Below are positions 1-64,000 of a stretch of 64,000 nucleotides of DNA, in pieces. A program made the position numbers and the translations under genes. Within the stretch, counting starts at the first letter, position 1. Every line of letters starts with the position of its first letter. The DNA is from an uncultured Nitrospirota bacterium (GTDB taxonomy: Bacteria; CG2-30-53-67), in contig CALZGC010000131.1 in assembly GCA_945786985.1 (NCBI GenBank), positions 946 through 64,945 of the forward strand. Reading direction: 5' to 3'. The notes below the pieces were generated by a model. It saw only the letters and a program-made list of their open reading frames with translations. It was not told the DNA's origin and searched no databases.

Positions 1-201
1 CACCACTTGCGGGTCGGCAATATCACCGCGCACAATTCGGTAGCGCGTGTCCTGGGCGATGTCCTCCAGATTCAGCAGGTTCCCCGCATAGGTCAGCAGA
101 TCCAGATTGACGATCTCATCACCGGGATGTTCCCGAAGGAAATACCGGATATAGTTGCTGCCAATGAAGCCGGCCCCTCCGGTCACCAGCACTTTTCTCA
201 T
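1..201 (-). CDS. rfbB: dTDP-glucose 4,6-dehydratase, N-terminal part (gene runs off the window edge)
   Basis: Reverse strand reads MRKVLVTGGAGFIGSNYIRYFLREHPGDEIVNLDLLTYAGNL..., a classic Rossmann GGAGFIGS N-terminus of RmlB/RfbB. Start codon at 199-201. Confidence 0.7.
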   Translation of the reverse strand, partial: MRKVLVTGGAGFIGSNYIRYFLREHPGDEIVNLDLLTYAGNLLNLEDIAQDTRYRIVRGDIADPQVV

Positions 202-249
202 GATCTCTCCGCCTTCCGCCTCGGCCGCGCCCCGTTGGCGCCACCGGCC

Positions 250-705
250 TCACCCGTCTTGCCGGGACCAATCATAGGGGATGTCATTGTCGTAGGGATG
301 GACGCGGTACTCGTCGGGCTCGTCGTAATTATAGACCTCCGTGGGGCAGTTGATCACCAAGGCCTCTTCCGTACCAATGCCTTTGAACCCGTGATAAACC
401 CCCGCCGGGATCTGCAGGAGGAGCGGACGCCGGTCCCCCATGAAAAACTCGTTCACCTCCCCAAACGTACGCGATCCCTCCCGGTTGTCGTAGAGAACCA
501 CCTTCATCATGCCGCGGACCACCATGAAATTGTCTATCTGTTTCTTATGGTAATGCCAGCCTTTTACCACACCGGGATAGGCCGTGGTGAGATAGATCTG
601 ACCGAATTTAATAAAAAGGGGATCGTCACTTCGAAGCATCTCCATCAGGCGTCCCCGTTCATCGGGGATCATCTTCAGTTCCTTGGTCCTTACACCTTCG
701 ATCAT
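250..705 (-). CDS. RmlC-like cupin (dTDP-4-dehydrorhamnose 3,5-epimerase family)
   Basis: 151 aa, cupin-like (..GWHYHKKQIDNFMVVRGMMKVVLYD..). Lies immediately upstream of rfbB on the same strand, a typical rfbC-rfbB arrangement. Confidence 0.6.
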   Translation of the reverse strand: MIEGVRTKELKMIPDERGRLMEMLRSDDPLFIKFGQIYLTTAYPGVVKGWHYHKKQIDNFMVVRGMMKVVLYDNREGSRTFGEVNEFFMGDRRPLLLQIPAGVYHGFKGIGTEEALVINCPTEVYNYDEPDEYRVHPYDNDIPYDWSRQDG

Positions 706-969
706 CGGTCCTCCTTATTCAGTGCGCGTAGGCCGCCGCACGAAGCGCGCCGTCGGCCTGGACAAACCCGGGAACGCCGGCACGCGCAACACAATTCTCT
801 TTCCGCAAGACGACGCAGTCCCACTCCGCCGGGCGCTGCCCCCCGATTGTTCTGTCAAGGTAACGTATCGATTCTATTGAGAATCAAGCCCGCAGATGCC
901 TTCATCATAATATGTTTTCACAGGTTCATCAACCTCTAATATGGCGGCCCTACGAACCTCGGTTCAGGC

Positions 970-3375
970 CTAAATCCCCGACGTACCGTTCAATAATTTG
1001 AGACGGAAAGACTTGATGGTGAAATAGAGATGGACCTCGTTGACCCGGTCGATCTCCAATTTCCCGGTCCGGTCGTTCAGAACGGAATCATCAAAGCGCT
1101 GTCCACTCAGGGCGATCCCCCAGCATCGGGTTTCATAGCCCACATGGAAGGAGAGATCATCTCCCGTATCCTCATTGGCATTGAAATAGCCCGAAAATCC
1201 CGCCGAAATTTTTTCTGTGGGCTGCCAGTTCAGGCTGGTCGTCCAGAAAGAGATGCCGTCGTTGTCGAGTGCGTTCACCGTAGAGACGGCCCCGATGACA
1301 CGGGCCGTGCCGGTTCCCGTCGGTCGATTGGGATCGACCGGTATGGTTCGCGTGAAACGCCGGCCCAGCTGAACGGACAAGATATCCTGCCAACGATAGG
1401 TAAGATCAACATTGAGGCTCTGGAAACGGTCCGTCACGAAATCGTAATCGGCGTTGGCCTCCAGGTACAGGCCGTCGCGTAAATTCAGATCCATCTCCCC
1501 GCTGAGACGGCGCAGTCGCTGCGCGGCTCGCAACCGATCATACAAGGCGTCCAACTTGACGGTCAGTACCTCCCGCCGCTGCATCGCGGGGATGGTCTCC
1601 AGACCCGAATCCCTTTCCGGGCGGCCGGTGAGAACCAGACGGTTGATCAGCTTCAGGTGCACGGCGTCGACAGGATCCATCCGGTCGATCTCATCATAAA
1701 TGGGAATGTCTGCCTGCCCCTGTCGGGGACGATAGGCATAGGAAAGTCTTGGTTCCACAATGTGGCGAAGTCCTCTGCCCTCTCCGATGCGGAAATCCCG
1801 ATGCATCCGTGACGCCAGATCGAACCCGGCATGCAGCACGCCCCGTTCGACCGAATCGTCCTGCAGCGCCCCGCGACTGTAAAGAGTTCCCCGATAACCC
1901 ACCGAGGGGGTGAAAACCAGGAAGCTCGTCAGGTCCAGCGGAAGGGAGAGTCCGGGAAACAGGTCGAGACGCTGTCCGTCAATGCCCTGATGCCTCAGGG
2001 CAAGATCCTCATCCAGTCCGGCATCAACAAGCCGTTGCGTCCGGGCAACCTGTTCCGGCGTGGTCGGGCTCAGGCGCATGGGGTCCGATGAGATGTCCGC
2101 ACTGAAGTTGCTCGCGTAATCCTCGCGACGATGAAAATTGAGGATGCTAGATTCCAGCGAGTAAAACCAGTTGGACATCCCAAGGCGCGCCGGTGGCAGA
2201 TCCATCCGGATCTCCGGAAGACTCTGGAGGGTCGTCGTGCTGCTGCGCTGCCCCAGTTCCTGATAATAACGGACGTCCAGCCCCAGATTTCCGCCGGCCC
2301 AGCGTTTGACCAGGGTCAGATCGGACTGGCCGTTGTTCTGCACTCGCGCCTCCGACGCGAGCGAAAAATCATTCAGATATAGACCGTCACTGAACACGTC
2401 CATGAAGAGCCCGCCATAGAGCCGGTCCCCAAGATTGTGATAATGGGTGGCACCCATCTCCCAACGGTCCTGATTCATGTCGAGCCGGCTTCCGTTGCGG
2501 TCGGCATTCCGGTCGTGGATATAGCGGCCGAAGAGCACGCCGCCGATGGCCCGGTTGATGGCATAACGGTACTCCAGGCCGAAACGGTTTCCGTTGTCCT
2601 CCAGGTACTCATAGGTCATGGTCGCATCGCGACTGGCACTGAGGGCCCGGAAGTAGTCCAGCCGGATGGAGGCACCGTTGCGCCCGCCCTCGCCGAAGAG
2701 GGGCGGGAGAAACCCGCTCTGCCGGGCAGTCTTGATCGGATAAACAAAGTAGGGAGAATATAGAACCGGCACACCCCCCAGGCGAAGCGTCACCCCCCGG
2801 GCTGTCACATATTCCCCCTCTCGGACATGCATGGTCCGGCCCCGAAGCTCCCACAGAGGCCGCTCCCTGCCACACTCCGAGATCGTCCCTTGCTCCACCC
2901 GGTAGCTTTCATCACCGACCCGGTCGACCTTCTCGCCCGTCAGGGTGTAGCCCTTGTAATTGTCCATGGCTGCCCGGAAGAACGTCCCCGAAAGAGTGCG
3001 CACATTCCCCTCGACACGCTCACAGACGACGGTCCCCTCCTCATTCGTCAGGACGACATTTCCCTCGGCAACGAAATCTCCCGTCAGCTCAGAGTATTCG
3101 ACAGAATCACAGGTCAGATCCATCAGGCCCGAAGCCATCCGCACATTCCCTTCGGCCACGAAGAGCTGCCGCTCGTGGTCGAAATGGAATCGGTCCGCCT
3201 CAACACTCAACGCCTCCCCCCACTCAAAGGAAACCGCCCAGGTGCAGTCCGTCGGGAGGATCAGCATCAGACAGAGCAGTGCGGTGGCCCACAGCCCAAC
3301 CGGAAGCGGGGCGCATTCGCGGGACCACTGCTTTGCCGACTCAGGGGACCGGGACATTGCTTCGGCCACAGTCAT
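970..3375 (-). CDS. lptD: LPS-assembly outer-membrane protein LptD (OstA family)
   Basis: ~800 aa with a signal peptide, an OstA-like N-terminal domain carrying repeated AEGNV motifs, and a long beta-barrel C-terminus. Start is uncertain (internal Met at 3375 or 3357 preferred over the ORF-track start at 3462). Confidence 0.65.
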   Translation of the reverse strand: MTVAEAMSRSPESAKQWSRECAPLPVGLWATALLCLMLILPTDCTWAVSFEWGEALSVEADRFHFDHERQLFVAEGNVRMASGLMDLTCDSVEYSELTGDFVAEGNVVLTNEEGTVVCERVEGNVRTLSGTFFRAAMDNYKGYTLTGEKVDRVGDESYRVEQGTISECGRERPLWELRGRTMHVREGEYVTARGVTLRLGGVPVLYSPYFVYPIKTARQSGFLPPLFGEGGRNGASIRLDYFRALSASRDATMTYEYLEDNGNRFGLEYRYAINRAIGGVLFGRYIHDRNADRNGSRLDMNQDRWEMGATHYHNLGDRLYGGLFMDVFSDGLYLNDFSLASEARVQNNGQSDLTLVKRWAGGNLGLDVRYYQELGQRSSTTTLQSLPEIRMDLPPARLGMSNWFYSLESSILNFHRREDYASNFSADISSDPMRLSPTTPEQVARTQRLVDAGLDEDLALRHQGIDGQRLDLFPGLSLPLDLTSFLVFTPSVGYRGTLYSRGALQDDSVERGVLHAGFDLASRMHRDFRIGEGRGLRHIVEPRLSYAYRPRQGQADIPIYDEIDRMDPVDAVHLKLINRLVLTGRPERDSGLETIPAMQRREVLTVKLDALYDRLRAAQRLRRLSGEMDLNLRDGLYLEANADYDFVTDRFQSLNVDLTYRWQDILSVQLGRRFTRTIPVDPNRPTGTGTARVIGAVSTVNALDNDGISFWTTSLNWQPTEKISAGFSGYFNANEDTGDDLSFHVGYETRCWGIALSGQRFDDSVLNDRTGKLEIDRVNEVHLYFTIKSFRLKLLNGTSGI

Positions 3376-3466
3376 GCCCTGGGAATTTCCGGCAAGGATA
3401 TGCAGCGCCCGCGGGAGATGGCCGAGGGCGCGGGACGGATCGTTTTGGTGCAGCGCAGGCAAGGGC

Positions 3467-4783
3467 TCAACTCCACTGAAAAGAGAAATTCTCCTGTGAT
3501 AAGATGTAGTCTCGCGCTTCTCCGACGGTATAGAGTGACCCGGTAATCACAATCAGATCGCCCCTGCGATAAAGGGACAGGGCCTTCACCACCGCCTCGG
3601 GAATATGCTCACAGACGTGCAGTGCTTGACGCAGCGCGGGGATTCTCCGGGCCAACCGATGGGGGTCTTCACCGCGTACATAGGCCGGTCGCGTTAGTAT
3701 CAGTTGATCCGCCAGCGGGAGCAAATGCTCTGCCACGGCAGCAATGTCTTTATCCTGAAGAATGCCCAGGACGAGCGTAAGGCGATCGAAAGACAGATCA
3801 TTCTCCAGCGCCCGCCGCAGGGCTTGCGCAGCATGGGGATTGTGAGCGCCATCCAGGAGAATCCGAGGCGCCGTCGAAATCATTTCCAGTCGCCCGGGCC
3901 AACGGGCAGCAGCCAAACCGCGTCGTACCGCGTCCTCGGGAATCTGCGCACCGTTTGCGATCAAACCTTCCACGACACCCAGCGCCAGCGTCGCATTCTC
4001 GACCTGGTAATCTCCGAGCATGTCGATCCTCAGCCCGGACCAGCGGATGCCCCGCCCCAAGTAATCGAAACACCGGGAGCCATCCCCGCCTTGCAACACA
4101 ACGGACTCCGCCCGGATCTCGCCACCCACACGGACAAGTCGGCTTCCCCGTTGCACACACAGCTCTCGCAGAACGTCCAGGGCCTCCGGCACCGCTGCGG
4201 CCGTCAGCACACCCACACCGGGTTTGATGATCCCCCCCTTTTCCCGAGCGATCTGCTCCAGTGTGTCGCCCAGGTGATCGGTGTGCTCCATGGCCACATT
4301 GGTAATAACCGAGAAAAGGGGATTTAACAGATTCGTCGCATCCAGACGCCCGCCGAGCCCCGTCTCCACCACAGCATAGTCGACCTGCTGTTCGCCAAAA
4401 TAGGCGAAGGCCATGGCCGTGGTCACCTCGAAATAGGTGGGCGCCACCGTTTCCGGTGCCGACCGGATGATGGCCCGGAGCCGCTCGGCCAAAGTCGCCA
4501 CCTGTTCCTCGGTGATTTCAACACCGGATATTTTGATCCGCTCAGTGAATCGGCTCAGATGGGGAGAGGTGTAAAGGCCGGTACGGAAACCTGCCTCCTG
4601 CAGCATCGAGGCCAGGAAGGTGGCCGTGGATCCCTTGCCGTTGGTGCCGGCAATATGGATCGACGGGAAGCGCCGGTGGGGATCCCCCATTTGCTGCATG
4701 AGCCAGCGGATGCGGTCCAACCCGAGGATGACGCCGTGCGAGTCCAGGCCTGCCAGCCAGGCCATGGCATCATCCATGTTCAT
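3467..4783 (-). CDS. folC: Dihydrofolate synthase / folylpolyglutamate synthase
   Basis: Mur-ligase family P-loop AGTNGKGST. 438 aa. Overlaps accD, which is conserved accD-folC synteny. Confidence 0.85.
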   Translation of the reverse strand: MNMDDAMAWLAGLDSHGVILGLDRIRWLMQQMGDPHRRFPSIHIAGTNGKGSTATFLASMLQEAGFRTGLYTSPHLSRFTERIKISGVEITEEQVATLAERLRAIIRSAPETVAPTYFEVTTAMAFAYFGEQQVDYAVVETGLGGRLDATNLLNPLFSVITNVAMEHTDHLGDTLEQIAREKGGIIKPGVGVLTAAAVPEALDVLRELCVQRGSRLVRVGGEIRAESVVLQGGDGSRCFDYLGRGIRWSGLRIDMLGDYQVENATLALGVVEGLIANGAQIPEDAVRRGLAAARWPGRLEMISTAPRILLDGAHNPHAAQALRRALENDLSFDRLTLVLGILQDKDIAAVAEHLLPLADQLILTRPAYVRGEDPHRLARRIPALRQALHVCEHIPEAVVKALSLYRRGDLIVITGSLYTVGEARDYILSQENFSFQWS

Positions 4784-5621
4784 TGCGAAAAAAACGAATG
4801 AGACCGGCCAGCGTCTTCTTCATGTCCCGCCGCTCCACGATCATGTCAACCATTCCCTTTTCCAGCAGGAACTCGGCGCGCTGAAAACCGTCGGGGAGTT
4901 TTTCCCGGATGGTCTGCTCGATGACGCGAGGACCGGCAAACCCGATCAGGGCTTTGGGCTCAGCGATGATGATGTCCCCCAGCATGGCAAAACTTGCCGT
5001 CACACCGCCGAAGGTGGGGTCCGTGAGTACTGAGAAGAAGGGAACGCCCGCCTCGCCCAACTTGGACACCGCCGCACTGGTCTTGGCCATCTGCATCAGG
5101 GAAATAATTCCCTCCTGCATTCTGGCCCCGCCGGACGACGAGAAAGAGATGAAGGGCACCTTCAGGGCCAGTGATTTCTCGATGCCCCGAACAATCTTCT
5201 CACCGACGACCGACCCCATGCTCCCCCCCATGAAACGGAAGTCAAAAACCGCCAGAATCGCCGGGAGGCCCTCAATCCTGGCCTCCCCGGACACCAGGGC
5301 GTCCCGCCGCCCCGTAAGGTTTTCACCCTCCTTCAACCGGTCCCGGTATTTTCTGGAGTCTTTAAAGTGCAGAGGGTCCGTGGAAACAAGATCGGCGTCT
5401 GCTTCCTGGAAACTCCCTTCGTCCGCCACGATGCGGACCCGTTCATCGGCACTGATTCGGAAATGGTAGTTACATTTGGGGCAGACCCGGAAGTTCTTGT
5501 CGATCTCCTTCTTGTAGACAATCTCCTTGCAGTTCTGGCACTTCTCCCACATCCCCTCGGCGACCATGACCTTCCTGGGAGAAAAGGACGGCTTGATCTT
5601 CTTCTTCTTGAACCACTCCAT
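4770..5621 (-). CDS. accD: Acetyl-CoA carboxylase carboxyltransferase beta subunit
   Basis: N-terminal Zn-ribbon CxxC...CPKCNYH followed by the carboxyltransferase domain. 283 aa. Confidence 0.85.
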   Translation of the reverse strand: MEWFKKKKIKPSFSPRKVMVAEGMWEKCQNCKEIVYKKEIDKNFRVCPKCNYHFRISADERVRIVADEGSFQEADADLVSTDPLHFKDSRKYRDRLKEGENLTGRRDALVSGEARIEGLPAILAVFDFRFMGGSMGSVVGEKIVRGIEKSLALKVPFISFSSSGGARMQEGIISLMQMAKTSAAVSKLGEAGVPFFSVLTDPTFGGVTASFAMLGDIIIAEPKALIGFAGPRVIEQTIREKLPDGFQRAEFLLEKGMVDMIVERRDMKKTLAGLIRFFRNEHG

Positions 5622-5635
5622 AGGGGCCGGACCTT

Positions 5636-6400
5636 TTACAGTTGAATAATGTCGCCTTCCTGAAGGACGTGCAGCCGACCCCCCAGTTCCAGCCGCAGCT
5701 CGTCGACAATGGCCTGTTCGTAATTCGGTTTCATATGGAAAATATAGACGGGGACTTCCGGCCGGTTCAACTTGCGCAGATCCTGCAGCAGCATGGAGGG
5801 CGTCATGTGACCGCTCACCTCGGCAATATGCTTCATCCCTTCAGGAAAGGAGGCCTCGATCAGAACCGCAGAGAGTTCGGGAACATTCCTGGCCGCCTCC
5901 CAGATCGCCTCGGTAGCGCATGTATCGCCCGTGTACAGCAGCGCCCTGCCCTGCTTTCGCAACAAGAGTCCCACCGAAGGGATCACATGGCTGACAGCAT
6001 GGGGCGTGATTTGAAAATCGCCGATCTGTGTGCACTCGCCCGGCCGGAGCCTCTCGAAGCGAAGCAGCGGCGTCTTGCCGTTGAAGATCCGTGTGAAATC
6101 GGGCCAGATGGAATCATTGAAGAGGTGCTGCCGGAGATCTTCCAGGACCCGGTCGATTGCAAATACCGTGATCGATCGATCGGTCTCACCGATGCGGTTG
6201 TCCACCAGAAAGGGGAGGTCCTTAATATGATCGAGATGCGCATGACTGATGATCACATTGTCTATCTTGCGCTGCCGCTCCAGTGTCAGCACGGACGCCG
6301 CCGTGCCAGCCTCCAGCAGGAGCTCATCATCGATCAGAAAGCCGACCGTCCTGGTCGTCAGGGTCTCTGACCCATGACACCCAAGCACCTCAAGTCTCAT
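5636..6400 (-). CDS. MBL-fold hydrolase, class-II 3',5'-cyclic-nucleotide phosphodiesterase-like
   Basis: Motif ISHAHLDHIKDLPFL matches the HxHLDH signature of class-II cNMP phosphodiesterases within the MBL superfamily. 254 aa. Confidence 0.5.
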   Translation of the reverse strand: MRLEVLGCHGSETLTTRTVGFLIDDELLLEAGTAASVLTLERQRKIDNVIISHAHLDHIKDLPFLVDNRIGETDRSITVFAIDRVLEDLRQHLFNDSIWPDFTRIFNGKTPLLRFERLRPGECTQIGDFQITPHAVSHVIPSVGLLLRKQGRALLYTGDTCATEAIWEAARNVPELSAVLIEASFPEGMKHIAEVSGHMTPSMLLQDLRKLNRPEVPVYIFHMKPNYEQAIVDELRLELGGRLHVLQEGDIIQL

Positions 6401-6543
6401 CGGAAGACCTCCTCTTTGTCCAGCGGATCATCCGGGCGGCGGCGCAGCGGCCGGCGCCTCGGTCTGCCCCTGGGTGCATTCGGCCCTGCCCTCTGCAGCC
6501 GGGCGGGGTCCTCTCTTGCAGAAAAGCGCAGCCACCCGTTGCC

Positions 6544-7239
6544 TCAGGTCAGACCGCCGAACTGATCTTTCATTTCAAGAAAACGGGCAAACTTCTCCAG
6601 AGCCTCCATGCGTAAGATGGAAACCCGCCCTTCCACCGCCCGAACCATCTTGGCCGCAGCCAGTTTCTTCAGAACCTCTTCCAATTGCCGCTCCGAGATG
6701 CCGGCACCGGTCGCCAGGTCCTCTCTCGGATAATCCATGACGAACTCCCCGGAGGCGGACGCTCCTCGCTCCCGAGCCAGCCGCCTCAGCAAATTCACAA
6801 CACGGCTTACGTTGTCTTTCAGCAGAAGGTTCTCGATCTGATTGTTGGCTTCCTGAAGACGGGCGGCCAGTTTTTTGATGACCCGCACGGAAATTTCCCC
6901 GTTCGTCCGAATCATGCTTTCAAACGTTTCCCGGTCAATGATGAGAATCTTGCAGTCTTCAATGACAGTGGCCGTCGCCGAACGGGGCCGGCTGTTCAGA
7001 ATGGCCATTTCACCGAAGAATTCCCCCTTACCGAGAACCACCAGGGTTTTTTCGACATGGCGCACCCGTTTGCTGATGCGAACCTTCCCGGAAAGAACGA
7101 TGTACATCTCCTGACCGGGGTCGCCCTCGTAAAAGAGGACCGTCCCCCTCGGGATAATCTCGCCATACTTGTCAAACAGATGGCTGACGCCGAGGGATTC
7201 CCGAGCAAGATCGAGTGAGCCTTCCGTTTCCAGAGTCAT
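6544..7239 (-). CDS. Crp/Fnr-family transcriptional regulator (cNMP-binding + HTH)
   Basis: cNMP-binding fold (..FFGEMAILNSRPRSATA..) with a C-terminal HTH. No N-terminal Cys cluster, so Crp-like rather than Fnr-like. Confidence 0.75.
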   Translation of the reverse strand: MTLETEGSLDLARESLGVSHLFDKYGEIIPRGTVLFYEGDPGQEMYIVLSGKVRISKRVRHVEKTLVVLGKGEFFGEMAILNSRPRSATATVIEDCKILIIDRETFESMIRTNGEISVRVIKKLAARLQEANNQIENLLLKDNVSRVVNLLRRLARERGASASGEFVMDYPREDLATGAGISERQLEEVLKKLAAAKMVRAVEGRVSILRMEALEKFARFLEMKDQFGGLT

Positions 7240-7252
7240 GTCTGCCCTCTCC

Positions 7253-8056
7253 TCAATGCTTATGGATGATTGCCGCCCGCAGACTTCGAATGAACGCGCC
7301 GACCTGTCGCGGGCACTCGGGGTCGCCCAATCTCTCCTCCATGAGGCCTACTAAAGCGCTACCGACGATCACCCCATCGGCAAAGCGGCTCACAGCCCGC
7401 ACCTGCTCCGGTGAGGAAATGCCGAACCCGACGCAGACCGGCTGGTTCGTGATCTGGCGAACCCCCTGCACCGCCGCCTCCACGCCGGCAGGTAGTTCCC
7501 CTCTGGCACCAGTCACGCCCGCGAGAGAGACATAATAGATGAACCCGCGGCTTACTTCGGAGACACGGCGGACCCGCTCCGGCGTGCTCGTCGGGGCAAG
7601 GAGAAAAACGGTGTCCAGATCGACCGCCCGAGCCGCCTCGATGAGCCCGTCGGCCTCCTCCGGAGGCAGGTCCGGGACGATCAATCCATCGGCGCCCGCC
7701 TCTCGGGCCCCTTCGGCAAAGCGCGCCACGCCGTGCCGGTAAATGGGATTGTAATACCCCATGAGCACCACGGGCACGGCCACATTCCTGCGGAACTCCC
7801 GGAGAAACCCGAGAATGCCCTTGACCGTGATACCGCCGGCCAATGCCCGCTGGGACGCCCGCTGGATGGTGGGGCCGTCGGCCAAAGGGTCGGAAAAAGG
7901 CATTCCCAACTCAATCAGGTCGGCGCCGTTCTCGGCCATCTCAACCAGACACCGCCCCGTCAAGTCAAGCGACGGATCCCCCGCAGTGACAAAAGGCATC
8001 AGCGCCGCCCGGCCCTCCTGCCGGAGCCGAAGAAAGACATCATCGATTCTGCTCAA
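7253..8056 (-). CDS. trpA: Tryptophan synthase alpha subunit
   Basis: 267 aa TrpA-like. Last gene of the trp operon. Confidence 0.9.
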   Translation of the reverse strand: MSRIDDVFLRLRQEGRAALMPFVTAGDPSLDLTGRCLVEMAENGADLIELGMPFSDPLADGPTIQRASQRALAGGITVKGILGFLREFRRNVAVPVVLMGYYNPIYRHGVARFAEGAREAGADGLIVPDLPPEEADGLIEAARAVDLDTVFLLAPTSTPERVRRVSEVSRGFIYYVSLAGVTGARGELPAGVEAAVQGVRQITNQPVCVGFGISSPEQVRAVSRFADGVIVGSALVGLMEERLGDPECPRQVGAFIRSLRAAIIHKH

Positions 8057-8070
8057 CCGATGCTCCCCAT

Positions 8071-9276
8071 CTAGAAACTCCCCCGCTTCTTCAAAATGTC
8101 AGCCACCTGATTCACATCCTTGTCACCCCGGCCGGAAAGGTTCAACACAACAACGTCATCGGTCCCCGTATGGGGGATCAGCTTTGTCAAATAAGCAATG
8201 GCGTGGGCGCTTTCGAGCGCGGGGATAATCCCTTCCGTTTGGGAAAGGAGCTTGAAGCCCTCCAAGGCCTCCTCATCGGTCACCGAAACGTATTCGGCCC
8301 GCCCCGAGGCATGGTAAAAGGCATGCTCCGGACCGACCCCAGGATAGTCCAGCCCCGCCGAAATCGAGTGTGCCGGTGTCACTTGACCGTCTTCGCTCTG
8401 CAGCAGATAGCTCAAGCTTCCGTGCAGGACGCCCTTCTCGCCTGCCGTAATAGACGCAGCATGCTGACCGGTCTCCAGGCCGAAGCCGGCGGCCTCTACG
8501 CCGATCATCCGGACCGCGGCATCCTCGACGAAGGGGTGAAACAAGCCGATGGCGTTACTGCCGCCCCCGACACAGGCCACCAGAATATCCGGCGCTCTGC
8601 CCTCCGCCGCCAGCATCTGTTCGCGCGTCTCCCGGCCGATGACCGACTGGAAATCCCGCACCAGCATGGGGTAGGGGTGGGGTCCAACCACGGAGCCGAT
8701 GATGTAATGGGTGTCAGCCACTTGGGTCACCCAGTCCCGAATCGCTTCGTTGCAGGCATCCTTCAGGGTTTTCGTGCCGCTGCTCACGGGGGTCACCGTC
8801 GCCCCCAGCAGACGCATGCGAAACACGTTGAGGGCCTGCCGCTCGATGTCCTCTTCGCCCATGAAGATCTCACAAGCCAGGCCGAACATGGCAGCCGCCG
8901 TGGCCGTGGCCACGCCGTGCTGCCCGGCGCCGGTTTCCGCAATAATTCGCTTCTTGCCCATCCGACGGGCCATCAGAATTTGACCAATGGCGTTGTTGAT
9001 CTTGTGTGCGCCCGTGTGATTGAGGTCTTCCCGCTTCAGGTAGATCCGGGCACCCCCCAGCCGCTTCGTCAGGCGTTCCGCCAGATAGAGCGCCGTGGGC
9101 CGCCCCACATAGTCCCGCAGATAAGCGTTGAACTCCTCTTCGAACGCGGGGTCCTGACGGACCCTGTCGAACTCTCTCGTGAGTTCGTTCAGAGCCGGCA
9201 TCAGGGTCTCCGGCACAAACCGGCCGCCGAACTCCTGAAAATGTCCTCGGGTGTCTGGAAGTCTCATGAACCTCAT
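8071..9276 (-). CDS. trpB: Tryptophan synthase beta subunit
   Basis: 401 aa. PLP-lysine region HTGAHKINN and the GGGSNAIG motif. Confidence 0.9.
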
Positions 9277-9911
9277 TCCTTGGGAGAAATCATTGCGTCG
9301 GCCCGCCGGACAGCCTGCAGGAATCGCCGCAATTTACGCGGATCCTTACTGCCGGGGGCCCGTTCCACGCCGGAGCTGACATCGACCCCGTAGGGCCGAA
9401 CCTCGGCGATGGCCCGGCCGACATTTTCGGGGGTCAGCCCCCCCGCCAGCAGCACCGGCTTGAGGGCCACGGCGCTGCGCGCCAGCGACCAGTCAAAGGC
9501 TTCCCCCGTGCCCCCGTAGCCCTTCTCCGAGTAACTGTCCAGCAGATACCCCGAGACATCATAGCGTTTCATCTCATCCAGGACGGAGACATCCCGCATA
9601 CGAAAAGCCTTCACCACTCGGCTCGTGAACCAATCACAGTATTCGGGCGTCTCGCTGCCGTGAAACTGAAGAAGCCCCAGATAGCAGTATGTCTCAATCT
9701 CCCGCACGATCTTAATCTGCTCGTCCACGAACACACCGACAACCGTTACCAATGGGGGGAGCAGCCGGATGATTTCCCGTGCCACATCGGGATCGAGATA
9801 GCGGGGGCTCTTCGGGTAAAAGATGAACCCCAGGGCGTCGGCCCCGGCTTCAACGGCGCACAGGGCATCGTCCAGACTGGTGATCCCGCAAACCTTGACC
9901 CGGGTCTTCAC
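9273..9911 (-). CDS. trpF: Phosphoribosylanthranilate isomerase
   Basis: 212 aa. [11 protein letters not shown]... N-terminus. 4-bp overlaps with both trpC and trpB. Confidence 0.85.
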
Positions 9912-10699
9912 CTCACGCTCCTGTAGTGGAGCAGTTCCCTCAGTTTCTCCCCTGGATCGGGGACGCGCATCAGCGCCTCTCCGACGAGCACCGCGTCGAC
10001 CCGGTCCGCCAAGCGCGCCATATCGCGCGGCTCCCGGATCCCGCTTTCACTGACCACCACCCGGTCCGACGAAATGCCCCCCACCAGGGCCAGGGTCGTT
10101 TGCAGATCGGTCACAAAGGTCTTCAGGTTACGGTTGTTTATGCCGATCACCTCGGCAGACGAGGCGACGGCCCGCGCCAGTTCCTCGGCCGTGTGCACCT
10201 CTACCAGCGCCGTCATGCCCAGGTCCCGTCCCAATCCGATGAGCGACTCGAGCCGGGCGTCGTCGAGGAGGGAGACGATCAGCAGAAAGGCATCGGCTCC
10301 CAGAACACGCGCCTCCACCACCTGGTAGGGCTCCAGCATAAAATCCTTCCGCAGCAGCGGGAGCGTTACCGCCTCACCGATCCGGGTCAGATAGCTGGGA
10401 TGCCCCTGGAAAAAGTCTTCCTCCGTCAGGACGGAAATGGCCGATGCGCCGGCGGCCGCATACTGGCGAGCAATATCCACCGGATCCATGTCGGTGCGGA
10501 TGATGCCTTTGGAGGGGGACGCCTTTTTGACTTCGGCGATCACCCTGATCAGACCACCCGTCTCACGCCGGATACTCGCCGTAAAGTCGCGCACTGAGCG
10601 GCTGTCGCTGACTCTCTCCTGCAGAGCCTCCAAGGGAAGCACCTTCTTCCGTTCGGCCACTCTTCGCGCAACTACCTGAACTATATCATCTAGAATCAA
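9908..10699 (-). CDS. trpC: Indole-3-glycerol-phosphate synthase
   Basis: 263 aa IGPS fold (..KASPSKG.. / ..NNRNLKTF..). Confidence 0.85.
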   Translation of the reverse strand: MILDDIVQVVARRVAERKKVLPLEALQERVSDSRSVRDFTASIRRETGGLIRVIAEVKKASPSKGIIRTDMDPVDIARQYAAAGASAISVLTEEDFFQGHPSYLTRIGEAVTLPLLRKDFMLEPYQVVEARVLGADAFLLIVSLLDDARLESLIGLGRDLGMTALVEVHTAEELARAVASSAEVIGINNRNLKTFVTDLQTTLALVGGISSDRVVVSESGIREPRDMARLADRVDAVLVGEALMRVPDPGEKLRELLHYRSVR

Positions 10700-10812
10700 G
10701 GCTTACAAACCCTTTTTGACTCGGCAGCCCGGCGGACGAAGCCGCTGTTCACATACTGAAACACGACAGATCAACGCCTGTCATCGCGCCCTGGAAAGCA
10801 CCGGACACAGCC

Positions 10813-11829
10813 TCATGCCTTCCCCTGGCTCACCTGTTTCAATGCCTCCAGCTTTTGCATCGCCCGGCCCGAATCAATCGCCTCGCGGGCCACCCCAACG
10901 GCCTCCCCGATCGATCGGGTCCTGCCGGCCACATAAATGGCGGCGGCCGCGTTGAGCAGGGTGATATCCTTTTTCGGCCCGGCCGCTCCCCGAAGAATGG
11001 AGAGAGTGATCCCGGCGTTTTCCGCGGCGTTGCCCCCCTTGAGGGCCTCGGCACTGCAGCAGGAAAACCCAAGTTCCTCCGGATCCAGGTCAAAGGTATA
11101 GACGCGCCCCTGCCGGAGCTCGGAAACTTTGGTCTTCCCGGTCAGGGTTATTTCATCCAGGCCGTCGTGGCCGTGCACCACATAGGCGTGCCGGGTTCCC
11201 AGTTCCTCAAGGACTTCGCATACCGTTTCCGTCAGTCCCTCGGCGTAGACGCCGATCACCTGATTGGGGGCACCCGCGGGATTTGTCAGGGGTCCGAGAA
11301 TGTTGAAAACCGTGCGAATGCCGATCTCCCGTCTCGGACCGATGGCGTGCTTCATGGCGCCGTGCAGCAGCGGCGCGAAGAGAAACCCCATCCCCACCTC
11401 CCCGATGCAGCGCCGCACCACATCCAGCCCGGCGTCGATGTTCACGCCGAGGGCCTGAAAAAGATCGGCGCTTCCGCTCTGGCTCGAAACCGACCGGTTC
11501 CCGTGCTTGGCCACTGGGACGCCTGCTCCGGCCACCACAAAGGCCGCGGTGGTGGAAATATTGAAGGTTCTGGCACCGTCGCCTCCGGTGCCGCAGGTGT
11601 CCACCAGATCCGCGACATCCACGTCGACCCGCAGGACGCGGTCCCGCATGACCTGGGCGCAGGCCGTGATCTCCTGCACCGTCTCTCCCTTGATCCGCAG
11701 GGCTGTGATGAAGGCCGCGACCTGAGCCGGGGTGGCCCGCCCACCCATGATGTCATCCATCGCCCCGTAGCAATCGTCGCGGTTCAGGTCCTGCCCCTCT
11801 ACGACTTTCTTGATGGCGTTTACAATCAT
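10813..11829 (-). CDS. trpD: Anthranilate phosphoribosyltransferase
   Basis: 338 aa. GTGGDG motif. Confidence 0.9.
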   Translation of the reverse strand: MIVNAIKKVVEGQDLNRDDCYGAMDDIMGGRATPAQVAAFITALRIKGETVQEITACAQVMRDRVLRVDVDVADLVDTCGTGGDGARTFNISTTAAFVVAGAGVPVAKHGNRSVSSQSGSADLFQALGVNIDAGLDVVRRCIGEVGMGFLFAPLLHGAMKHAIGPRREIGIRTVFNILGPLTNPAGAPNQVIGVYAEGLTETVCEVLEELGTRHAYVVHGHDGLDEITLTGKTKVSELRQGRVYTFDLDPEELGFSCCSAEALKGGNAAENAGITLSILRGAAGPKKDITLLNAAAAIYVAGRTRSIGEAVGVAREAIDSGRAMQKLEALKQVSQGKA

Positions 11830-11891
11830 GAACCCCTCCGGGAATCATGCGTCTTTCGCTGCGGCCGGTCCACCGCACGATGTCCGATGCG

Positions 11892-12458
11892 TCACCGCTG
11901 TTTCAGAAAATTCCGCAACAAATCGTGTCCCACTTCGGTCAGAATCGACTCGGGATGGAACTGAACCCCCTCCAAGGGAAGTTGCTTGTGGCGGACCCCC
12001 ATGATCTCGCCGTCATCAGCTTCGGCAGTGATTTCGAAAGTATCCGGCAGACTCTCCCGGAGAATCACCAGGGAGTGATAACGGGTTGCGACAAAGGGGT
12101 TGGGAAGCCCCTCAAAAACCGACCTGCCGTCATGCCGGATCTCGGAAATCTTGCCGTGCATCAGCCGCCCGGCACCGACGATTTTCGCCCCGAAAGCGGC
12201 ACCCATCGACTGATGCCCCAGGCAGACGCCGAGGATCGGCAGCTTACCCGCAAAGTGCCGAATGGCCGCCACCGAGATCCCCGCCTCCCGCGGCGTACAC
12301 GGACCGGGAGAGATGACCATCCGATCCGGCCGCAGGGCCTCGATCTCCTCAATCGTGATCTTGTCGTTTCGGTAGACCGCCAGTTCCTCTCCCAACTCCC
12401 CAAGGTACTGCACCAGGTTGTAGGTGAAAGAATCGTAGTTGTCGATCATTAGAAGCAC
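11892..12458 (-). CDS. trpG: Anthranilate synthase component II (glutamine amidotransferase)
   Basis: 188 aa class-I GATase (..GVCLGHQ..). GTG start at 12458 (in-frame ATG at 12449). Confidence 0.85.
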
Positions 12459-12696
12459 AAAAACACCCAGTCAAAGATTAAAGACAAAAAATCAAAAATA
12501 AAGCATGAGGTCTGTCACGGCCATGTTGAGCCTTACATTTGGATTCTTGCCTTTCAACTCCTTCTCAATGGACAGATGAAGCCCAAGGAATGATCTCCTC
12601 TATCATAATCTTGATCTGCTTCTTGTCTCTAAACTTTTTGATCTTTGCCCTTTGATTCTTGATTTGCCTTATCTTTGATCCTTAAGCTTTGATCTT
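12459..12696. repeat. Low-GC (~38%) repeat-rich intergenic spacer inside the trp operon (GATCAAAG-type degenerate direct repeats)
   Basis: 238 bp between the trpE stop and the trpG start. On the operon strand, at least six copies of (A)GATCAA(A/G)G spaced about 8-17 nt apart. No ORF of 60 aa or more. Confidence 0.6.
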
Positions 12697-14187
12697 TCAA
12701 TTGTTATCTATCCCTTGCCGCGCAATCTCGATCGCCTTCAACATCCCCCGGGCCTTGTTGAGGGTCTCCTCGTACTCCCGCTCCGGATCGGAGTCAGCCA
12801 CAATGCCGGCGCCGGCCTGCAGGTAGAGATCCTCACCCCGGACAATAATGGTCCGAATGGTGATACAGGTGTCCATGTTTCCGGAAAAGCCGATGTAGCC
12901 GACCGCCCCCGCGTAGGGCCCGCGCCGCACCGGTTCGAGCTCCTCGATGATTTCCATGGCCCGGATCTTGGGAGCCCCCGATACCGTGCCGGCCGGAAAA
13001 CAGGCGCGCAGAACATCATAGGCGTCTTTGCCGGGAGCCAGCAGGCCCACCACATCCGAGACAATATGCATGACGTGGGAGTACTTCTCAATGACCATCA
13101 GCTCCTGCACCTCCACCGTCCCCGTGCGGACCACACGCCCCACGTCGTTGCGCCCGAGATCGACCAGCATGATATGCTCCGCACGCTCCTTGGGGTCGGC
13201 CAGCAGCTCTTCCATGAGCCGCGCGTCTTCGGCGGCATCCTGGCCGCGGGGGCGGGTGCCGGCGATGGGCCGCACCTCCACCCGATCCTGCTCCACCCGG
13301 ACGAGTACCTCCGGTGAGGAACCGATGATACGGATCTCCCCCATGCGCAGAAAATACATATAGGGCGAGGGATTGACCGTCCGCAGAACCCGGTAGATAT
13401 CGAAGGGATCATTCTTAAGCTGCGCATGGAATCGCTGGGACAGCACCACCTGAATGACGTCGCCCGCCACAATGTAATCCTTGGCCCGGTTCACCGCCTG
13501 GTGGAAATGCTCCCGAGAAAAACTGGACGCCGGAATGTCGACCGCCACCTTCCGGGGCAGGGACAGATTCACGATTTCGCACGGGACATTAAGCTGCGCA
13601 ATCATCCGGTCGATCCGCTCGCCGGCCTCCCGGTAACGGGCCTCGGGATCGTCCCCTTCTTCCAGGAAAACGTTGGAGACCACCAGGATCTTCTTCTCGT
13701 GGTTGTCGAAGATGAGCAGATCATACATGACCATGAGCAACAGATCCGGAAATCCAGAGTCCTCCTTGGCGATTTCGGGAATCTCTTCGAAGTACCGGAC
13801 CATATCGTAGCCCATGTAGCCGACCGCGCCCCCGACGAAACGGGGCAGGTCCGGATCGCTCACCGGCCTGAACTGAGACATCCGCTGCCGTACAAACTCC
13901 AGGGGGTCTTCCCCCTCCCGCCGCGCCTCAACCACGCCGTTGCGTGTCCAACGGACTTCGTTCCCCCTGGCCTCGAGCAAGGCACCGGGCGCACTCCCGA
14001 GAAAGCTGTAGCGGCCCCACTTCTCGCCCCCTTCCACACTCTCGAACAGGAAAGAAAACCGTCCGTCATCGATCTTCCGGAAGGCGGAGACAGGGGTCTC
14101 CATGTCGGCCAGGATCTCCTTGTAGACGGGCACAAGATTGCCTTCGCCCGATCGGCGGAGGAACTCCTTCAGGGATGGGTAGAGCAT
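12697..14187 (-). CDS. trpE: Anthranilate synthase component I
   Basis: 496 aa chorismate-binding enzyme. First gene of trpEGDCFBA. Confidence 0.9.
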   Translation of the reverse strand: MLYPSLKEFLRRSGEGNLVPVYKEILADMETPVSAFRKIDDGRFSFLFESVEGGEKWGRYSFLGSAPGALLEARGNEVRWTRNGVVEARREGEDPLEFVRQRMSQFRPVSDPDLPRFVGGAVGYMGYDMVRYFEEIPEIAKEDSGFPDLLLMVMYDLLIFDNHEKKILVVSNVFLEEGDDPEARYREAGERIDRMIAQLNVPCEIVNLSLPRKVAVDIPASSFSREHFHQAVNRAKDYIVAGDVIQVVLSQRFHAQLKNDPFDIYRVLRTVNPSPYMYFLRMGEIRIIGSSPEVLVRVEQDRVEVRPIAGTRPRGQDAAEDARLMEELLADPKERAEHIMLVDLGRNDVGRVVRTGTVEVQELMVIEKYSHVMHIVSDVVGLLAPGKDAYDVLRACFPAGTVSGAPKIRAMEIIEELEPVRRGPYAGAVGYIGFSGNMDTCITIRTIIVRGEDLYLQAGAGIVADSDPEREYEETLNKARGMLKAIEIARQGIDNN

Positions 14188-14217
14188 CTCATTCCTCGTT
14201 TGTACAAAAGATCTTAA

Positions 14218-14248
14218 TATTTAGCATATTGGTGACAGGTGTGTCAAG
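14218..14248 (-). promoter_or_regulatory. Candidate sigma70 promoter for trpE (TTGACA-N17/18-TAAATA)
   Basis: Minus strand: gttcTTGACAcacctgtcaccaatatgcTAAATAttaag, about 30-60 bp upstream of the trpE ATG. Confidence 0.3.
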
Positions 14249-14301
14249 AACTTCACATGGCGTAACTGCAGACAACAAAAGGGGAAACTGCTCTCGATCA
14301 C

Positions 14302-14342
14302 AAAAAAAGCACCCGGTGCCGTTGCGGATGCGGCACGGGTGC
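14302..14342 (-). terminator. Intrinsic-terminator-like hairpin (12-bp GC-rich stem, 9-nt loop, followed by T7 on the minus strand) in the trpE upstream region
   Basis: Minus-strand read: GCACCCGTGCCG-catccgcaa-CGGCACGGGTGC-TTTTTTTG, about 150 nt upstream of the trpE start. Divergent intergenic region, so there is no upstream minus-strand gene for it to terminate. Confidence 0.5.
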
Positions 14343-14552
14343 TTTCTTCTGAAAACCCGACCAGACAGCTAATAAACCACAAGATCGGTTTGTTGACTTA
14401 AAATTTATTCTGCCTGCCGGGTCCATTATGTAGCCAGACTATAGCGGAGGATCGGCGCTCTGTCAAGGTGGCGCTTAACATTTGTGAGCGGTCATCGTCT
14501 GTGGTATACATGGAGGAAACTGCAACCGACCACCGGCAGGGGAGACCTAATA

Positions 14553-15044
14553 ATGAGCCAGAAATTTTCGGGACAGGAAATCGTCGATATCGCCATCCGA
14601 ATCGAGAAGAACGGTGAAGCCCTCTATAAGGCACTTGCCGAACAAACCGAATACATGGATGTGAAACACGCCTTCAAAGCCCTGGCCAACGAAGAGAAAC
14701 AGCACATCGAATCGTTTGATCGCATCCGGGAACTGATCGGAAACTTTGCAGCGCAGGAGGCCTATCCGGGAGAGTACACTCTCTACCTGCAGGCACTCAT
14801 CGAAGAAAACGTCTTCTCCAAGGCCGACATCTTCCTGGAGCTGGCCAGAAAAGTCGCGACGGTTCCGGAGGCCCTCGACTTGGCGCTCGCGTTCGAAAAG
14901 GAGACGATCATCTTCCTCAACGGCGTCAGGGATGCTCTCGAAACGGACGATTTCCCCATTCTCAACGAATTGATTGAGCAGGAAAAGGAACACGTTCTCA
15001 AGCTGTCCGAGATCAAGCAGACCCTTACTACCAAAACAGACTGA
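14553..15044 (+). CDS. Ferritin-like/rubrerythrin-domain protein
   Basis: 163 aa (MSQKFSGQEIVDIAIRIEKNGEALYKALAE...EKQHIESF...), a four-helix-bundle ferritin-like pattern. RBS GGGGAGA before the ATG at 14553 (the ORF-track start at 14484 lacks an RBS). Confidence 0.5.
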   Translation: MSQKFSGQEIVDIAIRIEKNGEALYKALAEQTEYMDVKHAFKALANEEKQHIESFDRIRELIGNFAAQEAYPGEYTLYLQALIEENVFSKADIFLELARKVATVPEALDLALAFEKETIIFLNGVRDALETDDFPILNELIEQEKEHVLKLSEIKQTLTTKTD

Positions 15045-15134
15045 TCTCAGATCTCGCGCACCGGGGAACACCCCCGCGACACCGGACGGCTGGACATCGC
15101 TTAAAGCCGGTGCGGACACATGCCGTTCGGGCCC

Positions 15135-16487
15135 TCACGATTCCGGATCGCCCATGTCCCCCATCAGCCGGGCCGAGTCGGCAGCGGGGAGCTCCGCCAC
15201 CTTCCGCAGCTTCCGTTCGATGTTTCGAGACTTGCGGGCCGCACTCTCAATGGTGTTGCCCGCTTCCTTGAGTTTCTTCTGCGTCTTCTCCAGGATGTCC
15301 CCGAACTTTCCGAACTCCGTCTTGACCGCCCCCAGGAGTGCCCATACCTCACTGGAACGCTTCTCAATGGCCAGGGTTCGGAACCCCATTTGAAGGCTGT
15401 TGAGAAAGGCCGAAAGGGTGGTAGGGCCGGTCACCGTCACCCGGTGCTCCCGCTGCAGAAAATCGAAGAGACCGGAGCGGCGCAGAACCTCCGCATAGAG
15501 CCCCTCCGTCGGCAGGAACATGACGGCGAAATCGGTGGTGTGGGGCGGGTCGATATATTTGTCTTTGATCTCCCGGGCGCTCGCCTTGATCCTGAGTTCC
15601 AGCTGTTTCGCAGCCTCCTCGGCCCGGGCAGCATCGGCCGCCTCCTGCGCGGCCAGAAGCCTTTCATAATCCTCCTGCGGAAACTTGGCATCCAGAGGGA
15701 GCCAGACTTCCTGACCATTGCTTTCGTCCCGCCCGGGAAATCGGATGGCAAACTCCACACGGTGGCTGCTGCCCCGCTTGGTCGCCACGTTTCGGGCGTA
15801 TTGATCCTGGGTCAGAATCTCCTCGAGGATCGCCCCCAGTTGGATCTCCCCCCAGGTTCCGCGGGTCTTCACATTGGTCAAAACCCGCTTGAGGTCGCCC
15901 ACACCGGCCGCCAGGGTCTGCATCTCCCCGAGCCCCTGGTGGACCATCTCGAGGCGCTCGCTCACCAGTTTGAACGACTCGCCCAGTCGCTTCTCCAGAG
16001 TTTCATGCAATTTTTCGTCCACAATCGCCCGCATCTGATCTAGTTTCCGGCTGTTTTCGTCCTGGAGGCCTTTGAGCCGGGTATCCAGGGCCTGACGCAG
16101 GGACTCGAGTTTCGCCTCATTGGTCTGTGTCAGCGATGAGAGCTGTTTGGCAAAGGAGTCGAGCTGATCCTTCTGGAGGTGTGAAATCTGCGACGTCTGG
16201 GAGAGGAGTGAGTCGGTGAAGAATTTCAGGGAGCTGCGCAGTTCGTCACGACCTTGTCTGGCGTTGTAGGCGGCTTCCTCCCGATTGACCGAGAGTTCCT
16301 CCTTGACGGCCCGTTCGATCCGTTCCTGATCCCGTTCCACGGACGAGAAGCCTTCTTCCTGGTGGCGGCGCAACGATCCGTACCGCGCCACCAGGACGAT
16401 GATCAGTATCAGAGCGACCAGGAGAAGGAGACCGCCGATGAGTGCCGGCCAGCCCGATGTCAGCAGATGTTGCAGTTGGGGGTTCAT
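15135..16487 (-). CDS. rmuC: DNA recombination protein RmuC
   Basis: N-terminal TM helix, long coiled coil and a C-terminal RmuC nuclease-like domain. Start at MNPQLQ (16487) with RBS GGAGAGG. Confidence 0.75.
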   Translation of the reverse strand: MNPQLQHLLTSGWPALIGGLLLLVALILIIVLVARYGSLRRHQEEGFSSVERDQERIERAVKEELSVNREEAAYNARQGRDELRSSLKFFTDSLLSQTSQISHLQKDQLDSFAKQLSSLTQTNEAKLESLRQALDTRLKGLQDENSRKLDQMRAIVDEKLHETLEKRLGESFKLVSERLEMVHQGLGEMQTLAAGVGDLKRVLTNVKTRGTWGEIQLGAILEEILTQDQYARNVATKRGSSHRVEFAIRFPGRDESNGQEVWLPLDAKFPQEDYERLLAAQEAADAARAEEAAKQLELRIKASAREIKDKYIDPPHTTDFAVMFLPTEGLYAEVLRRSGLFDFLQREHRVTVTGPTTLSAFLNSLQMGFRTLAIEKRSSEVWALLGAVKTEFGKFGDILEKTQKKLKEAGNTIESAARKSRNIERKLRKVAELPAADSARLMGDMGDPES

Positions 16488-16698
16488 GGGTCCTCTCCGA
16501 TTCGACACGCCCATAGCACGTCTGTGGGCGGCCCCACGAGAAGCCGCCCGGGAGCACCGACCCGGCGTCATCGTATAGCATCGATGCCGCCCGGATCAAG
16601 GAAAATTCTGGCTCGCTGTGAACCGGACCGTCTTCACGTAACACCGTGACCGCTTCTGCTTGGGATTTGAGAGAATTTTCGGCTATACTGGGGCCGCG

Positions 16699-17721
16699 AT
16701 GCGACGGATTCTCCACATCGATATGGACGCCTTTTTCGCCGCGGTCGAGGAGCGGCGACACCCCAATTTGAAGGGCCGACCGATCGTCATCGGTGGCCGG
16801 GGCGACCCGGACAGCCGCGGGGTCGTCTCCACCGCGTCCTATGCGGCAAGAAAGTATGGCGTGCACTCCGGGATCCCGCTGAGAACGGCCCTCAAGCTCT
16901 GCCCGGATGCGGTCTTCCTCCCGGTGGACTACCGGAGCTATGCCCGGGTGTCGGAGGAGATCAAGATCATTCTCGCCTCCGTGACGCCCCTCATGGAAGA
17001 CGTGGGGATCGACGAGGCCTTCCTGGATCTGTCAGCCATGGACCAGCCGCCGGAAACGATCGCCCGGGAAATCAAGAAACGGATCCTGGAGGCCACCGGC
17101 CTGAGCTGCTCCATCGGTATTGCCCCGAACAAACTGCTGGCCAAGATCGCCTCCGACCTGCAGAAGCCGGACGGACTGACCGTGCTCGGCGAAGACGATA
17201 TTGCCGAGACGATCTGGCCGCTGCCGGTTCGCAAACTTCGGGGAGTCGGCCCCAAAACCGAAAGCGTTCTCAAGCGCATGGGAGTCCATACCATCGGCGA
17301 TCTTGCCGTGGCTTCGGTGGAGCGCATGACCGAACGTTTCGGCCCGTCCCACGGGCGCACCCTCCACCGCGCCGCCCTCGGGATCGATGAAAGTCCCATC
17401 ATCATACACTGGGAGCCAAAATCCATCGGCCGGGAAACAACCTTTCAGCGGGATCTGAGCCACTGGCAGGAAATCGCCCGAGCCCTGGCCCACCTGACCC
17501 GCCAGGTCGTCTCGTCACTCAAGGCCGCCGGCTACCGCGCACGGACTGTGACGGTCAAGGTCCGATTCAGTGATTTCGACACCCAGACGCGGGCGATGAC
17601 GCTGGACGGACCGAGCGACTCCCCGGACCTCCTGAGACGGGCCGCCTTTCAGTGCCTTGGCAGGTTTGAACTGAAAAAGAGCGTCCGGCTCCTCGGGATG
17701 CGGGTGAGCAAACTGGAATAG
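16699..17721 (+). CDS. dinB: DNA polymerase IV (Y-family)
   Basis: MRRILHIDMDAFFAAVEERR... is the canonical DinB N-terminus. 340 aa. Confidence 0.85.
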   Translation: MRRILHIDMDAFFAAVEERRHPNLKGRPIVIGGRGDPDSRGVVSTASYAARKYGVHSGIPLRTALKLCPDAVFLPVDYRSYARVSEEIKIILASVTPLMEDVGIDEAFLDLSAMDQPPETIAREIKKRILEATGLSCSIGIAPNKLLAKIASDLQKPDGLTVLGEDDIAETIWPLPVRKLRGVGPKTESVLKRMGVHTIGDLAVASVERMTERFGPSHGRTLHRAALGIDESPIIIHWEPKSIGRETTFQRDLSHWQEIARALAHLTRQVVSSLKAAGYRARTVTVKVRFSDFDTQTRAMTLDGPSDSPDLLRRAAFQCLGRFELKKSVRLLGMRVSKLE

Positions 17722-17804
17722 CACGCTGCGCACCGCTGACGCCGCTCACAGGCGCCCCCGGGTCCGCACTTTACAACAGTTGCGATTTAAGGTAGTGTCC
17801 TGCC

Positions 17805-18503
17805 ATGAGTGAGTTGAGCAGGCAGTCCCCCTCCGATACTAAGAAATCCCGCTTCGGGTGGATGCACATTCTGGGAATTGCCACCGGGGTGATTCTCTTG
17901 AGCGCGCTGATCACGGTCTGGTGGGTGAAGCATAACATTTATGCGTCCCAATTCAACCCGACCCAGTTGAATGTAAAGGAACAGCGGGTTCTGGACTCCA
18001 AGCTGGCGCGACTGGAGGCGTCGGCACAGAAGACCGGCGGCAAGGCCCTCCCGAAATACGCCGAACCCCAGGCTCCGCTGGAGCCCGAACCGTATACGGA
18101 AGAAGGAGCCAAGCGGGAAATCAGCCTCACCGAAAAGGAGCTCAACGCCCTCATCGCCAATCAGCCCGAGATCGCCCAGCGCGTCGCCATTGACCTCTCG
18201 GACAACCTCGTGAGTGTGAAGCTCGTCGTGCCCGTCGATGACGAAGTGCTGTTCCTGGGCGGCAAAACGCTGCGGCTTAACCTCGGCCTTGCCCTGAACT
18301 ATCAGGCGGGTCAACCGGTGGTCGCGCTGCAGGGAGTGACCCTGGGCGGGATCCCCCTGCCCAACGCATGGCTCGGCGGGGTGAAATACAAGAATCTGGT
18401 GAACGAATTCGGCACCGAAGGGGGGTTCTGGAAGCTTTTCGCGGACGGCGTGGAAGATCTGCAGGTCCGGGATGGCCGGATCCATATCCGGCTGAAAGAG
18501 TAA
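17805..18503 (+). CDS. Hypothetical N-terminally anchored membrane protein
   Basis: 232 aa, one N-terminal TM (ILGIATGVILLSALITVWWV). No recognisable catalytic motif. Confidence 0.4.
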   Translation: MSELSRQSPSDTKKSRFGWMHILGIATGVILLSALITVWWVKHNIYASQFNPTQLNVKEQRVLDSKLARLEASAQKTGGKALPKYAEPQAPLEPEPYTEEGAKREISLTEKELNALIANQPEIAQRVAIDLSDNLVSVKLVVPVDDEVLFLGGKTLRLNLGLALNYQAGQPVVALQGVTLGGIPLPNAWLGGVKYKNLVNEFGTEGGFWKLFADGVEDLQVRDGRIHIRLKE

Positions 18504-18535
18504 CCCGCCGCGGGTTAGCCCCCCTGCATGCAGGG
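18501..18535. terminator. Tandem GC-rich hairpins between convergent genes (TAACCCGCCGCGGGTTA; CCCTGCATGCAGGG)
   Basis: A perfect 8-bp-arm palindrome overlapping the TAA stop of the upstream gene, followed by a 7-bp-arm palindrome. No U-tract. Confidence 0.35.
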
Positions 18536-18651
18536 AATCCTGCCCCGTCGCCTCACCTCTGTTCAGACCATCGTTTCCCTTTGAAACTCCATCATACCGG
18601 GCACCGGCCGATCCCTTTTCTGCAGAGGTTTCTGTTTCCTCGGACGGGCCA

Positions 18652-20268
18652 TCATCGTGCGAGATAACCGGGCGGTGTGAGCACGGTGTTCTGAGGGGCT
18701 TGCCGGATGTCGGGCTCGGGATAGTCCAGGGTGAAGTGCAGACCCCGGCTCTCTTTCCGGGCCAGAGCCGAACGGATCATCAGGTCGGCCACCACGGCCA
18801 GATTCCGCAGCTCCAGCAGGTCACTGGTCACGCGGAAGTTGCCGTAGTATTCCTGAATCTCGTTGAGCAGAAGATCCACGCGGTGTTTGGCCCGCTGCAG
18901 TCTCTTGGTGGTGCGCACAATACCGACGTAATCCCACATGAAGCGGCGCAGTTCATGCCAGTTGTGGGAAACCACCACCTCCTCATCGGAATCGGTCACC
19001 CGGCTCTCGTCCCATTCAGGCAGCGCCGCTGCATCGGGCGCAAACACTTCATGATCGTGAGTCCGGATATGCGCCGCCGCGGACTGGCCAAAGACGAGAC
19101 ATTCCAGGAGGGAGTTGCTGGCCATCCGGTTGGCACCGTGAAGTCCGGTAAACGCGACTTCCCCCACGGCATAGAGATTGTCCACGTCGGTCCGCCCGTG
19201 GAGGTCGGTCATGACGCCGCCGCATGTATAGTGGGCAGCAGGCACCACGGGAATGGGGTCGGTGGAAAGATCAAATCCGTATTCCGTGCAGCGCTTATGA
19301 ATGTTGGGGAAATGAACCTGAATGAACTCTGCCGGTTTGTGGCTGATGTCGAGGTAGACACAGTCAATGCCGAGGCGTTTCATCTCATGGTCGATGGCGC
19401 GAGCCACCACATCGCGTGGCGCCAGCTCGGCGCGGCCATCGAAGCCTTCCATGAAGGCCGTCCCATCGGGCAGACGCAGGATCGCCCCTTCCCCCCGCAG
19501 CGCCTCGGTGATCAGAAAGGATTTGGCCTCGGGATGGTAGAGGCAGGTTGGATGGAACTGGTTGAACTCCATGTTGGCCACACGGCAGCCGGCGCGCCAG
19601 GCCATGGCAATGCCATCCCCCGTGGCCACATCGGGATTGCTCGTGTAAAGATAGACCTTGCTGGCCCCGCCCGTGGCGAGCACCACATGGCGGGCCTGCA
19701 CCACTTCGACCCGTCCGCCTGCCCGGTCCAGGACATAAGCCCCCAGGCAGCGATTGTTGGCCAGTCCCAACTTCCGGGAAACAATCAGATCAACCGCAAT
19801 ATGTTTTTCATGAACGGTGATGTTCGGATGATGACGGGCCTGATCTTCCAGCGTCGTCTCGATGGCCGCGCCGGTGGCATCTTCTGCATGGATGATGCGC
19901 CGATGACTGTGGCCACCTTCCCGGGTCAGGTGATAGCCGCCGATGCCCTCCCGCCGCCCCTCGCGCGTGAAGGAGACCCCCAGGTCAATGAGCCACTGGA
20001 TGTTCTCCCGTCCGTGCTTGACGGTGTGCGCAACAACCGCCTCATCGCAGAGACCGGCCCCGGCGTTCACGGTATCTTCAATATGAGCCTCGAGGGAGTC
20101 CTCCAGGTCGAGCACGGCTGCGAGCCCGCCCTGTGCGTAGTACGTGCCGCCTTCCCGGAGGATATCTTTGGAAATGACAGTGATACGGTAGGTGTCGGCC
20201 AGACGCAGTGCAAGACTCAGGCCCGCCGCGCCCGACCCGATGACCAGAATGTCGCTTTCGCGCTGCAT
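18652..20268 (-). CDS. nadB: L-aspartate oxidase
   Basis: FAD-binding [13 protein letters not shown]-terminus, succinate dehydrogenase/fumarate reductase flavoprotein fold. Start at MQRESD (20268). Confidence 0.85.
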
Positions 20269-20368
20269 GACTCGCCTCGATTGGGCTCCACCGAACCCGG
20301 GATCAACCCGGTTTGTCCCGGGCCCAAGACCGCTGCTCCGTGAGGCGTCCCGTCTTGCCGTCACGGCC

Positions 20369-20794
20369 TCAGTTGAATGTATCCAGAATATACTGGGCGA
20401 TCAGCCGTGCCTGATCGTCGGGCAGCGTCGTTTCATCGTAGCGCGCCATCCCGGGTCCGGGGTTTCGAATGGTCTGTACGATAGCCTCCACCGAGTTGGT
20501 GCCGTGGGTGTCCCGATCGGCCTTGCTGAGCGTCTTCTTGGGATTAATGATGTTGCCACCCCCGGCGTGACACATGGCACACAGCTCCTTGAAGAGCGCT
20601 TCTCCCGAACGTTCTCCTGCGGCGCTCTTGGCTGTTTCCATCGGCGCAGGCGCCGGTGCAGCTGCTTGCGGGGCCGGCTTCTCGGCCACGGCAGCAGGCT
20701 TTGCCTTCTCTGCGGGCTGCTGCTGACAACCGCCGGACCAAAACAAGAGGCACATCAGACACAGGGAAAGAACCATTGCAAAAAGATTTCTCAT
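20369..20794 (-). CDS. Monohaem c-type cytochrome (class I, lipoprotein-type signal)
   Basis: Signal peptide [23 protein letters not shown] and a single CAMCH haem-binding motif. RBS AAGGAGGAGA. Confidence 0.6.
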
Positions 20795-20921
20795 GCCCAC
20801 TCTCCTCCTTGGTGAATTTTTGTGGATGCCAAGAACCACAGCTTCTTCGCCGCAAGATGTTCGGGCACGCGGCGGGTGCATGGGGCCCGACGGCGCCGCG
20901 CCGTCCTACGCTATCTCTGGA

Positions 20922-21104
20922 CTAGCCCGGATATTGCATGAGTAAATCTATTACGAGGCCGGATCGTCTGCCACATGCGGCGTTACAGAGAATTTTCTGA
21001 CTTCGAGATATTTCAATATATCTTCAGCCAGTAAATTCTCTGCGCCTTGCCTGTGGCGCCCCTACGGCCTCTCATGACGATCACCTATGCAATATCCGGA
21101 CTAA
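20922..21104. mobile_element. MITE-like miniature inverted-repeat element, copy 1 (inverted orientation relative to copies 2-4)
   Basis: Ends CTAGCCCGGATATTGCATGAGT ... ACCTATGCAATATCCGGACTAA. The interior is the reverse complement of the conserved core of copies 3 and 4. Confidence 0.75.
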
Positions 21105-21484
21105 CCCGCGCGCTTCAGATGCCTCTCCAACTCCTCGGGGGTCGAAATCATGACATCATAGTATTCACCGAACCGCTCACAGTCGGGCGGTGCGTGCTCC
21201 CGGCATTTGTCGGACCGCCGCTCGTAGATGTCACAGAGATTCCTGCGGTTCAAATAGATGCACCGGCCGCGGGTCAGGACGTGCCACCGGTGGTTGCGAA
21301 TGAACACCTTCACTGTATCGAAATGGAGCTGCCATTTCAGCTCCTCGATGTCTTCCTTACTGCGCGGCCGTGTGATCATGACCGCCAAGTCTTTGCAGCA
21401 GATCGCCGAACACTCCAGACAAGTCTTCTCCGTCTCCTTCGCGGTTAACTTTCTGCTGGGCTTCCTCGTCTTGCGAGGACTCAT
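21101..21484 (-). CDS. Cys-rich YkgJ/UPF0153-like putative Fe-S/Zn-binding protein
   Basis: CLECSAICC...C...C pattern (CxxCxxCC). Start at MSPRKTRK preferred. The TAG stop lies inside the MITE terminus. Confidence 0.45.
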   Translation of the reverse strand: MSPRKTRKPSRKLTAKETEKTCLECSAICCKDLAVMITRPRSKEDIEELKWQLHFDTVKVFIRNHRWHVLTRGRCIYLNRRNLCDIYERRSDKCREHAPPDCERFGEYYDVMISTPEELERHLKRAG

Positions 21485-21754
21485 GGCACCCCTCCTCCTG
21501 ACCAAGTAACTAACGTCTGAACAGTCGAGCACAACATATACAAAATCATGCGGTAATGCAAACCAAAAACCAAAGACCGCCACATTCGCCGCGCGCGAGC
21601 CTGACGTCGCACCGACCTGGAGAACATTTGCCCCCGTGCGGCGGCGGTGCTATAGTTCGACCATGCGGGGCGCGCCTGTAGATCATGTGTAGATGAGGCT
21701 GGAGCCAGACGCTGTCCCATGAAGGCAATCCGAAGCGGATACCGGGAGGGTACC

Positions 21755-21973
21755 ATGTTTTTAACACATCAGCCCAGCGGCCACCTGGTGGAAGTGCTCA
21801 ATCAGGAGGATCTCTGGAACCCCTTTCGCCCGGAAGTATCGGGCCGGCTGCATTGTGGGGAAGAACGGCAAGAGCCGGAGCGCTTTGCCAAATCGGAGCT
21901 GATTTTCCCGTCCGGTGAGGCGCTGCCGCGCTGCTGGCGGGATGTCGGATACCGGCAACAGGCTTTGTGCTGA
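21755..21973 (+). CDS. Small hypothetical protein (72 aa)
   Basis: ORF with RBS GGGAGGG before the ATG (MFLTHQPSGHLVEVLNQEDLW...). No recognisable domain, so it could be spurious. Confidence 0.2.
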   Translation: MFLTHQPSGHLVEVLNQEDLWNPFRPEVSGRLHCGEERQEPERFAKSELIFPSGEALPRCWRDVGYRQQALC

Positions 21974-22126
21974 CCTCCCAGAGCCCCCTGGCCGTGACCC
22001 AAACCGTACGTCACCCCGCGCCTTCATGTGCGGGTCCCGCTGTCCCCAGCGGCCATGTTTACTTTTTCCACGCCCTATGCTACCTTTCCCGCAGATCCAC
22101 AGCCGCCAGGCCCGAGGAGAGCAAGG

Positions 22127-25100
22127 GTGAATCCCCGCAGCAAGATCAGCATCTTCCATGGAATCGGCAGGAGACTGCTGCTCTGGTTCAGCCTCTTTTT
22201 CCTGATCCCACTTCTGAGCGTCGGCACTGCAGGGTACCTGCAGAGCAAACGGGCCATCCGGCAGCATGTGTTCGACCATTTCGGGTCAATCCATACGCTG
22301 CAACTGGAGGCCCTGAAGACCTACATACGACAGCGGGAAGCCCAGCTGTTGTCCACCGTTACGGAAAACGAATTTGTATTCATCTCCACTGTGGTGTTGC
22401 AATCCTCGACGTTCTCAACGAATGACATCCAAACCGCCGCAGGCCGTCTCCGGGACTATCTGAAGGACAAGAATCAGGATCTCGGCTCGAGAAGCCTATG
22501 GATCACGGGGAGAAACGGGCTCGTCATTGCCGCTTCCGATCCCGGTTTGATCGGAAACGATCGTGCCCTATCTCCTGAGGCCATGGGGTACCAGGCCTCC
22601 CCGGCCCCGGTGTTGAGTCATTACACCGAAGTCCCCTACGGACCGGAGATCCTTGTTTCGACACCCATCGGAAGCCGGGGCGGTGAGTACCTGGGCCTGT
22701 TCACCATGTGCCTCTCGATGAAGGATATCTATCAGATCCTCCTGAACCGGACCGGCCTCGGCGCCTCCGGTGAAACCTATCTGGTCAACAAGGAGGGCTA
22801 CATGATTTCGCCCTCCCGCTTCCTGGCGAATGCCGTCCTCACGAAACAGATCCCTCTGGAGGAGATTTATGAGCTGGACCAGTCGCGGAGCGAGGAGCGC
22901 TACCCCATCAATTATCGCGGCGTCCCTGTCATTATGGCCCACACCCATCTACCGTTTTTCGAATGGACCCTGATCGCGGAGATGGAAAGCTCGGAAGCAT
23001 TCCGTGAGCTCACGGCTCAGCGTAATCGCACGCTGCTGATCATTGCGGTCCTTTTCTCAGTGCTGGTGGCCACGGCGGCCCTCATATCCCGGAACCTGAC
23101 GCAACCCATCCGGGTGCTCGTCCAGGCGGCCCGACGGGTCGGCGAAGGCGACCTCACCCCGAAGATTGAGACCCCCGCTCCCGACGAACTGGGTGAACTG
23201 GCGACGGAATTCAACCGGATGACCGATCGCCTGCGAATCTCCAAGGAGCGCATGGAGGCCTGGAACGCCACCATTCGGGCCGAGGTGGAGCGCCGGACTC
23301 AGGACCTGATCAATTCGGAGCTCAAGTTCAGAAACTTGATGGAGAAAGCCAACGATGCCATCCTGATCTTCGACGCGACCAACATGCTCTGCACGCTCGC
23401 CAACCTGGAGGCTGAGAGCCTGACCGGTTACAGCCAGGAAGAACTCCTGAATCTTCGTTTCCATGATCTCTTCCTGCCCGAAGACAGCGCCACCATTCAG
23501 GAGCATTGTCGAAAGGCCCGGATTGAAGGTTCGGCCAACCTCTACACCATGTCCCTGCGGCGCCGTGACGGACGGCACCTGTTCGTCGACGTGAGCAACA
23601 GCCTCATTGAATTTCAGAATCAGCGCTACATCAACTGCATTCTGCATGATGTGACCACCCAGAAGAACATCGCCCGGGAGCGGGAGGCCGTCTTCGAAAT
23701 TTCAGACATGGTGGCCAAGTCGTCCGACCTCGATGTCATCCTGCGCAAGTCCCTGGAGAACATTCTCTACAACCTGGAGCTGGAGGTGGGGAACGTCTTT
23801 GTCTACGAGCCCCGAACCCGGGAGCTGGTGCTGAACTGCCAGAAAGGCTTCTCCGAAACTTTCGAGAAAGACTTCTTGCGCCATGTCGTCACCGATGACG
23901 CCAACCGGATTTGCGCGCAAACCGTGAACACCCGAGAAACATCGATCCTCGACAACCCCTTTGTGGGCCCCTTGGAGAGATACCTCGAACCCGGTGTGCG
24001 CCGGGACAACCTGGAAGCCATCGTCAGCCTCCCCCTGATTGCGGAGGGAATTCTGGTAGGTGTACTACAGATCGTGACCCGACGGGAACGAGAGTTCTCG
24101 CCCAACGACCGCATTCTTCTCGAAGCCCTGGCAAATCAACTGGCCGCGGGGATCTTCCGAATCAAGCTGGAGCTGGAGAAACATGAAGGCGACCAGTTCC
24201 TGGCCGGCATTCTCACCGACTCGGTGGACGGCATCATCAGCATGGACGCAGAGAGCCGGATCACTTCCTGGAACAGGGGCGCCGCGAAAATATTTGACAT
24301 GGAAGAGGAAGAAGTGCTGGGCAAGCCTCTCCATTCCCTGTTCCGGGAGCCTCATCTGATCGACCAGGAGCGGATCCAGAAGGAACTGCGGCACAAGGGT
24401 TTTGTCAAGGATTACGAGATCAGAAACATCACCCGGGACGGCCGAGAGCTGATTCTGCAATTCTCCCAAACAGCGTTGCGAGACCAGACCGGCCGCTTCA
24501 TTGGAACCTCTGCGGTCATCCGGGATATTACCGAACAGCACCGGATGCGGACGCGCATTCAGCAGTCTGAGAAGCTCTCCAGCATCGGTCAGCTGGCCGC
24601 GGGCGTTGCTCACGAAATCGGCACCCCATTGAACATCATCTCAGGCAATGCCGAATACCTCATGATGGATATGAACGCACAGGATCCTCGGATGGAGGAG
24701 CTTTCGATCATCATCAACCAGACGGACCGGATCACCCGGCTCATACAACAGCTCATGGATTTTGCCCGAGAGACCCCGCCCCGTTGGGAGGAGACCGACA
24801 TCAATGAACTCATCGAAAACACCCTGATACTGGTGCGCCACCAGTTGAAGAAGCGTTCCATTGCACTGGCCTCGTCCCTTCACGGCTCCATGCCCAAGAT
24901 CGTGGCGGACCCCTACCAGCTCCAGCAGGTGCTGTTGAACATCATCATGAACGCCATCCAGGCCATGTCGGAGAAAGGGGCGCTCACCATCGAGACCGCT
25001 TTCGACACCGCCCGGGACGAGGTCCGGGTCACGGTCCGGGACACGGGCTCGGGGATCACCCCGGAGCACATGAAGAGCATCTTCAACCCCTTTTTCACCA

Positions 25101-25279
25101 CCAAAGAGGTCGGGCAGGGAACGGGGCTGGGGCTCTCGGTCAGTCATCGCATTATTGAAAACCACAACGGCCGCATCGAAGTAGAAAGCCATGTGGACAA
25201 AGGATCCGTCTTCACCCTCACGCTGCCCAGATGTGCCAGGGAAGTCTCACGGGAACCCCGGTTTATCCGCCGCGGTTGA
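22127..25279 (+). CDS. Multi-domain sensor histidine kinase (periplasmic Cache-like, HAMP, PAS, GAF, PAS, HisKA, HATPase)
   Basis: N-terminal TM, a large periplasmic domain and a second TM, then HAMP, PAS/GAF modules, the H-box HEIGTPLNIISGNAEYL, and N/G boxes. GTG start at 22127 has RBS GAGGAGA (the ORF-track ATG at 22028 lacks an RBS). Confidence 0.8.
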   Translation: MNPRSKISIFHGIGRRLLLWFSLFFLIPLLSVGTAGYLQSKRAIRQHVFDHFGSIHTLQLEALKTYIRQREAQLLSTVTENEFVFISTVVLQSSTFSTNDIQTAAGRLRDYLKDKNQDLGSRSLWITGRNGLVIAASDPGLIGNDRALSPEAMGYQASPAPVLSHYTEVPYGPEILVSTPIGSRGGEYLGLFTMCLSMKDIYQILLNRTGLGASGETYLVNKEGYMISPSRFLANAVLTKQIPLEEIYELDQSRSEERYPINYRGVPVIMAHTHLPFFEWTLIAEMESSEAFRELTAQRNRTLLIIAVLFSVLVATAALISRNLTQPIRVLVQAARRVGEGDLTPKIETPAPDELGELATEFNRMTDRLRISKERMEAWNATIRAEVERRTQDLINSELKFRNLMEKANDAILIFDATNMLCTLANLEAESLTGYSQEELLNLRFHDLFLPEDSATIQEHCRKARIEGSANLYTMSLRRRDGRHLFVDVSNSLIEFQNQRYINCILHDVTTQKNIAREREAVFEISDMVAKSSDLDVILRKSLENILYNLELEVGNVFVYEPRTRELVLNCQKGFSETFEKDFLRHVVTDDANRICAQTVNTRETSILDNPFVGPLERYLEPGVRRDNLEAIVSLPLIAEGILVGVLQIVTRREREFSPNDRILLEALANQLAAGIFRIKLELEKHEGDQFLAGILTDSVDGIISMDAESRITSWNRGAAKIFDMEEEEVLGKPLHSLFREPHLIDQERIQKELRHKGFVKDYEIRNITRDGRELILQFSQTALRDQTGRFIGTSAVIRDITEQHRMRTRIQQSEKLSSIGQLAAGVAHEIGTPLNIISGNAEYLMMDMNAQDPRMEELSIIINQTDRITRLIQQLMDFARETPPRWEETDINELIENTLILVRHQLKKRSIALASSLHGSMPKIVADPYQLQQVLLNIIMNAIQAMSEKGALTIETAFDTARDEVRVTVRDTGSGITPEHMKSIFNPFFTTKEVGQGTGLGLSVSHRIIENHNGRIEVESHVDKGSVFTLTLPRCAREVSREPRFIRRG

Positions 25280-25425
25280 TCTCAGGGGTGTCGGCCCGGG
25301 ATCCGGACAAGCTACGAAGGCATCCATGGCGAAACATCCCGCATGATCCGGGTGCGGTGAGAGGCTTTCGTTGACAGAGAGGCGCCCCGAGCCCCTCGGA
25401 GGCAGCCGTAAAAAGGGAGAGATTC

Positions 25426-26778
25426 ATGGGCAAATCACTTTCTGTCCTGGTTGTGGAAGACGACGACAGCATGCGAGACCTGCTGCGCAAGATTCTCACC
25501 GATGAGGGATATCGGGTGAACACTGCAGGGGACGGGACGACCGCCCTCACCATGGTCAAACAGGCCCCGGTGGACGTCGTGCTGAGCGACGTCAAGATGC
25601 CGGGGCTGGATGGATTGGAGCTTCTGAAGGCCGTGAAGAAAGTGACGCCCGGCACCTACGTGGCCATCATGACCGCCTTCGGCACCATCGATTCGGCCGT
25701 AGAAGCCATGAAGTATGGCGCCTACGACTATATTTCGAAACCGTTCAAAATCGACGAAATCCGAATTCTCATGAAGAAGATCGTCGAGCAGAAGGCCCTC
25801 CGCGAAGAGGTCGCGCATCTGCGCAAGGAAGTCAACCGGCGCTATGAGTACAGCAACATCATCGGCAAATCGAGACGAATGCAGGAGGTCTTCGACCTGC
25901 TGGCCAAGGTTGCGGAGGGGAAAAGCACCATCCTGGTTTACGGCAGGAGCGGTACCGGCAAGGAACTGGTGGCCAAGGCCATTCATTACAACAGCCCCCG
26001 AAAGAACCGGCCCTTCGTCGCCGTGAACTGCAGCGCCATTCCCGAAACCCTTCTGGAGAGCGAACTGTTCGGGCACATGAAGGGCGCCTTCACAGGCGCC
26101 ATCTCAACCCGGCACGGCCTCTTTGAAGAGGCCCACGGCGGCACCCTTTTCCTTGACGAAATCGGGGAGATTTCACCGGCCATCCAAGTCAAGCTGCTGC
26201 GGGTGCTTCAGGAGCGGAGCATCAAACCGGTGGGCGGCACAGGATCGAAGAAGATCGACATCCGACTCATCGGAGCAACCAACCAGAACCTGCAGGAAGC
26301 CGTCCGGGAAGGGCGATTCCGGGAGGACCTCTACTACCGGCTGAACGTTATTCCCATTCAACTGCCGTCCCTGAAGGAGCGGACGGACGACATCCCGCTT
26401 CTGGCCCGCCATTTTGTCGCACGATACAGCAAAGAAAACAACCGGGCAGGTATCAGCCTCTCCAGGCAAACGCTTCAGATCTTGATGAATTATCACTGGC
26501 CCGGCAACGTGCGGGAACTGGAAAACGTGATGGAGCGCTCGGTGATCCTCTGCCAGGGCAGCGAAATTACGCCGGAGGATCTACCGCCGCAGCTGATCGA
26601 GGAGAGCTTAGAGACAGCGTCGGACAAGGATCTGGCCCATCTCTCTCTCAAGGAGGTCGAGAAGGCACACATCAAACGTGTTCTGGAAAGTGTGGGCGGG
26701 CACAAAATGAAGGCCGCGGAAATACTTCAGATCGATCGCAGGACGATCTACCGGAAACTTAAAAGCTACAGTTTGTGA
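25426..26778 (+). CDS. Sigma54-dependent response regulator, NtrC family (REC + AAA+ + Fis-HTH)
   Basis: REC domain (VLVVEDDD...D), the AAA+ Walker motif GRSGTGKE, the GAFTGA sigma54-contact motif, and a C-terminal HTH. 450 aa. Confidence 0.85.
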   Translation: MGKSLSVLVVEDDDSMRDLLRKILTDEGYRVNTAGDGTTALTMVKQAPVDVVLSDVKMPGLDGLELLKAVKKVTPGTYVAIMTAFGTIDSAVEAMKYGAYDYISKPFKIDEIRILMKKIVEQKALREEVAHLRKEVNRRYEYSNIIGKSRRMQEVFDLLAKVAEGKSTILVYGRSGTGKELVAKAIHYNSPRKNRPFVAVNCSAIPETLLESELFGHMKGAFTGAISTRHGLFEEAHGGTLFLDEIGEISPAIQVKLLRVLQERSIKPVGGTGSKKIDIRLIGATNQNLQEAVREGRFREDLYYRLNVIPIQLPSLKERTDDIPLLARHFVARYSKENNRAGISLSRQTLQILMNYHWPGNVRELENVMERSVILCQGSEITPEDLPPQLIEESLETASDKDLAHLSLKEVEKAHIKRVLESVGGHKMKAAEILQIDRRTIYRKLKSYSL

Positions 26779-26791
26779 GAGAGGGGAGCTA

Positions 26792-26902
26792 CTAGCCCGG
26801 ATATTACATGAGTGATCGTCATGAAAGGGCTTAGAGGCGGCACAGGCAAGGCGCAGAAGATTTACTGCCCGTCATAGATTAACTCATGCAATATCCGGGC
26901 TA
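26792..26902. mobile_element. MITE-like element, copy 2 (shortest, ~111 bp)
   Basis: CTAGCCCGGATATTACATGAGTGATCGTCATGA...CAAGGCGCAGAAGATTT...ACTCATGCAATATCCGGGCTA. The TIRs differ at one position. Confidence 0.8.
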
Positions 26903-27229
26903 CACATCATCCAGTTCGGCAAAGCTGCGCCCCGACATCTGGTTTCGGAGTGCCTCATCGAGGTGTTCCGGCCCATCGGCCCCATGTTCAAGCGTCTCCA
27001 CCTCTTCGTGCTCCACGTTTTCCAGGAACGCGGCATCGGGCTCTTCGTTGCCGACCGACTCATCGGACACCTCATCGGGGCGCTGCCGGGCGCGCGCTTG
27101 CCGGAGCCGTTCAACCCACTGCTCGGGCGGCTCCCAGAAAGCATCCACCGGCAGCCGCTGCCCATAGGTCCTGACGGCTATTTCCAGGCGGGTCCAGAGA
27201 TAATCCGATGATGGTTGCGAGAGATCCAT
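26900..27229 (-). CDS. Small acidic hypothetical protein (109 aa)
   Basis: Highly acidic C-terminal half. Start abuts the stop of the upstream coiled-coil/TPR gene (operon). Its TAG stop is supplied by the MITE terminus. Confidence 0.4.
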   Translation of the reverse strand: MDLSQPSSDYLWTRLEIAVRTYGQRLPVDAFWEPPEQWVERLRQARARQRPDEVSDESVGNEEPDAAFLENVEHEEVETLEHGADGPEHLDEALRNQMSGRSFAELDDV

Positions 27230-27232
27230 AAG

Positions 27233-28564
27233 CTACCACACTCCCTGCTGCTGATGGTTGAGGAGTTCCAGCCCCTTCTTGGCATTCTGGTTCACGGGAT
27301 TTATCTGGAGGGCTTTGCTCCAGGCCTCGGCCGCATCCTCGTAGCGCTCCAGCTGATACAGGCTGTTGCCGTAGTTGGTGTAAGCCATCGATCGTTCCCG
27401 GCATCCGTCATCGAGGGCTTTGGAAAAGAGCTCCCGGGCCTTCTCGTAATCCATGACGGCATAATATTGTACGCCAAGATTGTGGTTGGCCTCAACTAGA
27501 TCGGGCTTCAGCTTGAGGGCCTGCTGAAACGCCTGGACGGCATGCTCCGAGCGATGCAGCTCGGTGTAGGCCAGCCCCAGATTGTTGTAGGCGTCGGCAT
27601 ATTCCGGGTCGCACTCTACGGCCTTCTCGAAGGCCCGCATGGCGGCTTCGTGGGCCCCGCGGTGAAAGTAGACCACGCCCCGGTTGTTCTGCTCCCGGGC
27701 GGCTTCCTGCCGCTGGTTGCGTGCCGCTTCGTCGACCTGCTCTTTATGGCCATCGTAGTATTCTTCGATTTTTCGCTGCCCCGAAACCAGATCGGTCAGA
27801 ACCTGTCGGGTCTCACCCATGAGTGTCTCCATTCGCTGCACGCCCTCCGCCTGCTCCGCGCTCTTTTGCGCCGCCAGCTCGCGACTATGCTGCAGCTCCT
27901 GTTGGAAATGCTCCTGCATCCCGTTGAGCTGTTCTTCAACGGCCGACCCCACAGCCGCCATTATCTGCAGGCCTTCCGACGCCCGACCGGCAAACCCCTC
28001 CTCCAACGTGGTCAGCCGCTCCAGAATCCCCTGCAGCAGAGCCTCCAGCCGCCCGCATACCGATTCGACAAGACCGATTTTCTGTTGGGATTCCTGAAGC
28101 TGGTTCGCGACGTCGCCGTGCACGCGCTGAAGCCGGTCTGTCAGGCCCTGGGTCGACTCGCCCATCAGATCGGTCCATGAATGGAATTCACCCTGAACGG
28201 TGCTGAAGCGGTCCGCAAGGTGCTGTCGAATCTCCTGAGAGAGCTGCTCAGGCAGCCGGCCGACCTGCTCTTTAAGGGTGGCCTGTCGCCGCTCGAAATC
28301 CTCCCGCTGCGCCTCCATCTTCTTGGAAACGTCTCCACGAAAGCCGTCCAGCTCCGAGCTGATCACCTGGAAGGAAGAGACAAAATCGACCTGATCCAGT
28401 ATATTGCGCATTTCATGGGTTGTCTCGGTGTTCTGGAAGAGGGAGCATTTCTTCTTTTTTCCAAAGAAGAGACTGCAGGCCTCCTCGAGGCAAGGCTGGC
28501 GCTCCCACTCCTCCAGTCCGTTTTCGGTCTTCTTGGTCTGCTTCAGCAGCAAAGGACAAATCAT
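27233..28564 (-). CDS. Coiled-coil protein with C-terminal TPR repeats
   Basis: 443 aa. Cys-containing N-terminus (CPLL...C...C...C), about 250 aa of predicted coiled coil, then 3-4 TPR units (..AYNNLGLAY.. / ..ANHNLGVQY..). Confidence 0.55.
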   Translation of the reverse strand: MICPLLLKQTKKTENGLEEWERQPCLEEACSLFFGKKKKCSLFQNTETTHEMRNILDQVDFVSSFQVISSELDGFRGDVSKKMEAQREDFERRQATLKEQVGRLPEQLSQEIRQHLADRFSTVQGEFHSWTDLMGESTQGLTDRLQRVHGDVANQLQESQQKIGLVESVCGRLEALLQGILERLTTLEEGFAGRASEGLQIMAAVGSAVEEQLNGMQEHFQQELQHSRELAAQKSAEQAEGVQRMETLMGETRQVLTDLVSGQRKIEEYYDGHKEQVDEAARNQRQEAAREQNNRGVVYFHRGAHEAAMRAFEKAVECDPEYADAYNNLGLAYTELHRSEHAVQAFQQALKLKPDLVEANHNLGVQYYAVMDYEKARELFSKALDDGCRERSMAYTNYGNSLYQLERYEDAAEAWSKALQINPVNQNAKKGLELLNHQQQGVW

Positions 28565-28606
28565 GGCCTCTCCTTAATTTTTCCAGATGCCGGACGGTAC
28601 CGGCGG

Positions 28607-31600
28607 TTACCCCGCAGACGGGAGATCATAGATTTTCAGGCGGGTCTGTCCCACCAGGGGCCGCCGCTGCCCCAAAAGCGACTCCTCCATGAGCACGCTG
28701 CAGGCAGCGTTCAAGCGATTCTGCAGCTGCGGATCGGGGTTCTCGTCGAGCATGTCCTCCAGAAGAACGCTGGCCGGCAGAGCATAACCCGCCTGCTCCA
28801 GAAGATAGAGCTGGTGGTAGCGGTCTTCCGGAGTTTGCAGTTGAACCGCCAATGCGTAGTTGCCGACCTGTTCATGATAGTGTCCCCAGATTTCCCGGGT
28901 GCTGTGAGCATCCCGGAAACGGATCTGCCGACGCACCCACTCCTCGGCTTCCTTGTCACGCCCGAGAAGAATCAGTTGGCTGATGAAGCGCTTCAACTGC
29001 GCCTCGGGGAGCGGACCGTCTCCGGCCGCCGCCTCCTGGAAAGCCTTCACGTCACGATGAATCCTCTTGAGAGTGAGTTCGGTTACCTTCTGATAATAGA
29101 AGCTCTGGTCCGAGGAGAGCTCCCTGGCTGCCTCGAGGTCCCGCTGCACCGCATCGGTCTGTCCGAGCCGTTCGTGTACTTCAGCTAGACGAAGGAGCAG
29201 CTCGATCTTTTCCGCCGGCTCCTGGGTGCCCTCCAGGGCTTCCTGATACAACTGGATCGACGGTTCGTGCTCCTTCCGGTCGGCGTAAAGGTCGCCCATG
29301 AAGAGCAGGAATTCCGTACCCTTCAGACCGTGCCCCCGCAACGCCTCCAGAAGCTCCAGACCGCCGGTCGTGCCTTCGGGGTTTGCCTCCACTGCAGCGC
29401 GGACATCCTCAAAGGCAGCCGGAAGATCCAGCTTATGGAGGCGGCAGGATCCCCGCTGCAGCCGTGCGCGACCGTGTTCGGGTTGTTTCTCAAGAACGTC
29501 ATTGTACAAGGCCTCCCCAGCCTCTACCATGGACGGCTCTAACGCAATGGTCCGTTCCATGGCCGCCACGGCCTCGTCGAGGCGACCGGCTTCGAGATAG
29601 TTCCAGGCTACAACCTTGACGACCTCCGCACTGCCCGGGGCGGCCTTCTCCAGGGCCTCCAGTTGGGGCAGGAGCGTGTCACCCATTTCGGGGTGCGAAT
29701 TCCCCGCCGACGAGAGAAATTGGGCCGCTGCCGCGGGACGCTGCAGCCGGAGCATGATAGTGGTAACGGTCGAATACGCCTTAAGTTCGCCGGGATCGAC
29801 GGCAATGATGTCATGACAGAACTTGATGGCCTGCTCCGAAAGGGTCAGGTCCGTCTCCACGGCCTGGAGGAAATGATGGGCCGCCTTGGCGCAAAGCCCC
29901 ACCTTCAGGTAGACCTTCCCCATCTCCAGATGGGTGCGGGCCATCCCCGGGTTCTTCGCCGCTATCTTATCAAGGAGCCGGAGGATGGAGGCAGACTGGT
30001 TCGAATCGCGCTGGATCCCTTTCCAGAGAAGATCCAGCGCGGTCTCGTAGGTGCCCGCCAGGACATGCAGTTCGGCCATTCCGAGAATGGGATCGACCGC
30101 CACGGGATGATTCACCGAGATTTGCTTCAGGTATTTCATGACGGTGCTGCTGCTCTGGGGCACATCGCGGACGAGCCGCAGAAGGCATTCCACCCCTTCC
30201 GCCACCCGTCCACAACCGGAGAGAACCACGCCGAGCGCTAGGGACGCTTTGGGAAGGGTGGGGTTCATGTCGAGGACCATCTGCAAGCGCTCGGCCGTGT
30301 CCGCGGCCATCGCCCCGTCCTCCTTGAACGCCTGGAAATAGAGCTTGACGGCATCGGTAAAGCGCCCCATCTCCTTGCAGGCATCCCCCATGCACTGATG
30401 GATCGCACCCAGCTGAGACCCCTCCAGGGTCTGTTCCAGCTTGGCGCCCTCCTCCAGAACCATGTCGTATGTTCCGCTCAGATGATACGCTTTCATCATC
30501 CCCTGATGCAGCGATGTCTCATCGGGGCGCTGCCGTATCATCTCCCGGTAAAATGGAATCGCCCTGCCAATCGCTTGCGGGTGATTGCGAAGATAGGCAT
30601 TGAGCGTCTCTCCCACCGCGTCGTACCGCTCTGTTCGAAAGCAAAGTTCCGCTCGCGCAAGCACGACGGTATGTTCATCGGGGTGGGCCTTCGCCCACTC
30701 GTCAATCAGCGCCGCCACGGCGGCATTTCGCTCCGGATCATCTCCGACACAGCGCATGAGATGGGACACGGCCTCCTGCTGGTCCGACGAAGCCATGGCC
30801 GCCTCGGCCCACACGAGATCCATGGCAGGCTCATGGACGCCCTTCCTCTCAAGTTCCTGGAAGAATGCCACGACCTCTGCCCCGAATCGCGGGCTCTTTC
30901 GGACCAGCATAGAGAGGTGCCGCAGCACTTCTCGGACGAGGAGCGCCTCGCCGGCCAACGTCAGTCGCAGCGACTGCAGCGCCTCCTGATCCCGACCGAG
31001 GGACATCAGCGCCTCCGCTTCTCCCAGGCGTATCGACGGGTGGTCGGGGTGTTTCTCTGCCAATCTCTTCAGCAGCAGGAGTGCCCGCTCCGGGCTGTCG
31101 GGTGTCAGGCGTATAAAACGCCTGAGCAGCACCACCGGTCGCTCCACGTCCGGATCATCGAGACAGAGCTCAGCCAGAAAGAGGGGCAGCTCGGGCTCAT
31201 CGAAGTGATCCGACAGCATGGGGAAGGTTCTGTCAAAGAAAATATGCCTTTGCACCGGGTCGGTCTGAACGATCTTTCTCATCTGAGCGATGGACCCTAC
31301 CATATCCCCTTCGTCGAGACAGAGCTCCCCGAAGGTGCGCGCGGCACCGATGTTCTCCGGGTCCAGTTCGACGAGACGCTTGAATCGCTCGCGAAGCTGC
31401 TCCCCGTCGACCCGACCGTGGAGAAGCCCGTAAATTGTTGAAGCCTCCTCAAAGTTTCCGGCGTCCCGAAGCCGGTCTCCCAGCAGCAACAGAACGGGCT
31501 CCACACCTTCCAGCGAGGGGTTGACGCGCTTGAGTAGCGCCATCGTGCGAGGTTCCAGCGCCGGATCGTGTATCTCCTGAAAGCAGGCGACCCCTTTTGC

Positions 31601-32401
31601 CCACTCCTTGGCTATCAGATGCGCCTTGCCCAGAACCCAGAGCTCCCACGGGGCCTCGGCCGAATCCTCGAAGTGTTGGATCGCGGTGGGCGCCGATTTG
31701 GGATCCAGATCGAGGGAGCGGTCGTAGTAGGCCGCAGACCGTTCCGGTTTCGAGCCTCGCAACAGACTCCCGAGATAAAGGAAGGGCACAGCTTCGTTTG
31801 GGATCTGTTCGAGGAGCTGTTCCAGACGGGGCAGAACCCAGATCAATTCCTCTTCCCTGGCTTTGAGTACGGTGGAATAAGCCGTGAAGGCCTCGCCGTA
31901 AGCACCCTGTCCTTCGAGGATCAGCGCCATCATATATCTCAGCTCGTTCATGAGCAGCACGTTTTGCCCGACACCCGAGAGCTTGCGCAGCTCCTCGGTT
32001 CTCATGCGGGTCCGCTCGAACACGCGGGACAGCACCTCCGCCTCGGTCTCGCCGATGACCGCCAGCACGGCCTTCAAGTCCCGCATGTGGATCATCATTT
32101 CCAGGCGAAGCTCAAAGAATTCGGACCGCCGGATTCCCCCCGGAGGGTTGATGAGTACCTTCAGGATTTCCCGCCCGCGCTCCGGGTCTGCTTTGAACGC
32201 CTTTCGGTACTCCCGGGACGCGGCCTGCGGATCCTGGATCTGGCAGTAGAGCTCTCCCAGCGCCATGAGAAGCGGGATATTCCTTGGATCCTTCCTGACA
32301 GCCGTCTCACAGCACTGAATGCCCTTGTCGATCTTCCCTTTCTCGACAAGTCTATGAGCCTTTTCGATCACTTTTTCCGGTGTTGAAAGATTTGCGAACA
32401 T
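28607..32401 (-). CDS. Giant TPR-repeat protein (1264 aa)
   Basis: TPR-like helical repeats throughout, no enzymatic motif. First gene of a three-gene minus-strand operon. Confidence 0.65.
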   Translation of the reverse strand: MFANLSTPEKVIEKAHRLVEKGKIDKGIQCCETAVRKDPRNIPLLMALGELYCQIQDPQAASREYRKAFKADPERGREILKVLINPPGGIRRSEFFELRLEMMIHMRDLKAVLAVIGETEAEVLSRVFERTRMRTEELRKLSGVGQNVLLMNELRYMMALILEGQGAYGEAFTAYSTVLKAREEELIWVLPRLEQLLEQIPNEAVPFLYLGSLLRGSKPERSAAYYDRSLDLDPKSAPTAIQHFEDSAEAPWELWVLGKAHLIAKEWAKGVACFQEIHDPALEPRTMALLKRVNPSLEGVEPVLLLLGDRLRDAGNFEEASTIYGLLHGRVDGEQLRERFKRLVELDPENIGAARTFGELCLDEGDMVGSIAQMRKIVQTDPVQRHIFFDRTFPMLSDHFDEPELPLFLAELCLDDPDVERPVVLLRRFIRLTPDSPERALLLLKRLAEKHPDHPSIRLGEAEALMSLGRDQEALQSLRLTLAGEALLVREVLRHLSMLVRKSPRFGAEVVAFFQELERKGVHEPAMDLVWAEAAMASSDQQEAVSHLMRCVGDDPERNAAVAALIDEWAKAHPDEHTVVLARAELCFRTERYDAVGETLNAYLRNHPQAIGRAIPFYREMIRQRPDETSLHQGMMKAYHLSGTYDMVLEEGAKLEQTLEGSQLGAIHQCMGDACKEMGRFTDAVKLYFQAFKEDGAMAADTAERLQMVLDMNPTLPKASLALGVVLSGCGRVAEGVECLLRLVRDVPQSSSTVMKYLKQISVNHPVAVDPILGMAELHVLAGTYETALDLLWKGIQRDSNQSASILRLLDKIAAKNPGMARTHLEMGKVYLKVGLCAKAAHHFLQAVETDLTLSEQAIKFCHDIIAVDPGELKAYSTVTTIMLRLQRPAAAAQFLSSAGNSHPEMGDTLLPQLEALEKAAPGSAEVVKVVAWNYLEAGRLDEAVAAMERTIALEPSMVEAGEALYNDVLEKQPEHGRARLQRGSCRLHKLDLPAAFEDVRAAVEANPEGTTGGLELLEALRGHGLKGTEFLLFMGDLYADRKEHEPSIQLYQEALEGTQEPAEKIELLLRLAEVHERLGQTDAVQRDLEAARELSSDQSFYYQKVTELTLKRIHRDVKAFQEAAAGDGPLPEAQLKRFISQLILLGRDKEAEEWVRRQIRFRDAHSTREIWGHYHEQVGNYALAVQLQTPEDRYHQLYLLEQAGYALPASVLLEDMLDENPDPQLQNRLNAACSVLMEESLLGQRRPLVGQTRLKIYDLPSAG

Positions 32402-32453
32402 GGAAAGTCCTCACCAGTATGAGAGAAAATCCGGATAAGTATCAGTATAATAT

Positions 32454-32478
32454 GCGTCAATTTTCCGTGTCAATTTTT
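32454..32478 (-). promoter_or_regulatory. Tandem direct repeat (G[CT]GTCAATTTT x2, 13-bp period) in the promoter region of the TPR operon
   Basis: gcgtcaatttt-cc-gtgtcaatttt, about 55-75 bp upstream of the 32401 start. On the coding strand this reads AAAATTGACAC/AAAATTGACGC, overlapping -35-like TTGAC hexamers. Confidence 0.3.
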
Positions 32479-32906
32479 ATGTCACTTTGAGGGCTCTTTT
32501 TTGATCCGGCCCGTCGAGACGACGCTCTCTGCGGATGACACAGGGATGCCGCGGAGCAGCTCCCGGACGCTCCTCCCCCGAATACAGAGCCGGCCGGAGC
32601 TGTTGCGATGAAAAACGGGAGAATTATTCTAGAAACCTCAGAAAGAACGGTTAACGGTCCGTTCACGGAATTTGGCTGGATGTTCCCGGGGGGCGACACC
32701 GTGCCTGGCGGGAAACCAACCCGGACCGGTGGCGCTGCATGGCGCAGGAACACGATATCGGCGTCATGATCCTGTTATATTACTGGCGGACAACTCGTTG
32801 AAATCGGACGGATGGGGTGGGGTGCGGGGAATCGATCCTCTCAGCCGGGGCGAAGCACCTGTCCCTCGCCCCGGAGATTCGCCGGCTGAGGGGGGCCGGC
32901 AGCAGG

Positions 32907-33383
32907 CTATTTCAGGGCGGTGTCGAGTATCTTCTCCGCCTGTTTCTCGGAGATCCCCTTGGCCAGGGATATCTCTGAACTGATGAGATGCTTCGTATCA
33001 CAGAGCATCTTCTTCTCACCGAAGGAAAGCTCCTTGTCTCGGGAAAGAAGGGTCAGGTTGCGAAACACTGCTGCTATTTCATAGATGGAGCCGGTCTTAA
33101 TCCTCTCGAGGCTCTCCCGGTAACGCTTATTCCAGTTCGGAACGATGGCCTTGGGCTTTTGCTTCAAGACCTTCACAACCTTCTTGACATCGGAGGACTG
33201 GATGACCTCCCGAAGACCGACTTTATCAACATTGCCGCAGGGGATCATGATCCGGGTCCCCTTCTCGATAATCTTCAAAATGTAGAACTTCTGCTTCTCT
33301 CCCATCAACTCCTTTTCTTCTATGGCTTCGATTTTCCCCAGCCCATGCGAAGGATAGACTACCGTCTTCCCGATCTTATACAT
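32907..33383 (-). CDS. CarD/CdnL-family RNA-polymerase-binding transcription factor
   Basis: MYKIGKTVVYPSHGLGKIEAIEEKELMGEKQKFYIL... is the CarD_CdnL_TRCF N-domain. 158 aa. Confidence 0.75.
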   Translation of the reverse strand: MYKIGKTVVYPSHGLGKIEAIEEKELMGEKQKFYILKIIEKGTRIMIPCGNVDKVGLREVIQSSDVKKVVKVLKQKPKAIVPNWNKRYRESLERIKTGSIYEIAAVFRNLTLLSRDKELSFGEKKMLCDTKHLISSEISLAKGISEKQAEKILDTALK

Positions 33384-33603
33384 ACAACCACTCCCTTCTG
33401 ATGAAAGCACATGGAAAGTCCTTTAAGAATGCCATAAAATACAATAAATTGCAAACGGAGTCAATAAAAATCTAACGCACCCAGAGTCAGAACGAGAATC
33501 TCCTTGACAATTTCCGCCTCCCTAAGATAAATTAGAAGCACCAGAGCATCCTAACATATTGAAAAACATAACTTTTTGCCATCACCCAAAGGAAGGAGCC
33601 CCC

Positions 33604-34683
33604 ATGGCCAAAAATATCCTCGATTTGAGACCGGAAAATGCGGTGAAAAAGCTGGGAAGCGGGAGCAAGGTCTGTTTGTTGAGCTCGAAGGATATCTTTG
33701 ACGTGCTGAAGCAGGAAAGTTGCATTGTGATGGCCAACAACTGCCGGATCAAGCATGCCATCCCGGGGATCATGCGGGCAGCCCAGGAACTCGATGCCGT
33801 CATCGCCTTTGAGCTGGCCAAATCAGAGGGGGGCCTCCCCGCCGGCGGCTATACCGGAATGCCCCCCGCGGTCTACTTCGAAACGGTCGTGGGATATGCT
33901 GAAGAAATGGGGTTCACCACCCCGTTTTTCATCCACGGGGATCACGTCACCACCAAAAGCCCCGCCCCCGACGTGGTGGCCGACTCACGCGCCCTCATTG
34001 AAGCGGAGCTTGCGGCCGGCTACACGTCCATCGCCGTGGACGCCTCCTTTAACGAAACCGCCGACAATGTCAGGATTTCCACCGAACTGGGTAAGATCGT
34101 GCGCAATGCCGGTGCCGGTCTCGAAACGGAAGTCGGGGAAATACTCGCCACCGGCGTCGATGCCCGGATCACCTCAGTGAAAGATGCGGTCGAATTCATG
34201 GAGGGGATCACGGCCAACGGCGTCACGCCAGATCTGCTGGCCATCAACAACGGCTCCAAGCACGGCAATTATACGCCCGGCGAAGAAGTGCACATCGACC
34301 TGAAACGGACGAAGGAGATCTTCGATGCCATCTCCAAGTGGCATGTGGGCATAGCGCAGCACGGCATCACCGGAACACCGGTGCACCTCCTGAGCCAGTT
34401 TGTGGACCACGGTGTTCGCAAGGGAAATGTCGCCACGCTGTGGCAGAACATTGCCCACGAGGGACTGCCGGCCGATCTCATGGGGCAGATCCGCGACTGG
34501 AGCCAAAAGGAGAACAAAGCAATCAAACTCACGACGGTCGTCTTCAAAAAGGAGATCGACAGTATCCCCGAAGAGAACCGAAAGAAGATCGCCGATATGG
34601 CTTACGAAGCCGCCAAGGACTTCCTCACCAACTTCCGCGCCCGGGGGACGGCCACCAAAGTGATTGAGGCCCTCACGCGGTAG
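33604..34683 (+). CDS. Class-II fructose-bisphosphate aldolase family protein
   Basis: Motifs FIHGDHV and INNGSKHGNY resemble the metal-ligand regions (..HxDHG.. / ..GTSHGAY..) of ~360-aa class-II FBAs. Strong RBS AAGGAAGGAG. Confidence 0.55.
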   Translation: MAKNILDLRPENAVKKLGSGSKVCLLSSKDIFDVLKQESCIVMANNCRIKHAIPGIMRAAQELDAVIAFELAKSEGGLPAGGYTGMPPAVYFETVVGYAEEMGFTTPFFIHGDHVTTKSPAPDVVADSRALIEAELAAGYTSIAVDASFNETADNVRISTELGKIVRNAGAGLETEVGEILATGVDARITSVKDAVEFMEGITANGVTPDLLAINNGSKHGNYTPGEEVHIDLKRTKEIFDAISKWHVGIAQHGITGTPVHLLSQFVDHGVRKGNVATLWQNIAHEGLPADLMGQIRDWSQKENKAIKLTTVVFKKEIDSIPEENRKKIADMAYEAAKDFLTNFRARGTATKVIEALTR

Positions 34684-34789
34684 CCGGCCGGCGGCCTGTT
34701 ATCCGGCGGGCCCTTGATTATACCGCTTACAGTGCTCGACGATCCACCCGGAGGCCGCGGCCCCGCCGCGGCGGGGTCATCACCCATCG

Positions 34790-35653
34790 ATGTTGTGGTT
34801 CTATCTCTCGCTGATCTGTGCCGTCTCCGTGGCCATCGTCGACGCTCTGAGCAAGCGCGCGCTGGGCCGCAGCGACCCGTACGTAATTGCGTGGGTCCGC
34901 CTCGGCTACTGCATCCCTTTCCTGGCCTTCAGTTTCATCTGGATCGAAGTCCCCGAACTGGACGCCCCCTTCTTTCGGACCGTTCTGGTCATGCTGCCGC
35001 TGGAGATCGCAGCACTGATCCTTTATACCCACGCGATCCGGCAGTCGCCCCTCTCCCTGACCATTCCTTTTCTGGCCCTGACCCCGCTGTTTCTCATCGT
35101 CACTGCCTTCGTCATCCTCCAAGAGCGGCCTGACGGGTCGGGAGTGGCGGGGATTGTCCTGATAGCGGCGGGCGCGTATCTGCTGAATGTGCATACCCGG
35201 CGCGACGGTTGGCTGGCGCCGATTCGCGCCATCCTCCAGGAAAGGGGGTCCCGGAAGATGATCGTCGTGGCCTTCCTCTACAGCATTACCTCGGTCCTGG
35301 GCAAGGTGGCCATCCAGCATTCCAGCCCGGCGTTTTTCGGTGTGGTCTACTTTCCCCTCCTCGCACTGGTCAGTCTGCCCTTTCTCGGACTCGCTGCCGG
35401 ACGTCAGGCCTACGGCACGCTGGTGTCGCGAAAAGGGATCTTTACCCTCATTGGTCTGGTCCAGACCGTCATGATCCTCACCCATGTCACCGCCATCAGC
35501 CTGGTGGAAGTCCCCTACATGATCGCTATCAAACGAACCAGTCTTCTGTTCGCCATCGTGCTGGGGTGGATGTTCTTCGGGGAGATCCATATCCGCGAAA
35601 GAGCTCTCGGATCGCTCTGCATGCTGGCGGGCGTGGTGTTGATTCTGTTTTGA
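34790..35653 (+). CDS. EamA/DMT-family transporter
   Basis: 287 aa, about 10 TM helices, duplicated EamA pattern. Confidence 0.7.
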   Translation: MLWFYLSLICAVSVAIVDALSKRALGRSDPYVIAWVRLGYCIPFLAFSFIWIEVPELDAPFFRTVLVMLPLEIAALILYTHAIRQSPLSLTIPFLALTPLFLIVTAFVILQERPDGSGVAGIVLIAAGAYLLNVHTRRDGWLAPIRAILQERGSRKMIVVAFLYSITSVLGKVAIQHSSPAFFGVVYFPLLALVSLPFLGLAAGRQAYGTLVSRKGIFTLIGLVQTVMILTHVTAISLVEVPYMIAIKRTSLLFAIVLGWMFFGEIHIRERALGSLCMLAGVVLILF

Positions 35654-35704
35654 GCGTGGACGAAAACGCGGCACACGGAACCTGGGGAAAGAGGCCCCGT
35701 CTTT

Positions 35705-36739
35705 TCAGGGCGCACCCCGGTGCGGTTCGAGGATGACCTTGAGGGACACGGCGCTCTCGGCCACCAGACGGAATCCCTCCTGCGCCTCCGCCAGGTCGAG
35801 GCGGTGGGTAATCATGCGGCCCACCGACACGGTTCCGCTCCGCAGCAGTTCGATGGCCACAGCGGTGTCGGCGGGGCTGCTGCCATAGGAATGGATGAGC
35901 CTGATATTGTTGCGCCAGAACGTCTGAACCGGCACCGGCAGTTCGACACCAGGATCGGTGGGGGCAAAAAAGAGAATGGTCCCCGCCCGGTCCACCGACG
36001 CCAGCGCCTGCTGAAAAGCGGGAAGAGCCGAGGTGCAGACGATAACATGGTCCGCGAGGCGGGCACCCCTGCCCTCACCGAGCAGCCGGGCGACATCCTC
36101 GCTCGCCGGAATGACCCCGTCGGCGCCGAGGGTCTCGGCCATTTTGAGACGCGCGGCACTGACATCGGTCACGACGATGCGCGCCGCGCCCGAGGCGCGT
36201 GCCAGTCGCAGATGGAGCAGACCGGAAAGGCCGCTTCCGAGAATGAGCACATGCTGCCCGGGGCCCACCCCGACGGCCCGCTGGGCCCGGACCACGCATG
36301 CCAGGGGTTCGATGAAGGTTCCGTCCTCGAAGGAGACCTCCTCGGGAAGCCGAAAGGTGCCCCGATCGACATGGAGGGCCGGAATGCGGATGTATTCCGA
36401 GAAGCCGCCGGGATCGAAATTGGTGGTGTGCAGGGTATCGCAGGAGGTGTGATCGCCGTTCAGGCAGTAACGGCAAGTGTTACAGGGCACATGATGGGCT
36501 ACAAAAACCCGGTCTCCCGCTTGAAATCGGCGGGCCCGGGAATCGGCTTCCGCCACCACGCCCGTCACCTCATGGCCGAGGACCAGGGGCGCCTTGCGGA
36601 TCCGGTACCACTCCATTACATCGCTGCCGCAGATGCCGCTGGCCATGGTTTTCAGCAGCATCTCCCCCGGCCCCGGGGCAGGCGTCGGCATCTCCTCAAG
36701 CCGGACATCCCGGTTGTTGTAATACATGGCCACCCGCAT
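35705..36739 (-). CDS. Zn-dependent medium-chain dehydrogenase (threonine/sorbitol dehydrogenase-like)
   Basis: GICGSDVMEWYRIRKAP..GHEVTG zinc-ADH signature, Rossmann GSGLSG. 344 aa. Confidence 0.75.
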   Translation of the reverse strand: MRVAMYYNNRDVRLEEMPTPAPGPGEMLLKTMASGICGSDVMEWYRIRKAPLVLGHEVTGVVAEADSRARRFQAGDRVFVAHHVPCNTCRYCLNGDHTSCDTLHTTNFDPGGFSEYIRIPALHVDRGTFRLPEEVSFEDGTFIEPLACVVRAQRAVGVGPGQHVLILGSGLSGLLHLRLARASGAARIVVTDVSAARLKMAETLGADGVIPASEDVARLLGEGRGARLADHVIVCTSALPAFQQALASVDRAGTILFFAPTDPGVELPVPVQTFWRNNIRLIHSYGSSPADTAVAIELLRSGTVSVGRMITHRLDLAEAQEGFRLVAESAVSLKVILEPHRGAP

Positions 36740-36773
36740 CCGTCACACTCCGGAGCGCAGCCAGGCGTCCGCC

Positions 36774-37568
36774 TCACTCGCCCTGCATGGTCTCCTGATA
36801 GAGTTCGTAGGCCTCGGCAACGCCTGCCTTGGCGTGGATGATCGCGTGCAAGGCCCGCGCCATCGGCACGGGATGCTTGCTCTGCCAGACATTGCGCCCC
36901 AGGTTGATTCCGATGGCCCCTTTCTGCATGCCGTCATGGACAAACTCCAGAACCTCCCGCTCGGTCTCACACTTGGGCCCTCCCGCCATCACCACCGGAA
37001 CGGGACAGCCGTTGACGACCTTGTCGAACCCGTCGTCACACCAGTAGGTCTTCACAATCCTGGCCCCCAACTCGGCCGCAATGCGGCACGCCAGGGCGAG
37101 ATAGCGCGCGTCCCGTTTGACCAGTTCCTTGCCCACGGCCGTGACGGCCATCACGGGAATGCCGTAGTCCTCGCAGGCATTCACCAACTCCGCGAGATTC
37201 ATCAGTGTCTGGCGTTCGTATCGGCTCCCCACGAAGACGGACACACCGACGGCCGCTACGTTGAGGCGCAGGATCTCCTCGATGGAGGTGGTGATCTCTT
37301 CATTGGCAAGATCCTCTCCCACCACGCTCGTACCGCCCGAGACGCGAAGAATGATCGGTTTGCTCTGAACCGGGTTCACCGCCGCCCGCAACACCCCCCG
37401 GGTGACAAAGAGCGCATCGCAATAGGGAAGCAGCGGTTCAATCGTCTCGCCCGGCTTTTCAAGGCATCGCGTTGGTCCCTGGAAATACCCGTGATCGATC
37501 GGCAGGAAATAGCAGTGACCGTCGGGCTGCACCACTTGGCTCAGCCGGTTTTCCATACCCCAATCCAT
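36774..37568 (-). CDS. DhnA-type class-I aldolase family protein (fructose-bisphosphate aldolase / ADH-synthase-like)
   Basis: LPIDHGYFQG and the KTYW Schiff-base-lysine region typical of the DeoC/LacD/DhnA TIM-barrel aldolases. Start MDWG at 37568 with RBS GGAGGAAG. Co-operonic with the Zn-dehydrogenase. Confidence 0.6.
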   Translation of the reverse strand: MDWGMENRLSQVVQPDGHCYFLPIDHGYFQGPTRCLEKPGETIEPLLPYCDALFVTRGVLRAAVNPVQSKPIILRVSGGTSVVGEDLANEEITTSIEEILRLNVAAVGVSVFVGSRYERQTLMNLAELVNACEDYGIPVMAVTAVGKELVKRDARYLALACRIAAELGARIVKTYWCDDGFDKVVNGCPVPVVMAGGPKCETEREVLEFVHDGMQKGAIGINLGRNVWQSKHPVPMARALHAIIHAKAGVAEAYELYQETMQGE

Positions 37569-37720
37569 AACGTCTTCCTCCGTGTCTGACTTTGAAAAGA
37601 GAAGGTTCCACGGCAAACCCGCCGCCGGCCGTTGCAAAACGGACATCTTCGGTGTCATCCGATTTAAAGGCTAAACTAATCTTTTTGCGAGACGCGTGTC
37701 AAGCCACTTTTCCCGGGTGA

Positions 37721-38076
37721 CTAGCCCGGACATTGCATGAGTGATCGTCATGAGAGGCCCCAGAGGTGCTAGAGGCGCCACAAGCAAGGCGCAGAAGATT
37801 TTCTGGCTGAAGACATATTGAAATATTTAAGTGGTCCTGTTCGCAAGTATGGTGACGTATCGAGAGGGTCGTAGCGCGGTCTCCTCAAGGCGCGCGACTG
37901 AGGCGTGCCCCCTGCGGTACGACGCAGGGAGCGCCACGCAGAGGAGGGCGCACTACGGCACTCGAATGCCATCGTATTTGCGAATAGGGCCACCAGATCA
38001 ATAAATTTTCTGTAACGCCGCATGTGGCAGACTATCCGGCCTCCTAATAGATTGACTCATGCAATATTCGGGCTAA
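37721..38076. mobile_element. MITE-like element, copy 3 (longest, ~356 bp; putative full-length form)
   Basis: CTAGCCCGGACATTGCATGAGTGATCGTCATGAGAGGCCCCAGAGG...GCAAGGCGCAGAAGATTTTCTGGCTGAAG...TTCTGTAACGCCGCATGTGGCAGACTATCCGGCCTCCTAATAGATTGACTCATGCAATATTCGGGCTAA. The interior holds GC-rich palindromes (CCCTGCGgtacgaCGCAGGG). No ORF. Confidence 0.8.
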
Positions 38077-38259
38077 GCGGAGGCTCGCCGCGTGAAACAA
38101 GGCCGCGTGCGGCTGCGGCGGAGCGGTGGCCCCGGCACCGACACCTCCCGACGCCGGCGGACGCCGATGCACAGGGGCGTTCCACACGCTATGGGTTGAC
38201 ATAACGGCGGTTCTGACAAATAATAGGCCAGGGCTTTGGCGAGCTTTTGTACGGGAGCC

Positions 38260-40098
38260 ATGCAAAAACGAATCATCCTCCTGGTTATGCTCAGTATGCT
38301 GATCATTCTGGTCAGTCTCGGGATCATCAGTCAACTGAGCGTAAACAATTCTATTCAACGGTCTCTGGACAAACGGCTGACGCTGGCATCCATCATCAGC
38401 CGCTACTTCGACTACATCCTCGAGACCAACCTCACCCGGCTGTATGACATCTCCATCTCGGGACGGGTGGACTTTGCGGATCAGAACTGGGTGCCTGAAA
38501 CAAAGGCCCTCAAAACTGCTTACGAATATTCCATCTTTACGGATCGTATTTTTCTTCTCGACCAGCACGGCAATGTGGTGTTGAATTATCCCCTGCAGGA
38601 GAGCGGGAAGGTGAATCTCCTGAGCATCCCCGCGGTTAGTCGAGTCATGGCGGAGGGCAAGCCGGTGGTCTCCGATGTGTTCACCATGGAACCGACCAAA
38701 AAGAAAGTGATCCTGGCGCTCGTCCCCCTGAAGGATAGGAACGGAGAAAACATCGGTGTGGCCGGCGGGGAGATTAACCCCACGAATTATCTGTTCAACC
38801 AGATGATCAAGTCCATCCCGACGGAGACGGCCACCTGCATCGAACTCGTCGACAGTCAGGGAATCATTATTGCCTCCAACATCCCCAAACGGATTCTCAC
38901 CTGCAGCGACCACAACCAGTTTCTCGGCAAGCTCATCGCCGCACGCAAGAGTTCGGTGGGCACCTGTCACCGCTGCCACCTTGAAGAAGGCTCGCAGAAA
39001 CGTAAAACCAAGGACATGCTGGCCTTCTCACCGCTCTCTGTCGCCCCCTGGGGAATCTCTCTGCGGGAGCCCCAGGATTCGGTCTTCTCCCCAGCCATCA
39101 CCCTGAGACGCAATTTTGTCATCCTCGGCGTCATCGCCCTCGGTGCGGCCCTCGTCCTGGCTATGGGCATGAGCCGCAGCATCGTGCGGCCCATCCAGCT
39201 CCTCATTCAGGCATCCCAGCGGCTGGGGCGGGGAAATCTTCACGAACCCGTTGCCATCACGAGCCGGGACGAAACGGGAGTGCTGGCCGACAGTTTCGAA
39301 GTGATGCGACAGAAACTCGCAGCCTCCCTGGAGCGCATCCAGAAACAGAATCTCGAACTGGAGCAGCGGGTCCTGGACAGAACGGAAGAACTGGAGATGA
39401 GCCGCAAGAAGCTGGCCCGCCTGTACCGAAAGAACATTTCTGTACAGGAGGAAGAGCGCAAACGCATCGCCCGGGAGCTGCATGACGAAACGAGCCAGTC
39501 CCTGAATGCCGTCCTCATTTCCCTGGATACGCTCAACATCGTGTTGCATCAAAGCAATGCCAACCGCACCCATCTGGAAAAGCTGAGAAAAAATGTGGCC
39601 GCCACCCTTCAGGGGATACATCAACTCATCCAGGATCTCCGGCCACCCGTTCTGGACGATCTCGGTCTCGATTCGGCCATTCGGTGGGTGCTGGAGGGAC
39701 ATCTGGGCGCCAGGGGGATCGGCTATTTTTTTGAGACAGAGGGAGCATGCCCGAACACCTCCTCCAACGGCGGAACGGGGGCGGTCGATTGTGCCACCCT
39801 GGAACTGACGCTCTTCCGCGTCATCCAGGAGGCTGTCATCAACATTGAAAAGCACGCCGACGCCAAACATGTTTTTGTGTCGCTTGTCTTCCAAGAAGCC
39901 CATGTGGAGGTCGAAATCGAAGACGACGGGCGGGGGTTCGATGTAGATCGCGTCTACACCACAGTGGAGACGGCGCGCGATACCGGTTCTTTCGGTCTGC
40001 TTGGGATGCGGGAGCGGGTGGCCCTACTGGACGGGCGGCTCACCATCTGCTCGAGACCACATGAGGGGACCCATATCAGCATGACCATCCCCTTCTGA
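38260..40098 (+). CDS. Sensor histidine kinase, NarX/UhpB type (periplasmic Cache-like domain, HAMP, HisKA_3, HATPase)
   Basis: N-terminal TM, a ~270-aa periplasmic domain and a second TM, then HAMP and the HisKA_3 H-box EERKRIARELHDETSQ. 612 aa. RBS GGGAG. Confidence 0.8.
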   Translation: MQKRIILLVMLSMLIILVSLGIISQLSVNNSIQRSLDKRLTLASIISRYFDYILETNLTRLYDISISGRVDFADQNWVPETKALKTAYEYSIFTDRIFLLDQHGNVVLNYPLQESGKVNLLSIPAVSRVMAEGKPVVSDVFTMEPTKKKVILALVPLKDRNGENIGVAGGEINPTNYLFNQMIKSIPTETATCIELVDSQGIIIASNIPKRILTCSDHNQFLGKLIAARKSSVGTCHRCHLEEGSQKRKTKDMLAFSPLSVAPWGISLREPQDSVFSPAITLRRNFVILGVIALGAALVLAMGMSRSIVRPIQLLIQASQRLGRGNLHEPVAITSRDETGVLADSFEVMRQKLAASLERIQKQNLELEQRVLDRTEELEMSRKKLARLYRKNISVQEEERKRIARELHDETSQSLNAVLISLDTLNIVLHQSNANRTHLEKLRKNVAATLQGIHQLIQDLRPPVLDDLGLDSAIRWVLEGHLGARGIGYFFETEGACPNTSSNGGTGAVDCATLELTLFRVIQEAVINIEKHADAKHVFVSLVFQEAHVEVEIEDDGRGFDVDRVYTTVETARDTGSFGLLGMRERVALLDGRLTICSRPHEGTHISMTIPF

Positions 40099-40188
40099 AG
40101 CGACCGACCCGAAGCCCATCGTACATCCGGTGGCCACCGGACGAATCATCGTCAGCGCCCGACGCGGGTGTTGCAGAGAAGGGACGCC

Positions 40189-40839
40189 ATGCCCAAGACA
40201 CGCATTCTCGTCGCCGATGACCATGCCTTGGTGCGGGAGGGAGTCTCCGCCCTGCTGCAGTTGCAGGACGACATGGAGGTGGTGGGCGAAGCCTGCGACG
40301 GACGAGACGCAGTCCGGCTAACGGCAAAACTCAAACCGGACATCGTGCTGATGGACATCGCCATGCCGGGGCTGGGGGGTCTCGAAGCCACCACTGAACT
40401 CAGGAAAACCATGCCCGAGATCAGCATCCTCATCCTGAGCCAGTACGACGACCGCGAATACATCAGCAGGCTGCTCAAAGCGGGGGTGTCGGGCTATATA
40501 CTCAAACACGCGGTCGGCACGGACCTGGTATCGGCCATCCGGGCCGTGGCTCGGGGGGAGTTTTATCTCTACTCCGGTATCGCCTCATCCGTAATCGACG
40601 GCTTTCTCGACAGGAAACAGGCCTTTGCCGAGGACCCCTATGACAAGCTCACGGACCGGGAGAAACAGGTCCTCAAACTGATTGCCGAGGGAAACACCCA
40701 TAAGGAGATTGCCGAACTTCTCAACATCAGCACCAAGACCGTCATCGCCCATCAGACCCATCTTTCGGAGAAACTGGATATCCATTCCCGAGCGGAGCTC
40801 ATCAAGTTTGCCATTCGGAGAGGCATCATCAAAATCTGA
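40189..40839 (+). CDS. NarL/LuxR-family response regulator (REC + LuxR HTH)
   Basis: RILVADDHALVREG...D..MPGLGG REC domain and a C-terminal GNTHKEIAELLNISTKTV HTH. 216 aa. Confidence 0.85.
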   Translation: MPKTRILVADDHALVREGVSALLQLQDDMEVVGEACDGRDAVRLTAKLKPDIVLMDIAMPGLGGLEATTELRKTMPEISILILSQYDDREYISRLLKAGVSGYILKHAVGTDLVSAIRAVARGEFYLYSGIASSVIDGFLDRKQAFAEDPYDKLTDREKQVLKLIAEGNTHKEIAELLNISTKTVIAHQTHLSEKLDIHSRAELIKFAIRRGIIKI

Positions 40840-40840
40840 G

Positions 40841-41836
40841 ATGAATCTTTTTGACTTCCTGAACTCCTACGCCGGGATGTATCTCGTGCAGTCTTTCGTG
40901 CATTCGCTAATCACCGCCATCGTGGTGGACCGGGCGATCAATGCCTGGCGAATCGTGAACCCCCTCGTGATTCAACGCTTCCGGCTGCTGGTCATCCTGC
41001 TGCCGGTTCTCTCCTTTCCCCTCTTCCAGTGGATGCATCCCGAGCGCGGCGCCGTCGACTTTCGGCTTCGCGCACTCTTTGACAGCGCCCGATGGCTCAA
41101 TCTGGAGCTCTTCGGCGCGCTCTCGGTGCACCTACTCTTCGTGGGCTTGCTGCTCATTGCGGGCCTCGTCTTCCTCGTGCAGGAGCTGATCCCCTTGGTG
41201 CGACACACCTTTCTCTCGAAAAGATCTGCGGTTCCTCGAACCCCAGCCGACGAGCACGCACATGTGGCCCGAGCGCTGGAGGATCTTCCCGGGGAAAAGC
41301 CGGCGGTTTATCTCATGGACGATGATGCCTTCACGGTTCTTTCAACCACGGGAAGTGACTCGGCTATTTTTCTCTCCACGGGACTCCTGGAGGTCCTGAG
41401 CCCCTCACAGCTCCAGGCCGCCATCGCCCATGAGATGGCCCACATTCAACGGAGCAAGAGACCTCTGCTGGTAATCGTCTACCTTTTCCGCATACTCATG
41501 TTTCTCAACCCTGTTGTCCTGCTGGAATTTCGCAGAATCGCGCAGGAAGAGGAGAATATCTGTGACGACATGGCCGTATCCATGACCCGGAATCCCCGGG
41601 CTCTGGCGGATACCCTTCGGAATGTCTACGGGACCCAGCGGGATCCCGCGCCGGCGGGGCGCGGGAAACTGGCGGCCGTTAACGAGGCCCTGGAAGACTA
41701 CAGCCATCGGCTGCTGATCGAAAAAAGGATCAATCGGCTGACGGAAGCACGGAGCGACGGGGCACCGAAACGGGGTCGACTGGGCTGGGTGCTCACGGCT
41801 GCGGCCGTCTCGGTGATCAACTATTTTGTGGTTTGA
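40841..41836 (+). CDS. M56-family (BlaR1-like) membrane metallopeptidase
   Basis: Four N-terminal TM helices, the HEXXH motif AIAHEMAHIQR, and a C-terminal TM. The ATG lies 1 nt after the response-regulator TGA. 331 aa, with no large extracellular sensor domain. Confidence 0.7.
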   Translation: MNLFDFLNSYAGMYLVQSFVHSLITAIVVDRAINAWRIVNPLVIQRFRLLVILLPVLSFPLFQWMHPERGAVDFRLRALFDSARWLNLELFGALSVHLLFVGLLLIAGLVFLVQELIPLVRHTFLSKRSAVPRTPADEHAHVARALEDLPGEKPAVYLMDDDAFTVLSTTGSDSAIFLSTGLLEVLSPSQLQAAIAHEMAHIQRSKRPLLVIVYLFRILMFLNPVVLLEFRRIAQEEENICDDMAVSMTRNPRALADTLRNVYGTQRDPAPAGRGKLAAVNEALEDYSHRLLIEKRINRLTEARSDGAPKRGRLGWVLTAAAVSVINYFVV

Positions 41837-41855
41837 AGGAACCGGGGAACAACCG

Positions 41856-42383
41856 ATGCGAGATGCACTGCGAGGTCTCCTCTCTTTTGCCGCCATTTTG
41901 CTGGTTCTGCTGGCCGCCCTGAAGCTGCTCAACTGGGCGCCCACCGTGTTGGACCCGGGGGGCCTGCGGGAATATCCCAACGTCCCCGCGGTCAGGGCCG
42001 CGCTGCAGGTGCAGGACCTGCTGGTCCCGTCCTATTTTCCCGAACAGGTCCGCTGGCCTCCTCGCCGCATCCTTGCCCAGAGCAAACCCTACCCGGCCAT
42101 GGCCGTGACCTATGACGGGACGCACCAGGAGGAGACTGTCCTGCACACCACCCAGGCGGCGTCGGCCGAGTTTGCCCCCGAAACGGGGATTGCGCCCACC
42201 ACCCTGCGTGAAACCGTGCCCTACGACCTCAATGGCCGAGAAGCGATTCTGGAAGTGGGTGTGTGCAGCAACGGAGCGCCTTGCAGCCGCCTCACGTGGC
42301 AGCAGGATCGATACTGGATCAAAGTCGAGATGGTCTCGTCCCCGTTCGAGTTGATCAAGATCGCGCAAAGCATGCGTCCGTGA
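41856..42383 (+). CDS. Hypothetical signal-anchored periplasmic protein
   Basis: MRDALRGLLSFAAILLVLLAALKLL N-terminal anchor. 175 aa. Follows the M56 gene with a 19-bp gap. Confidence 0.4.
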   Translation: MRDALRGLLSFAAILLVLLAALKLLNWAPTVLDPGGLREYPNVPAVRAALQVQDLLVPSYFPEQVRWPPRRILAQSKPYPAMAVTYDGTHQEETVLHTTQAASAEFAPETGIAPTTLRETVPYDLNGREAILEVGVCSNGAPCSRLTWQQDRYWIKVEMVSSPFELIKIAQSMRP

Positions 42384-42655
42384 CATCGCCCCGGTGCGCA
42401 CACCCGTGCCCGCCACAGCCCATGGCAAGGAACCTCCAGGTACCCCTTCCCGGTTGACGCTGCCGCACAAAGGTGTCGTTTATTTGTATCAAGAACTGTA
42501 GAAGTGTTCGTGAATTAGAACAGATTCTCTCCTCGAAACACACTTTACATCGCGCCTAAGACAAAAATCACCTCAAAATAGGAACTTCTTCCAATTGTTG
42601 GGACCGCTCGTCTTCGATATAAATCAAACATAACATGGGAAAGGAGGTGAGCTTG

Positions 42656-43048
42656 ATGTTTAGATACAAAGGAGGCGATTGGGTAACAGAAGGCACGTAT
42701 TGGAACCTGGTCTCAGGAAGGCGGGTCGATGCCACGGGGGAGGGGTTGGCGCTTCCGGGCGCACGGAACCTCGTTTACCTTCGCATGCCCGCCGGCGTGA
42801 TGCTGCTGTCCGGCCCGCTGTTCGGGTTGTTGTACATCGTTTTTTTCCCAATGATCGGCATCGCCGCATTGAGCTTTTTCACGGTACGGGGGATTTTCAG
42901 AGGGGCCTTTGGCCTGTTGTCCAGGGCCATGTACTTTGAGTGGCGACCGGCCGAGGCCTATTTGGCCGGAAGAAAAAGGCGGTCCAAGAAACAGAAACAA
43001 GAGCAAGGGGACGGTTCGAAGCAGAAGGACAGCGAAGCGCAATCTTAA
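42656..43048 (+). CDS. Small two-TM membrane protein with basic C-terminal tail (paralog A)
   Basis: 130 aa. RBS AGGAGGTGA. Shares with the next gene a conserved hairpin-like hydrophobic core and the motif F(E/D)WRPxEAYLAG(R/K)K followed by a Lys/Glu-rich tail. Confidence 0.45.
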   Translation: MFRYKGGDWVTEGTYWNLVSGRRVDATGEGLALPGARNLVYLRMPAGVMLLSGPLFGLLYIVFFPMIGIAALSFFTVRGIFRGAFGLLSRAMYFEWRPAEAYLAGRKRRSKKQKQEQGDGSKQKDSEAQS

Positions 43049-43106
43049 GTTTTCCATGATCCCGGCGGGGTGCCCTGCACCCCCCATTTGAAGAGGAGGA
43101 GAAACC

Positions 43107-43532
43107 ATGAATACCTATTTCGATTTCATCACACATGTCAAGGGGATTGAGTACCTCGTCGCCATCGGTTCCATTGTCGGATTCATCGTGCTCTGGGAGG
43201 TCCTGAAGCCCAAGCCCTTCTCCAAAATGGTGCACTCGGCCAAAGAGGATCTGACCTATATGAAAGCAGGCGGTTCCAGGCAGGCCCTCCGAAACGTGGG
43301 CAAACTGGTGAGTGCTCCCTTCATCGGACTGGCTTATGTGATCAGTCTACCCATTGCCTTTATGGGTGCCCTGCTTTTCGCCACCGTCAACGGCCTGATG
43401 AACTACGTCGGCCGGACCACCTCCTTCGATTGGCGGCCCATGGAAGCATACCTGGCCGGCAAAAAACACAAGAAGACAGAAGCCCGTGGAGAGGAAGAAA
43501 AGCCTGCGCCCAAGAAGACCGAGCAGGACTAG
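43107..43532 (+). CDS. Small two-TM membrane protein with basic C-terminal tail (paralog B)
   Basis: 141 aa. RBS GAGGAGGAGAAACC. Shares ...SFDWRPMEAYLAGKKHKK... with paralog A. Confidence 0.5.
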   Translation: MNTYFDFITHVKGIEYLVAIGSIVGFIVLWEVLKPKPFSKMVHSAKEDLTYMKAGGSRQALRNVGKLVSAPFIGLAYVISLPIAFMGALLFATVNGLMNYVGRTTSFDWRPMEAYLAGKKHKKTEARGEEEKPAPKKTEQD

Positions 43533-43570
43533 CCGTCATCCACACCCGATCAAAGAGGAGGTCATATCCC

Positions 43571-44044
43571 ATGGAAGCCACAAGAGCAATCCCCATTTTG
43601 ATTTGCGCCACCTTGCTGACGGCGGCCTTTGCTTCCTGGCTTTACGCCGGGGACACCGGCCCCGTGCCCCAACCGGGCGTAGTGACTCTGGACAGCCTGA
43701 GCGATCAGTACGAACCGGTGACCTTCGATCATGAGATGCACGTCATGGTCGCGGAGGAGTGCGCCCAATGCCACCATCAGCACGGAAGCCGGGTAACCCG
43801 GTCCTGCGGGGACTGTCACACCCTCAATTCGGAGGCCTTTAGACGCACAGCAGTCAACACGTTCACGCCTTGCCAGGACTGCCACGGCGAATACGATCCC
43901 GATACGCCGCAGATGCCGGGCCTCAAGGGAGCCTACCACCGCACCTGTTTCGCATGTCATCGCGGGATGGGGCAAGTCGGTCTGGACCCGACGGGTTGCA
44001 CCCAAATGTGCCACGCGAAGAGAGACCGGATGGCCGGAAAATGA
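43571..44044 (+). CDS. Periplasmic tetrahaem cytochrome c3-family protein
   Basis: Signal peptide, then four CxxCH (CAQCH, CGDCH, CQDCH, CFACH) plus one CxxxCH (CTQMCH). The VTFDHEMH context resembles c3 haem-1 regions. RBS AAAGAGGAGG. Confidence 0.75.
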   Translation: MEATRAIPILICATLLTAAFASWLYAGDTGPVPQPGVVTLDSLSDQYEPVTFDHEMHVMVAEECAQCHHQHGSRVTRSCGDCHTLNSEAFRRTAVNTFTPCQDCHGEYDPDTPQMPGLKGAYHRTCFACHRGMGQVGLDPTGCTQMCHAKRDRMAGK

Positions 44045-44101
44045 CGCGCAGAGTCCGCGGCCCCGCAAAGGCTGCGGTGTTTGCTGAAAGGAGGTTTCGC
44101 A

Positions 44102-45112
44102 ATGACACAGGAGAGACAAGAGAAGGGGGCCGGCGGCCTGCAGCACGGGGGGCGCCGTTCCGACAGCACGGATCAACCCCATGGACCGTGCGGCATCAAC
44201 CGCAGAGGCTTTCTCGGCGTCATGGGAGCGGTGAGCGGGTCGGCCCTGCTGGCCAGCGCCGCAGAGGTTCATGCATACAAGCAGTTCGAAGGATGGCCCG
44301 ATCGCTACGGCATGCTGTCCGACCTGACAGCCTGTGTGGGCTGCCGCAGCTGTGAACGGGCCTGCAACGAGGCCAACGGCCTGCCCAAACCGAAAAAGTC
44401 CTTTGACGACGGATCGGTTTTTGCCGAACTGCGGCGGACCGATGATAAAACTTACACCGTGGTCAATCGCTATGAAAACCCCGGGGACCCCGGGACGCCC
44501 GTCTATCGCAAGGTCCAGTGCATGCACTGCAACGAGCCGGCCTGCGCCACGGCCTGCCCTATCCATGCCTACTCCAAAACTCCCGAAGGGGCCGTCATGT
44601 ACGATCCGGACAAGTGTTTTGGTTGCCGGTACTGCATGGTGGCCTGCCCCTTCGGCATTCCGACCTATGACTACGAGAGTGCCTTTCAGCCCCGGATCTA
44701 CAAGTGCGTGCTGTGCTATGACCGCCTCAAGGTCGGCCAGATACCGGCCTGCGCCCAGGGTTGCCCGACGGAGGCCATTACCTTCGGGAAACGGTCCGAC
44801 CTGCTCCGACTCGCGCGAGAGAGGATCCTGGAACACCCGGATCGCTACATCGACCATATCTACGGAGAGCATGAAGCCGGGGGCACCAGCTGGCTCTATC
44901 TGTCGTCGGTCCCCTTCGGCCAACTCGATTTTCCCACCAACCTGCCGGACAGGCCGCTGGTGGAAGAGACCAAGGGATTTCTCTCCTCGGTGCCGGTGGT
45001 GTTTACCGTCTGGCCGGCCCTCTTCGGGATGATCTACGCGTCGGTTCGCCACCGCGATGCCTTGCAGGAAGAGCTGAAACAAGAGCAGGAAAAAGAGGAG
45101 GAGAGACAATGA
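44102..45112 (+). CDS. Tat-exported 4Fe-4S ferredoxin-type subunit (HmcB/DsrO/NrfC/PsrB-like)
   Basis: Twin-arginine motif RRGFLGVMGAVSG. Four Cys clusters (CVGCRSCERAC, CMHCNEPACATACP, CFGCRYCMVACP, CVLCYDRL..C..CP). RBS AAAGGAGG. Confidence 0.8.
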   Translation: MTQERQEKGAGGLQHGGRRSDSTDQPHGPCGINRRGFLGVMGAVSGSALLASAAEVHAYKQFEGWPDRYGMLSDLTACVGCRSCERACNEANGLPKPKKSFDDGSVFAELRRTDDKTYTVVNRYENPGDPGTPVYRKVQCMHCNEPACATACPIHAYSKTPEGAVMYDPDKCFGCRYCMVACPFGIPTYDYESAFQPRIYKCVLCYDRLKVGQIPACAQGCPTEAITFGKRSDLLRLARERILEHPDRYIDHIYGEHEAGGTSWLYLSSVPFGQLDFPTNLPDRPLVEETKGFLSSVPVVFTVWPALFGMIYASVRHRDALQEELKQEQEKEEERQ

Positions 45113-46347
45113 ACCATCATGAGACCGCTGTGAAAACTGATAACTTTCGGGCATGGTTCATGGACAAGCTGCTGATGGGGATGGACTGGCCGGACTATAT
45201 GCGACAGCTGATCACGCCGTTTAACATCATCGCCGCCATCATTCTCAGCATCGGTCTGCCGCTGATAGCCATCCGCTTCATCTACGGCCTGGCCTCGGTG
45301 ACGCACGCATCACAGGATTATCCCTGGGGGATCTTTCTCGGCTGGGGGCTCTTCGGGGGCGTGCCCCTCTCGGCCACAGGCTTTGTGTTGGCCACGGCCT
45401 ACTACATCTTCGGGTTCAAGAAGTACAAACCGCTGGTGCGGCTGGCCGTGCTCGCGGGTTTTCTGGGGTACCTCTTCGCCGTGATCTATCTGCTCTGCGA
45501 TCTGGGGCGGCCCTGGCGGATTTACTACCCCATGATCATCGGGTTCGGGACAGCCTCGGTCCTCTTTCTCGTGGCCTGGCATGTGGCCACCTATCTGACC
45601 GTGCAGTTCCTTGAGTTCAGCCCGGCCATCCTGGAGTGGCTCCAGTCCAAACGTATTCGCAAATGGGCCTTGAGTATCACCATTGCCATGACTATCGCCG
45701 GGATCATTCTCTCAACCCTGCACCAGTCGGCGCTGGGGGCCATGTTCCTTCTGGCGCCGGGGAAGATGCACCCGCTCTGGTATTCGTCCTATCTGCCGGT
45801 CCTCTTCCTCTGCTCGAGCATCTATGCGGCGCTGAGCATGGTCATTGTGGTGAGCACCCTGGCTGCCCGCTTCCTGAAAAAGGCCGCGGACCAGACGTTC
45901 CTGAGCAACCTGAATCCACTGACCTTGGGCCTGGGCAGGGGCGCCTCCCTGACGATGTACGTCTATTTCGTGCTTAAACTCATCAGCGTTGCCCACGATA
46001 ACAATTGGGCCCTGTTGGCAACGCCCTATGGCCAGTGGTTTCTCCTGGAGATCGTCGGCTTTGTGCTGCTGCCGGCCCTGATCCTGAGCCTCGGAGTCAA
46101 GACGGGCCGTGTCGGAATCGTCCGACTGGGAGCCTTCGCCGGTGCGCTCGGCATCGTGGTGAACCGTATCAACGTCTCCATGGTGGCACTCAATTGGAAC
46201 TTGCCGGACCATCTGCATCACATCGTTCCGCCCTGGCAGGAAGTCGCCATTGTCCTCGCCATCGCGACGATCCACGTTCTCGTCTTTCGCTGGATCCTGA
46301 TGCGCATGCCGGTGATTCGAGAGGCACCGGAGTACACGGACCATTAG
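45109..46347 (+). CDS. NrfD/PsrC/HmcC-family polytopic membrane quinone-interacting subunit
   Basis: 412 aa, about 10 TM helices, NrfD-like pattern. Its ATG overlaps the upstream TGA (ATGA coupling). Confidence 0.8.
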   Translation: MNHHETAVKTDNFRAWFMDKLLMGMDWPDYMRQLITPFNIIAAIILSIGLPLIAIRFIYGLASVTHASQDYPWGIFLGWGLFGGVPLSATGFVLATAYYIFGFKKYKPLVRLAVLAGFLGYLFAVIYLLCDLGRPWRIYYPMIIGFGTASVLFLVAWHVATYLTVQFLEFSPAILEWLQSKRIRKWALSITIAMTIAGIILSTLHQSALGAMFLLAPGKMHPLWYSSYLPVLFLCSSIYAALSMVIVVSTLAARFLKKAADQTFLSNLNPLTLGLGRGASLTMYVYFVLKLISVAHDNNWALLATPYGQWFLLEIVGFVLLPALILSLGVKTGRVGIVRLGAFAGALGIVVNRINVSMVALNWNLPDHLHHIVPPWQEVAIVLAIATIHVLVFRWILMRMPVIREAPEYTDH

Positions 46348-46520
46348 CAAGCCCCCAACCCGCGGCCCGGTTGTGCACCACCGATTGGGGTCATTGTGCA
46401 CCGGACCGCGGGGAACCCCGTCGCCCCAAGGGGTTGCATTGCGGCCCCCGGTGCGGCGGGAGAGAGCAGCGGGCCGATAAACGGCTCGAGACAACGTGAG
46501 CGGATCAAGGGGAGGGCGCC

Positions 46521-47966
46521 ATGCACGGACGAAAACAACTGATCGGGTGGCTCACCGCCTGCCTAATTCTCATCCAGCCTGCGATTACGCAAGCCACAGT
46601 CCCCGCAAGCCCCACGTCCGAAACCCAGAATTGCCTGGTCTGCCATGGCCGCGAACCGGCCGAAAAAGGCGGCATAGGCGAGGAACCGAGGGCGCCCTAC
46701 GTCGATATGGCCGCCCTGAAGACGTCCGCGCATCCCAACACCGCCTGCTCCGAATGCCACCGGGAGTTCGCATCGGGTAAACACCCGGACCCACGCTTTC
46801 GGGATGCACAGCAGCGGAAACTCCGGTATGCGTTGAAGTGCAGAGAATGCCATTCGGACGCGGAGATCACGCTGAAACCGATCCATGCCCGTCTGCTGGA
46901 GAACGCGCAGGAGGGGGATGCCCCCGTGTGTACCGACTGCCACGGCGCCCACAATGTCACTCCCATCTCGGGGGGGAAGGTCCTGCAGAGTGAGCGGCGT
47001 TACTGCCAGGGGTGTCATGAGCACCCCGTCACCACGGACCTCCGAAGCGGCGAGACTCTGATGCTGCAAACCGACTTAACGGTACTGGACGGGTCCGAGC
47101 ACCACATGCTCAGCTGCTCAGACTGCCATTTCGGCTTCTCCTCCCAGGAGCATCCGCAGCGCAATTTCCGAACATTGCGGGATTACGCGATCGCCTCCTC
47201 GGACAGCTGCAAGCGCTGCCACTTTGACAAACATACCCGCACGCTGGAGAGCATTCATTATGCCATCCTGAACCAAGGAAACCAGAGCGCGCCGGTCTGT
47301 ACCGACTGCCACGGCGCCCACGGGATTGCGGCCGTCGGCAAGGATCGCGCCTTTAGTGCGACACGCTGCAAGCAATGCCACGCGGCGGTTTATGAAACCT
47401 ACGCCCACAGCGTACACGGCAACGCCCTGATCAACGAGCGCAACCAGGACGTGCCGGTCTGCATCGACTGCCACCGGGCGCACGACATCGTCAATCCCCT
47501 GACCCTGGAATTTCACGACGGCATTCCCGACACTTGCGCCAACTGCCATTCCAACAAACGGATCATGGGCAAATACGGTCTTTCCACCGACGTGGTCAAG
47601 ACCTATCTCTCAGATTTCCACGGGGTCACCCTGAATTTCTACAGAAAACAGAAAGAAGCCCTTCTCAAACCCGGACGGCCCATCGCCGTCTGCACCGATT
47701 GCCACGGTACCCATGATATTGCCGGCGACGCCGATACGGATCCCCTGATTGTCAAGGGGCGCTTGCTGAAACGGTGTCAGAAGTGCCACCCCGATGCCAC
47801 AGAGAATTTCTCCGATGCCTGGCTGTCCCACTATGAGCCGACCCTGGAGAAGGCGCCGATCGTCTATCTGGTGAATCTGAGCTACAGGATTTTCCTGCCG
47901 GTGATGGTGGTGGGCCTGATCCTGCAGATACTGCTGCACATCTGGCGGTATGCGGTCAACCGCTGA
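46521..47966 (+). CDS. Multihaem cytochrome c (13 CxxCH motifs) with C-terminal membrane anchor
   Basis: Signal peptide. 13 CxxCH motifs including three CTDCHGxH repeats. C-terminal TM IFLPVMVVGLILQILLHIW. Confidence 0.85.
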   Translation: MHGRKQLIGWLTACLILIQPAITQATVPASPTSETQNCLVCHGREPAEKGGIGEEPRAPYVDMAALKTSAHPNTACSECHREFASGKHPDPRFRDAQQRKLRYALKCRECHSDAEITLKPIHARLLENAQEGDAPVCTDCHGAHNVTPISGGKVLQSERRYCQGCHEHPVTTDLRSGETLMLQTDLTVLDGSEHHMLSCSDCHFGFSSQEHPQRNFRTLRDYAIASSDSCKRCHFDKHTRTLESIHYAILNQGNQSAPVCTDCHGAHGIAAVGKDRAFSATRCKQCHAAVYETYAHSVHGNALINERNQDVPVCIDCHRAHDIVNPLTLEFHDGIPDTCANCHSNKRIMGKYGLSTDVVKTYLSDFHGVTLNFYRKQKEALLKPGRPIAVCTDCHGTHDIAGDADTDPLIVKGRLLKRCQKCHPDATENFSDAWLSHYEPTLEKAPIVYLVNLSYRIFLPVMVVGLILQILLHIWRYAVNR

Positions 47967-48003
47967 CCGCGCTCCTCAAGCGCGTGCAGCAACGGAGGCT
48001 ACT

Positions 48004-48762
48004 ATGAAGAACCGCAAAATAAACGGTGGAATGATCCGCCGCTTCAGCCCCCTGCGACTGGCCGAGCACTGGGTGAACGCAGGCGCCATCGCCGTTCTCG
48101 TGCTGACCGGGCTCGCACAGAAGTTCCACACCCTGGAGGCGTCCCAGTGGTTTGTGCTGCACCTGGGCGGCATCGATACGGTCCGCCTCATCCACCACAC
48201 GGCAGGCGTCGTGGTGATCCTGCTGACCCTGCAGCATATCTTGGCTACCTCCTTCCTGGTCGTCTTGCGAAAGGGGCAGCCCGGCATGTTGATCAACAAG
48301 AAGGATGTGGCCGATACGCTGGAAAACCTGCGGTACTACTTTGGACTGCGGCAGAGCCCGGCCCTCTGCGACCGATACGATTACAAGCAGAAGTTTGAGT
48401 ACTGGACGATCCTGACGGGCCAGATCCTGATGACCGTCTCCGGCCTCATTCTCTGGTTTCCGACGGTTGCGGCTCGCTTCCTGCCGGGCGAATTCATTCC
48501 GGCCGCCAAGGCGCTGCACACCAATGAAGCCCTGCTCATTTTCCTCCTCATCGCCGTCTGGCATATCTACAATGCCATCTTCAGCCCCGACGTCTTCCCC
48601 CTGGACACGAGCATCTTCACCGGTCGCATCTCACGGGAGCGGATGGTCCACGAACACCCCCTGGAGTTGGGAAGAATGGAGGGAATCCCTCTGGAGGCCG
48701 TTCTGAAAGAAAGACGGGAGGAGATGCACCTTCTGGACGCGGAGAGCCCCCTGCTGCACTAA
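48004..48762 (+). CDS. Di-haem cytochrome b membrane subunit (FdnI / NiFe-hydrogenase CybH-like)
   Basis: Four TM helices with conserved His (..AEHWVNAG.., ..LIHHTAG.., ..ALHTNEA.., ..WHIYN..). RBS ACGGAGG. Confidence 0.65.
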   Translation: MKNRKINGGMIRRFSPLRLAEHWVNAGAIAVLVLTGLAQKFHTLEASQWFVLHLGGIDTVRLIHHTAGVVVILLTLQHILATSFLVVLRKGQPGMLINKKDVADTLENLRYYFGLRQSPALCDRYDYKQKFEYWTILTGQILMTVSGLILWFPTVAARFLPGEFIPAAKALHTNEALLIFLLIAVWHIYNAIFSPDVFPLDTSIFTGRISRERMVHEHPLELGRMEGIPLEAVLKERREEMHLLDAESPLLH

Positions 48763-48820
48763 CCGGCCAAAACGCGCGCACGTTTCCGCTCTTTGGCCCC
48801 CGCGTAATGCACAATTCGAC

Positions 48821-49291
48821 TCAGGCGGCCTGCACGGAGAACTTCAGGATCTTCGGCTGCACGAGCCGTTCGAAATCCCTGTAGGACACCCGGATCAGCT
48901 CGATGTGCGACCCCGCGTTGAAGGCGATCTTCTCGTCCTGTGTGAGGCTCTCCGCAACATAGACGCCCAGGCCGTAAAGGTTGCCGAAGGGGGGCATGGC
49001 CCCGATATCGCACCCCGGGAACAAGTCCTGAAATTCCTGCTCTCCGGCCAGTTTGGCCTCCGCAACGCCGGCCGCTTCCTTCAGGAGACGGAAATCGACC
49101 TTGTAAGATGCCGGAAGCACGGTCATGGCGAGCTTGCCGTCGAGCTTCACCATCACGGTCTTCGCCAATTCCCGTCCCGGGATGTGGGCGGCGGCGGCAA
49201 TTTCCTGGGTGGTGAAGGCCTCCGAATGATGAATGACTTCATAGGAAACCCGTTCCCGGTCCAGATAGTCCTTTAGTTTTTTTGCGGGCAT
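48821..49291 (-). CDS. YbaK/ProX-like aminoacyl-tRNA deacylase family protein
   Basis: 156 aa; size and overall sequence pattern consistent with the YbaK/EbsC domain. Tentative. Confidence 0.45.
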   Translation of the reverse strand: MPAKKLKDYLDRERVSYEVIHHSEAFTTQEIAAAAHIPGRELAKTVMVKLDGKLAMTVLPASYKVDFRLLKEAAGVAEAKLAGEQEFQDLFPGCDIGAMPPFGNLYGLGVYVAESLTQDEKIAFNAGSHIELIRVSYRDFERLVQPKILKFSVQAA

Positions 49292-49560
49292 CTCAATTCC
49301 CTCCTTCGCTCACGTCATGCGGCTTCGCACCGCAGCGTTCGTGAACGATTCCCCTGTTTTTGGCGCCGTACCTCGTACCGTCTAGATTAATAGCACGGAT
49401 CCAGCACTTGTCAAGAAGCCGCAAGCGTCCGGCCTTCCAGTCCTTCGGAACGTCTCGCACTCCCCCTTGACATCCCGAATCGGGTGATTATCTTTTGGAC
49501 AGTAGGCTTTAGGATGCGGCCCTAGCCCATCCGCCCAATCAACGACAGGAGGTAAGCACC

Positions 49561-50001
49561 ATGGCCCTTTTGACCCAATTTGATCCGATTGTCAACTTGC
49601 AGTCCCTGAACCGCTGGCTCGACGGGGAGTTCCCCGGTTTTCGTGCATACACGGGGACTTCCACTGAAGAAACCTGGCGTCCCGCGGTGGACATTCTGGA
49701 GGATGTAGATGCCTTCATCATTGAAATCGAAATTCCCGGCATTGCCGAAACAAGCATCGATATGAAAATCGAGAAACAGGTTTTGACATTGACGGGTGCG
49801 CGAGAAACCGATGAGCAGAACCCAACTCGCAAAACGATCAGGAGGGAACGCGCACAGGGAAACTTCGTGCGCTCATTCCAGCTGCCTGACACGGTCGACA
49901 CGGAGAAGATTACCGCGAAGCTGAAGCAGGGGGTGCTGCGAATAGAGCTTCTCAAGAAAGAAGAGACCAAACCGAGGACCATCAAGGTCGAAATGAAATA
50001 A
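49561..50001 (+). CDS. Hsp20/alpha-crystallin small heat-shock protein
   Basis: WRPAVDILEDVDAFIIEIEIPG...GVLRIELLK alpha-crystallin domain. RBS CAGGAGGTAAG. Candidate TTGACA-N16-TATCTT promoter about 70 nt upstream. Confidence 0.85.
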   Translation: MALLTQFDPIVNLQSLNRWLDGEFPGFRAYTGTSTEETWRPAVDILEDVDAFIIEIEIPGIAETSIDMKIEKQVLTLTGARETDEQNPTRKTIRRERAQGNFVRSFQLPDTVDTEKITAKLKQGVLRIELLKKEETKPRTIKVEMK

Positions 50002-50185
50002 CCGCCTCGGTTGACAACCCAAGCCAGGATTCCTCAACGGGGGAGGCGACCCACGTGTCCCTCCCCCGCCTTCCTCCATCCATCGGAAGATCTGTCCCAC
50101 GCCAGCGTCGCACCGAAAAAAAGCCTGTTGCCACAATGGGATACCCCATAGTAAAATAGACCCAGTTCAACACACCGACTGAGAA

Positions 50186-52147
50186 ATGCGAACATCCAAA
50201 TTTCCCGTGGCAGCGCATGCCATGCAAGCAGAGGGCTCCAAGCACGTGATCAGTCGCATTATTGATTTCATTACCTTTGTGGGGCTGCCCATCCGGAAGA
50301 AGTTTCTGCTCTTTTCCATCGGCGTCCTTTTCTGGTTCCTGGTCATCTTCGTGATGAGCGTGGCCACGCTGTACGACATCAACCGCCGCTCGACCAACAT
50401 CGTCGACTCCATCATTCCCCATGACCGCATCGCCCAGAAGACCACCCGAAAGCTGCAGAGTCTCCACGTGGATGCCGTGGAAATCACGGACGCCTCTAAC
50501 CTGGAGTTCGTAACGCAGCGCACAATGGTCTCAAAGTCCAGGCTGAAAGATATCGATACCTTTCTAGCCGCCTTCGCCCGCGGGGGCCGAGTCCATGACT
50601 ACTCCCGGGACACCGATGAGCTCATTGAAAGTTTCGAGGTCGTCCCGGTCACAGAATACGCAGAGGGCGCCAAGTATGTGCAGGAATTGTCAGGGCTGAT
50701 CGAGACACTGGGCCTCGCCTTCGACGAACTGGCCCGCGTCAAGGGGGAGCTGCTCCAAGGCAGGGAACCGGAGGCCGTTGCGTTGCCGGGGGTCTATCAG
50801 AAGTTGCAAAAGGATCTGGCCGCGGCGCGGACCCTGTCTAACGGCTTCTCCGCCAAGTCGGCCTATCTCTACCAAGTGCAGTCGCAGAAGATCAAAGACG
50901 CTGTGCACTGTACCTCGTCGGCCGTCGTCGTCGTGCTCGTGATCGCCACCTCCCTGCTGGCACTTTTTACCATCTGGATTTCCCGTTCACTGGCCAACCC
51001 CATCAACTCCATGATCAAGCAAATCCATGCCCTCGGTGAGGGCACAGCCGATTTGTCCCAGAAGATCACCGTTTCCACGAAAGACGAAATCGGAAAGCTC
51101 TCATCCGAGTTCAATGGACTCATGGAGTCGATTCACGGAATGGCCACTTTCAAGAAGGTGATCGAGGAAGACGATACCCTGGATGATGTCTACCATCGCC
51201 TGGGGCGGGAATTTCGTAATGTCGTCGGGTTGGAGGAGTTCATCATTTTTGAAGTCGAAAAGAACGCCAAGAAAATGAAGGCGGCCTACCCGTTCCTGCT
51301 GCCCCATGAGGAGATCCACTGTCACGAGGACATTCTGGTGAACTCCGATCTCTGCCGAGCCAGGAAGACGGGACACCAAGTCTCCTCCCTGAGCTATCCG
51401 GGCATGTGCAGACAGTTTCGCGCGGACACCGGGAAGGAACACATCTGCCTTCCCATGATCGTTGGAGGCAGCACGGGCGGCGTGGTCCAATTCCTCTTCG
51501 ATAAGAACGGGCGGGCGACGGTGCATACAGACGCCATCGACCGGAAAGTTTTTGCGGCAGCCCAATACATCCAGGAATCCCTTTCGGTGATCGAGGCCAA
51601 GAAGCTCATGAACACCCTGAGAGAGTCGGCCATCAAGGACTCCCTGACGGGGCTTTATAACCGACGTTTTCTGCAGGACTATACGGAAACCCTCGTCGCG
51701 GGAGCCTTGCGGCGCGGGAAAGCCATCGGCCTGATCATGTGCGACCTCGATTACTTCAAACAGGTCAACGACACCTACGGCCATGATGTGGGTGACGCCA
51801 TCCTTCGAGAAACGGCCGCGACCCTGACCGAGTGCGTCCGCAAGACGGATTTCGTGCTGCGCTTCGGAGGCGAGGAGTTTCTGGTTCTGCTCGTCGATGT
51901 GGAAGAGGGAGAAGCGCTCACAATCGCCGAGAAGATCCGCACGACCTTGGCCGCCAAAAAACTCAAGGTTCCCGACGGCACCCTAACGAAAACCATCAGC
52001 CTCGGCGTCAGCGAGTTCCCCACCGACACCGAGGGCATCTGGCAGGCCATCAAGTACGCCGACGTGGCCCTCTACGAGGCGAAGCACCGCGGCAGGAACC
52101 TGACGGTTCGATTCGCATCCGAGATGTGGACCGAGGCAAAGTTCTAG
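50186..52147 (+). CDS. GGDEF diguanylate cyclase with N-terminal TM/HAMP and GAF-like sensor region
   Basis: RFGGEEF active site with an RxxD I-site upstream. Two TM helices and a HAMP. 653 aa. Confidence 0.8.
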   Translation: MRTSKFPVAAHAMQAEGSKHVISRIIDFITFVGLPIRKKFLLFSIGVLFWFLVIFVMSVATLYDINRRSTNIVDSIIPHDRIAQKTTRKLQSLHVDAVEITDASNLEFVTQRTMVSKSRLKDIDTFLAAFARGGRVHDYSRDTDELIESFEVVPVTEYAEGAKYVQELSGLIETLGLAFDELARVKGELLQGREPEAVALPGVYQKLQKDLAAARTLSNGFSAKSAYLYQVQSQKIKDAVHCTSSAVVVVLVIATSLLALFTIWISRSLANPINSMIKQIHALGEGTADLSQKITVSTKDEIGKLSSEFNGLMESIHGMATFKKVIEEDDTLDDVYHRLGREFRNVVGLEEFIIFEVEKNAKKMKAAYPFLLPHEEIHCHEDILVNSDLCRARKTGHQVSSLSYPGMCRQFRADTGKEHICLPMIVGGSTGGVVQFLFDKNGRATVHTDAIDRKVFAAAQYIQESLSVIEAKKLMNTLRESAIKDSLTGLYNRRFLQDYTETLVAGALRRGKAIGLIMCDLDYFKQVNDTYGHDVGDAILRETAATLTECVRKTDFVLRFGGEEFLVLLVDVEEGEALTIAEKIRTTLAAKKLKVPDGTLTKTISLGVSEFPTDTEGIWQAIKYADVALYEAKHRGRNLTVRFASEMWTEAKF

Positions 52148-52500
52148 ACCCCCGCCGTTTCTTCTCAAAATCGCACCAACCGTGGACACTCCGGCAACCC
52201 CTGTTTTCCGATCCTCCCGGAGTCCCTTCGAAAGAACTCTCCGATCAGGCGGGCCGATACGCAATCGGTCACGCAGCACGCAGCCTGGCACCCGGGGATA
52301 GGTTGTGAAAAAAGTGTGAAAAAAGCTTCCCAAGGTGCCGCATGTCCCGATTCCCCGGGCGCCGCCGCCTCCCACTGGAAACGCTTTTCATCGAGGAAAG
52401 GCACGACCCGCCGCAGTCTCACCCCGTCAAGTGCCAAAAAGGGCATAACCGACACTCTATCGCTTGACAATCGAGCGCCAATTGAATAGCATACGGCGTG

Positions 52501-52691
52501 CTAACCTGGATATTGCATGAGTCATCGTCGTGAGAGGCCCCCCAGATCCTGGAGGCGCCACAGTCAAGGCGCAGAAGATTGACTGGCTGAAGGCCTATTG
52601 AAGTATTTCGAAGTCAGTAAATCTTCTGTAACGCCACATGGAGCAGACTATCCCGCCCCGCAATTGATTGCCTCATGCAATGTACGGGCTA
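52501..52691. mobile_element. MITE-like element, copy 4 (~191 bp, internal-deletion derivative of copy 3)
   Basis: CTAACCTGGATATTGCATGAGTCATCGTCGTGAGAGGCCCC...GTCAAGGCGCAGAAGATTGACTGGCTGAAGG...TTCTGTAACGCCACATGGAGCAGACTATCC...CCTCATGCAATGTACGGGCTA. Confidence 0.8.
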
Positions 52692-52753
52692 TACCGGGCC
52701 GAGATCTGGGGGGCCGCAGCCGAAACGATAGTGTCCTCATGAAGGAGATCGGG

Positions 52754-54649
52754 ATGGGAAAATACCAGGATATTTTCGACAGGAGCATCAGGGATCCACA
52801 GGGCTTTTGGGGTGAAGCCGCCGAGGCCATTGCGTGGGACCAGAAATGGGACAAGGTGCTGGACGATTCGAATGCCCCCTTTTACCGTTGGTTTGTCGGC
52901 GGGGAATTGAACACCTGTTACAACGCCCTGGACCGCCACGTCGAAGGGGGCCGGGCCGATCAGGTGGCCATCATCTATGACAGCCCCGTGACCGGCCAGG
53001 TCCGGAAAATCACCTACCGGGAGCTCCTGGACCAGGTCTCGAAATTTGCCGGCGCGCTGCAGGGACTGGGGGTCGGGAAGGGAGACACGGTGGTTGTTTA
53101 CATGCCCATGGTTCCGGAGGCGGCCGTGGCCATGCTGGCCTGTGCCCGCCTGGGGGCAATCCACTCGGTGGTCTTCGGGGGCTTTGCGCCCAACGAGTTG
53201 GCCATCCGGATCGACGATGCGAAACCCAAAGCGATGGTCACCGCCTCCTGCGGCATCGAGGTCAAACGCCTCATCGAATACAAGCCGCTGCTCGACAAGG
53301 CCATCGAACTGGCCAAGAACAAGCCGCAGCACTGCGTGATCCTCCAGAGACCGCAGGCCAAGGCCACACTCAAGCCCGGTCGGGACCATGACTGGGAAGC
53401 GCTGACGAGCGGGGCCAAACCGGCCGCGTGTGTGCCGGTCCAGGCGACGGATCCACTCTATATTCTCTACACCTCCGGGACGACGGGCATGCCCAAGGGG
53501 GTGGTCCGGGACAACGGCGGCCACGCCGTGGCTCTCCGGTGGAGTATGGAGAACATCTACGATGTGGCGCCGGGCGATGTCTACTGGGCGGCCTCCGACG
53601 TCGGATGGGTTGTCGGGCACTCCTACATCGTTTATGCTCCGCTGATCACGGGCTGCACCACGGTGCTCTTCGAGGGCAAGCCCGTGGGAACGCCCGACCC
53701 CGGCGCCTTCTGGCGGGTCATCTCGGAACATGACGTGAAGGTTCTCTTTACCGCCCCCACGGCGTTCAGAGCGATCAAACGGGACGATCCCAATGGAGAA
53801 TATCTCAAGAAATACGACCTCTCCGGATTCAAATACCTGTTTCTGGCCGGCGAGCGCCTCGATCCAGACACCTACCACTGGGCCAGCGAGCGTCTCAATC
53901 GCCCCGTGATCGATCACTGGTGGCAGACCGAAACGGGGTGGCCCATCACCGCCAACCCCATGGGGATCGAGCCATTTCCCGTCAAACCGGGCTCATCGAC
54001 GAAACCCGTCCCCGGATACAACATCAAGATACTCGATCCCGAAGGCAAGGAGCTGGGGGCTAACCAGGAAGGCCTTGTGGCGGCAAAGCTCCCGCTGCCG
54101 CCGGGCAACCTGCCGACCCTCTGGCAGGCCGATCAGCGGTTCAAAGAATCTTACACCGAGCCCTACCCGGGTTACTACTTTACCAGCGACGGCGGCTACA
54201 TCGACGACGAGGGGTATGTCTTCGTCATGGGGCGGGTGGACGATGTCATCAATGTGGCGGGGCACCGTCTCTCCACCGGGGCCCTGGAGGAAGTGGTCGC
54301 CACGCACCCCGACGTGGCCGAGTGTGCGGTGATCGGCGTCGCGGACACCCTGAAAGGGCAACTCCCTCTCGGTTTTGCCGTTCTCAAATCAGGGGTTAGT
54401 ACGGATCACGGGAACATACAGAAGACCCTGATCCAGATGGTCCGCGAACAGGTTGGGGCCGTTGCGGCCTTCAAAAAGGTTGCCATTGTCGGCAGTCTCC
54501 CGAAGACCCGATCCGGCAAGATCCTGCGGGGAACCATGCGGAAAATCGCCGATGGAGAATCCTACAAGGTTCCATCCACCATCGACGATCCTGCCATTCT
54601 GGGTCAGATCGAAACGGCTTTGAAGGATATCGGCTACGGGGGAAAATAA
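52754..54649 (+). CDS. AMP-forming acyl-CoA synthetase of the acetyl-/propionyl-CoA synthetase (Acs/PrpE) family
   Basis: N-terminus YQDIFDRSIRDPQGFWGEAA...DSNAPFYRWFVGGELNTCYNALDRH resembles the PrpE/Acs N-terminus. AMP-binding motif YTSGTTGMPKGV. Start at the second ATG (52754) with RBS AAGGAGA. The longer upstream frame would run into the MITE. Confidence 0.8.
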   Translation: MGKYQDIFDRSIRDPQGFWGEAAEAIAWDQKWDKVLDDSNAPFYRWFVGGELNTCYNALDRHVEGGRADQVAIIYDSPVTGQVRKITYRELLDQVSKFAGALQGLGVGKGDTVVVYMPMVPEAAVAMLACARLGAIHSVVFGGFAPNELAIRIDDAKPKAMVTASCGIEVKRLIEYKPLLDKAIELAKNKPQHCVILQRPQAKATLKPGRDHDWEALTSGAKPAACVPVQATDPLYILYTSGTTGMPKGVVRDNGGHAVALRWSMENIYDVAPGDVYWAASDVGWVVGHSYIVYAPLITGCTTVLFEGKPVGTPDPGAFWRVISEHDVKVLFTAPTAFRAIKRDDPNGEYLKKYDLSGFKYLFLAGERLDPDTYHWASERLNRPVIDHWWQTETGWPITANPMGIEPFPVKPGSSTKPVPGYNIKILDPEGKELGANQEGLVAAKLPLPPGNLPTLWQADQRFKESYTEPYPGYYFTSDGGYIDDEGYVFVMGRVDDVINVAGHRLSTGALEEVVATHPDVAECAVIGVADTLKGQLPLGFAVLKSGVSTDHGNIQKTLIQMVREQVGAVAAFKKVAIVGSLPKTRSGKILRGTMRKIADGESYKVPSTIDDPAILGQIETALKDIGYGGK

Positions 54650-54691
54650 CGGGCACGGGGGGCCGTTGCGCCCTCCGGCTCTTCGCTTGGG

Positions 54692-55906
54692 CTATAGAAT
54701 AAGGAGTTTGATCAGGAGCATGCTGATCGCGGCGATCGTGGCGGTGGAGCAGATACTCAGCAGGACCGGTTTGTAGCCGACCCGCATCAGTTGCCGTAGA
54801 TCCGTTTCCAGACCCATCCCCGCCATGGCCATGGTCAGCAGAAACATGTCAAAGATCTCGATCCACCGGATCGCCTTCGGCGTGAAGAACTCCAATGAGT
54901 TCAGCACGACCATCCCCACGAATCCCAGAAGGAAATAGGGGAAGGCCACCCTGGCGGCCGCCGCACCGTCGCCCCCTTGAGGGCCCCGGTTGACCGCAAG
55001 CCAGGAGAGGACGAAAGCCACCGGCACCAGCGCGGCCACTCGCGTCAGCTTGACGATGGTGCCTATCTCTCCGCTCACCTCGCCGCCGCCGAAGGCTGCG
55101 GCAATCACCTGCGCCACCTCATGGATGGACGCGCCGGCCCAGAATCCATACTGCGCGTCGCTCAGATGAAAGATCCCGAGCTTGTGCAGCAGCGGGTAGA
55201 GCAGCATGGAGACGGTTCCAAAGATGGTAATGGAACTGATGGCGACGATCACGTGCTCCTCCCGGGAGCGAGTGATGGCCCCGGCCGTCAGGATCGCAGA
55301 GGCACCGCAGATGGAGGTCCCCGTTGCAATGAGCAGCGTCTGTGAGGGGTCCATCCCCAGCACCTTTCCGGCACCCACGGTGGCCAGCAGGGTGACGGTC
55401 AGCGGAACCAGCGCGATGGCCGCACCCTCCCACCCCAGTCCCGTGATCTGTTCAAAGGTGATCCGAACCCCGAGCAGCGCCACGGCAAATCGCAGCACCT
55501 GTCGCATGGAGAAGAAGATCCCCTGCTTATAGGCCGCCGGCAGGATGAACGCATTTCGCAGGACCATCCCCATGGCCATGGCCGCTATCAGAGGGGTCAC
55601 ATAATGAAGCTGGGCCCCCGTATGCAGCGCCATGGCCGAGATCACAGCGGTGAGCATGAGTCCCGGCAGAAGTATCTCGACTTCCGGCGGTACGATGAAC
55701 CTGAATTTGATGGCCAGGGACTCGCGCGCACCCCCCGGATCGATGACGCTATCCCCACCGGTATGGCTCTGATCCACGTTCAACTCCTTCCCCGAAAAGA
55801 CGGCCTGGAAAGTTTCGTCCCGGTTGCCGGCACGGGAGGCATTATCATGATCCGAACGAACCAAGTCAAATGCATTCGGCTCATGGTTGCCATGCGTTTG
55901 AAGCAT
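54692..55906 (-). CDS. YeiH/UPF0324-family putative sulfate exporter-type membrane protein
   Basis: Polytopic membrane protein with YeiH-like pattern. The true start is probably internal (roughly 55657-55750). Confidence 0.55.
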   Translation of the reverse strand: MLQTHGNHEPNAFDLVRSDHDNASRAGNRDETFQAVFSGKELNVDQSHTGGDSVIDPGGARESLAIKFRFIVPPEVEILLPGLMLTAVISAMALHTGAQLHYVTPLIAAMAMGMVLRNAFILPAAYKQGIFFSMRQVLRFAVALLGVRITFEQITGLGWEGAAIALVPLTVTLLATVGAGKVLGMDPSQTLLIATGTSICGASAILTAGAITRSREEHVIVAISSITIFGTVSMLLYPLLHKLGIFHLSDAQYGFWAGASIHEVAQVIAAAFGGGEVSGEIGTIVKLTRVAALVPVAFVLSWLAVNRGPQGGDGAAAARVAFPYFLLGFVGMVVLNSLEFFTPKAIRWIEIFDMFLLTMAMAGMGLETDLRQLMRVGYKPVLLSICSTATIAAISMLLIKLLIL

Positions 55907-55981
55907 GGATGCAACCAGACGATCTTTGGCGGGTAGAGGAGGAAAGACAAACGGGTTTCAGGATCGGTCCCGCGTGCGGTT

Positions 55982-57796
55982 CTAGCGATACCCTGCGGCC
56001 TGCAGGGAAAAGAGGCGGGCATAGTGCCCGTCGGCAGCCATGAGTTGTTCGTGACTGCCGTGCTCGATGATTCGGCCCTCCTGAATGACCAGGATCTTGT
56101 TGGCCATTCGCACCGTTGAGAAGCGGTGGGAAATGAGAATGGCCATCCGGTCTCCGGCGAGATTCCGGACGTGTTCGAAGATCTCCGCCTCGGCCTGGGC
56201 GTCGATGGAAGCCGTCGGCTCGTCGAGCACCAGAATGTCCGCCTGGCTCCGCATGAACGCGCGCGCCAGGGCGATCTTCTGCCACTCCCCGCCGGAGAGT
56301 TCCTTGCCACCCTTGAACCATCGGCCCAGCTGGGTCCAATAGGTCTCGGGCAGGGACTCGACGAAGGGAGCTGCCATCCCCATCTCCGCCGCACGTTCCC
56401 ATCGGGACCGGTCCTCGAAGTGCTTCACGTCTCCGGCGCCGATGTTTTCACCCACCAGAAGCTGGTAGCGGGCGAAATCCTGGAAAATCACTCCGATCCG
56501 CTGTCGCAGCGACTCGGGATCCCACTGTGCAAGATCGGTCCCATCCAGGAGAATGCGGCCCGACGTCGGGGTGTAGAGGCGGGTCAGCAGTTTGATCAGG
56601 GTCGTTTTTCCGGAGCCGTTCTGACCGACCAGGGCCAGACTCTCCCCTGGCTTCAGCGCAAAGGAAATACCCTCCAACGCAGCGCTGTCGGTGCCGGGGT
56701 AGGTAAAGGTGACGTTTTCGAACCGGACACCGTCGCCGGGCACGGCGCCCGCTGTTTCGATCCCAGGCGCTGCGGGGACCTCCTGTTCGAGGTATTCGTA
56801 GAGGTTCGACAGATAGAGGTTGTCCTCGTACATACCGCCGATGGCGCTCAGGCTCGCCGAGACCGCGGCCTGACCCTGCTTGAAGACCAGCAGATACATG
56901 GTCATCTGGCCGAGGGAGATGCGGCCGGCAATGGTGGACAGAGCCACCCAGGCATAGGCGCCGTAGAAGGCGGCGGTCCCGATCAGCCCGAGACCGTACC
57001 CCCACAGACCGCGCCGCAAGGTCAGCCGCCGGTCTTCCCCGTAGAGCGTGCGGAAGATCCCGTGATAGCGATCGAGCAGGAGGGGGCCGAGCTGGTAGAG
57101 CTTGACCTCCTTGGCATAGTCCTCCCGGGCCAGCACGGTTTCGAGGTAGAACTGCTTGCGGGTTTCCGGTGAGCGCCACCGGAAAAGGCGGAAGGCGTCG
57201 CCGGAGAATTTTGCCTCCCCCACGAACTCGGGCAGGCCCGCCACCACTAGAACGGCCACAGCCCACGGGGAGAATTGCACGAGCAGCACGCCGTAGCTCA
57301 CCAGAGAAATCCCCTGCTGGATCAGTCCAAAGGTTTTAGTGATAAGGCTGAGCGGCCGGCTCGAGGCCTCCCGGCGCGCGCGGGTCAGTTTGTCGTAGAA
57401 CTCGGAGTCTTCGAAGTTGGCCATCTCCAGGCTCAGCGCCTTTTCCAGAATCATCACATTGACCCGCTGTCCCAGCAGAGCCCGGAGCAGCGACTGACAG
57501 ATGGAAATGCCCCGTTGGGCGCCGGCGAGCAGCACCACGATGGCCGCCTCCAGCCCTACAAAGTAGAGCACCGGGGCCGCATCGATCGCCCCGCCGGCCA
57601 TCCGCTGGTTGATGGCAGCCACGACGCCGTCCACGATCAGTTTGCCCACGTACGCCGCCCCAGCCGGCAGAACCCCGGCCACCAGGGTGAGCACCGCAAG
57701 GATCATGGTCAGACCGCGGCTCGTTGACCAGACCAATGCAATGGCCCGGCGGCTGTACCGGAAAACACCGAGAAAACGGCCGAAGGGGTCAGTCAT
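55982..57796 (-). CDS. ABC transporter, fused permease/ATPase (MsbA-like exporter family)
   Basis: Six-TM N-domain. Walker A GQNGSGKT, signature LSGGEWQKIALARA, Walker B ILVLDEPTASID. 604 aa. Confidence 0.85.
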   Translation of the reverse strand: MTDPFGRFLGVFRYSRRAIALVWSTSRGLTMILAVLTLVAGVLPAGAAYVGKLIVDGVVAAINQRMAGGAIDAAPVLYFVGLEAAIVVLLAGAQRGISICQSLLRALLGQRVNVMILEKALSLEMANFEDSEFYDKLTRARREASSRPLSLITKTFGLIQQGISLVSYGVLLVQFSPWAVAVLVVAGLPEFVGEAKFSGDAFRLFRWRSPETRKQFYLETVLAREDYAKEVKLYQLGPLLLDRYHGIFRTLYGEDRRLTLRRGLWGYGLGLIGTAAFYGAYAWVALSTIAGRISLGQMTMYLLVFKQGQAAVSASLSAIGGMYEDNLYLSNLYEYLEQEVPAAPGIETAGAVPGDGVRFENVTFTYPGTDSAALEGISFALKPGESLALVGQNGSGKTTLIKLLTRLYTPTSGRILLDGTDLAQWDPESLRQRIGVIFQDFARYQLLVGENIGAGDVKHFEDRSRWERAAEMGMAAPFVESLPETYWTQLGRWFKGGKELSGGEWQKIALARAFMRSQADILVLDEPTASIDAQAEAEIFEHVRNLAGDRMAILISHRFSTVRMANKILVIQEGRIIEHGSHEQLMAADGHYARLFSLQAAGYR

Positions 57797-57916
57797 GCGT
57801 CACTCGAGGGAAAAGTCTTGGCGGACATGGAGGACCTGATAAAAGTACAGCGGGTGCACTCAAAAGTAAAGCGTTAATCTCTTTACAGGATCAGTGCAAT
57901 GTCCTGGCGCAAGTCT

Positions 57917-57936
57917 AAACGGTTGCCGAACCGTTT
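57917..57936. promoter_or_regulatory. Perfect palindrome AAACGGTT-GCCG-AACCGTTT (8-bp arms)
   Basis: About 120 bp upstream of the ABC-exporter start and 130 bp downstream of the pirin stop. No U-tract. Operator-like symmetry. Confidence 0.25.
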
Positions 57937-58069
57937 GTGAACCCGCTTGAGCAGATCTCGCATGCTGATACGCTGGGGGCATCAAAGGGTGGAATTCGGT
58001 GGGACAAAGGCGCCCCGCGGAGCTTCGGTTGATATCATCCGCTTGCAGGAGAAAGTGCCTCCTCCCGCA

Positions 58070-58972
58070 TCAGGGGCGGCCGTCTTTGCCGAGCTTCACA
58101 AACGTACCCTGCTCATATTCTTCGAAGGCAACCCGCAGCTCCTCCTGCGTGTTCATGACGATGGGTCCCCGCCACGCCACGGGCTCCCCGATGGGCTTCC
58201 CGGAAATCAGGAGGAAGCGGACGGCCTCATCTTCGGTGCCCACTGCCAGGGAGTCACCGTCCCCGAAAAGAATCAGGGTCTCGTTGCCGATGAGAGCACC
58301 CCCAGGCACCTCCCGGTTTGGAGCGGTCTGCTCTTCCCCCGAAAAGTCACCCCGGCCACCGATGACATAGACAAAGACGGTGTGCCCCCGCTTCGTCGGG
58401 TGGGTGAAGTGGGTGCCGGGCGGCACCGTCACATCCAGGTACTCCGGATCGATCACAATGTCCCCGACGGCGCCTTGCGTGTCCCCGATCTGCCCGCTGA
58501 TGATCCTGATTTCTGTGCCATCGTCCAGCCGCACCTTCGGAATTTGCGCAGCCTGGATATCCCGGTACCGCGGGTCCATCATCTTCCGGGCGGCCGGCAG
58601 GTTGGCCCAGAGCTGAAAGCCTTCCATCCGCCCTTCGGCATCCCCCTTCGGCATCTCCTGATGGATGATCCCGCTGCCAGCGGTCATCCACTGGACGTCT
58701 CCCGAAGTAATATCTCCGCGGTTTCCCATGCTGTCGCCGTGCTCCACATCTCCCCGGAGAACATAGGTAATCGTCTCGATGCCCCGATGCGGGTGCCATG
58801 GAAATCCTTTCAGGTAATGCTCCGGATTGTCCGAGCGGAAATCATCGAGCATCAGGAAAGGGTCGAACCGGGGCACGTCGCTGGAGCCGAAGGCCCGCCT
58901 GAGGTGAACGCCGGCCCCTTCGATGACCGACTTGCTCTTGAAAACTCTACGAATGCTTCTGGACGCTTCCAT
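58070..58972 (-). CDS. Pirin-family protein
   Basis: Bicupin with the ..HPHRGIETITYVLRGDVEHGDSMGN.. metal-site region. Start at MEASRS (58972) with RBS GGGAG. Confidence 0.8.
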   Translation of the reverse strand: MEASRSIRRVFKSKSVIEGAGVHLRRAFGSSDVPRFDPFLMLDDFRSDNPEHYLKGFPWHPHRGIETITYVLRGDVEHGDSMGNRGDITSGDVQWMTAGSGIIHQEMPKGDAEGRMEGFQLWANLPAARKMMDPRYRDIQAAQIPKVRLDDGTEIRIISGQIGDTQGAVGDIVIDPEYLDVTVPPGTHFTHPTKRGHTVFVYVIGGRGDFSGEEQTAPNREVPGGALIGNETLILFGDGDSLAVGTEDEAVRFLLISGKPIGEPVAWRGPIVMNTQEELRVAFEEYEQGTFVKLGKDGRP

Positions 58973-59070
58973 GACCACACTCCCATGTTTTTGAAGAAGC
59001 AGCGGCTCTCTTGCATGGGCCGTGTTGCAACGCGGGCACGGCTCGCCTCCAGGTGCCGCCGCCTCGGGCT

Positions 59071-59754
59071 TCACGAAGGCATTTCTACTTTCCGATAGTT
59101 CGCCACGGATCGGTTGCAGATGTCGCAGGGGGAACTTGGCTCCCGGTCAATGGTGGAACCACAAACCATGCAGATATGGAAGTACAGCTTGAGCCGCTCA
59201 ATCTTGCCCACGGCAGTGCCAACGAAGAATCCCTTAAATCTAGTGAGTTCTCTTATTTTTCTTTCATGCTGGCGGTGCGATTTCCATGAATACATGCAGT
59301 TGACGATGGCGCCCTCGTGGGATTCCGCTTCCAGTTCACTCAGAAAGTCCGGATAGACGGCTTCAATCTTCTCCAGCTCATTCTCTGCCGCCTGCCGCAG
59401 ATTGGCTCTCGTGTCCGCGATATGAAGATCCACCGTCGCCCTTTCCAACTCTCTGCCCAGGGTTTTCAGGATGCGCTGATAGTTCTCCGCATGCACGCGT
59501 TCCGAAATCGAAAAAGCATGGAAGAGGTGCGCCACGTTCCCCAGTTCCTCCTGGAGGGCCTTTTGTGTGTAACCGACATAATGTTCATGGGCTGTCATCT
59601 CCGTCCCATGGGCACGTTCCAGAACCCCAGTGGTCTGCTGCCAGACGCGAGGGCTGCTCTGTCCCTGGCGTTGCGCGGCCAACGCCGAAGGGGAGCAGAG
59701 AAAAGGCAAAGCGGAAGCAAGACTGAGGAATTCCCTTCTTGAAAATGGCACCAT
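59071..59754 (-). CDS. Rubrerythrin-family protein with an N-terminal twin-arginine (Tat) signal
   Basis: MVPFSRREFLSLASALPFLCSPSALAAQRQ Tat-type signal, a ferritin-like diiron domain (EHYVGYT...E..H, ..ENELEKIE..), and a C-terminal rubredoxin-like CMVCG...CDIC. Confidence 0.6.
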   Translation of the reverse strand: MVPFSRREFLSLASALPFLCSPSALAAQRQGQSSPRVWQQTTGVLERAHGTEMTAHEHYVGYTQKALQEELGNVAHLFHAFSISERVHAENYQRILKTLGRELERATVDLHIADTRANLRQAAENELEKIEAVYPDFLSELEAESHEGAIVNCMYSWKSHRQHERKIRELTRFKGFFVGTAVGKIERLKLYFHICMVCGSTIDREPSSPCDICNRSVANYRKVEMPS

Positions 59755-60136
59755 GCTCACACCCCTTTTCCCTCCAGAGGAGCGAGGCCGCCCGCCAGAC
59801 TCATATTTTCGGACTTTCGCCTCTCGGAAATCAGCCAAACCCCTCTCGCTGCGCAACAAGCGTCCTTGCCTTTGTGCGTAATACAGCATTTGTCAGGTCA
59901 AATGTATACCGCAAAACTGCCGAACAAGCAATTGACGCTCATTCCTGCAGTTTTATTCGACGCTCTTGCTATTCAACACAGGAATGGGAAGCAGAGAAAG
60001 GCCAGGCAGAATGAGGGGATGAGGAAGAATGGAGTTTGACAGCCGAAGGCCCATCCCTGTCCCGACAAACTGAAGCGCTCTCAGGGCGAGCAGTAAATTG
60101 CTTAGACCTTCAGCCTTCAACCTACGTCCTGAATTT

Positions 60137-60667
60137 CTAATACTCGATCCCTTCCCTGGCCTGCGTTCCCGAGGTCTGGGCCGGATGCTTGACCATCTTC
60201 AACTCCGTCACATAGTCGGCCTTTTCAATGACCCGGGGATGGGCACCCCGTCCGGTGAGAACTATTTCCACAGGCTCGGGTTTGCCGTCCAGCAGGTCCA
60301 GCGCGGATTGCAGGGGAAGCAGGTCCTGGGAGATGCAGTTGTTGATCTCATCGAGTACGACCAGATCGAAGCCGCCTTCCATGATGCGCAGCCGCAGCGT
60401 TTCGAAATCCCTTTGCACCCGCGCGGCAAGCTCCTCGACCTTCACCGACGGATCAAAGAGCGGATGAACCTGCGCAAAACGGAGCACCTCCACGCCGGGC
60501 AGCAGCTTGTGGACCAGGGAGATTTCCCCGGAAACTTCCCCGCCCCCCTTCAGAAACTGGGCCAGCAAGACACGTTTGCCATGGCCCGCGGCCCGCATGG
60601 CCAGCCCGACGGCGGCCGTGGTCTTCCCCTTGCCGTCTCCCGTATAGACATGAATCAGTCCCCGCAT
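60137..60667 (-). CDS. cobO: Cob(I)yrinic acid a,c-diamide adenosyltransferase
   Basis: GLIHVYTGDGKGKTTAAVGLAMRAAGHGKRVLLAQFLKGG is the CobA/CobO/BtuR P-loop. 177 aa. Confidence 0.8.
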   Translation of the reverse strand: MRGLIHVYTGDGKGKTTAAVGLAMRAAGHGKRVLLAQFLKGGGEVSGEISLVHKLLPGVEVLRFAQVHPLFDPSVKVEELAARVQRDFETLRLRIMEGGFDLVVLDEINNCISQDLLPLQSALDLLDGKPEPVEIVLTGRGAHPRVIEKADYVTELKMVKHPAQTSGTQAREGIEY

Positions 60668-61004
60668 AGGACGGCCCCCCTGCCCTGGTAATACACAGTG
60701 AACATAGGCTGATCCGATACTGTTCAACGGCGCCTGCATCCCGGTGAACCATTCAACTCTGCATCAGACATGCAGAGAGAGTCAAGAGATTTTCGTTCGG
60801 AGAAGCTCCGATGGCGCGTCAGGCCAAAGGCAGAATAGGTATTGCAGTGCTCTTTCGATTTCTACGGGATTTACTTGAAGCAGGCACGACCGCCAGAGGA
60901 AAACTCTCCAGCGGGCGGGCAGTTCAATCTGCTGAAATCCATTGCCATGCAGGCGGTCTCCAATGCCTGCCAACTTTCTTCTTGACTTTGGGTGTCCCCT
61001 CCGA

Positions 61005-61195
61005 TTACATAGGGAGGCATAGTTCCAGGCGCTCTTATGAGCTTAATAGGGAATCCCGTCAAAACGGGAACGGGCCCGCCGCTGTGATCGGGGACGAACA
61101 CCGGAACAGGCCACTGTCTCACCGAGTGAGACGGGAAGGCACGGTCAGTAGGACGATCCGAGAGTCAGAAGACCTGCCTGGAAACGAGGGGTGCG
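61005..61195 (+). ncRNA. Cobalamin (adenosylcobalamin) riboswitch
   Basis: Conserved elements: AATAGGGAATCC...GTCAAAACGGGAA, the B12-box-like GCCACTG, GGGAAGGC and AGTCAGAAGACCTGCC. Located in the 5' leader of a TonB-dependent receptor gene. Confidence 0.8.
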
Positions 61196-61245
61196 GCCTC
61201 CGAGGACTGGGGTTGCCCGCAAGCGTCTGAGGATAAAAAAGGGAC

Positions 61246-61283
61246 ATCCCCGGATCATTTCACATGGGTCCGGGGATTTTTTT
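61246..61283 (+). terminator. Riboswitch expression-platform intrinsic terminator (ATCCCCGGA-N14-TCCGGGGAT + T7)
   Basis: 9-bp stem followed by TTTTTTT, lying between the riboswitch aptamer and the btuB RBS/ATG. Confidence 0.6.
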
Positions 61284-61330
61284 CATTTTCGGGGCCCATA
61301 TGATAGAACTTTTGGGAGGAGGCACCAAGA

Positions 61331-63352
61331 ATGAAAAAACGGATGGCCCTGTTCGGACTCGTTGTCGTCCTTGTACTCCCGGGAGTAGCCCAGACAATGG
61401 AGGAGCCGAAGGAGAAGGAGGTATTGCAAACATTGGAAACGGTCTTGGTGACGGGCACAAGGATGGAACAGAATGTGGAAAGCGTGCCAGCCAATGTCAC
61501 CGTCATCGACCGGGAAGACATTAAGCAGTCGAATGCTAAGAACGTTCCCGACTTGCTCCGTGCCCAAGAAGGGATTGTTGTGCGGGATCTTCTAGGAAAT
61601 GGAAAATCCGCGCAGGTGGACCTGCGTGGCTTTGGAGAAACGGGGCCATTCAACACACTCGTGCTAGTGGACGGACGGCGGATCAACGAAGTTGACTTGA
61701 GTGGCGTCGATTGGACGCAGATCCCGCTGGACCAGATCGAGCGAGTGGAGATTGTTCGGGGAACCGGAACGGTCCTCTATGGTGACAACGCCTCGGGAGG
61801 CGTCATAAATATCATCACCAAAACCCCGGCGCAGGTGCTTCGGGTCCAATTTGGAGAAACCCTTGGAAGCTACGAGCGCCATAAGGAAGGGCTCTCCCTG
61901 AACGGCGGAAGCCAAAGGGTCGCCGCATCGATCTTTGCCAGCCGTGACCGCACGAATGGTTACCGGGAGAACAATGAGTTTGAGACAAAGGATGTAGGAG
62001 GGAAAATCGTCTTCGATCCCACCGAATCCTTGAGCTTGACTCTCAACGCGTCCTATCATGCCGACGAATATGGCCAGCCGGGGGCAATCCCTGAGACCCT
62101 GCTCGCATCCGACCGCAGAGCAGCGAGGTTTCCCTTCGATGACGCAGAAAGTACGGACAAATACATGAAATTGGATGTGGACATGGACCTCGGCACCCCC
62201 GGTCGCCTTTCCGCCGATGTATCCTTCAGAGATCGAGAGAGCGAATCGACATTTGTCGAGTTCATATCAGGGGAGAAAAGAGAGACTCAGACCTGGGGTT
62301 TCACGCCGCGCTATGTTTGGAGCGGCGCCATCTCGAATCACAGCAACACCTTGATTGCCGGCATCGACCTTTACAGGGCCGAACAAGACCTGAAGACCTT
62401 CTTCGCCTTCACGCCGCCCCCCGCGTTATCCGGCACCTCCAACACAGACAGGGACTCCTCCGGGTTCTACGTCCACAATGAATTTTCACTTCTTGAGAAT
62501 CTTCTGTTTTCGGTGGGCGCACGGCGCGAACGAGTCAAGTACGATTTAAGCCAACAAGACCTGGCTTTCGGACTGGCGCCGCTCGACGATAAATTGACTG
62601 AGCGGGAAAGCGCCTACACCGCGGGGCTTGTCTTCCTGTACAACCGGAATTCCTCCGTCTTCGTCCGGGCCAACCGTAGTTTTCGTTTTCCGCTGGTGGA
62701 TGAACTGATTGTCTTTGATTTCATGAACGGTCGGATTAACGTTAATTCAGAGCTGAGCGCACAAGTCGGGCGGCATTACGAGGTCGGTTTCAGGCACCAC
62801 TTTAACAAAGCCCTGCAGGCAAATTTGACGCTCTATCACGCAAAATTCGAGGACGAGATCTTTTTCAATACTGCAAACTTTGCCAACGAAAATCATCCGG
62901 AGACCCGCCACCGCGGGATCGAGGTCGGAGGCAAGGCGGATCTCCTCAGATGGGTGACCGTGCTGGGAAACTACACGTACGCCAAGGCGACCTTTGAGAA
63001 AGATCCCTTCAAGGACAACGATATTCCCGCCGTGCCGAAGCGAAAAGCCCATGTGGGGCTCCGGATCCATGACATCCTCCCCGGCCTTGTCCTCTCTTCC
63101 GATTACAATTACGTGGGTTCGAGTTTCGCCATCAGCGATCAGGTGAATGGATTCAATAAACTGGGGAGATACGCCACGATTGACGCTCGTGTTTCCTATG
63201 CCTGGAATCGGTTGGAAGCTTTTTTCGGAGTCAACAATATCACGGACAAGAAATATGCCGAGTATGCCGTCATCGGCGGATCCCCCCGGGGACTCAATTT
63301 CCATCCGGCGCCGGAGCGAAACGTGGTGGGAGGACTGACCATCACCTTCTAA
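61331..63352 (+). CDS. btuB: TonB-dependent outer-membrane receptor, vitamin B12 transporter BtuB-like
   Basis: Signal peptide. TonB box ETVLVTGTR. Plug and 22-strand barrel ending ...GGLTITF (terminal aromatic). Controlled by the cobalamin riboswitch. Confidence 0.85.
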   Translation: MKKRMALFGLVVVLVLPGVAQTMEEPKEKEVLQTLETVLVTGTRMEQNVESVPANVTVIDREDIKQSNAKNVPDLLRAQEGIVVRDLLGNGKSAQVDLRGFGETGPFNTLVLVDGRRINEVDLSGVDWTQIPLDQIERVEIVRGTGTVLYGDNASGGVINIITKTPAQVLRVQFGETLGSYERHKEGLSLNGGSQRVAASIFASRDRTNGYRENNEFETKDVGGKIVFDPTESLSLTLNASYHADEYGQPGAIPETLLASDRRAARFPFDDAESTDKYMKLDVDMDLGTPGRLSADVSFRDRESESTFVEFISGEKRETQTWGFTPRYVWSGAISNHSNTLIAGIDLYRAEQDLKTFFAFTPPPALSGTSNTDRDSSGFYVHNEFSLLENLLFSVGARRERVKYDLSQQDLAFGLAPLDDKLTERESAYTAGLVFLYNRNSSVFVRANRSFRFPLVDELIVFDFMNGRINVNSELSAQVGRHYEVGFRHHFNKALQANLTLYHAKFEDEIFFNTANFANENHPETRHRGIEVGGKADLLRWVTVLGNYTYAKATFEKDPFKDNDIPAVPKRKAHVGLRIHDILPGLVLSSDYNYVGSSFAISDQVNGFNKLGRYATIDARVSYAWNRLEAFFGVNNITDKKYAEYAVIGGSPRGLNFHPAPERNVVGGLTITF

Positions 63353-63477
63353 GCGCACCATAGAGGGCGCGGATTTACACTAATCTGGCAGACGGGACGT
63401 AACAGAGATGCCCGAGATCTTCAACAGCGGCGGGCCGCTCATGTACCCGCTGCTGCTCCTTGGGAAAATCGATCCAT

Positions 63478-64000
63478 ATGCCATCACACACGCCCGAGAA
63501 GAAGAAAACCCCGTCACCAATCGGACACTGGAGCCGGGTGTCGTTGCTCTGTTTGATGTTCTTTCCCCTGCTGACCCCCACAACAGAGTGCGCACGACTT
63601 TTCCTCGATCAAGTGGGGCGCGAGGTCCAGGTTCCTGACAATCCCGAGCGGGTGGTCGCGCTGGCACCCAGCCTGACCGAAATGGTTTATGCCTTGGAAG
63701 AAGCGTCGCGCCTGAAGGGGGTCACGCAATTCAGCAACTACCCGGAGGCCGCGCGCGCCCTGCCCCGCGTCGGCTCATACATCCGGCCCGACATGGAAAA
63801 AATCGTGGCCCTGCGACCCGATCTATGCCTGGCGATCCGGGATGGCAATCCCAGGCACGCTGTCGAAAAACTCGAGCGCCTCGGCATACCGGTCTACGTC
63901 GTGGATCCCCGTAATCTGCAGGGGATCATGGAGACCATCACGGGCATCGGCGACGTGCTGGACGCTGGTGAAAAAGCAGCGTCCGTGGTCCGCTACATGC
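63478..64000 (+). CDS. BtuF-like periplasmic cobalamin/siderophore ABC substrate-binding protein (C-terminus beyond the window)
   Basis: Frame reads ...EVQVPDNPERVVALAPSLTEMVYALEEASRLKGVTQFSNYPEAARALPRVGSYIRPDMEKIVALRPDLCLAIRDGN..., a typical BtuF/FhuD-type class III SBP. The start is uncertain (ATG 63478 or 63556). Confidence 0.6.
   Translation, partial: MPSHTPEKKKTPSPIGHWSRVSLLCLMFFPLLTPTTECARLFLDQVGREVQVPDNPERVVALAPSLTEMVYALEEASRLKGVTQFSNYPEAARALPRVGSYIRPDMEKIVALRPDLCLAIRDGNPRHAVEKLERLGIPVYVVDPRNLQGIMETITGIGDVLDAGEKAASVVRYM

Follow-up and report, generated by a model that had tools for sequence, protein, structure and literature searches.

Hmc of Desulfovibrio/Nitratidesulfovibrio vulgaris combines NrfD-type and b-type membrane subunits with a periplasmic Fe-S protein and a multiheme cytochrome c, the 16-heme HmcA. 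NhcABCD of Desulfovibrio desulfuricans comprises a nine-heme cytochrome c, a four-cluster Fe-S protein, an NrfD protein, and a small membrane subunit; none of its subunits is cytoplasmic. In DsrMKJOP, quinol is oxidized on the P side at the NrfD subunit, from which electrons pass through Fe-S and heme c proteins to the b-type subunit, and, as DsrM illustrates, not every quinone site predicted in a b-type subunit is functional. CbcBA (GSU0593-0594) of Geobacter sulfurreducens is, by genetic evidence, a quinone-linked inner membrane oxidoreductase. Here, we describe a locus with features of all four systems in a 64,000-nucleotide stretch of DNA (the window) from contig CALZGC010000131.1 of an uncultured Nitrospirota bacterium. 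Its five redox genes probably form the core of a conserved, self-regulated island of two quinone-coupled modules without a catalytic site.

Redox genes and their predicted cofactors

An earlier note made from the sequence alone had described five redox genes in the window. All five open reading frames (ORFs) were recovered on the + strand at exactly the coordinates first given, in agreement with gene calls on contig CAMYNS010000001.1 (GCA_947259695.1), and Pfam and NCBIfam matches upheld the described domain composition, with Fer4_11, PF03916, and Ni_hydr_CYTB each found in the expected protein. A GGAGG-type ribosome-binding site precedes each gene, and an ATGA overlap couples the Fe-S gene to the NrfD gene.

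The first gene (43571 to 44044) encodes a small periplasmic cytochrome c previously read as a tetraheme c3. Motif counting revealed four CxxCH motifs and one CxxxCH motif, and all five are present in every intact member of the family (65 of 67 ORFs; the remaining pair are halves of one split gene at locus L018). Five further histidines are at least 90% conserved and are candidate distal ligands. Because the five motifs and five additional histidines are conserved across the family, the protein is most likely a pentaheme cytochrome. Nor did it behave as a free type I c3: it aligns with the C-terminal domains of HmcA and the nine-heme cytochrome (NhcA), covering only positions 486 to 540 of the 541-position HmcA model (52.7 bits against a cutoff of 400) and only the C-terminal domain of the nine-heme model (43.7 bits against 640).

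The next two genes encode a Tat-exported, HmcB/HybA-like protein with four [4Fe-4S] clusters (44102 to 45112) and an HmcC/HybB-like, NrfD-family membrane subunit (45109 to 46347). The former matched Fer4_11 (E = 9e-21) and has an RR Tat motif, 16 cysteines, and a C-terminal transmembrane (TM) helix, with the RR motif and all 16 cysteines conserved in its family. Its best NCBIfam match was HmcB, at 409.2 bits just below the cutoff of 420; the DsrO model gave 108 bits against 200. The NrfD subunit matched PF03916 (E = 2e-20) and, among NCBIfam models, matched HmcC best (441.9 bits, below the cutoff of 550). It is the most conserved component of the locus (mean pairwise distance, 0.29) and contains no redox cofactor motifs. 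Upstream lie genes for two small paralogous membrane proteins, up1 (42656 to 43048, + strand) and up2 (43107 to 43532, + strand). The two-TM up2, whose position is conserved among the loci, has an HmcD-like N terminus (NCBIfam HmcD, E = 4.9e-5, 23 bits, under the cutoff of 34); a weak precomputed match to PF28260 (DVU_0533) was on record, and our own Pfam scan returned none. The up1/up2 family, 135 ORFs in 66 loci, shares the motif F-x-W-R-P-x-E-A-Y.

The cytochrome c encoded by the fourth gene (46521 to 47966) bears a signal peptide and is anchored by a C-terminal TM helix. Its CxxCH motifs number exactly 13, and both the heme count and the anchor first reported are confirmed. Across 30 homologs none of the 13 motifs varies, and the alignment revealed 13 further invariant histidines plus an invariant His473 within the TM helix. 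A four-heme unit is duplicated internally. The five N-terminal heme motifs are in register with those of PDB entry 28pb_A (E = 2.7e-6), a 278-amino-acid cytochrome c and the sole sequence match in the PDB; a review gives the code as "2BPB," from which we infer that this entry is probably the structure of CbcA. No NCBIfam model, HmcA included, matched the 13-heme protein, and its AlphaFold2 (AF2) model was of poor quality. Neither this protein nor the pentaheme cytochrome contains CxxCK or a conserved Cys or Lys ligand candidate, and bis-His ligation is predicted from sequence for the c hemes of both.

The fifth gene (48004 to 48762) encodes an FdnI/HydC-type cytochrome b with four TM helices (Ni_hydr_CYTB, E = 1.6e-13, plus FdnI-type matches). 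Its invariant His22, His64, His172, and His187 align with the heme ligands His18, His57, His155, and His169 of FdnI, in keeping with the diheme assignment made earlier. The c-then-b gene order was adjacent in 78 of 80 loci.

A conserved island that divides into two modules

Species-representative genomes were scanned with the 13-heme protein, which yielded 217 relatives; 80 loci were examined, and the 62 kept loci with enough flanking sequence served as the informative set for gene order. The same order was found in 58 of the 62 loci, a recurrence beyond chance, all in other genomes, mostly Nitrospirota and Deferrimicrobia metagenome-assembled genomes. The conserved unit is not the five genes first delimited: it comprises about 11 genes in two separable modules, namely, an M56/M48 peptidase, a 175-amino-acid protein, two HmcD-like paralogs, the five redox genes, a sensor kinase, and a response regulator. 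Divergence is correlated among all components (r = 0.45 to 0.78). We found no name for this island in the literature. It is uncharacterized, and many uncultured members of the Nitrospirota share it, as do related anaerobes; the locus is unusual only when set against characterized complexes and is common in nature.

The accessory genes in the window are all on the + strand. The histidine kinase (38260 to 40098; dCache_1-HAMP-HisKA_3-HATPase) carries a CHRCH heme c motif in its periplasmic Cache domain. Of 66 loci whose flanks were long enough, 65 have a member of its family, typically immediately downstream of cytochrome b, and CxxCH occurs at the same Cache position in 43 of 79 kinase-family ORFs, the window's among them. 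A NarL/LuxR-type response regulator (40189 to 40839; Response_reg and GerE) has linked homologs in 64 of 66 loci. Upstream sequence of 6.2 kb or more was available for 55 loci, and 49 of them contain a homolog of the membrane M56/M48 (BlaR1-like) metallopeptidase (40808 to 41836), whose HExxH is conserved within an AHExAH motif. The 175-amino-acid protein (41856 to 42383), also present in 49 of 55 loci, has an N-terminal TM helix and a periplasmic beta-sheet domain; its AF2 model had a mean pLDDT of 90.9 and no significant PDB fold match (best E, 0.02, a weak RseB/PsbP-like resemblance).

Module A, of Hmc/Nhc type, consists of up2, the pentaheme cytochrome, the Fe-S protein, and the NrfD subunit; module B, of CbcBA/FdnHI type, consists of up1, the 13-heme cytochrome, and cytochrome b. 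Natural variants part the modules exactly at the NrfD/13-heme junction. Module B occurs without module A at L083/L008, L026, and L054, and up1 then stays with the 13-heme/cytochrome b pair, at L083 as a single copy directly before the 13-heme gene. At L084 the modules form two convergent units that have the kinase and regulator in common, and at L085 they are separated by an inserted gene. In the window the junction is a GC-rich spacer of 173 nucleotides (46348 to 46520, + strand) with no T-tract terminator and no Rfam match, which folds with a z score of -2.35; the family median for this gap, itself a lower bound, is about 40 nucleotides. Across the family the junction is a site of insertions and inversions.

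One alternative is that the locus holds two independent complexes in a shared neighborhood under a common regulator, an Nhc-like periplasmic cytochrome:menaquinone oxidoreductase and a CbcBA-like menaquinol:cytochrome oxidoreductase, each with its own partners. The loci with module B alone, the convergent modules, the inserted gene, and the 173-nucleotide spacer all speak for it, as does the status of Nhc and CbcBA, both considered complexes in their own right. However, the modules adjoin in 58 of the 62 informative loci, in different phyla, they diverge in a correlated manner, and even where they are separated they share a kinase and regulator dedicated to them. We consider independence possible but on balance unlikely, and favor a single island of two quinone-coupled modules.

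Proposed electron transfer and alternative readings

No gene for a molybdopterin, NiFe, or HdrD-like subunit was found within about 10 kb on either side of the 13-heme gene, bearing out the earlier observation that a molybdopterin or NiFe catalytic subunit is missing, and across the 80 loci the ±10 kb examined held no conserved gene for a cytoplasmic redox subunit. Because a second histidine is conserved for each heme and no catalytic subunit is linked, we read the island as mediating regulated electron transfer from menaquinone to periplasmic cytochromes. A quinone-to-periplasmic-cytochrome conduit, the function originally suggested, is still the most reasonable one. The suggestion that the conduit might extend to extracellular cytochromes found no local support; a further ORF with at least four heme motifs lay within ±10 kb in 4 of 80 loci (L008, L026, L066, and L067).

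In module A, electrons would be passed on to five bis-His hemes in the periplasm. In module B, the two b hemes would carry electrons across the membrane between the C-terminally anchored 13-heme chain and a putative quinone site near its cytoplasmic face. Together the modules would connect the menaquinone pool, the presumed substrate, to periplasmic carriers through two sites predicted from homology and placed, also by prediction, on opposite membrane faces. The linked Cache sensor kinase and NarL-type regulator probably govern expression, and about half of the kinase family may bind heme c. As to how the modules work together, we tentatively put first a pair in which one module reduces and the other oxidizes menaquinone; parallel routes running in the same direction are also conceivable, and fusion into one continuous supercomplex seems unlikely.

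A more specific and rather doubtful form of this proposal is that the island by itself encodes a complete menaquinone redox loop joining two pools of electrons in the periplasm. The anchored 13-heme chain would take up the electrons, and the FdnI-type b hemes would carry them across the membrane; menaquinone would be reduced at the cytoplasmic face with uptake of cytoplasmic protons, and menaquinol would be reoxidized at a periplasmic-face NrfD site with proton release outside, the electrons leaving through the Fe-S protein and the pentaheme cytochrome. If this is true, a redox span lying wholly in the periplasm or outside the cell would serve for energy conservation with no reaction in the cytoplasm. 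In a variant of the loop, a dual-site "gear-shift" complex would select between its P-side and N-side quinone sites depending on the potential of the acceptor, under the control of the heme c Cache redox sensor.

Improbable, too, is a single Hmc/Dsr-like supercomplex in which quinol oxidized at NrfD feeds the Fe-S protein, the pentaheme and 13-heme cytochromes, and finally the b hemes, whose sole role would be to conduct electrons across the membrane to an unlinked acceptor in the cytoplasm. DsrMKJOP works in this manner, and Hmc pairs NrfD and cytochrome b with homologs of HmcB, HmcC, and HmcD. The b subunit here, however, is of the FdnI type and not of the NarI/HdrE type that docks HdrD-like proteins, the ±10-kb flanks of the 80 loci hold no conserved cytoplasmic redox partner, and module B exists alone. 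Least probable of all is a periplasmic multiheme enzyme acting on sulfur, nitrogen, or metal species with one of the 18 c hemes catalytic: multiheme enzymes such as NrfA and MccA do receive electrons by way of NrfD/Fe-S modules, and the PDB search gave weak NrfA-type profile matches, but these were short and not significant, every heme motif has an extra conserved histidine (13 of 13 and 5 of 5), and the variant motif and ligand candidates looked for above are missing.

Comparison with characterized complexes

As first noted, the locus matches none of Hmc, Qrc, Nhc, and Tmc as wholes. Qrc (QrcABCD) was rejected: there is no molybdopterin-family gene in the locus, and the QrcC and QrcD models scored far under their cutoffs (67.8 against 400 and 63 against 570 bits, respectively). 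So was alternative complex III, which has ActB, a fusion of molybdopterin-like and Fe-S parts, two NrfD-like subunits, and the monoheme ActE; the locus has a single NrfD gene and no ActB-like gene.

Hmc provides the best NCBIfam matches (HmcB, HmcC, and, weakly, HmcD) and the same combination of NrfD-type and b-type membrane subunits with periplasmic Fe-S and multiheme c proteins. It differs in having a 16-heme HmcA where the locus has 5 and 13 hemes on two proteins, a NarI/HdrE-type HmcE in place of an FdnI-type b subunit, and an HdrD-like HmcF that is absent here (about 10 kb on either side, and not among the conserved families); the HmcD-like genes here are upstream and duplicated, and the Hmc matches score under the equivalog cutoffs. 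DsrMKJOP likewise unites NrfD-type, Tat Fe-S, heme c, and b-type subunits in one system, but its catalytic subunit DsrK, NarI-type DsrM, and triheme DsrJ have no counterparts here, and the b family differs. With Hmc and DsrMKJOP both combining them, the joint occurrence of NrfD-type and b-type subunits is not without precedent.

The comparison with Geobacter Cbc complexes in the earlier note holds for the last two genes, which are CbcBA-like, but not for the first three and up2, which are closest to Hmc/Nhc and not to Cbc4. Cbc4 (CbcSTU) and the cable-bacteria DsrOhPhCyt share the three-gene logic of cytochrome c, four-cluster Fe-S protein, and NrfD-like protein; CbcS, however, is an N-terminally anchored NapC/NirT-type tetraheme protein, whereas the pentaheme cytochrome here has a signal peptide and is of the c3/HmcA-domain type. 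Like NhcABCD, module A has a multiheme c, B-, C-, and D-type subunits, and no cytoplasmic subunit, with up2 placed as D on weak matches. It has five hemes instead of nine, its D-like gene comes first, and it is always accompanied by the 13-heme/cytochrome b pair, which Nhc lacks.

For module B, the only solved homolog of the b subunit is FdnI of E. coli formate dehydrogenase-N (PDB 1KQF; E = 4e-7), with the four ligand histidines aligned. In FdnH/FdnI, too, the periplasmic partner contributes a C-terminal helix of its own as anchor, although the partner here is a multiheme cytochrome and not an Fe-S protein/molybdoenzyme, and its helix bears an invariant histidine. CbcBA also has a C-terminally TM-anchored multiheme c with a conserved TM histidine, followed in the same c-then-b order by a four-helix FdnI/HydC-like diheme b, and a dedicated regulator adjoins it. 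The c subunit here has 13 hemes against 7 in CbcA, an expansion by duplication of a four-heme unit, and the b subunit has all four FdnI histidines, whereas CbcB is reported with three. The sigma-54 regulator BccR of CbcBA is replaced by a HisKA_3 kinase and a GerE NarL-type regulator, and the CbcBA-like pair is here coupled to an Hmc/Nhc-type module.

Gene content of the respiratory island

The eleven genes at window positions 38260-48762 are all co-directional, since the kinase and regulator genes lie before the peptidase gene. The earlier note had picked out five redox genes (tetraheme c3, Fe-S protein, NrfD subunit, 13-heme cytochrome, and cytochrome b) from sequence alone. All five open reading frames (ORFs) were recovered on the + strand with exact boundaries, agree with the gene calls on the 252-kb source contig CAMYNS010000001.1 (GCA_947259695.1), and are each preceded by a GGAGG-type ribosome-binding site; an ATGA overlap joins the Fe-S and NrfD genes. 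The domain searches that the note had suggested, run with Pfam and NCBIfam, agreed with its Fe-S, NrfD, and cytochrome b assignments. The Fe-S protein matched Fer4_11 (E 9e-21), and its top NCBIfam family was HmcB (409 bits against a cut-off of 420; next HybA, 233 bits); it carries an RR Tat motif, 16 Cys residues (four clusters), and a C-terminal transmembrane (TM) helix. The NrfD subunit matched Pfam NrfD (E 2e-20), with HmcC as its top NCBIfam family (442 bits against a cut-off of 550; next HybB, 192 bits). Its mean identity across the family is ∼71%, and the homologue search was filled by family members 73-78% identical. Cytochrome b matched Ni_hydr_CYTB (E 1.6e-13) and also gave FdnI-type matches.

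The island opens with a sensor kinase (38260-40098, +) of dCache_1-HAMP-HisKA_3 architecture by Pfam. Its periplasmic dCache_1 domain holds a CHRCH heme-c motif at around residue 236. Across the kinase family, CxxCH is present at the same position in 43 of 79 ORFs and missing in the rest. This motif suggests that the Cache domain senses periplasmic redox state or a ligand via a c-type heme.

Further genes precede the redox genes. A membrane peptidase homologue of the M56/M48 (BlaR1-like) type, in which HExxH is conserved (40808-41836, +), has as its conserved neighbor an N-terminally anchored 175-aa protein (41856-42383, +). No BlaI-type repressor was found near the peptidase homologue in the window. 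The 175-aa protein gave a confident AF2 model (pLDDT 90.9) of a beta-sheet domain, for which a fold search against the PDB returned no significant match and a weak RseB/PsbP/DcrB-like resemblance. Assembly, quality control, and signaling are possible roles for this pair. Two small membrane proteins, up1 (42656-43048, +) and up2 (43107-43532, +), are paralogues that share an F-x-W-R-P-x-E-A-Y motif after the TM segment, followed by a Lys-rich tail; ORFs of this type occur in one to six copies per locus.

Elsewhere in the window, at about 18652-20800 on the - strand, a 538-aa FAD_binding_2/Succ_DH_flav_C flavoprotein adjoins a 141-aa Cytochrome_CBB3-type monoheme c and a CxxCxxCC protein. Unrelated to the island, the flavoprotein and the cytochrome c might together make a flavocytochrome-like pair. 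For a further window ORF, at 10813-11829, a look-up returned no record.

Heme proteins and membrane subunits of the two modules

Module A comprises up2, the small cytochrome, the Fe-S protein, and the NrfD subunit. The small cytochrome, called tetraheme in the earlier note, contains five heme motifs (four CxxCH and one CxxxCH). Because five motifs occur in every intact family member, together with five more His residues that are at least 90% conserved, it is most likely a pentaheme protein. Its sequence aligns with the C-terminal domains of both HmcA and the nine-heme cytochrome (PDB chains 1GWS, 1H29, and 19HC; E about 1e-17 to 1e-11). The up2 N terminus matched HmcD weakly (23 bits against a cut-off of 34); a weak precomputed match of up2 to PF28260 (DVU_0533) is on record, and direct Pfam scans gave no match. 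Module A finds all of its best family matches in HmcB, HmcC, HmcD, and the HmcA C-terminal domain, followed by HybA/HybB. In solved NrfD-family complexes, including a recent DsrMKJOP structure, the quinone site lies near the periplasmic face beside an Fe-S cluster, and by homology the quinone site of module A is expected in the same position.

Immediately 3′ of the pentaheme stop codon, a G+C-rich hairpin with a weak T-run (44055-44077, +) could attenuate read-through and so set the stoichiometry of cytochrome to membrane subunits. Promoter and terminator scans, this hairpin included, scored overall no better than shuffles.

Module B consists of up1, the 13-heme cytochrome (46521-47966, +), and the FdnI-type diheme cytochrome b. 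The heme count in the earlier note was correct: CxxCH occurs exactly 13 times in the cytochrome, and the C-terminal TM helix is also present. In an alignment of 30 homologues, all 13 motifs and 13 more His residues are invariant, as is His473 inside the conserved LQILLHIWRYAVNR C-terminal helix. A four-heme unit of ∼123 residues is tandemly duplicated within the protein (residues 62-237 aligned to 185-346; 31% identity, E 3e-20). Only one PDB sequence matches the 13-heme protein, 28pb_A ("Cytochrome c," 278 aa; profile E 2.7e-6), in which five consecutive heme motifs and several distal His residues align in register; this entry is probably the crystal structure of Geobacter CbcA that a 2026 review cites under the code "2BPB." A search of a 50%-identity library retrieved 289 representatives at E 1e-30 or better, many of them shorter (340-450 aa) and sharing with the 13-heme protein its C-terminal ∼320 residues and anchor. 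On the strength of these shorter relatives, we place the protein in a broad family of multiheme cytochromes that have a C-terminal anchor. An AF2 model from the 30-sequence alignment (mean pLDDT 58, pTM 0.34) was too poor for use in judging fold or shape.

In cytochrome b, His22, His64, His172, and His187 are invariant across 80 sequences and align with four His residues of Escherichia coli FdnI, His18, His57, His155, and His169, which we take to be its heme ligands. Two bis-His b hemes spanning the membrane are therefore expected from the alignment. After the example of Fdn-N, the quinone site would be expected at the cytoplasmic face.

Distribution, gene order, and the junction between modules

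A profile of the 13-heme protein, built from 30 homologues, identified 217 relatives among genomes sampled at one per GTDB species, and the loci of the best 80 of these 217 were analyzed with 10-kb flanks. All 80 are from uncultured genomes; nearly all are labeled as metagenome-assembled (MAGs), and a few bear just a name of the kind "Bacterium BMS3Bbin05." By record title, about 56 belong to Nitrospirota (Thermodesulfovibrionales, "Ca. Sulfobium," Dissulfurispiraceae, and others), 15 to "Deltaproteobacteria"/Thermodesulfobacteriota/Deferrimicrobia, and 9 to other groups. The closest to the window among these 80 is locus L001, from a Nitrospirae MAG (85-94% protein identity), which makes a Nitrospirota origin probable for the window as well.

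Components were counted by tblastn with the window proteins and by all-against-all ORF clustering. The genes for up, cytochrome c, Fe-S, NrfD, 13-heme, and cytochrome b proteins occur in the same order in 58 of the 62 loci whose flanks reach at least 4 kb upstream and 2.3 kb downstream. Where the flank was sufficient, the dCache_1-HAMP-HisKA_3 kinase was present in 65 of 66 loci and the GerE-type response regulator in 64 of 66; the peptidase homologue and the 175-aa protein, both upstream of the redox genes, were each found in 49 of the 55 loci with enough upstream flank. The kinase and regulator lie 3′ of cytochrome b in most loci and 5′ of the peptidase gene in the window and L001. Pairwise divergence was correlated across all components (r = 0.45-0.78), consistent with their inheritance as a unit.

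Natural variants break the cluster at one place, the NrfD/13-heme junction. Locus L083 (same place as L008, Thermodesulfobacteriota MAG) encodes the peptidase, the 175-aa protein, up, the 13-heme cytochrome, cytochrome b, the kinase, and the regulator and lacks the small cytochrome, Fe-S, and NrfD genes; one up copy is kept with the 13-heme/cytochrome b pair though the NrfD module is missing. In L084, one strand carries up, cytochrome c, Fe-S, NrfD, and regulator genes, and a convergent unit carries two up genes, a multiheme cytochrome, cytochrome b, and the kinase. L085 has an additional kinase gene at the junction. Just downstream of the module B locus in L083, a second cluster (L083 positions 14938-19021, -) encodes a 355-aa multiheme cytochrome, a 307-aa Ni_hydr_CYTB cytochrome b, and a 692-aa cytochrome with 16 CxxCH motifs.

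In the window, the junction is a GC-rich spacer of 173 nt (46348-46520) containing several hairpins (-91 kcal/mol, z = -2.35), moderately better than shuffles. It is 85% identical to the L001 spacer, about as in coding regions. No T-tract terminator was seen in it, and an Rfam scan of 37500-49600, spacer included, returned no match. Across the family, the NrfD/13-heme gap has a median of ∼40 nt, a lower bound because longest-ORF starts were used; this short gap makes cotranscription across the junction plausible in general and, for the window, a prediction.

Electron flow and relation to known complexes

No catalytic gene (molybdopterin, NiFe, HdrD-like, or other) accompanies the island within about 10 kb in the window or the fetched loci, bearing out the earlier note on this point, and each c heme has a conserved candidate sixth ligand. 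Judged by these two features, the island is an electron-transfer device and not an enzyme; a catalytic multiheme enzyme was rejected given the conserved second His for all hemes. By motif, the cofactors are 18 hemes c, 4 [4Fe-4S] clusters, and 2 hemes b. By analogy, we infer two quinone sites, which would lie on opposite membrane faces. The "extracellular" destination proposed earlier drew no support from local context: a further ORF with at least four heme motifs lies within 10 kb in only 4 of the 80 loci.

Among the nearest relatives of module A, Hmc and Hyd-2 are described as passing electrons from the periplasm toward the quinone pool or cytoplasm, and a review of the NrfD family says the same of Nhc. 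FdnI reduces quinone. DsrP, in contrast to Hmc, Nhc, and Hyd-2, oxidizes quinol. Genetic data identify CbcBA as a quinol oxidase acting at low potential, and reverse operation has been proposed in syntrophic sulfate reducers. Since both modules are kept together in most lineages and module B is able to stand alone, complementary roles seem somewhat more likely than redundant ones: one module might reduce and the other oxidize the pool, or the two might serve as energetic "gears." We consider it unlikely that the island forms a menaquinone redox loop complete in itself, from periplasm back to periplasm, or a dual-site complex that switches with potential; such a loop or switch, if real, would be a new bioenergetic solution. 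Were the modules two adjacent oxidoreductases, the locus would still be useful as a genomic marker and would give expression studies a defined target.

Groundwater, peat, sediments, and the deep subsurface harbor abundant Thermodesulfovibrionia-type Nitrospirota and Deferrimicrobia (MBNT15), for which, to our knowledge, few links between the quinone pool and periplasmic or external redox partners have been described. Both main classes of quinone-reactive membrane anchor occur in the island, alongside 18 c hemes and a sensor and regulator of its own. These features, together with its occurrence in more than 200 species-level genomes and its high conservation, mark it as a strong candidate for a major respiratory complex, as yet unnamed, in uncultured anaerobes. 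Literature searches on Nitrospirae/Thermodesulfovibrionia, Deferrimicrobium, NrfD-cytochrome b-multiheme combinations, 13-heme cytochromes, and Nhc/Ohc/Tmc found no named complex of this composition and no paper naming or analyzing the island.

No single characterized complex has the same composition or order, as the earlier note had claimed for the canonical Desulfovibrio complexes. Membership in Qrc, ACIII, or Dsr was rejected, their defining subunits being missing from the island. The likeness to Geobacter Cbc complexes asserted in that note divides between the modules. In its cytochrome, module A is unlike Cbc4, whose CbcS is an anchored NapC/NirT-type tetraheme cytochrome, and best matches Hmc; its architecture equals that described for NhcABCD in the NrfD review, except for its five hemes. 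Module B fits the description of CbcBA, in which a seven-heme cytochrome c with a His-bearing C-terminal helix is followed by a four-helix diheme b subunit and adjoined by a regulator, including the c-then-b order; the two differ in heme number (7 versus 13), in b-subunit His residues (three versus four), and in regulator type. The earlier observations thus stand apart from one heme count (five, not four), and the interpretation is only partly supported.

By homology, the island is a conserved, regulated fusion of Hmc/Nhc-type and CbcBA-type modules; both belong to known kinds, and their combination is widespread in uncultured subsurface anaerobes. CbcBA lacks an NrfD module, Nhc lacks any b subunit, and Hmc lacks the FdnI-type b and 13-heme proteins and has HmcEF. 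The joint presence of NrfD-type and b-type subunits, which the earlier note had pointed out, is already known in Hmc and Dsr, and the island offers a natural test case for why complexes such as these carry two quinone-type subunits.
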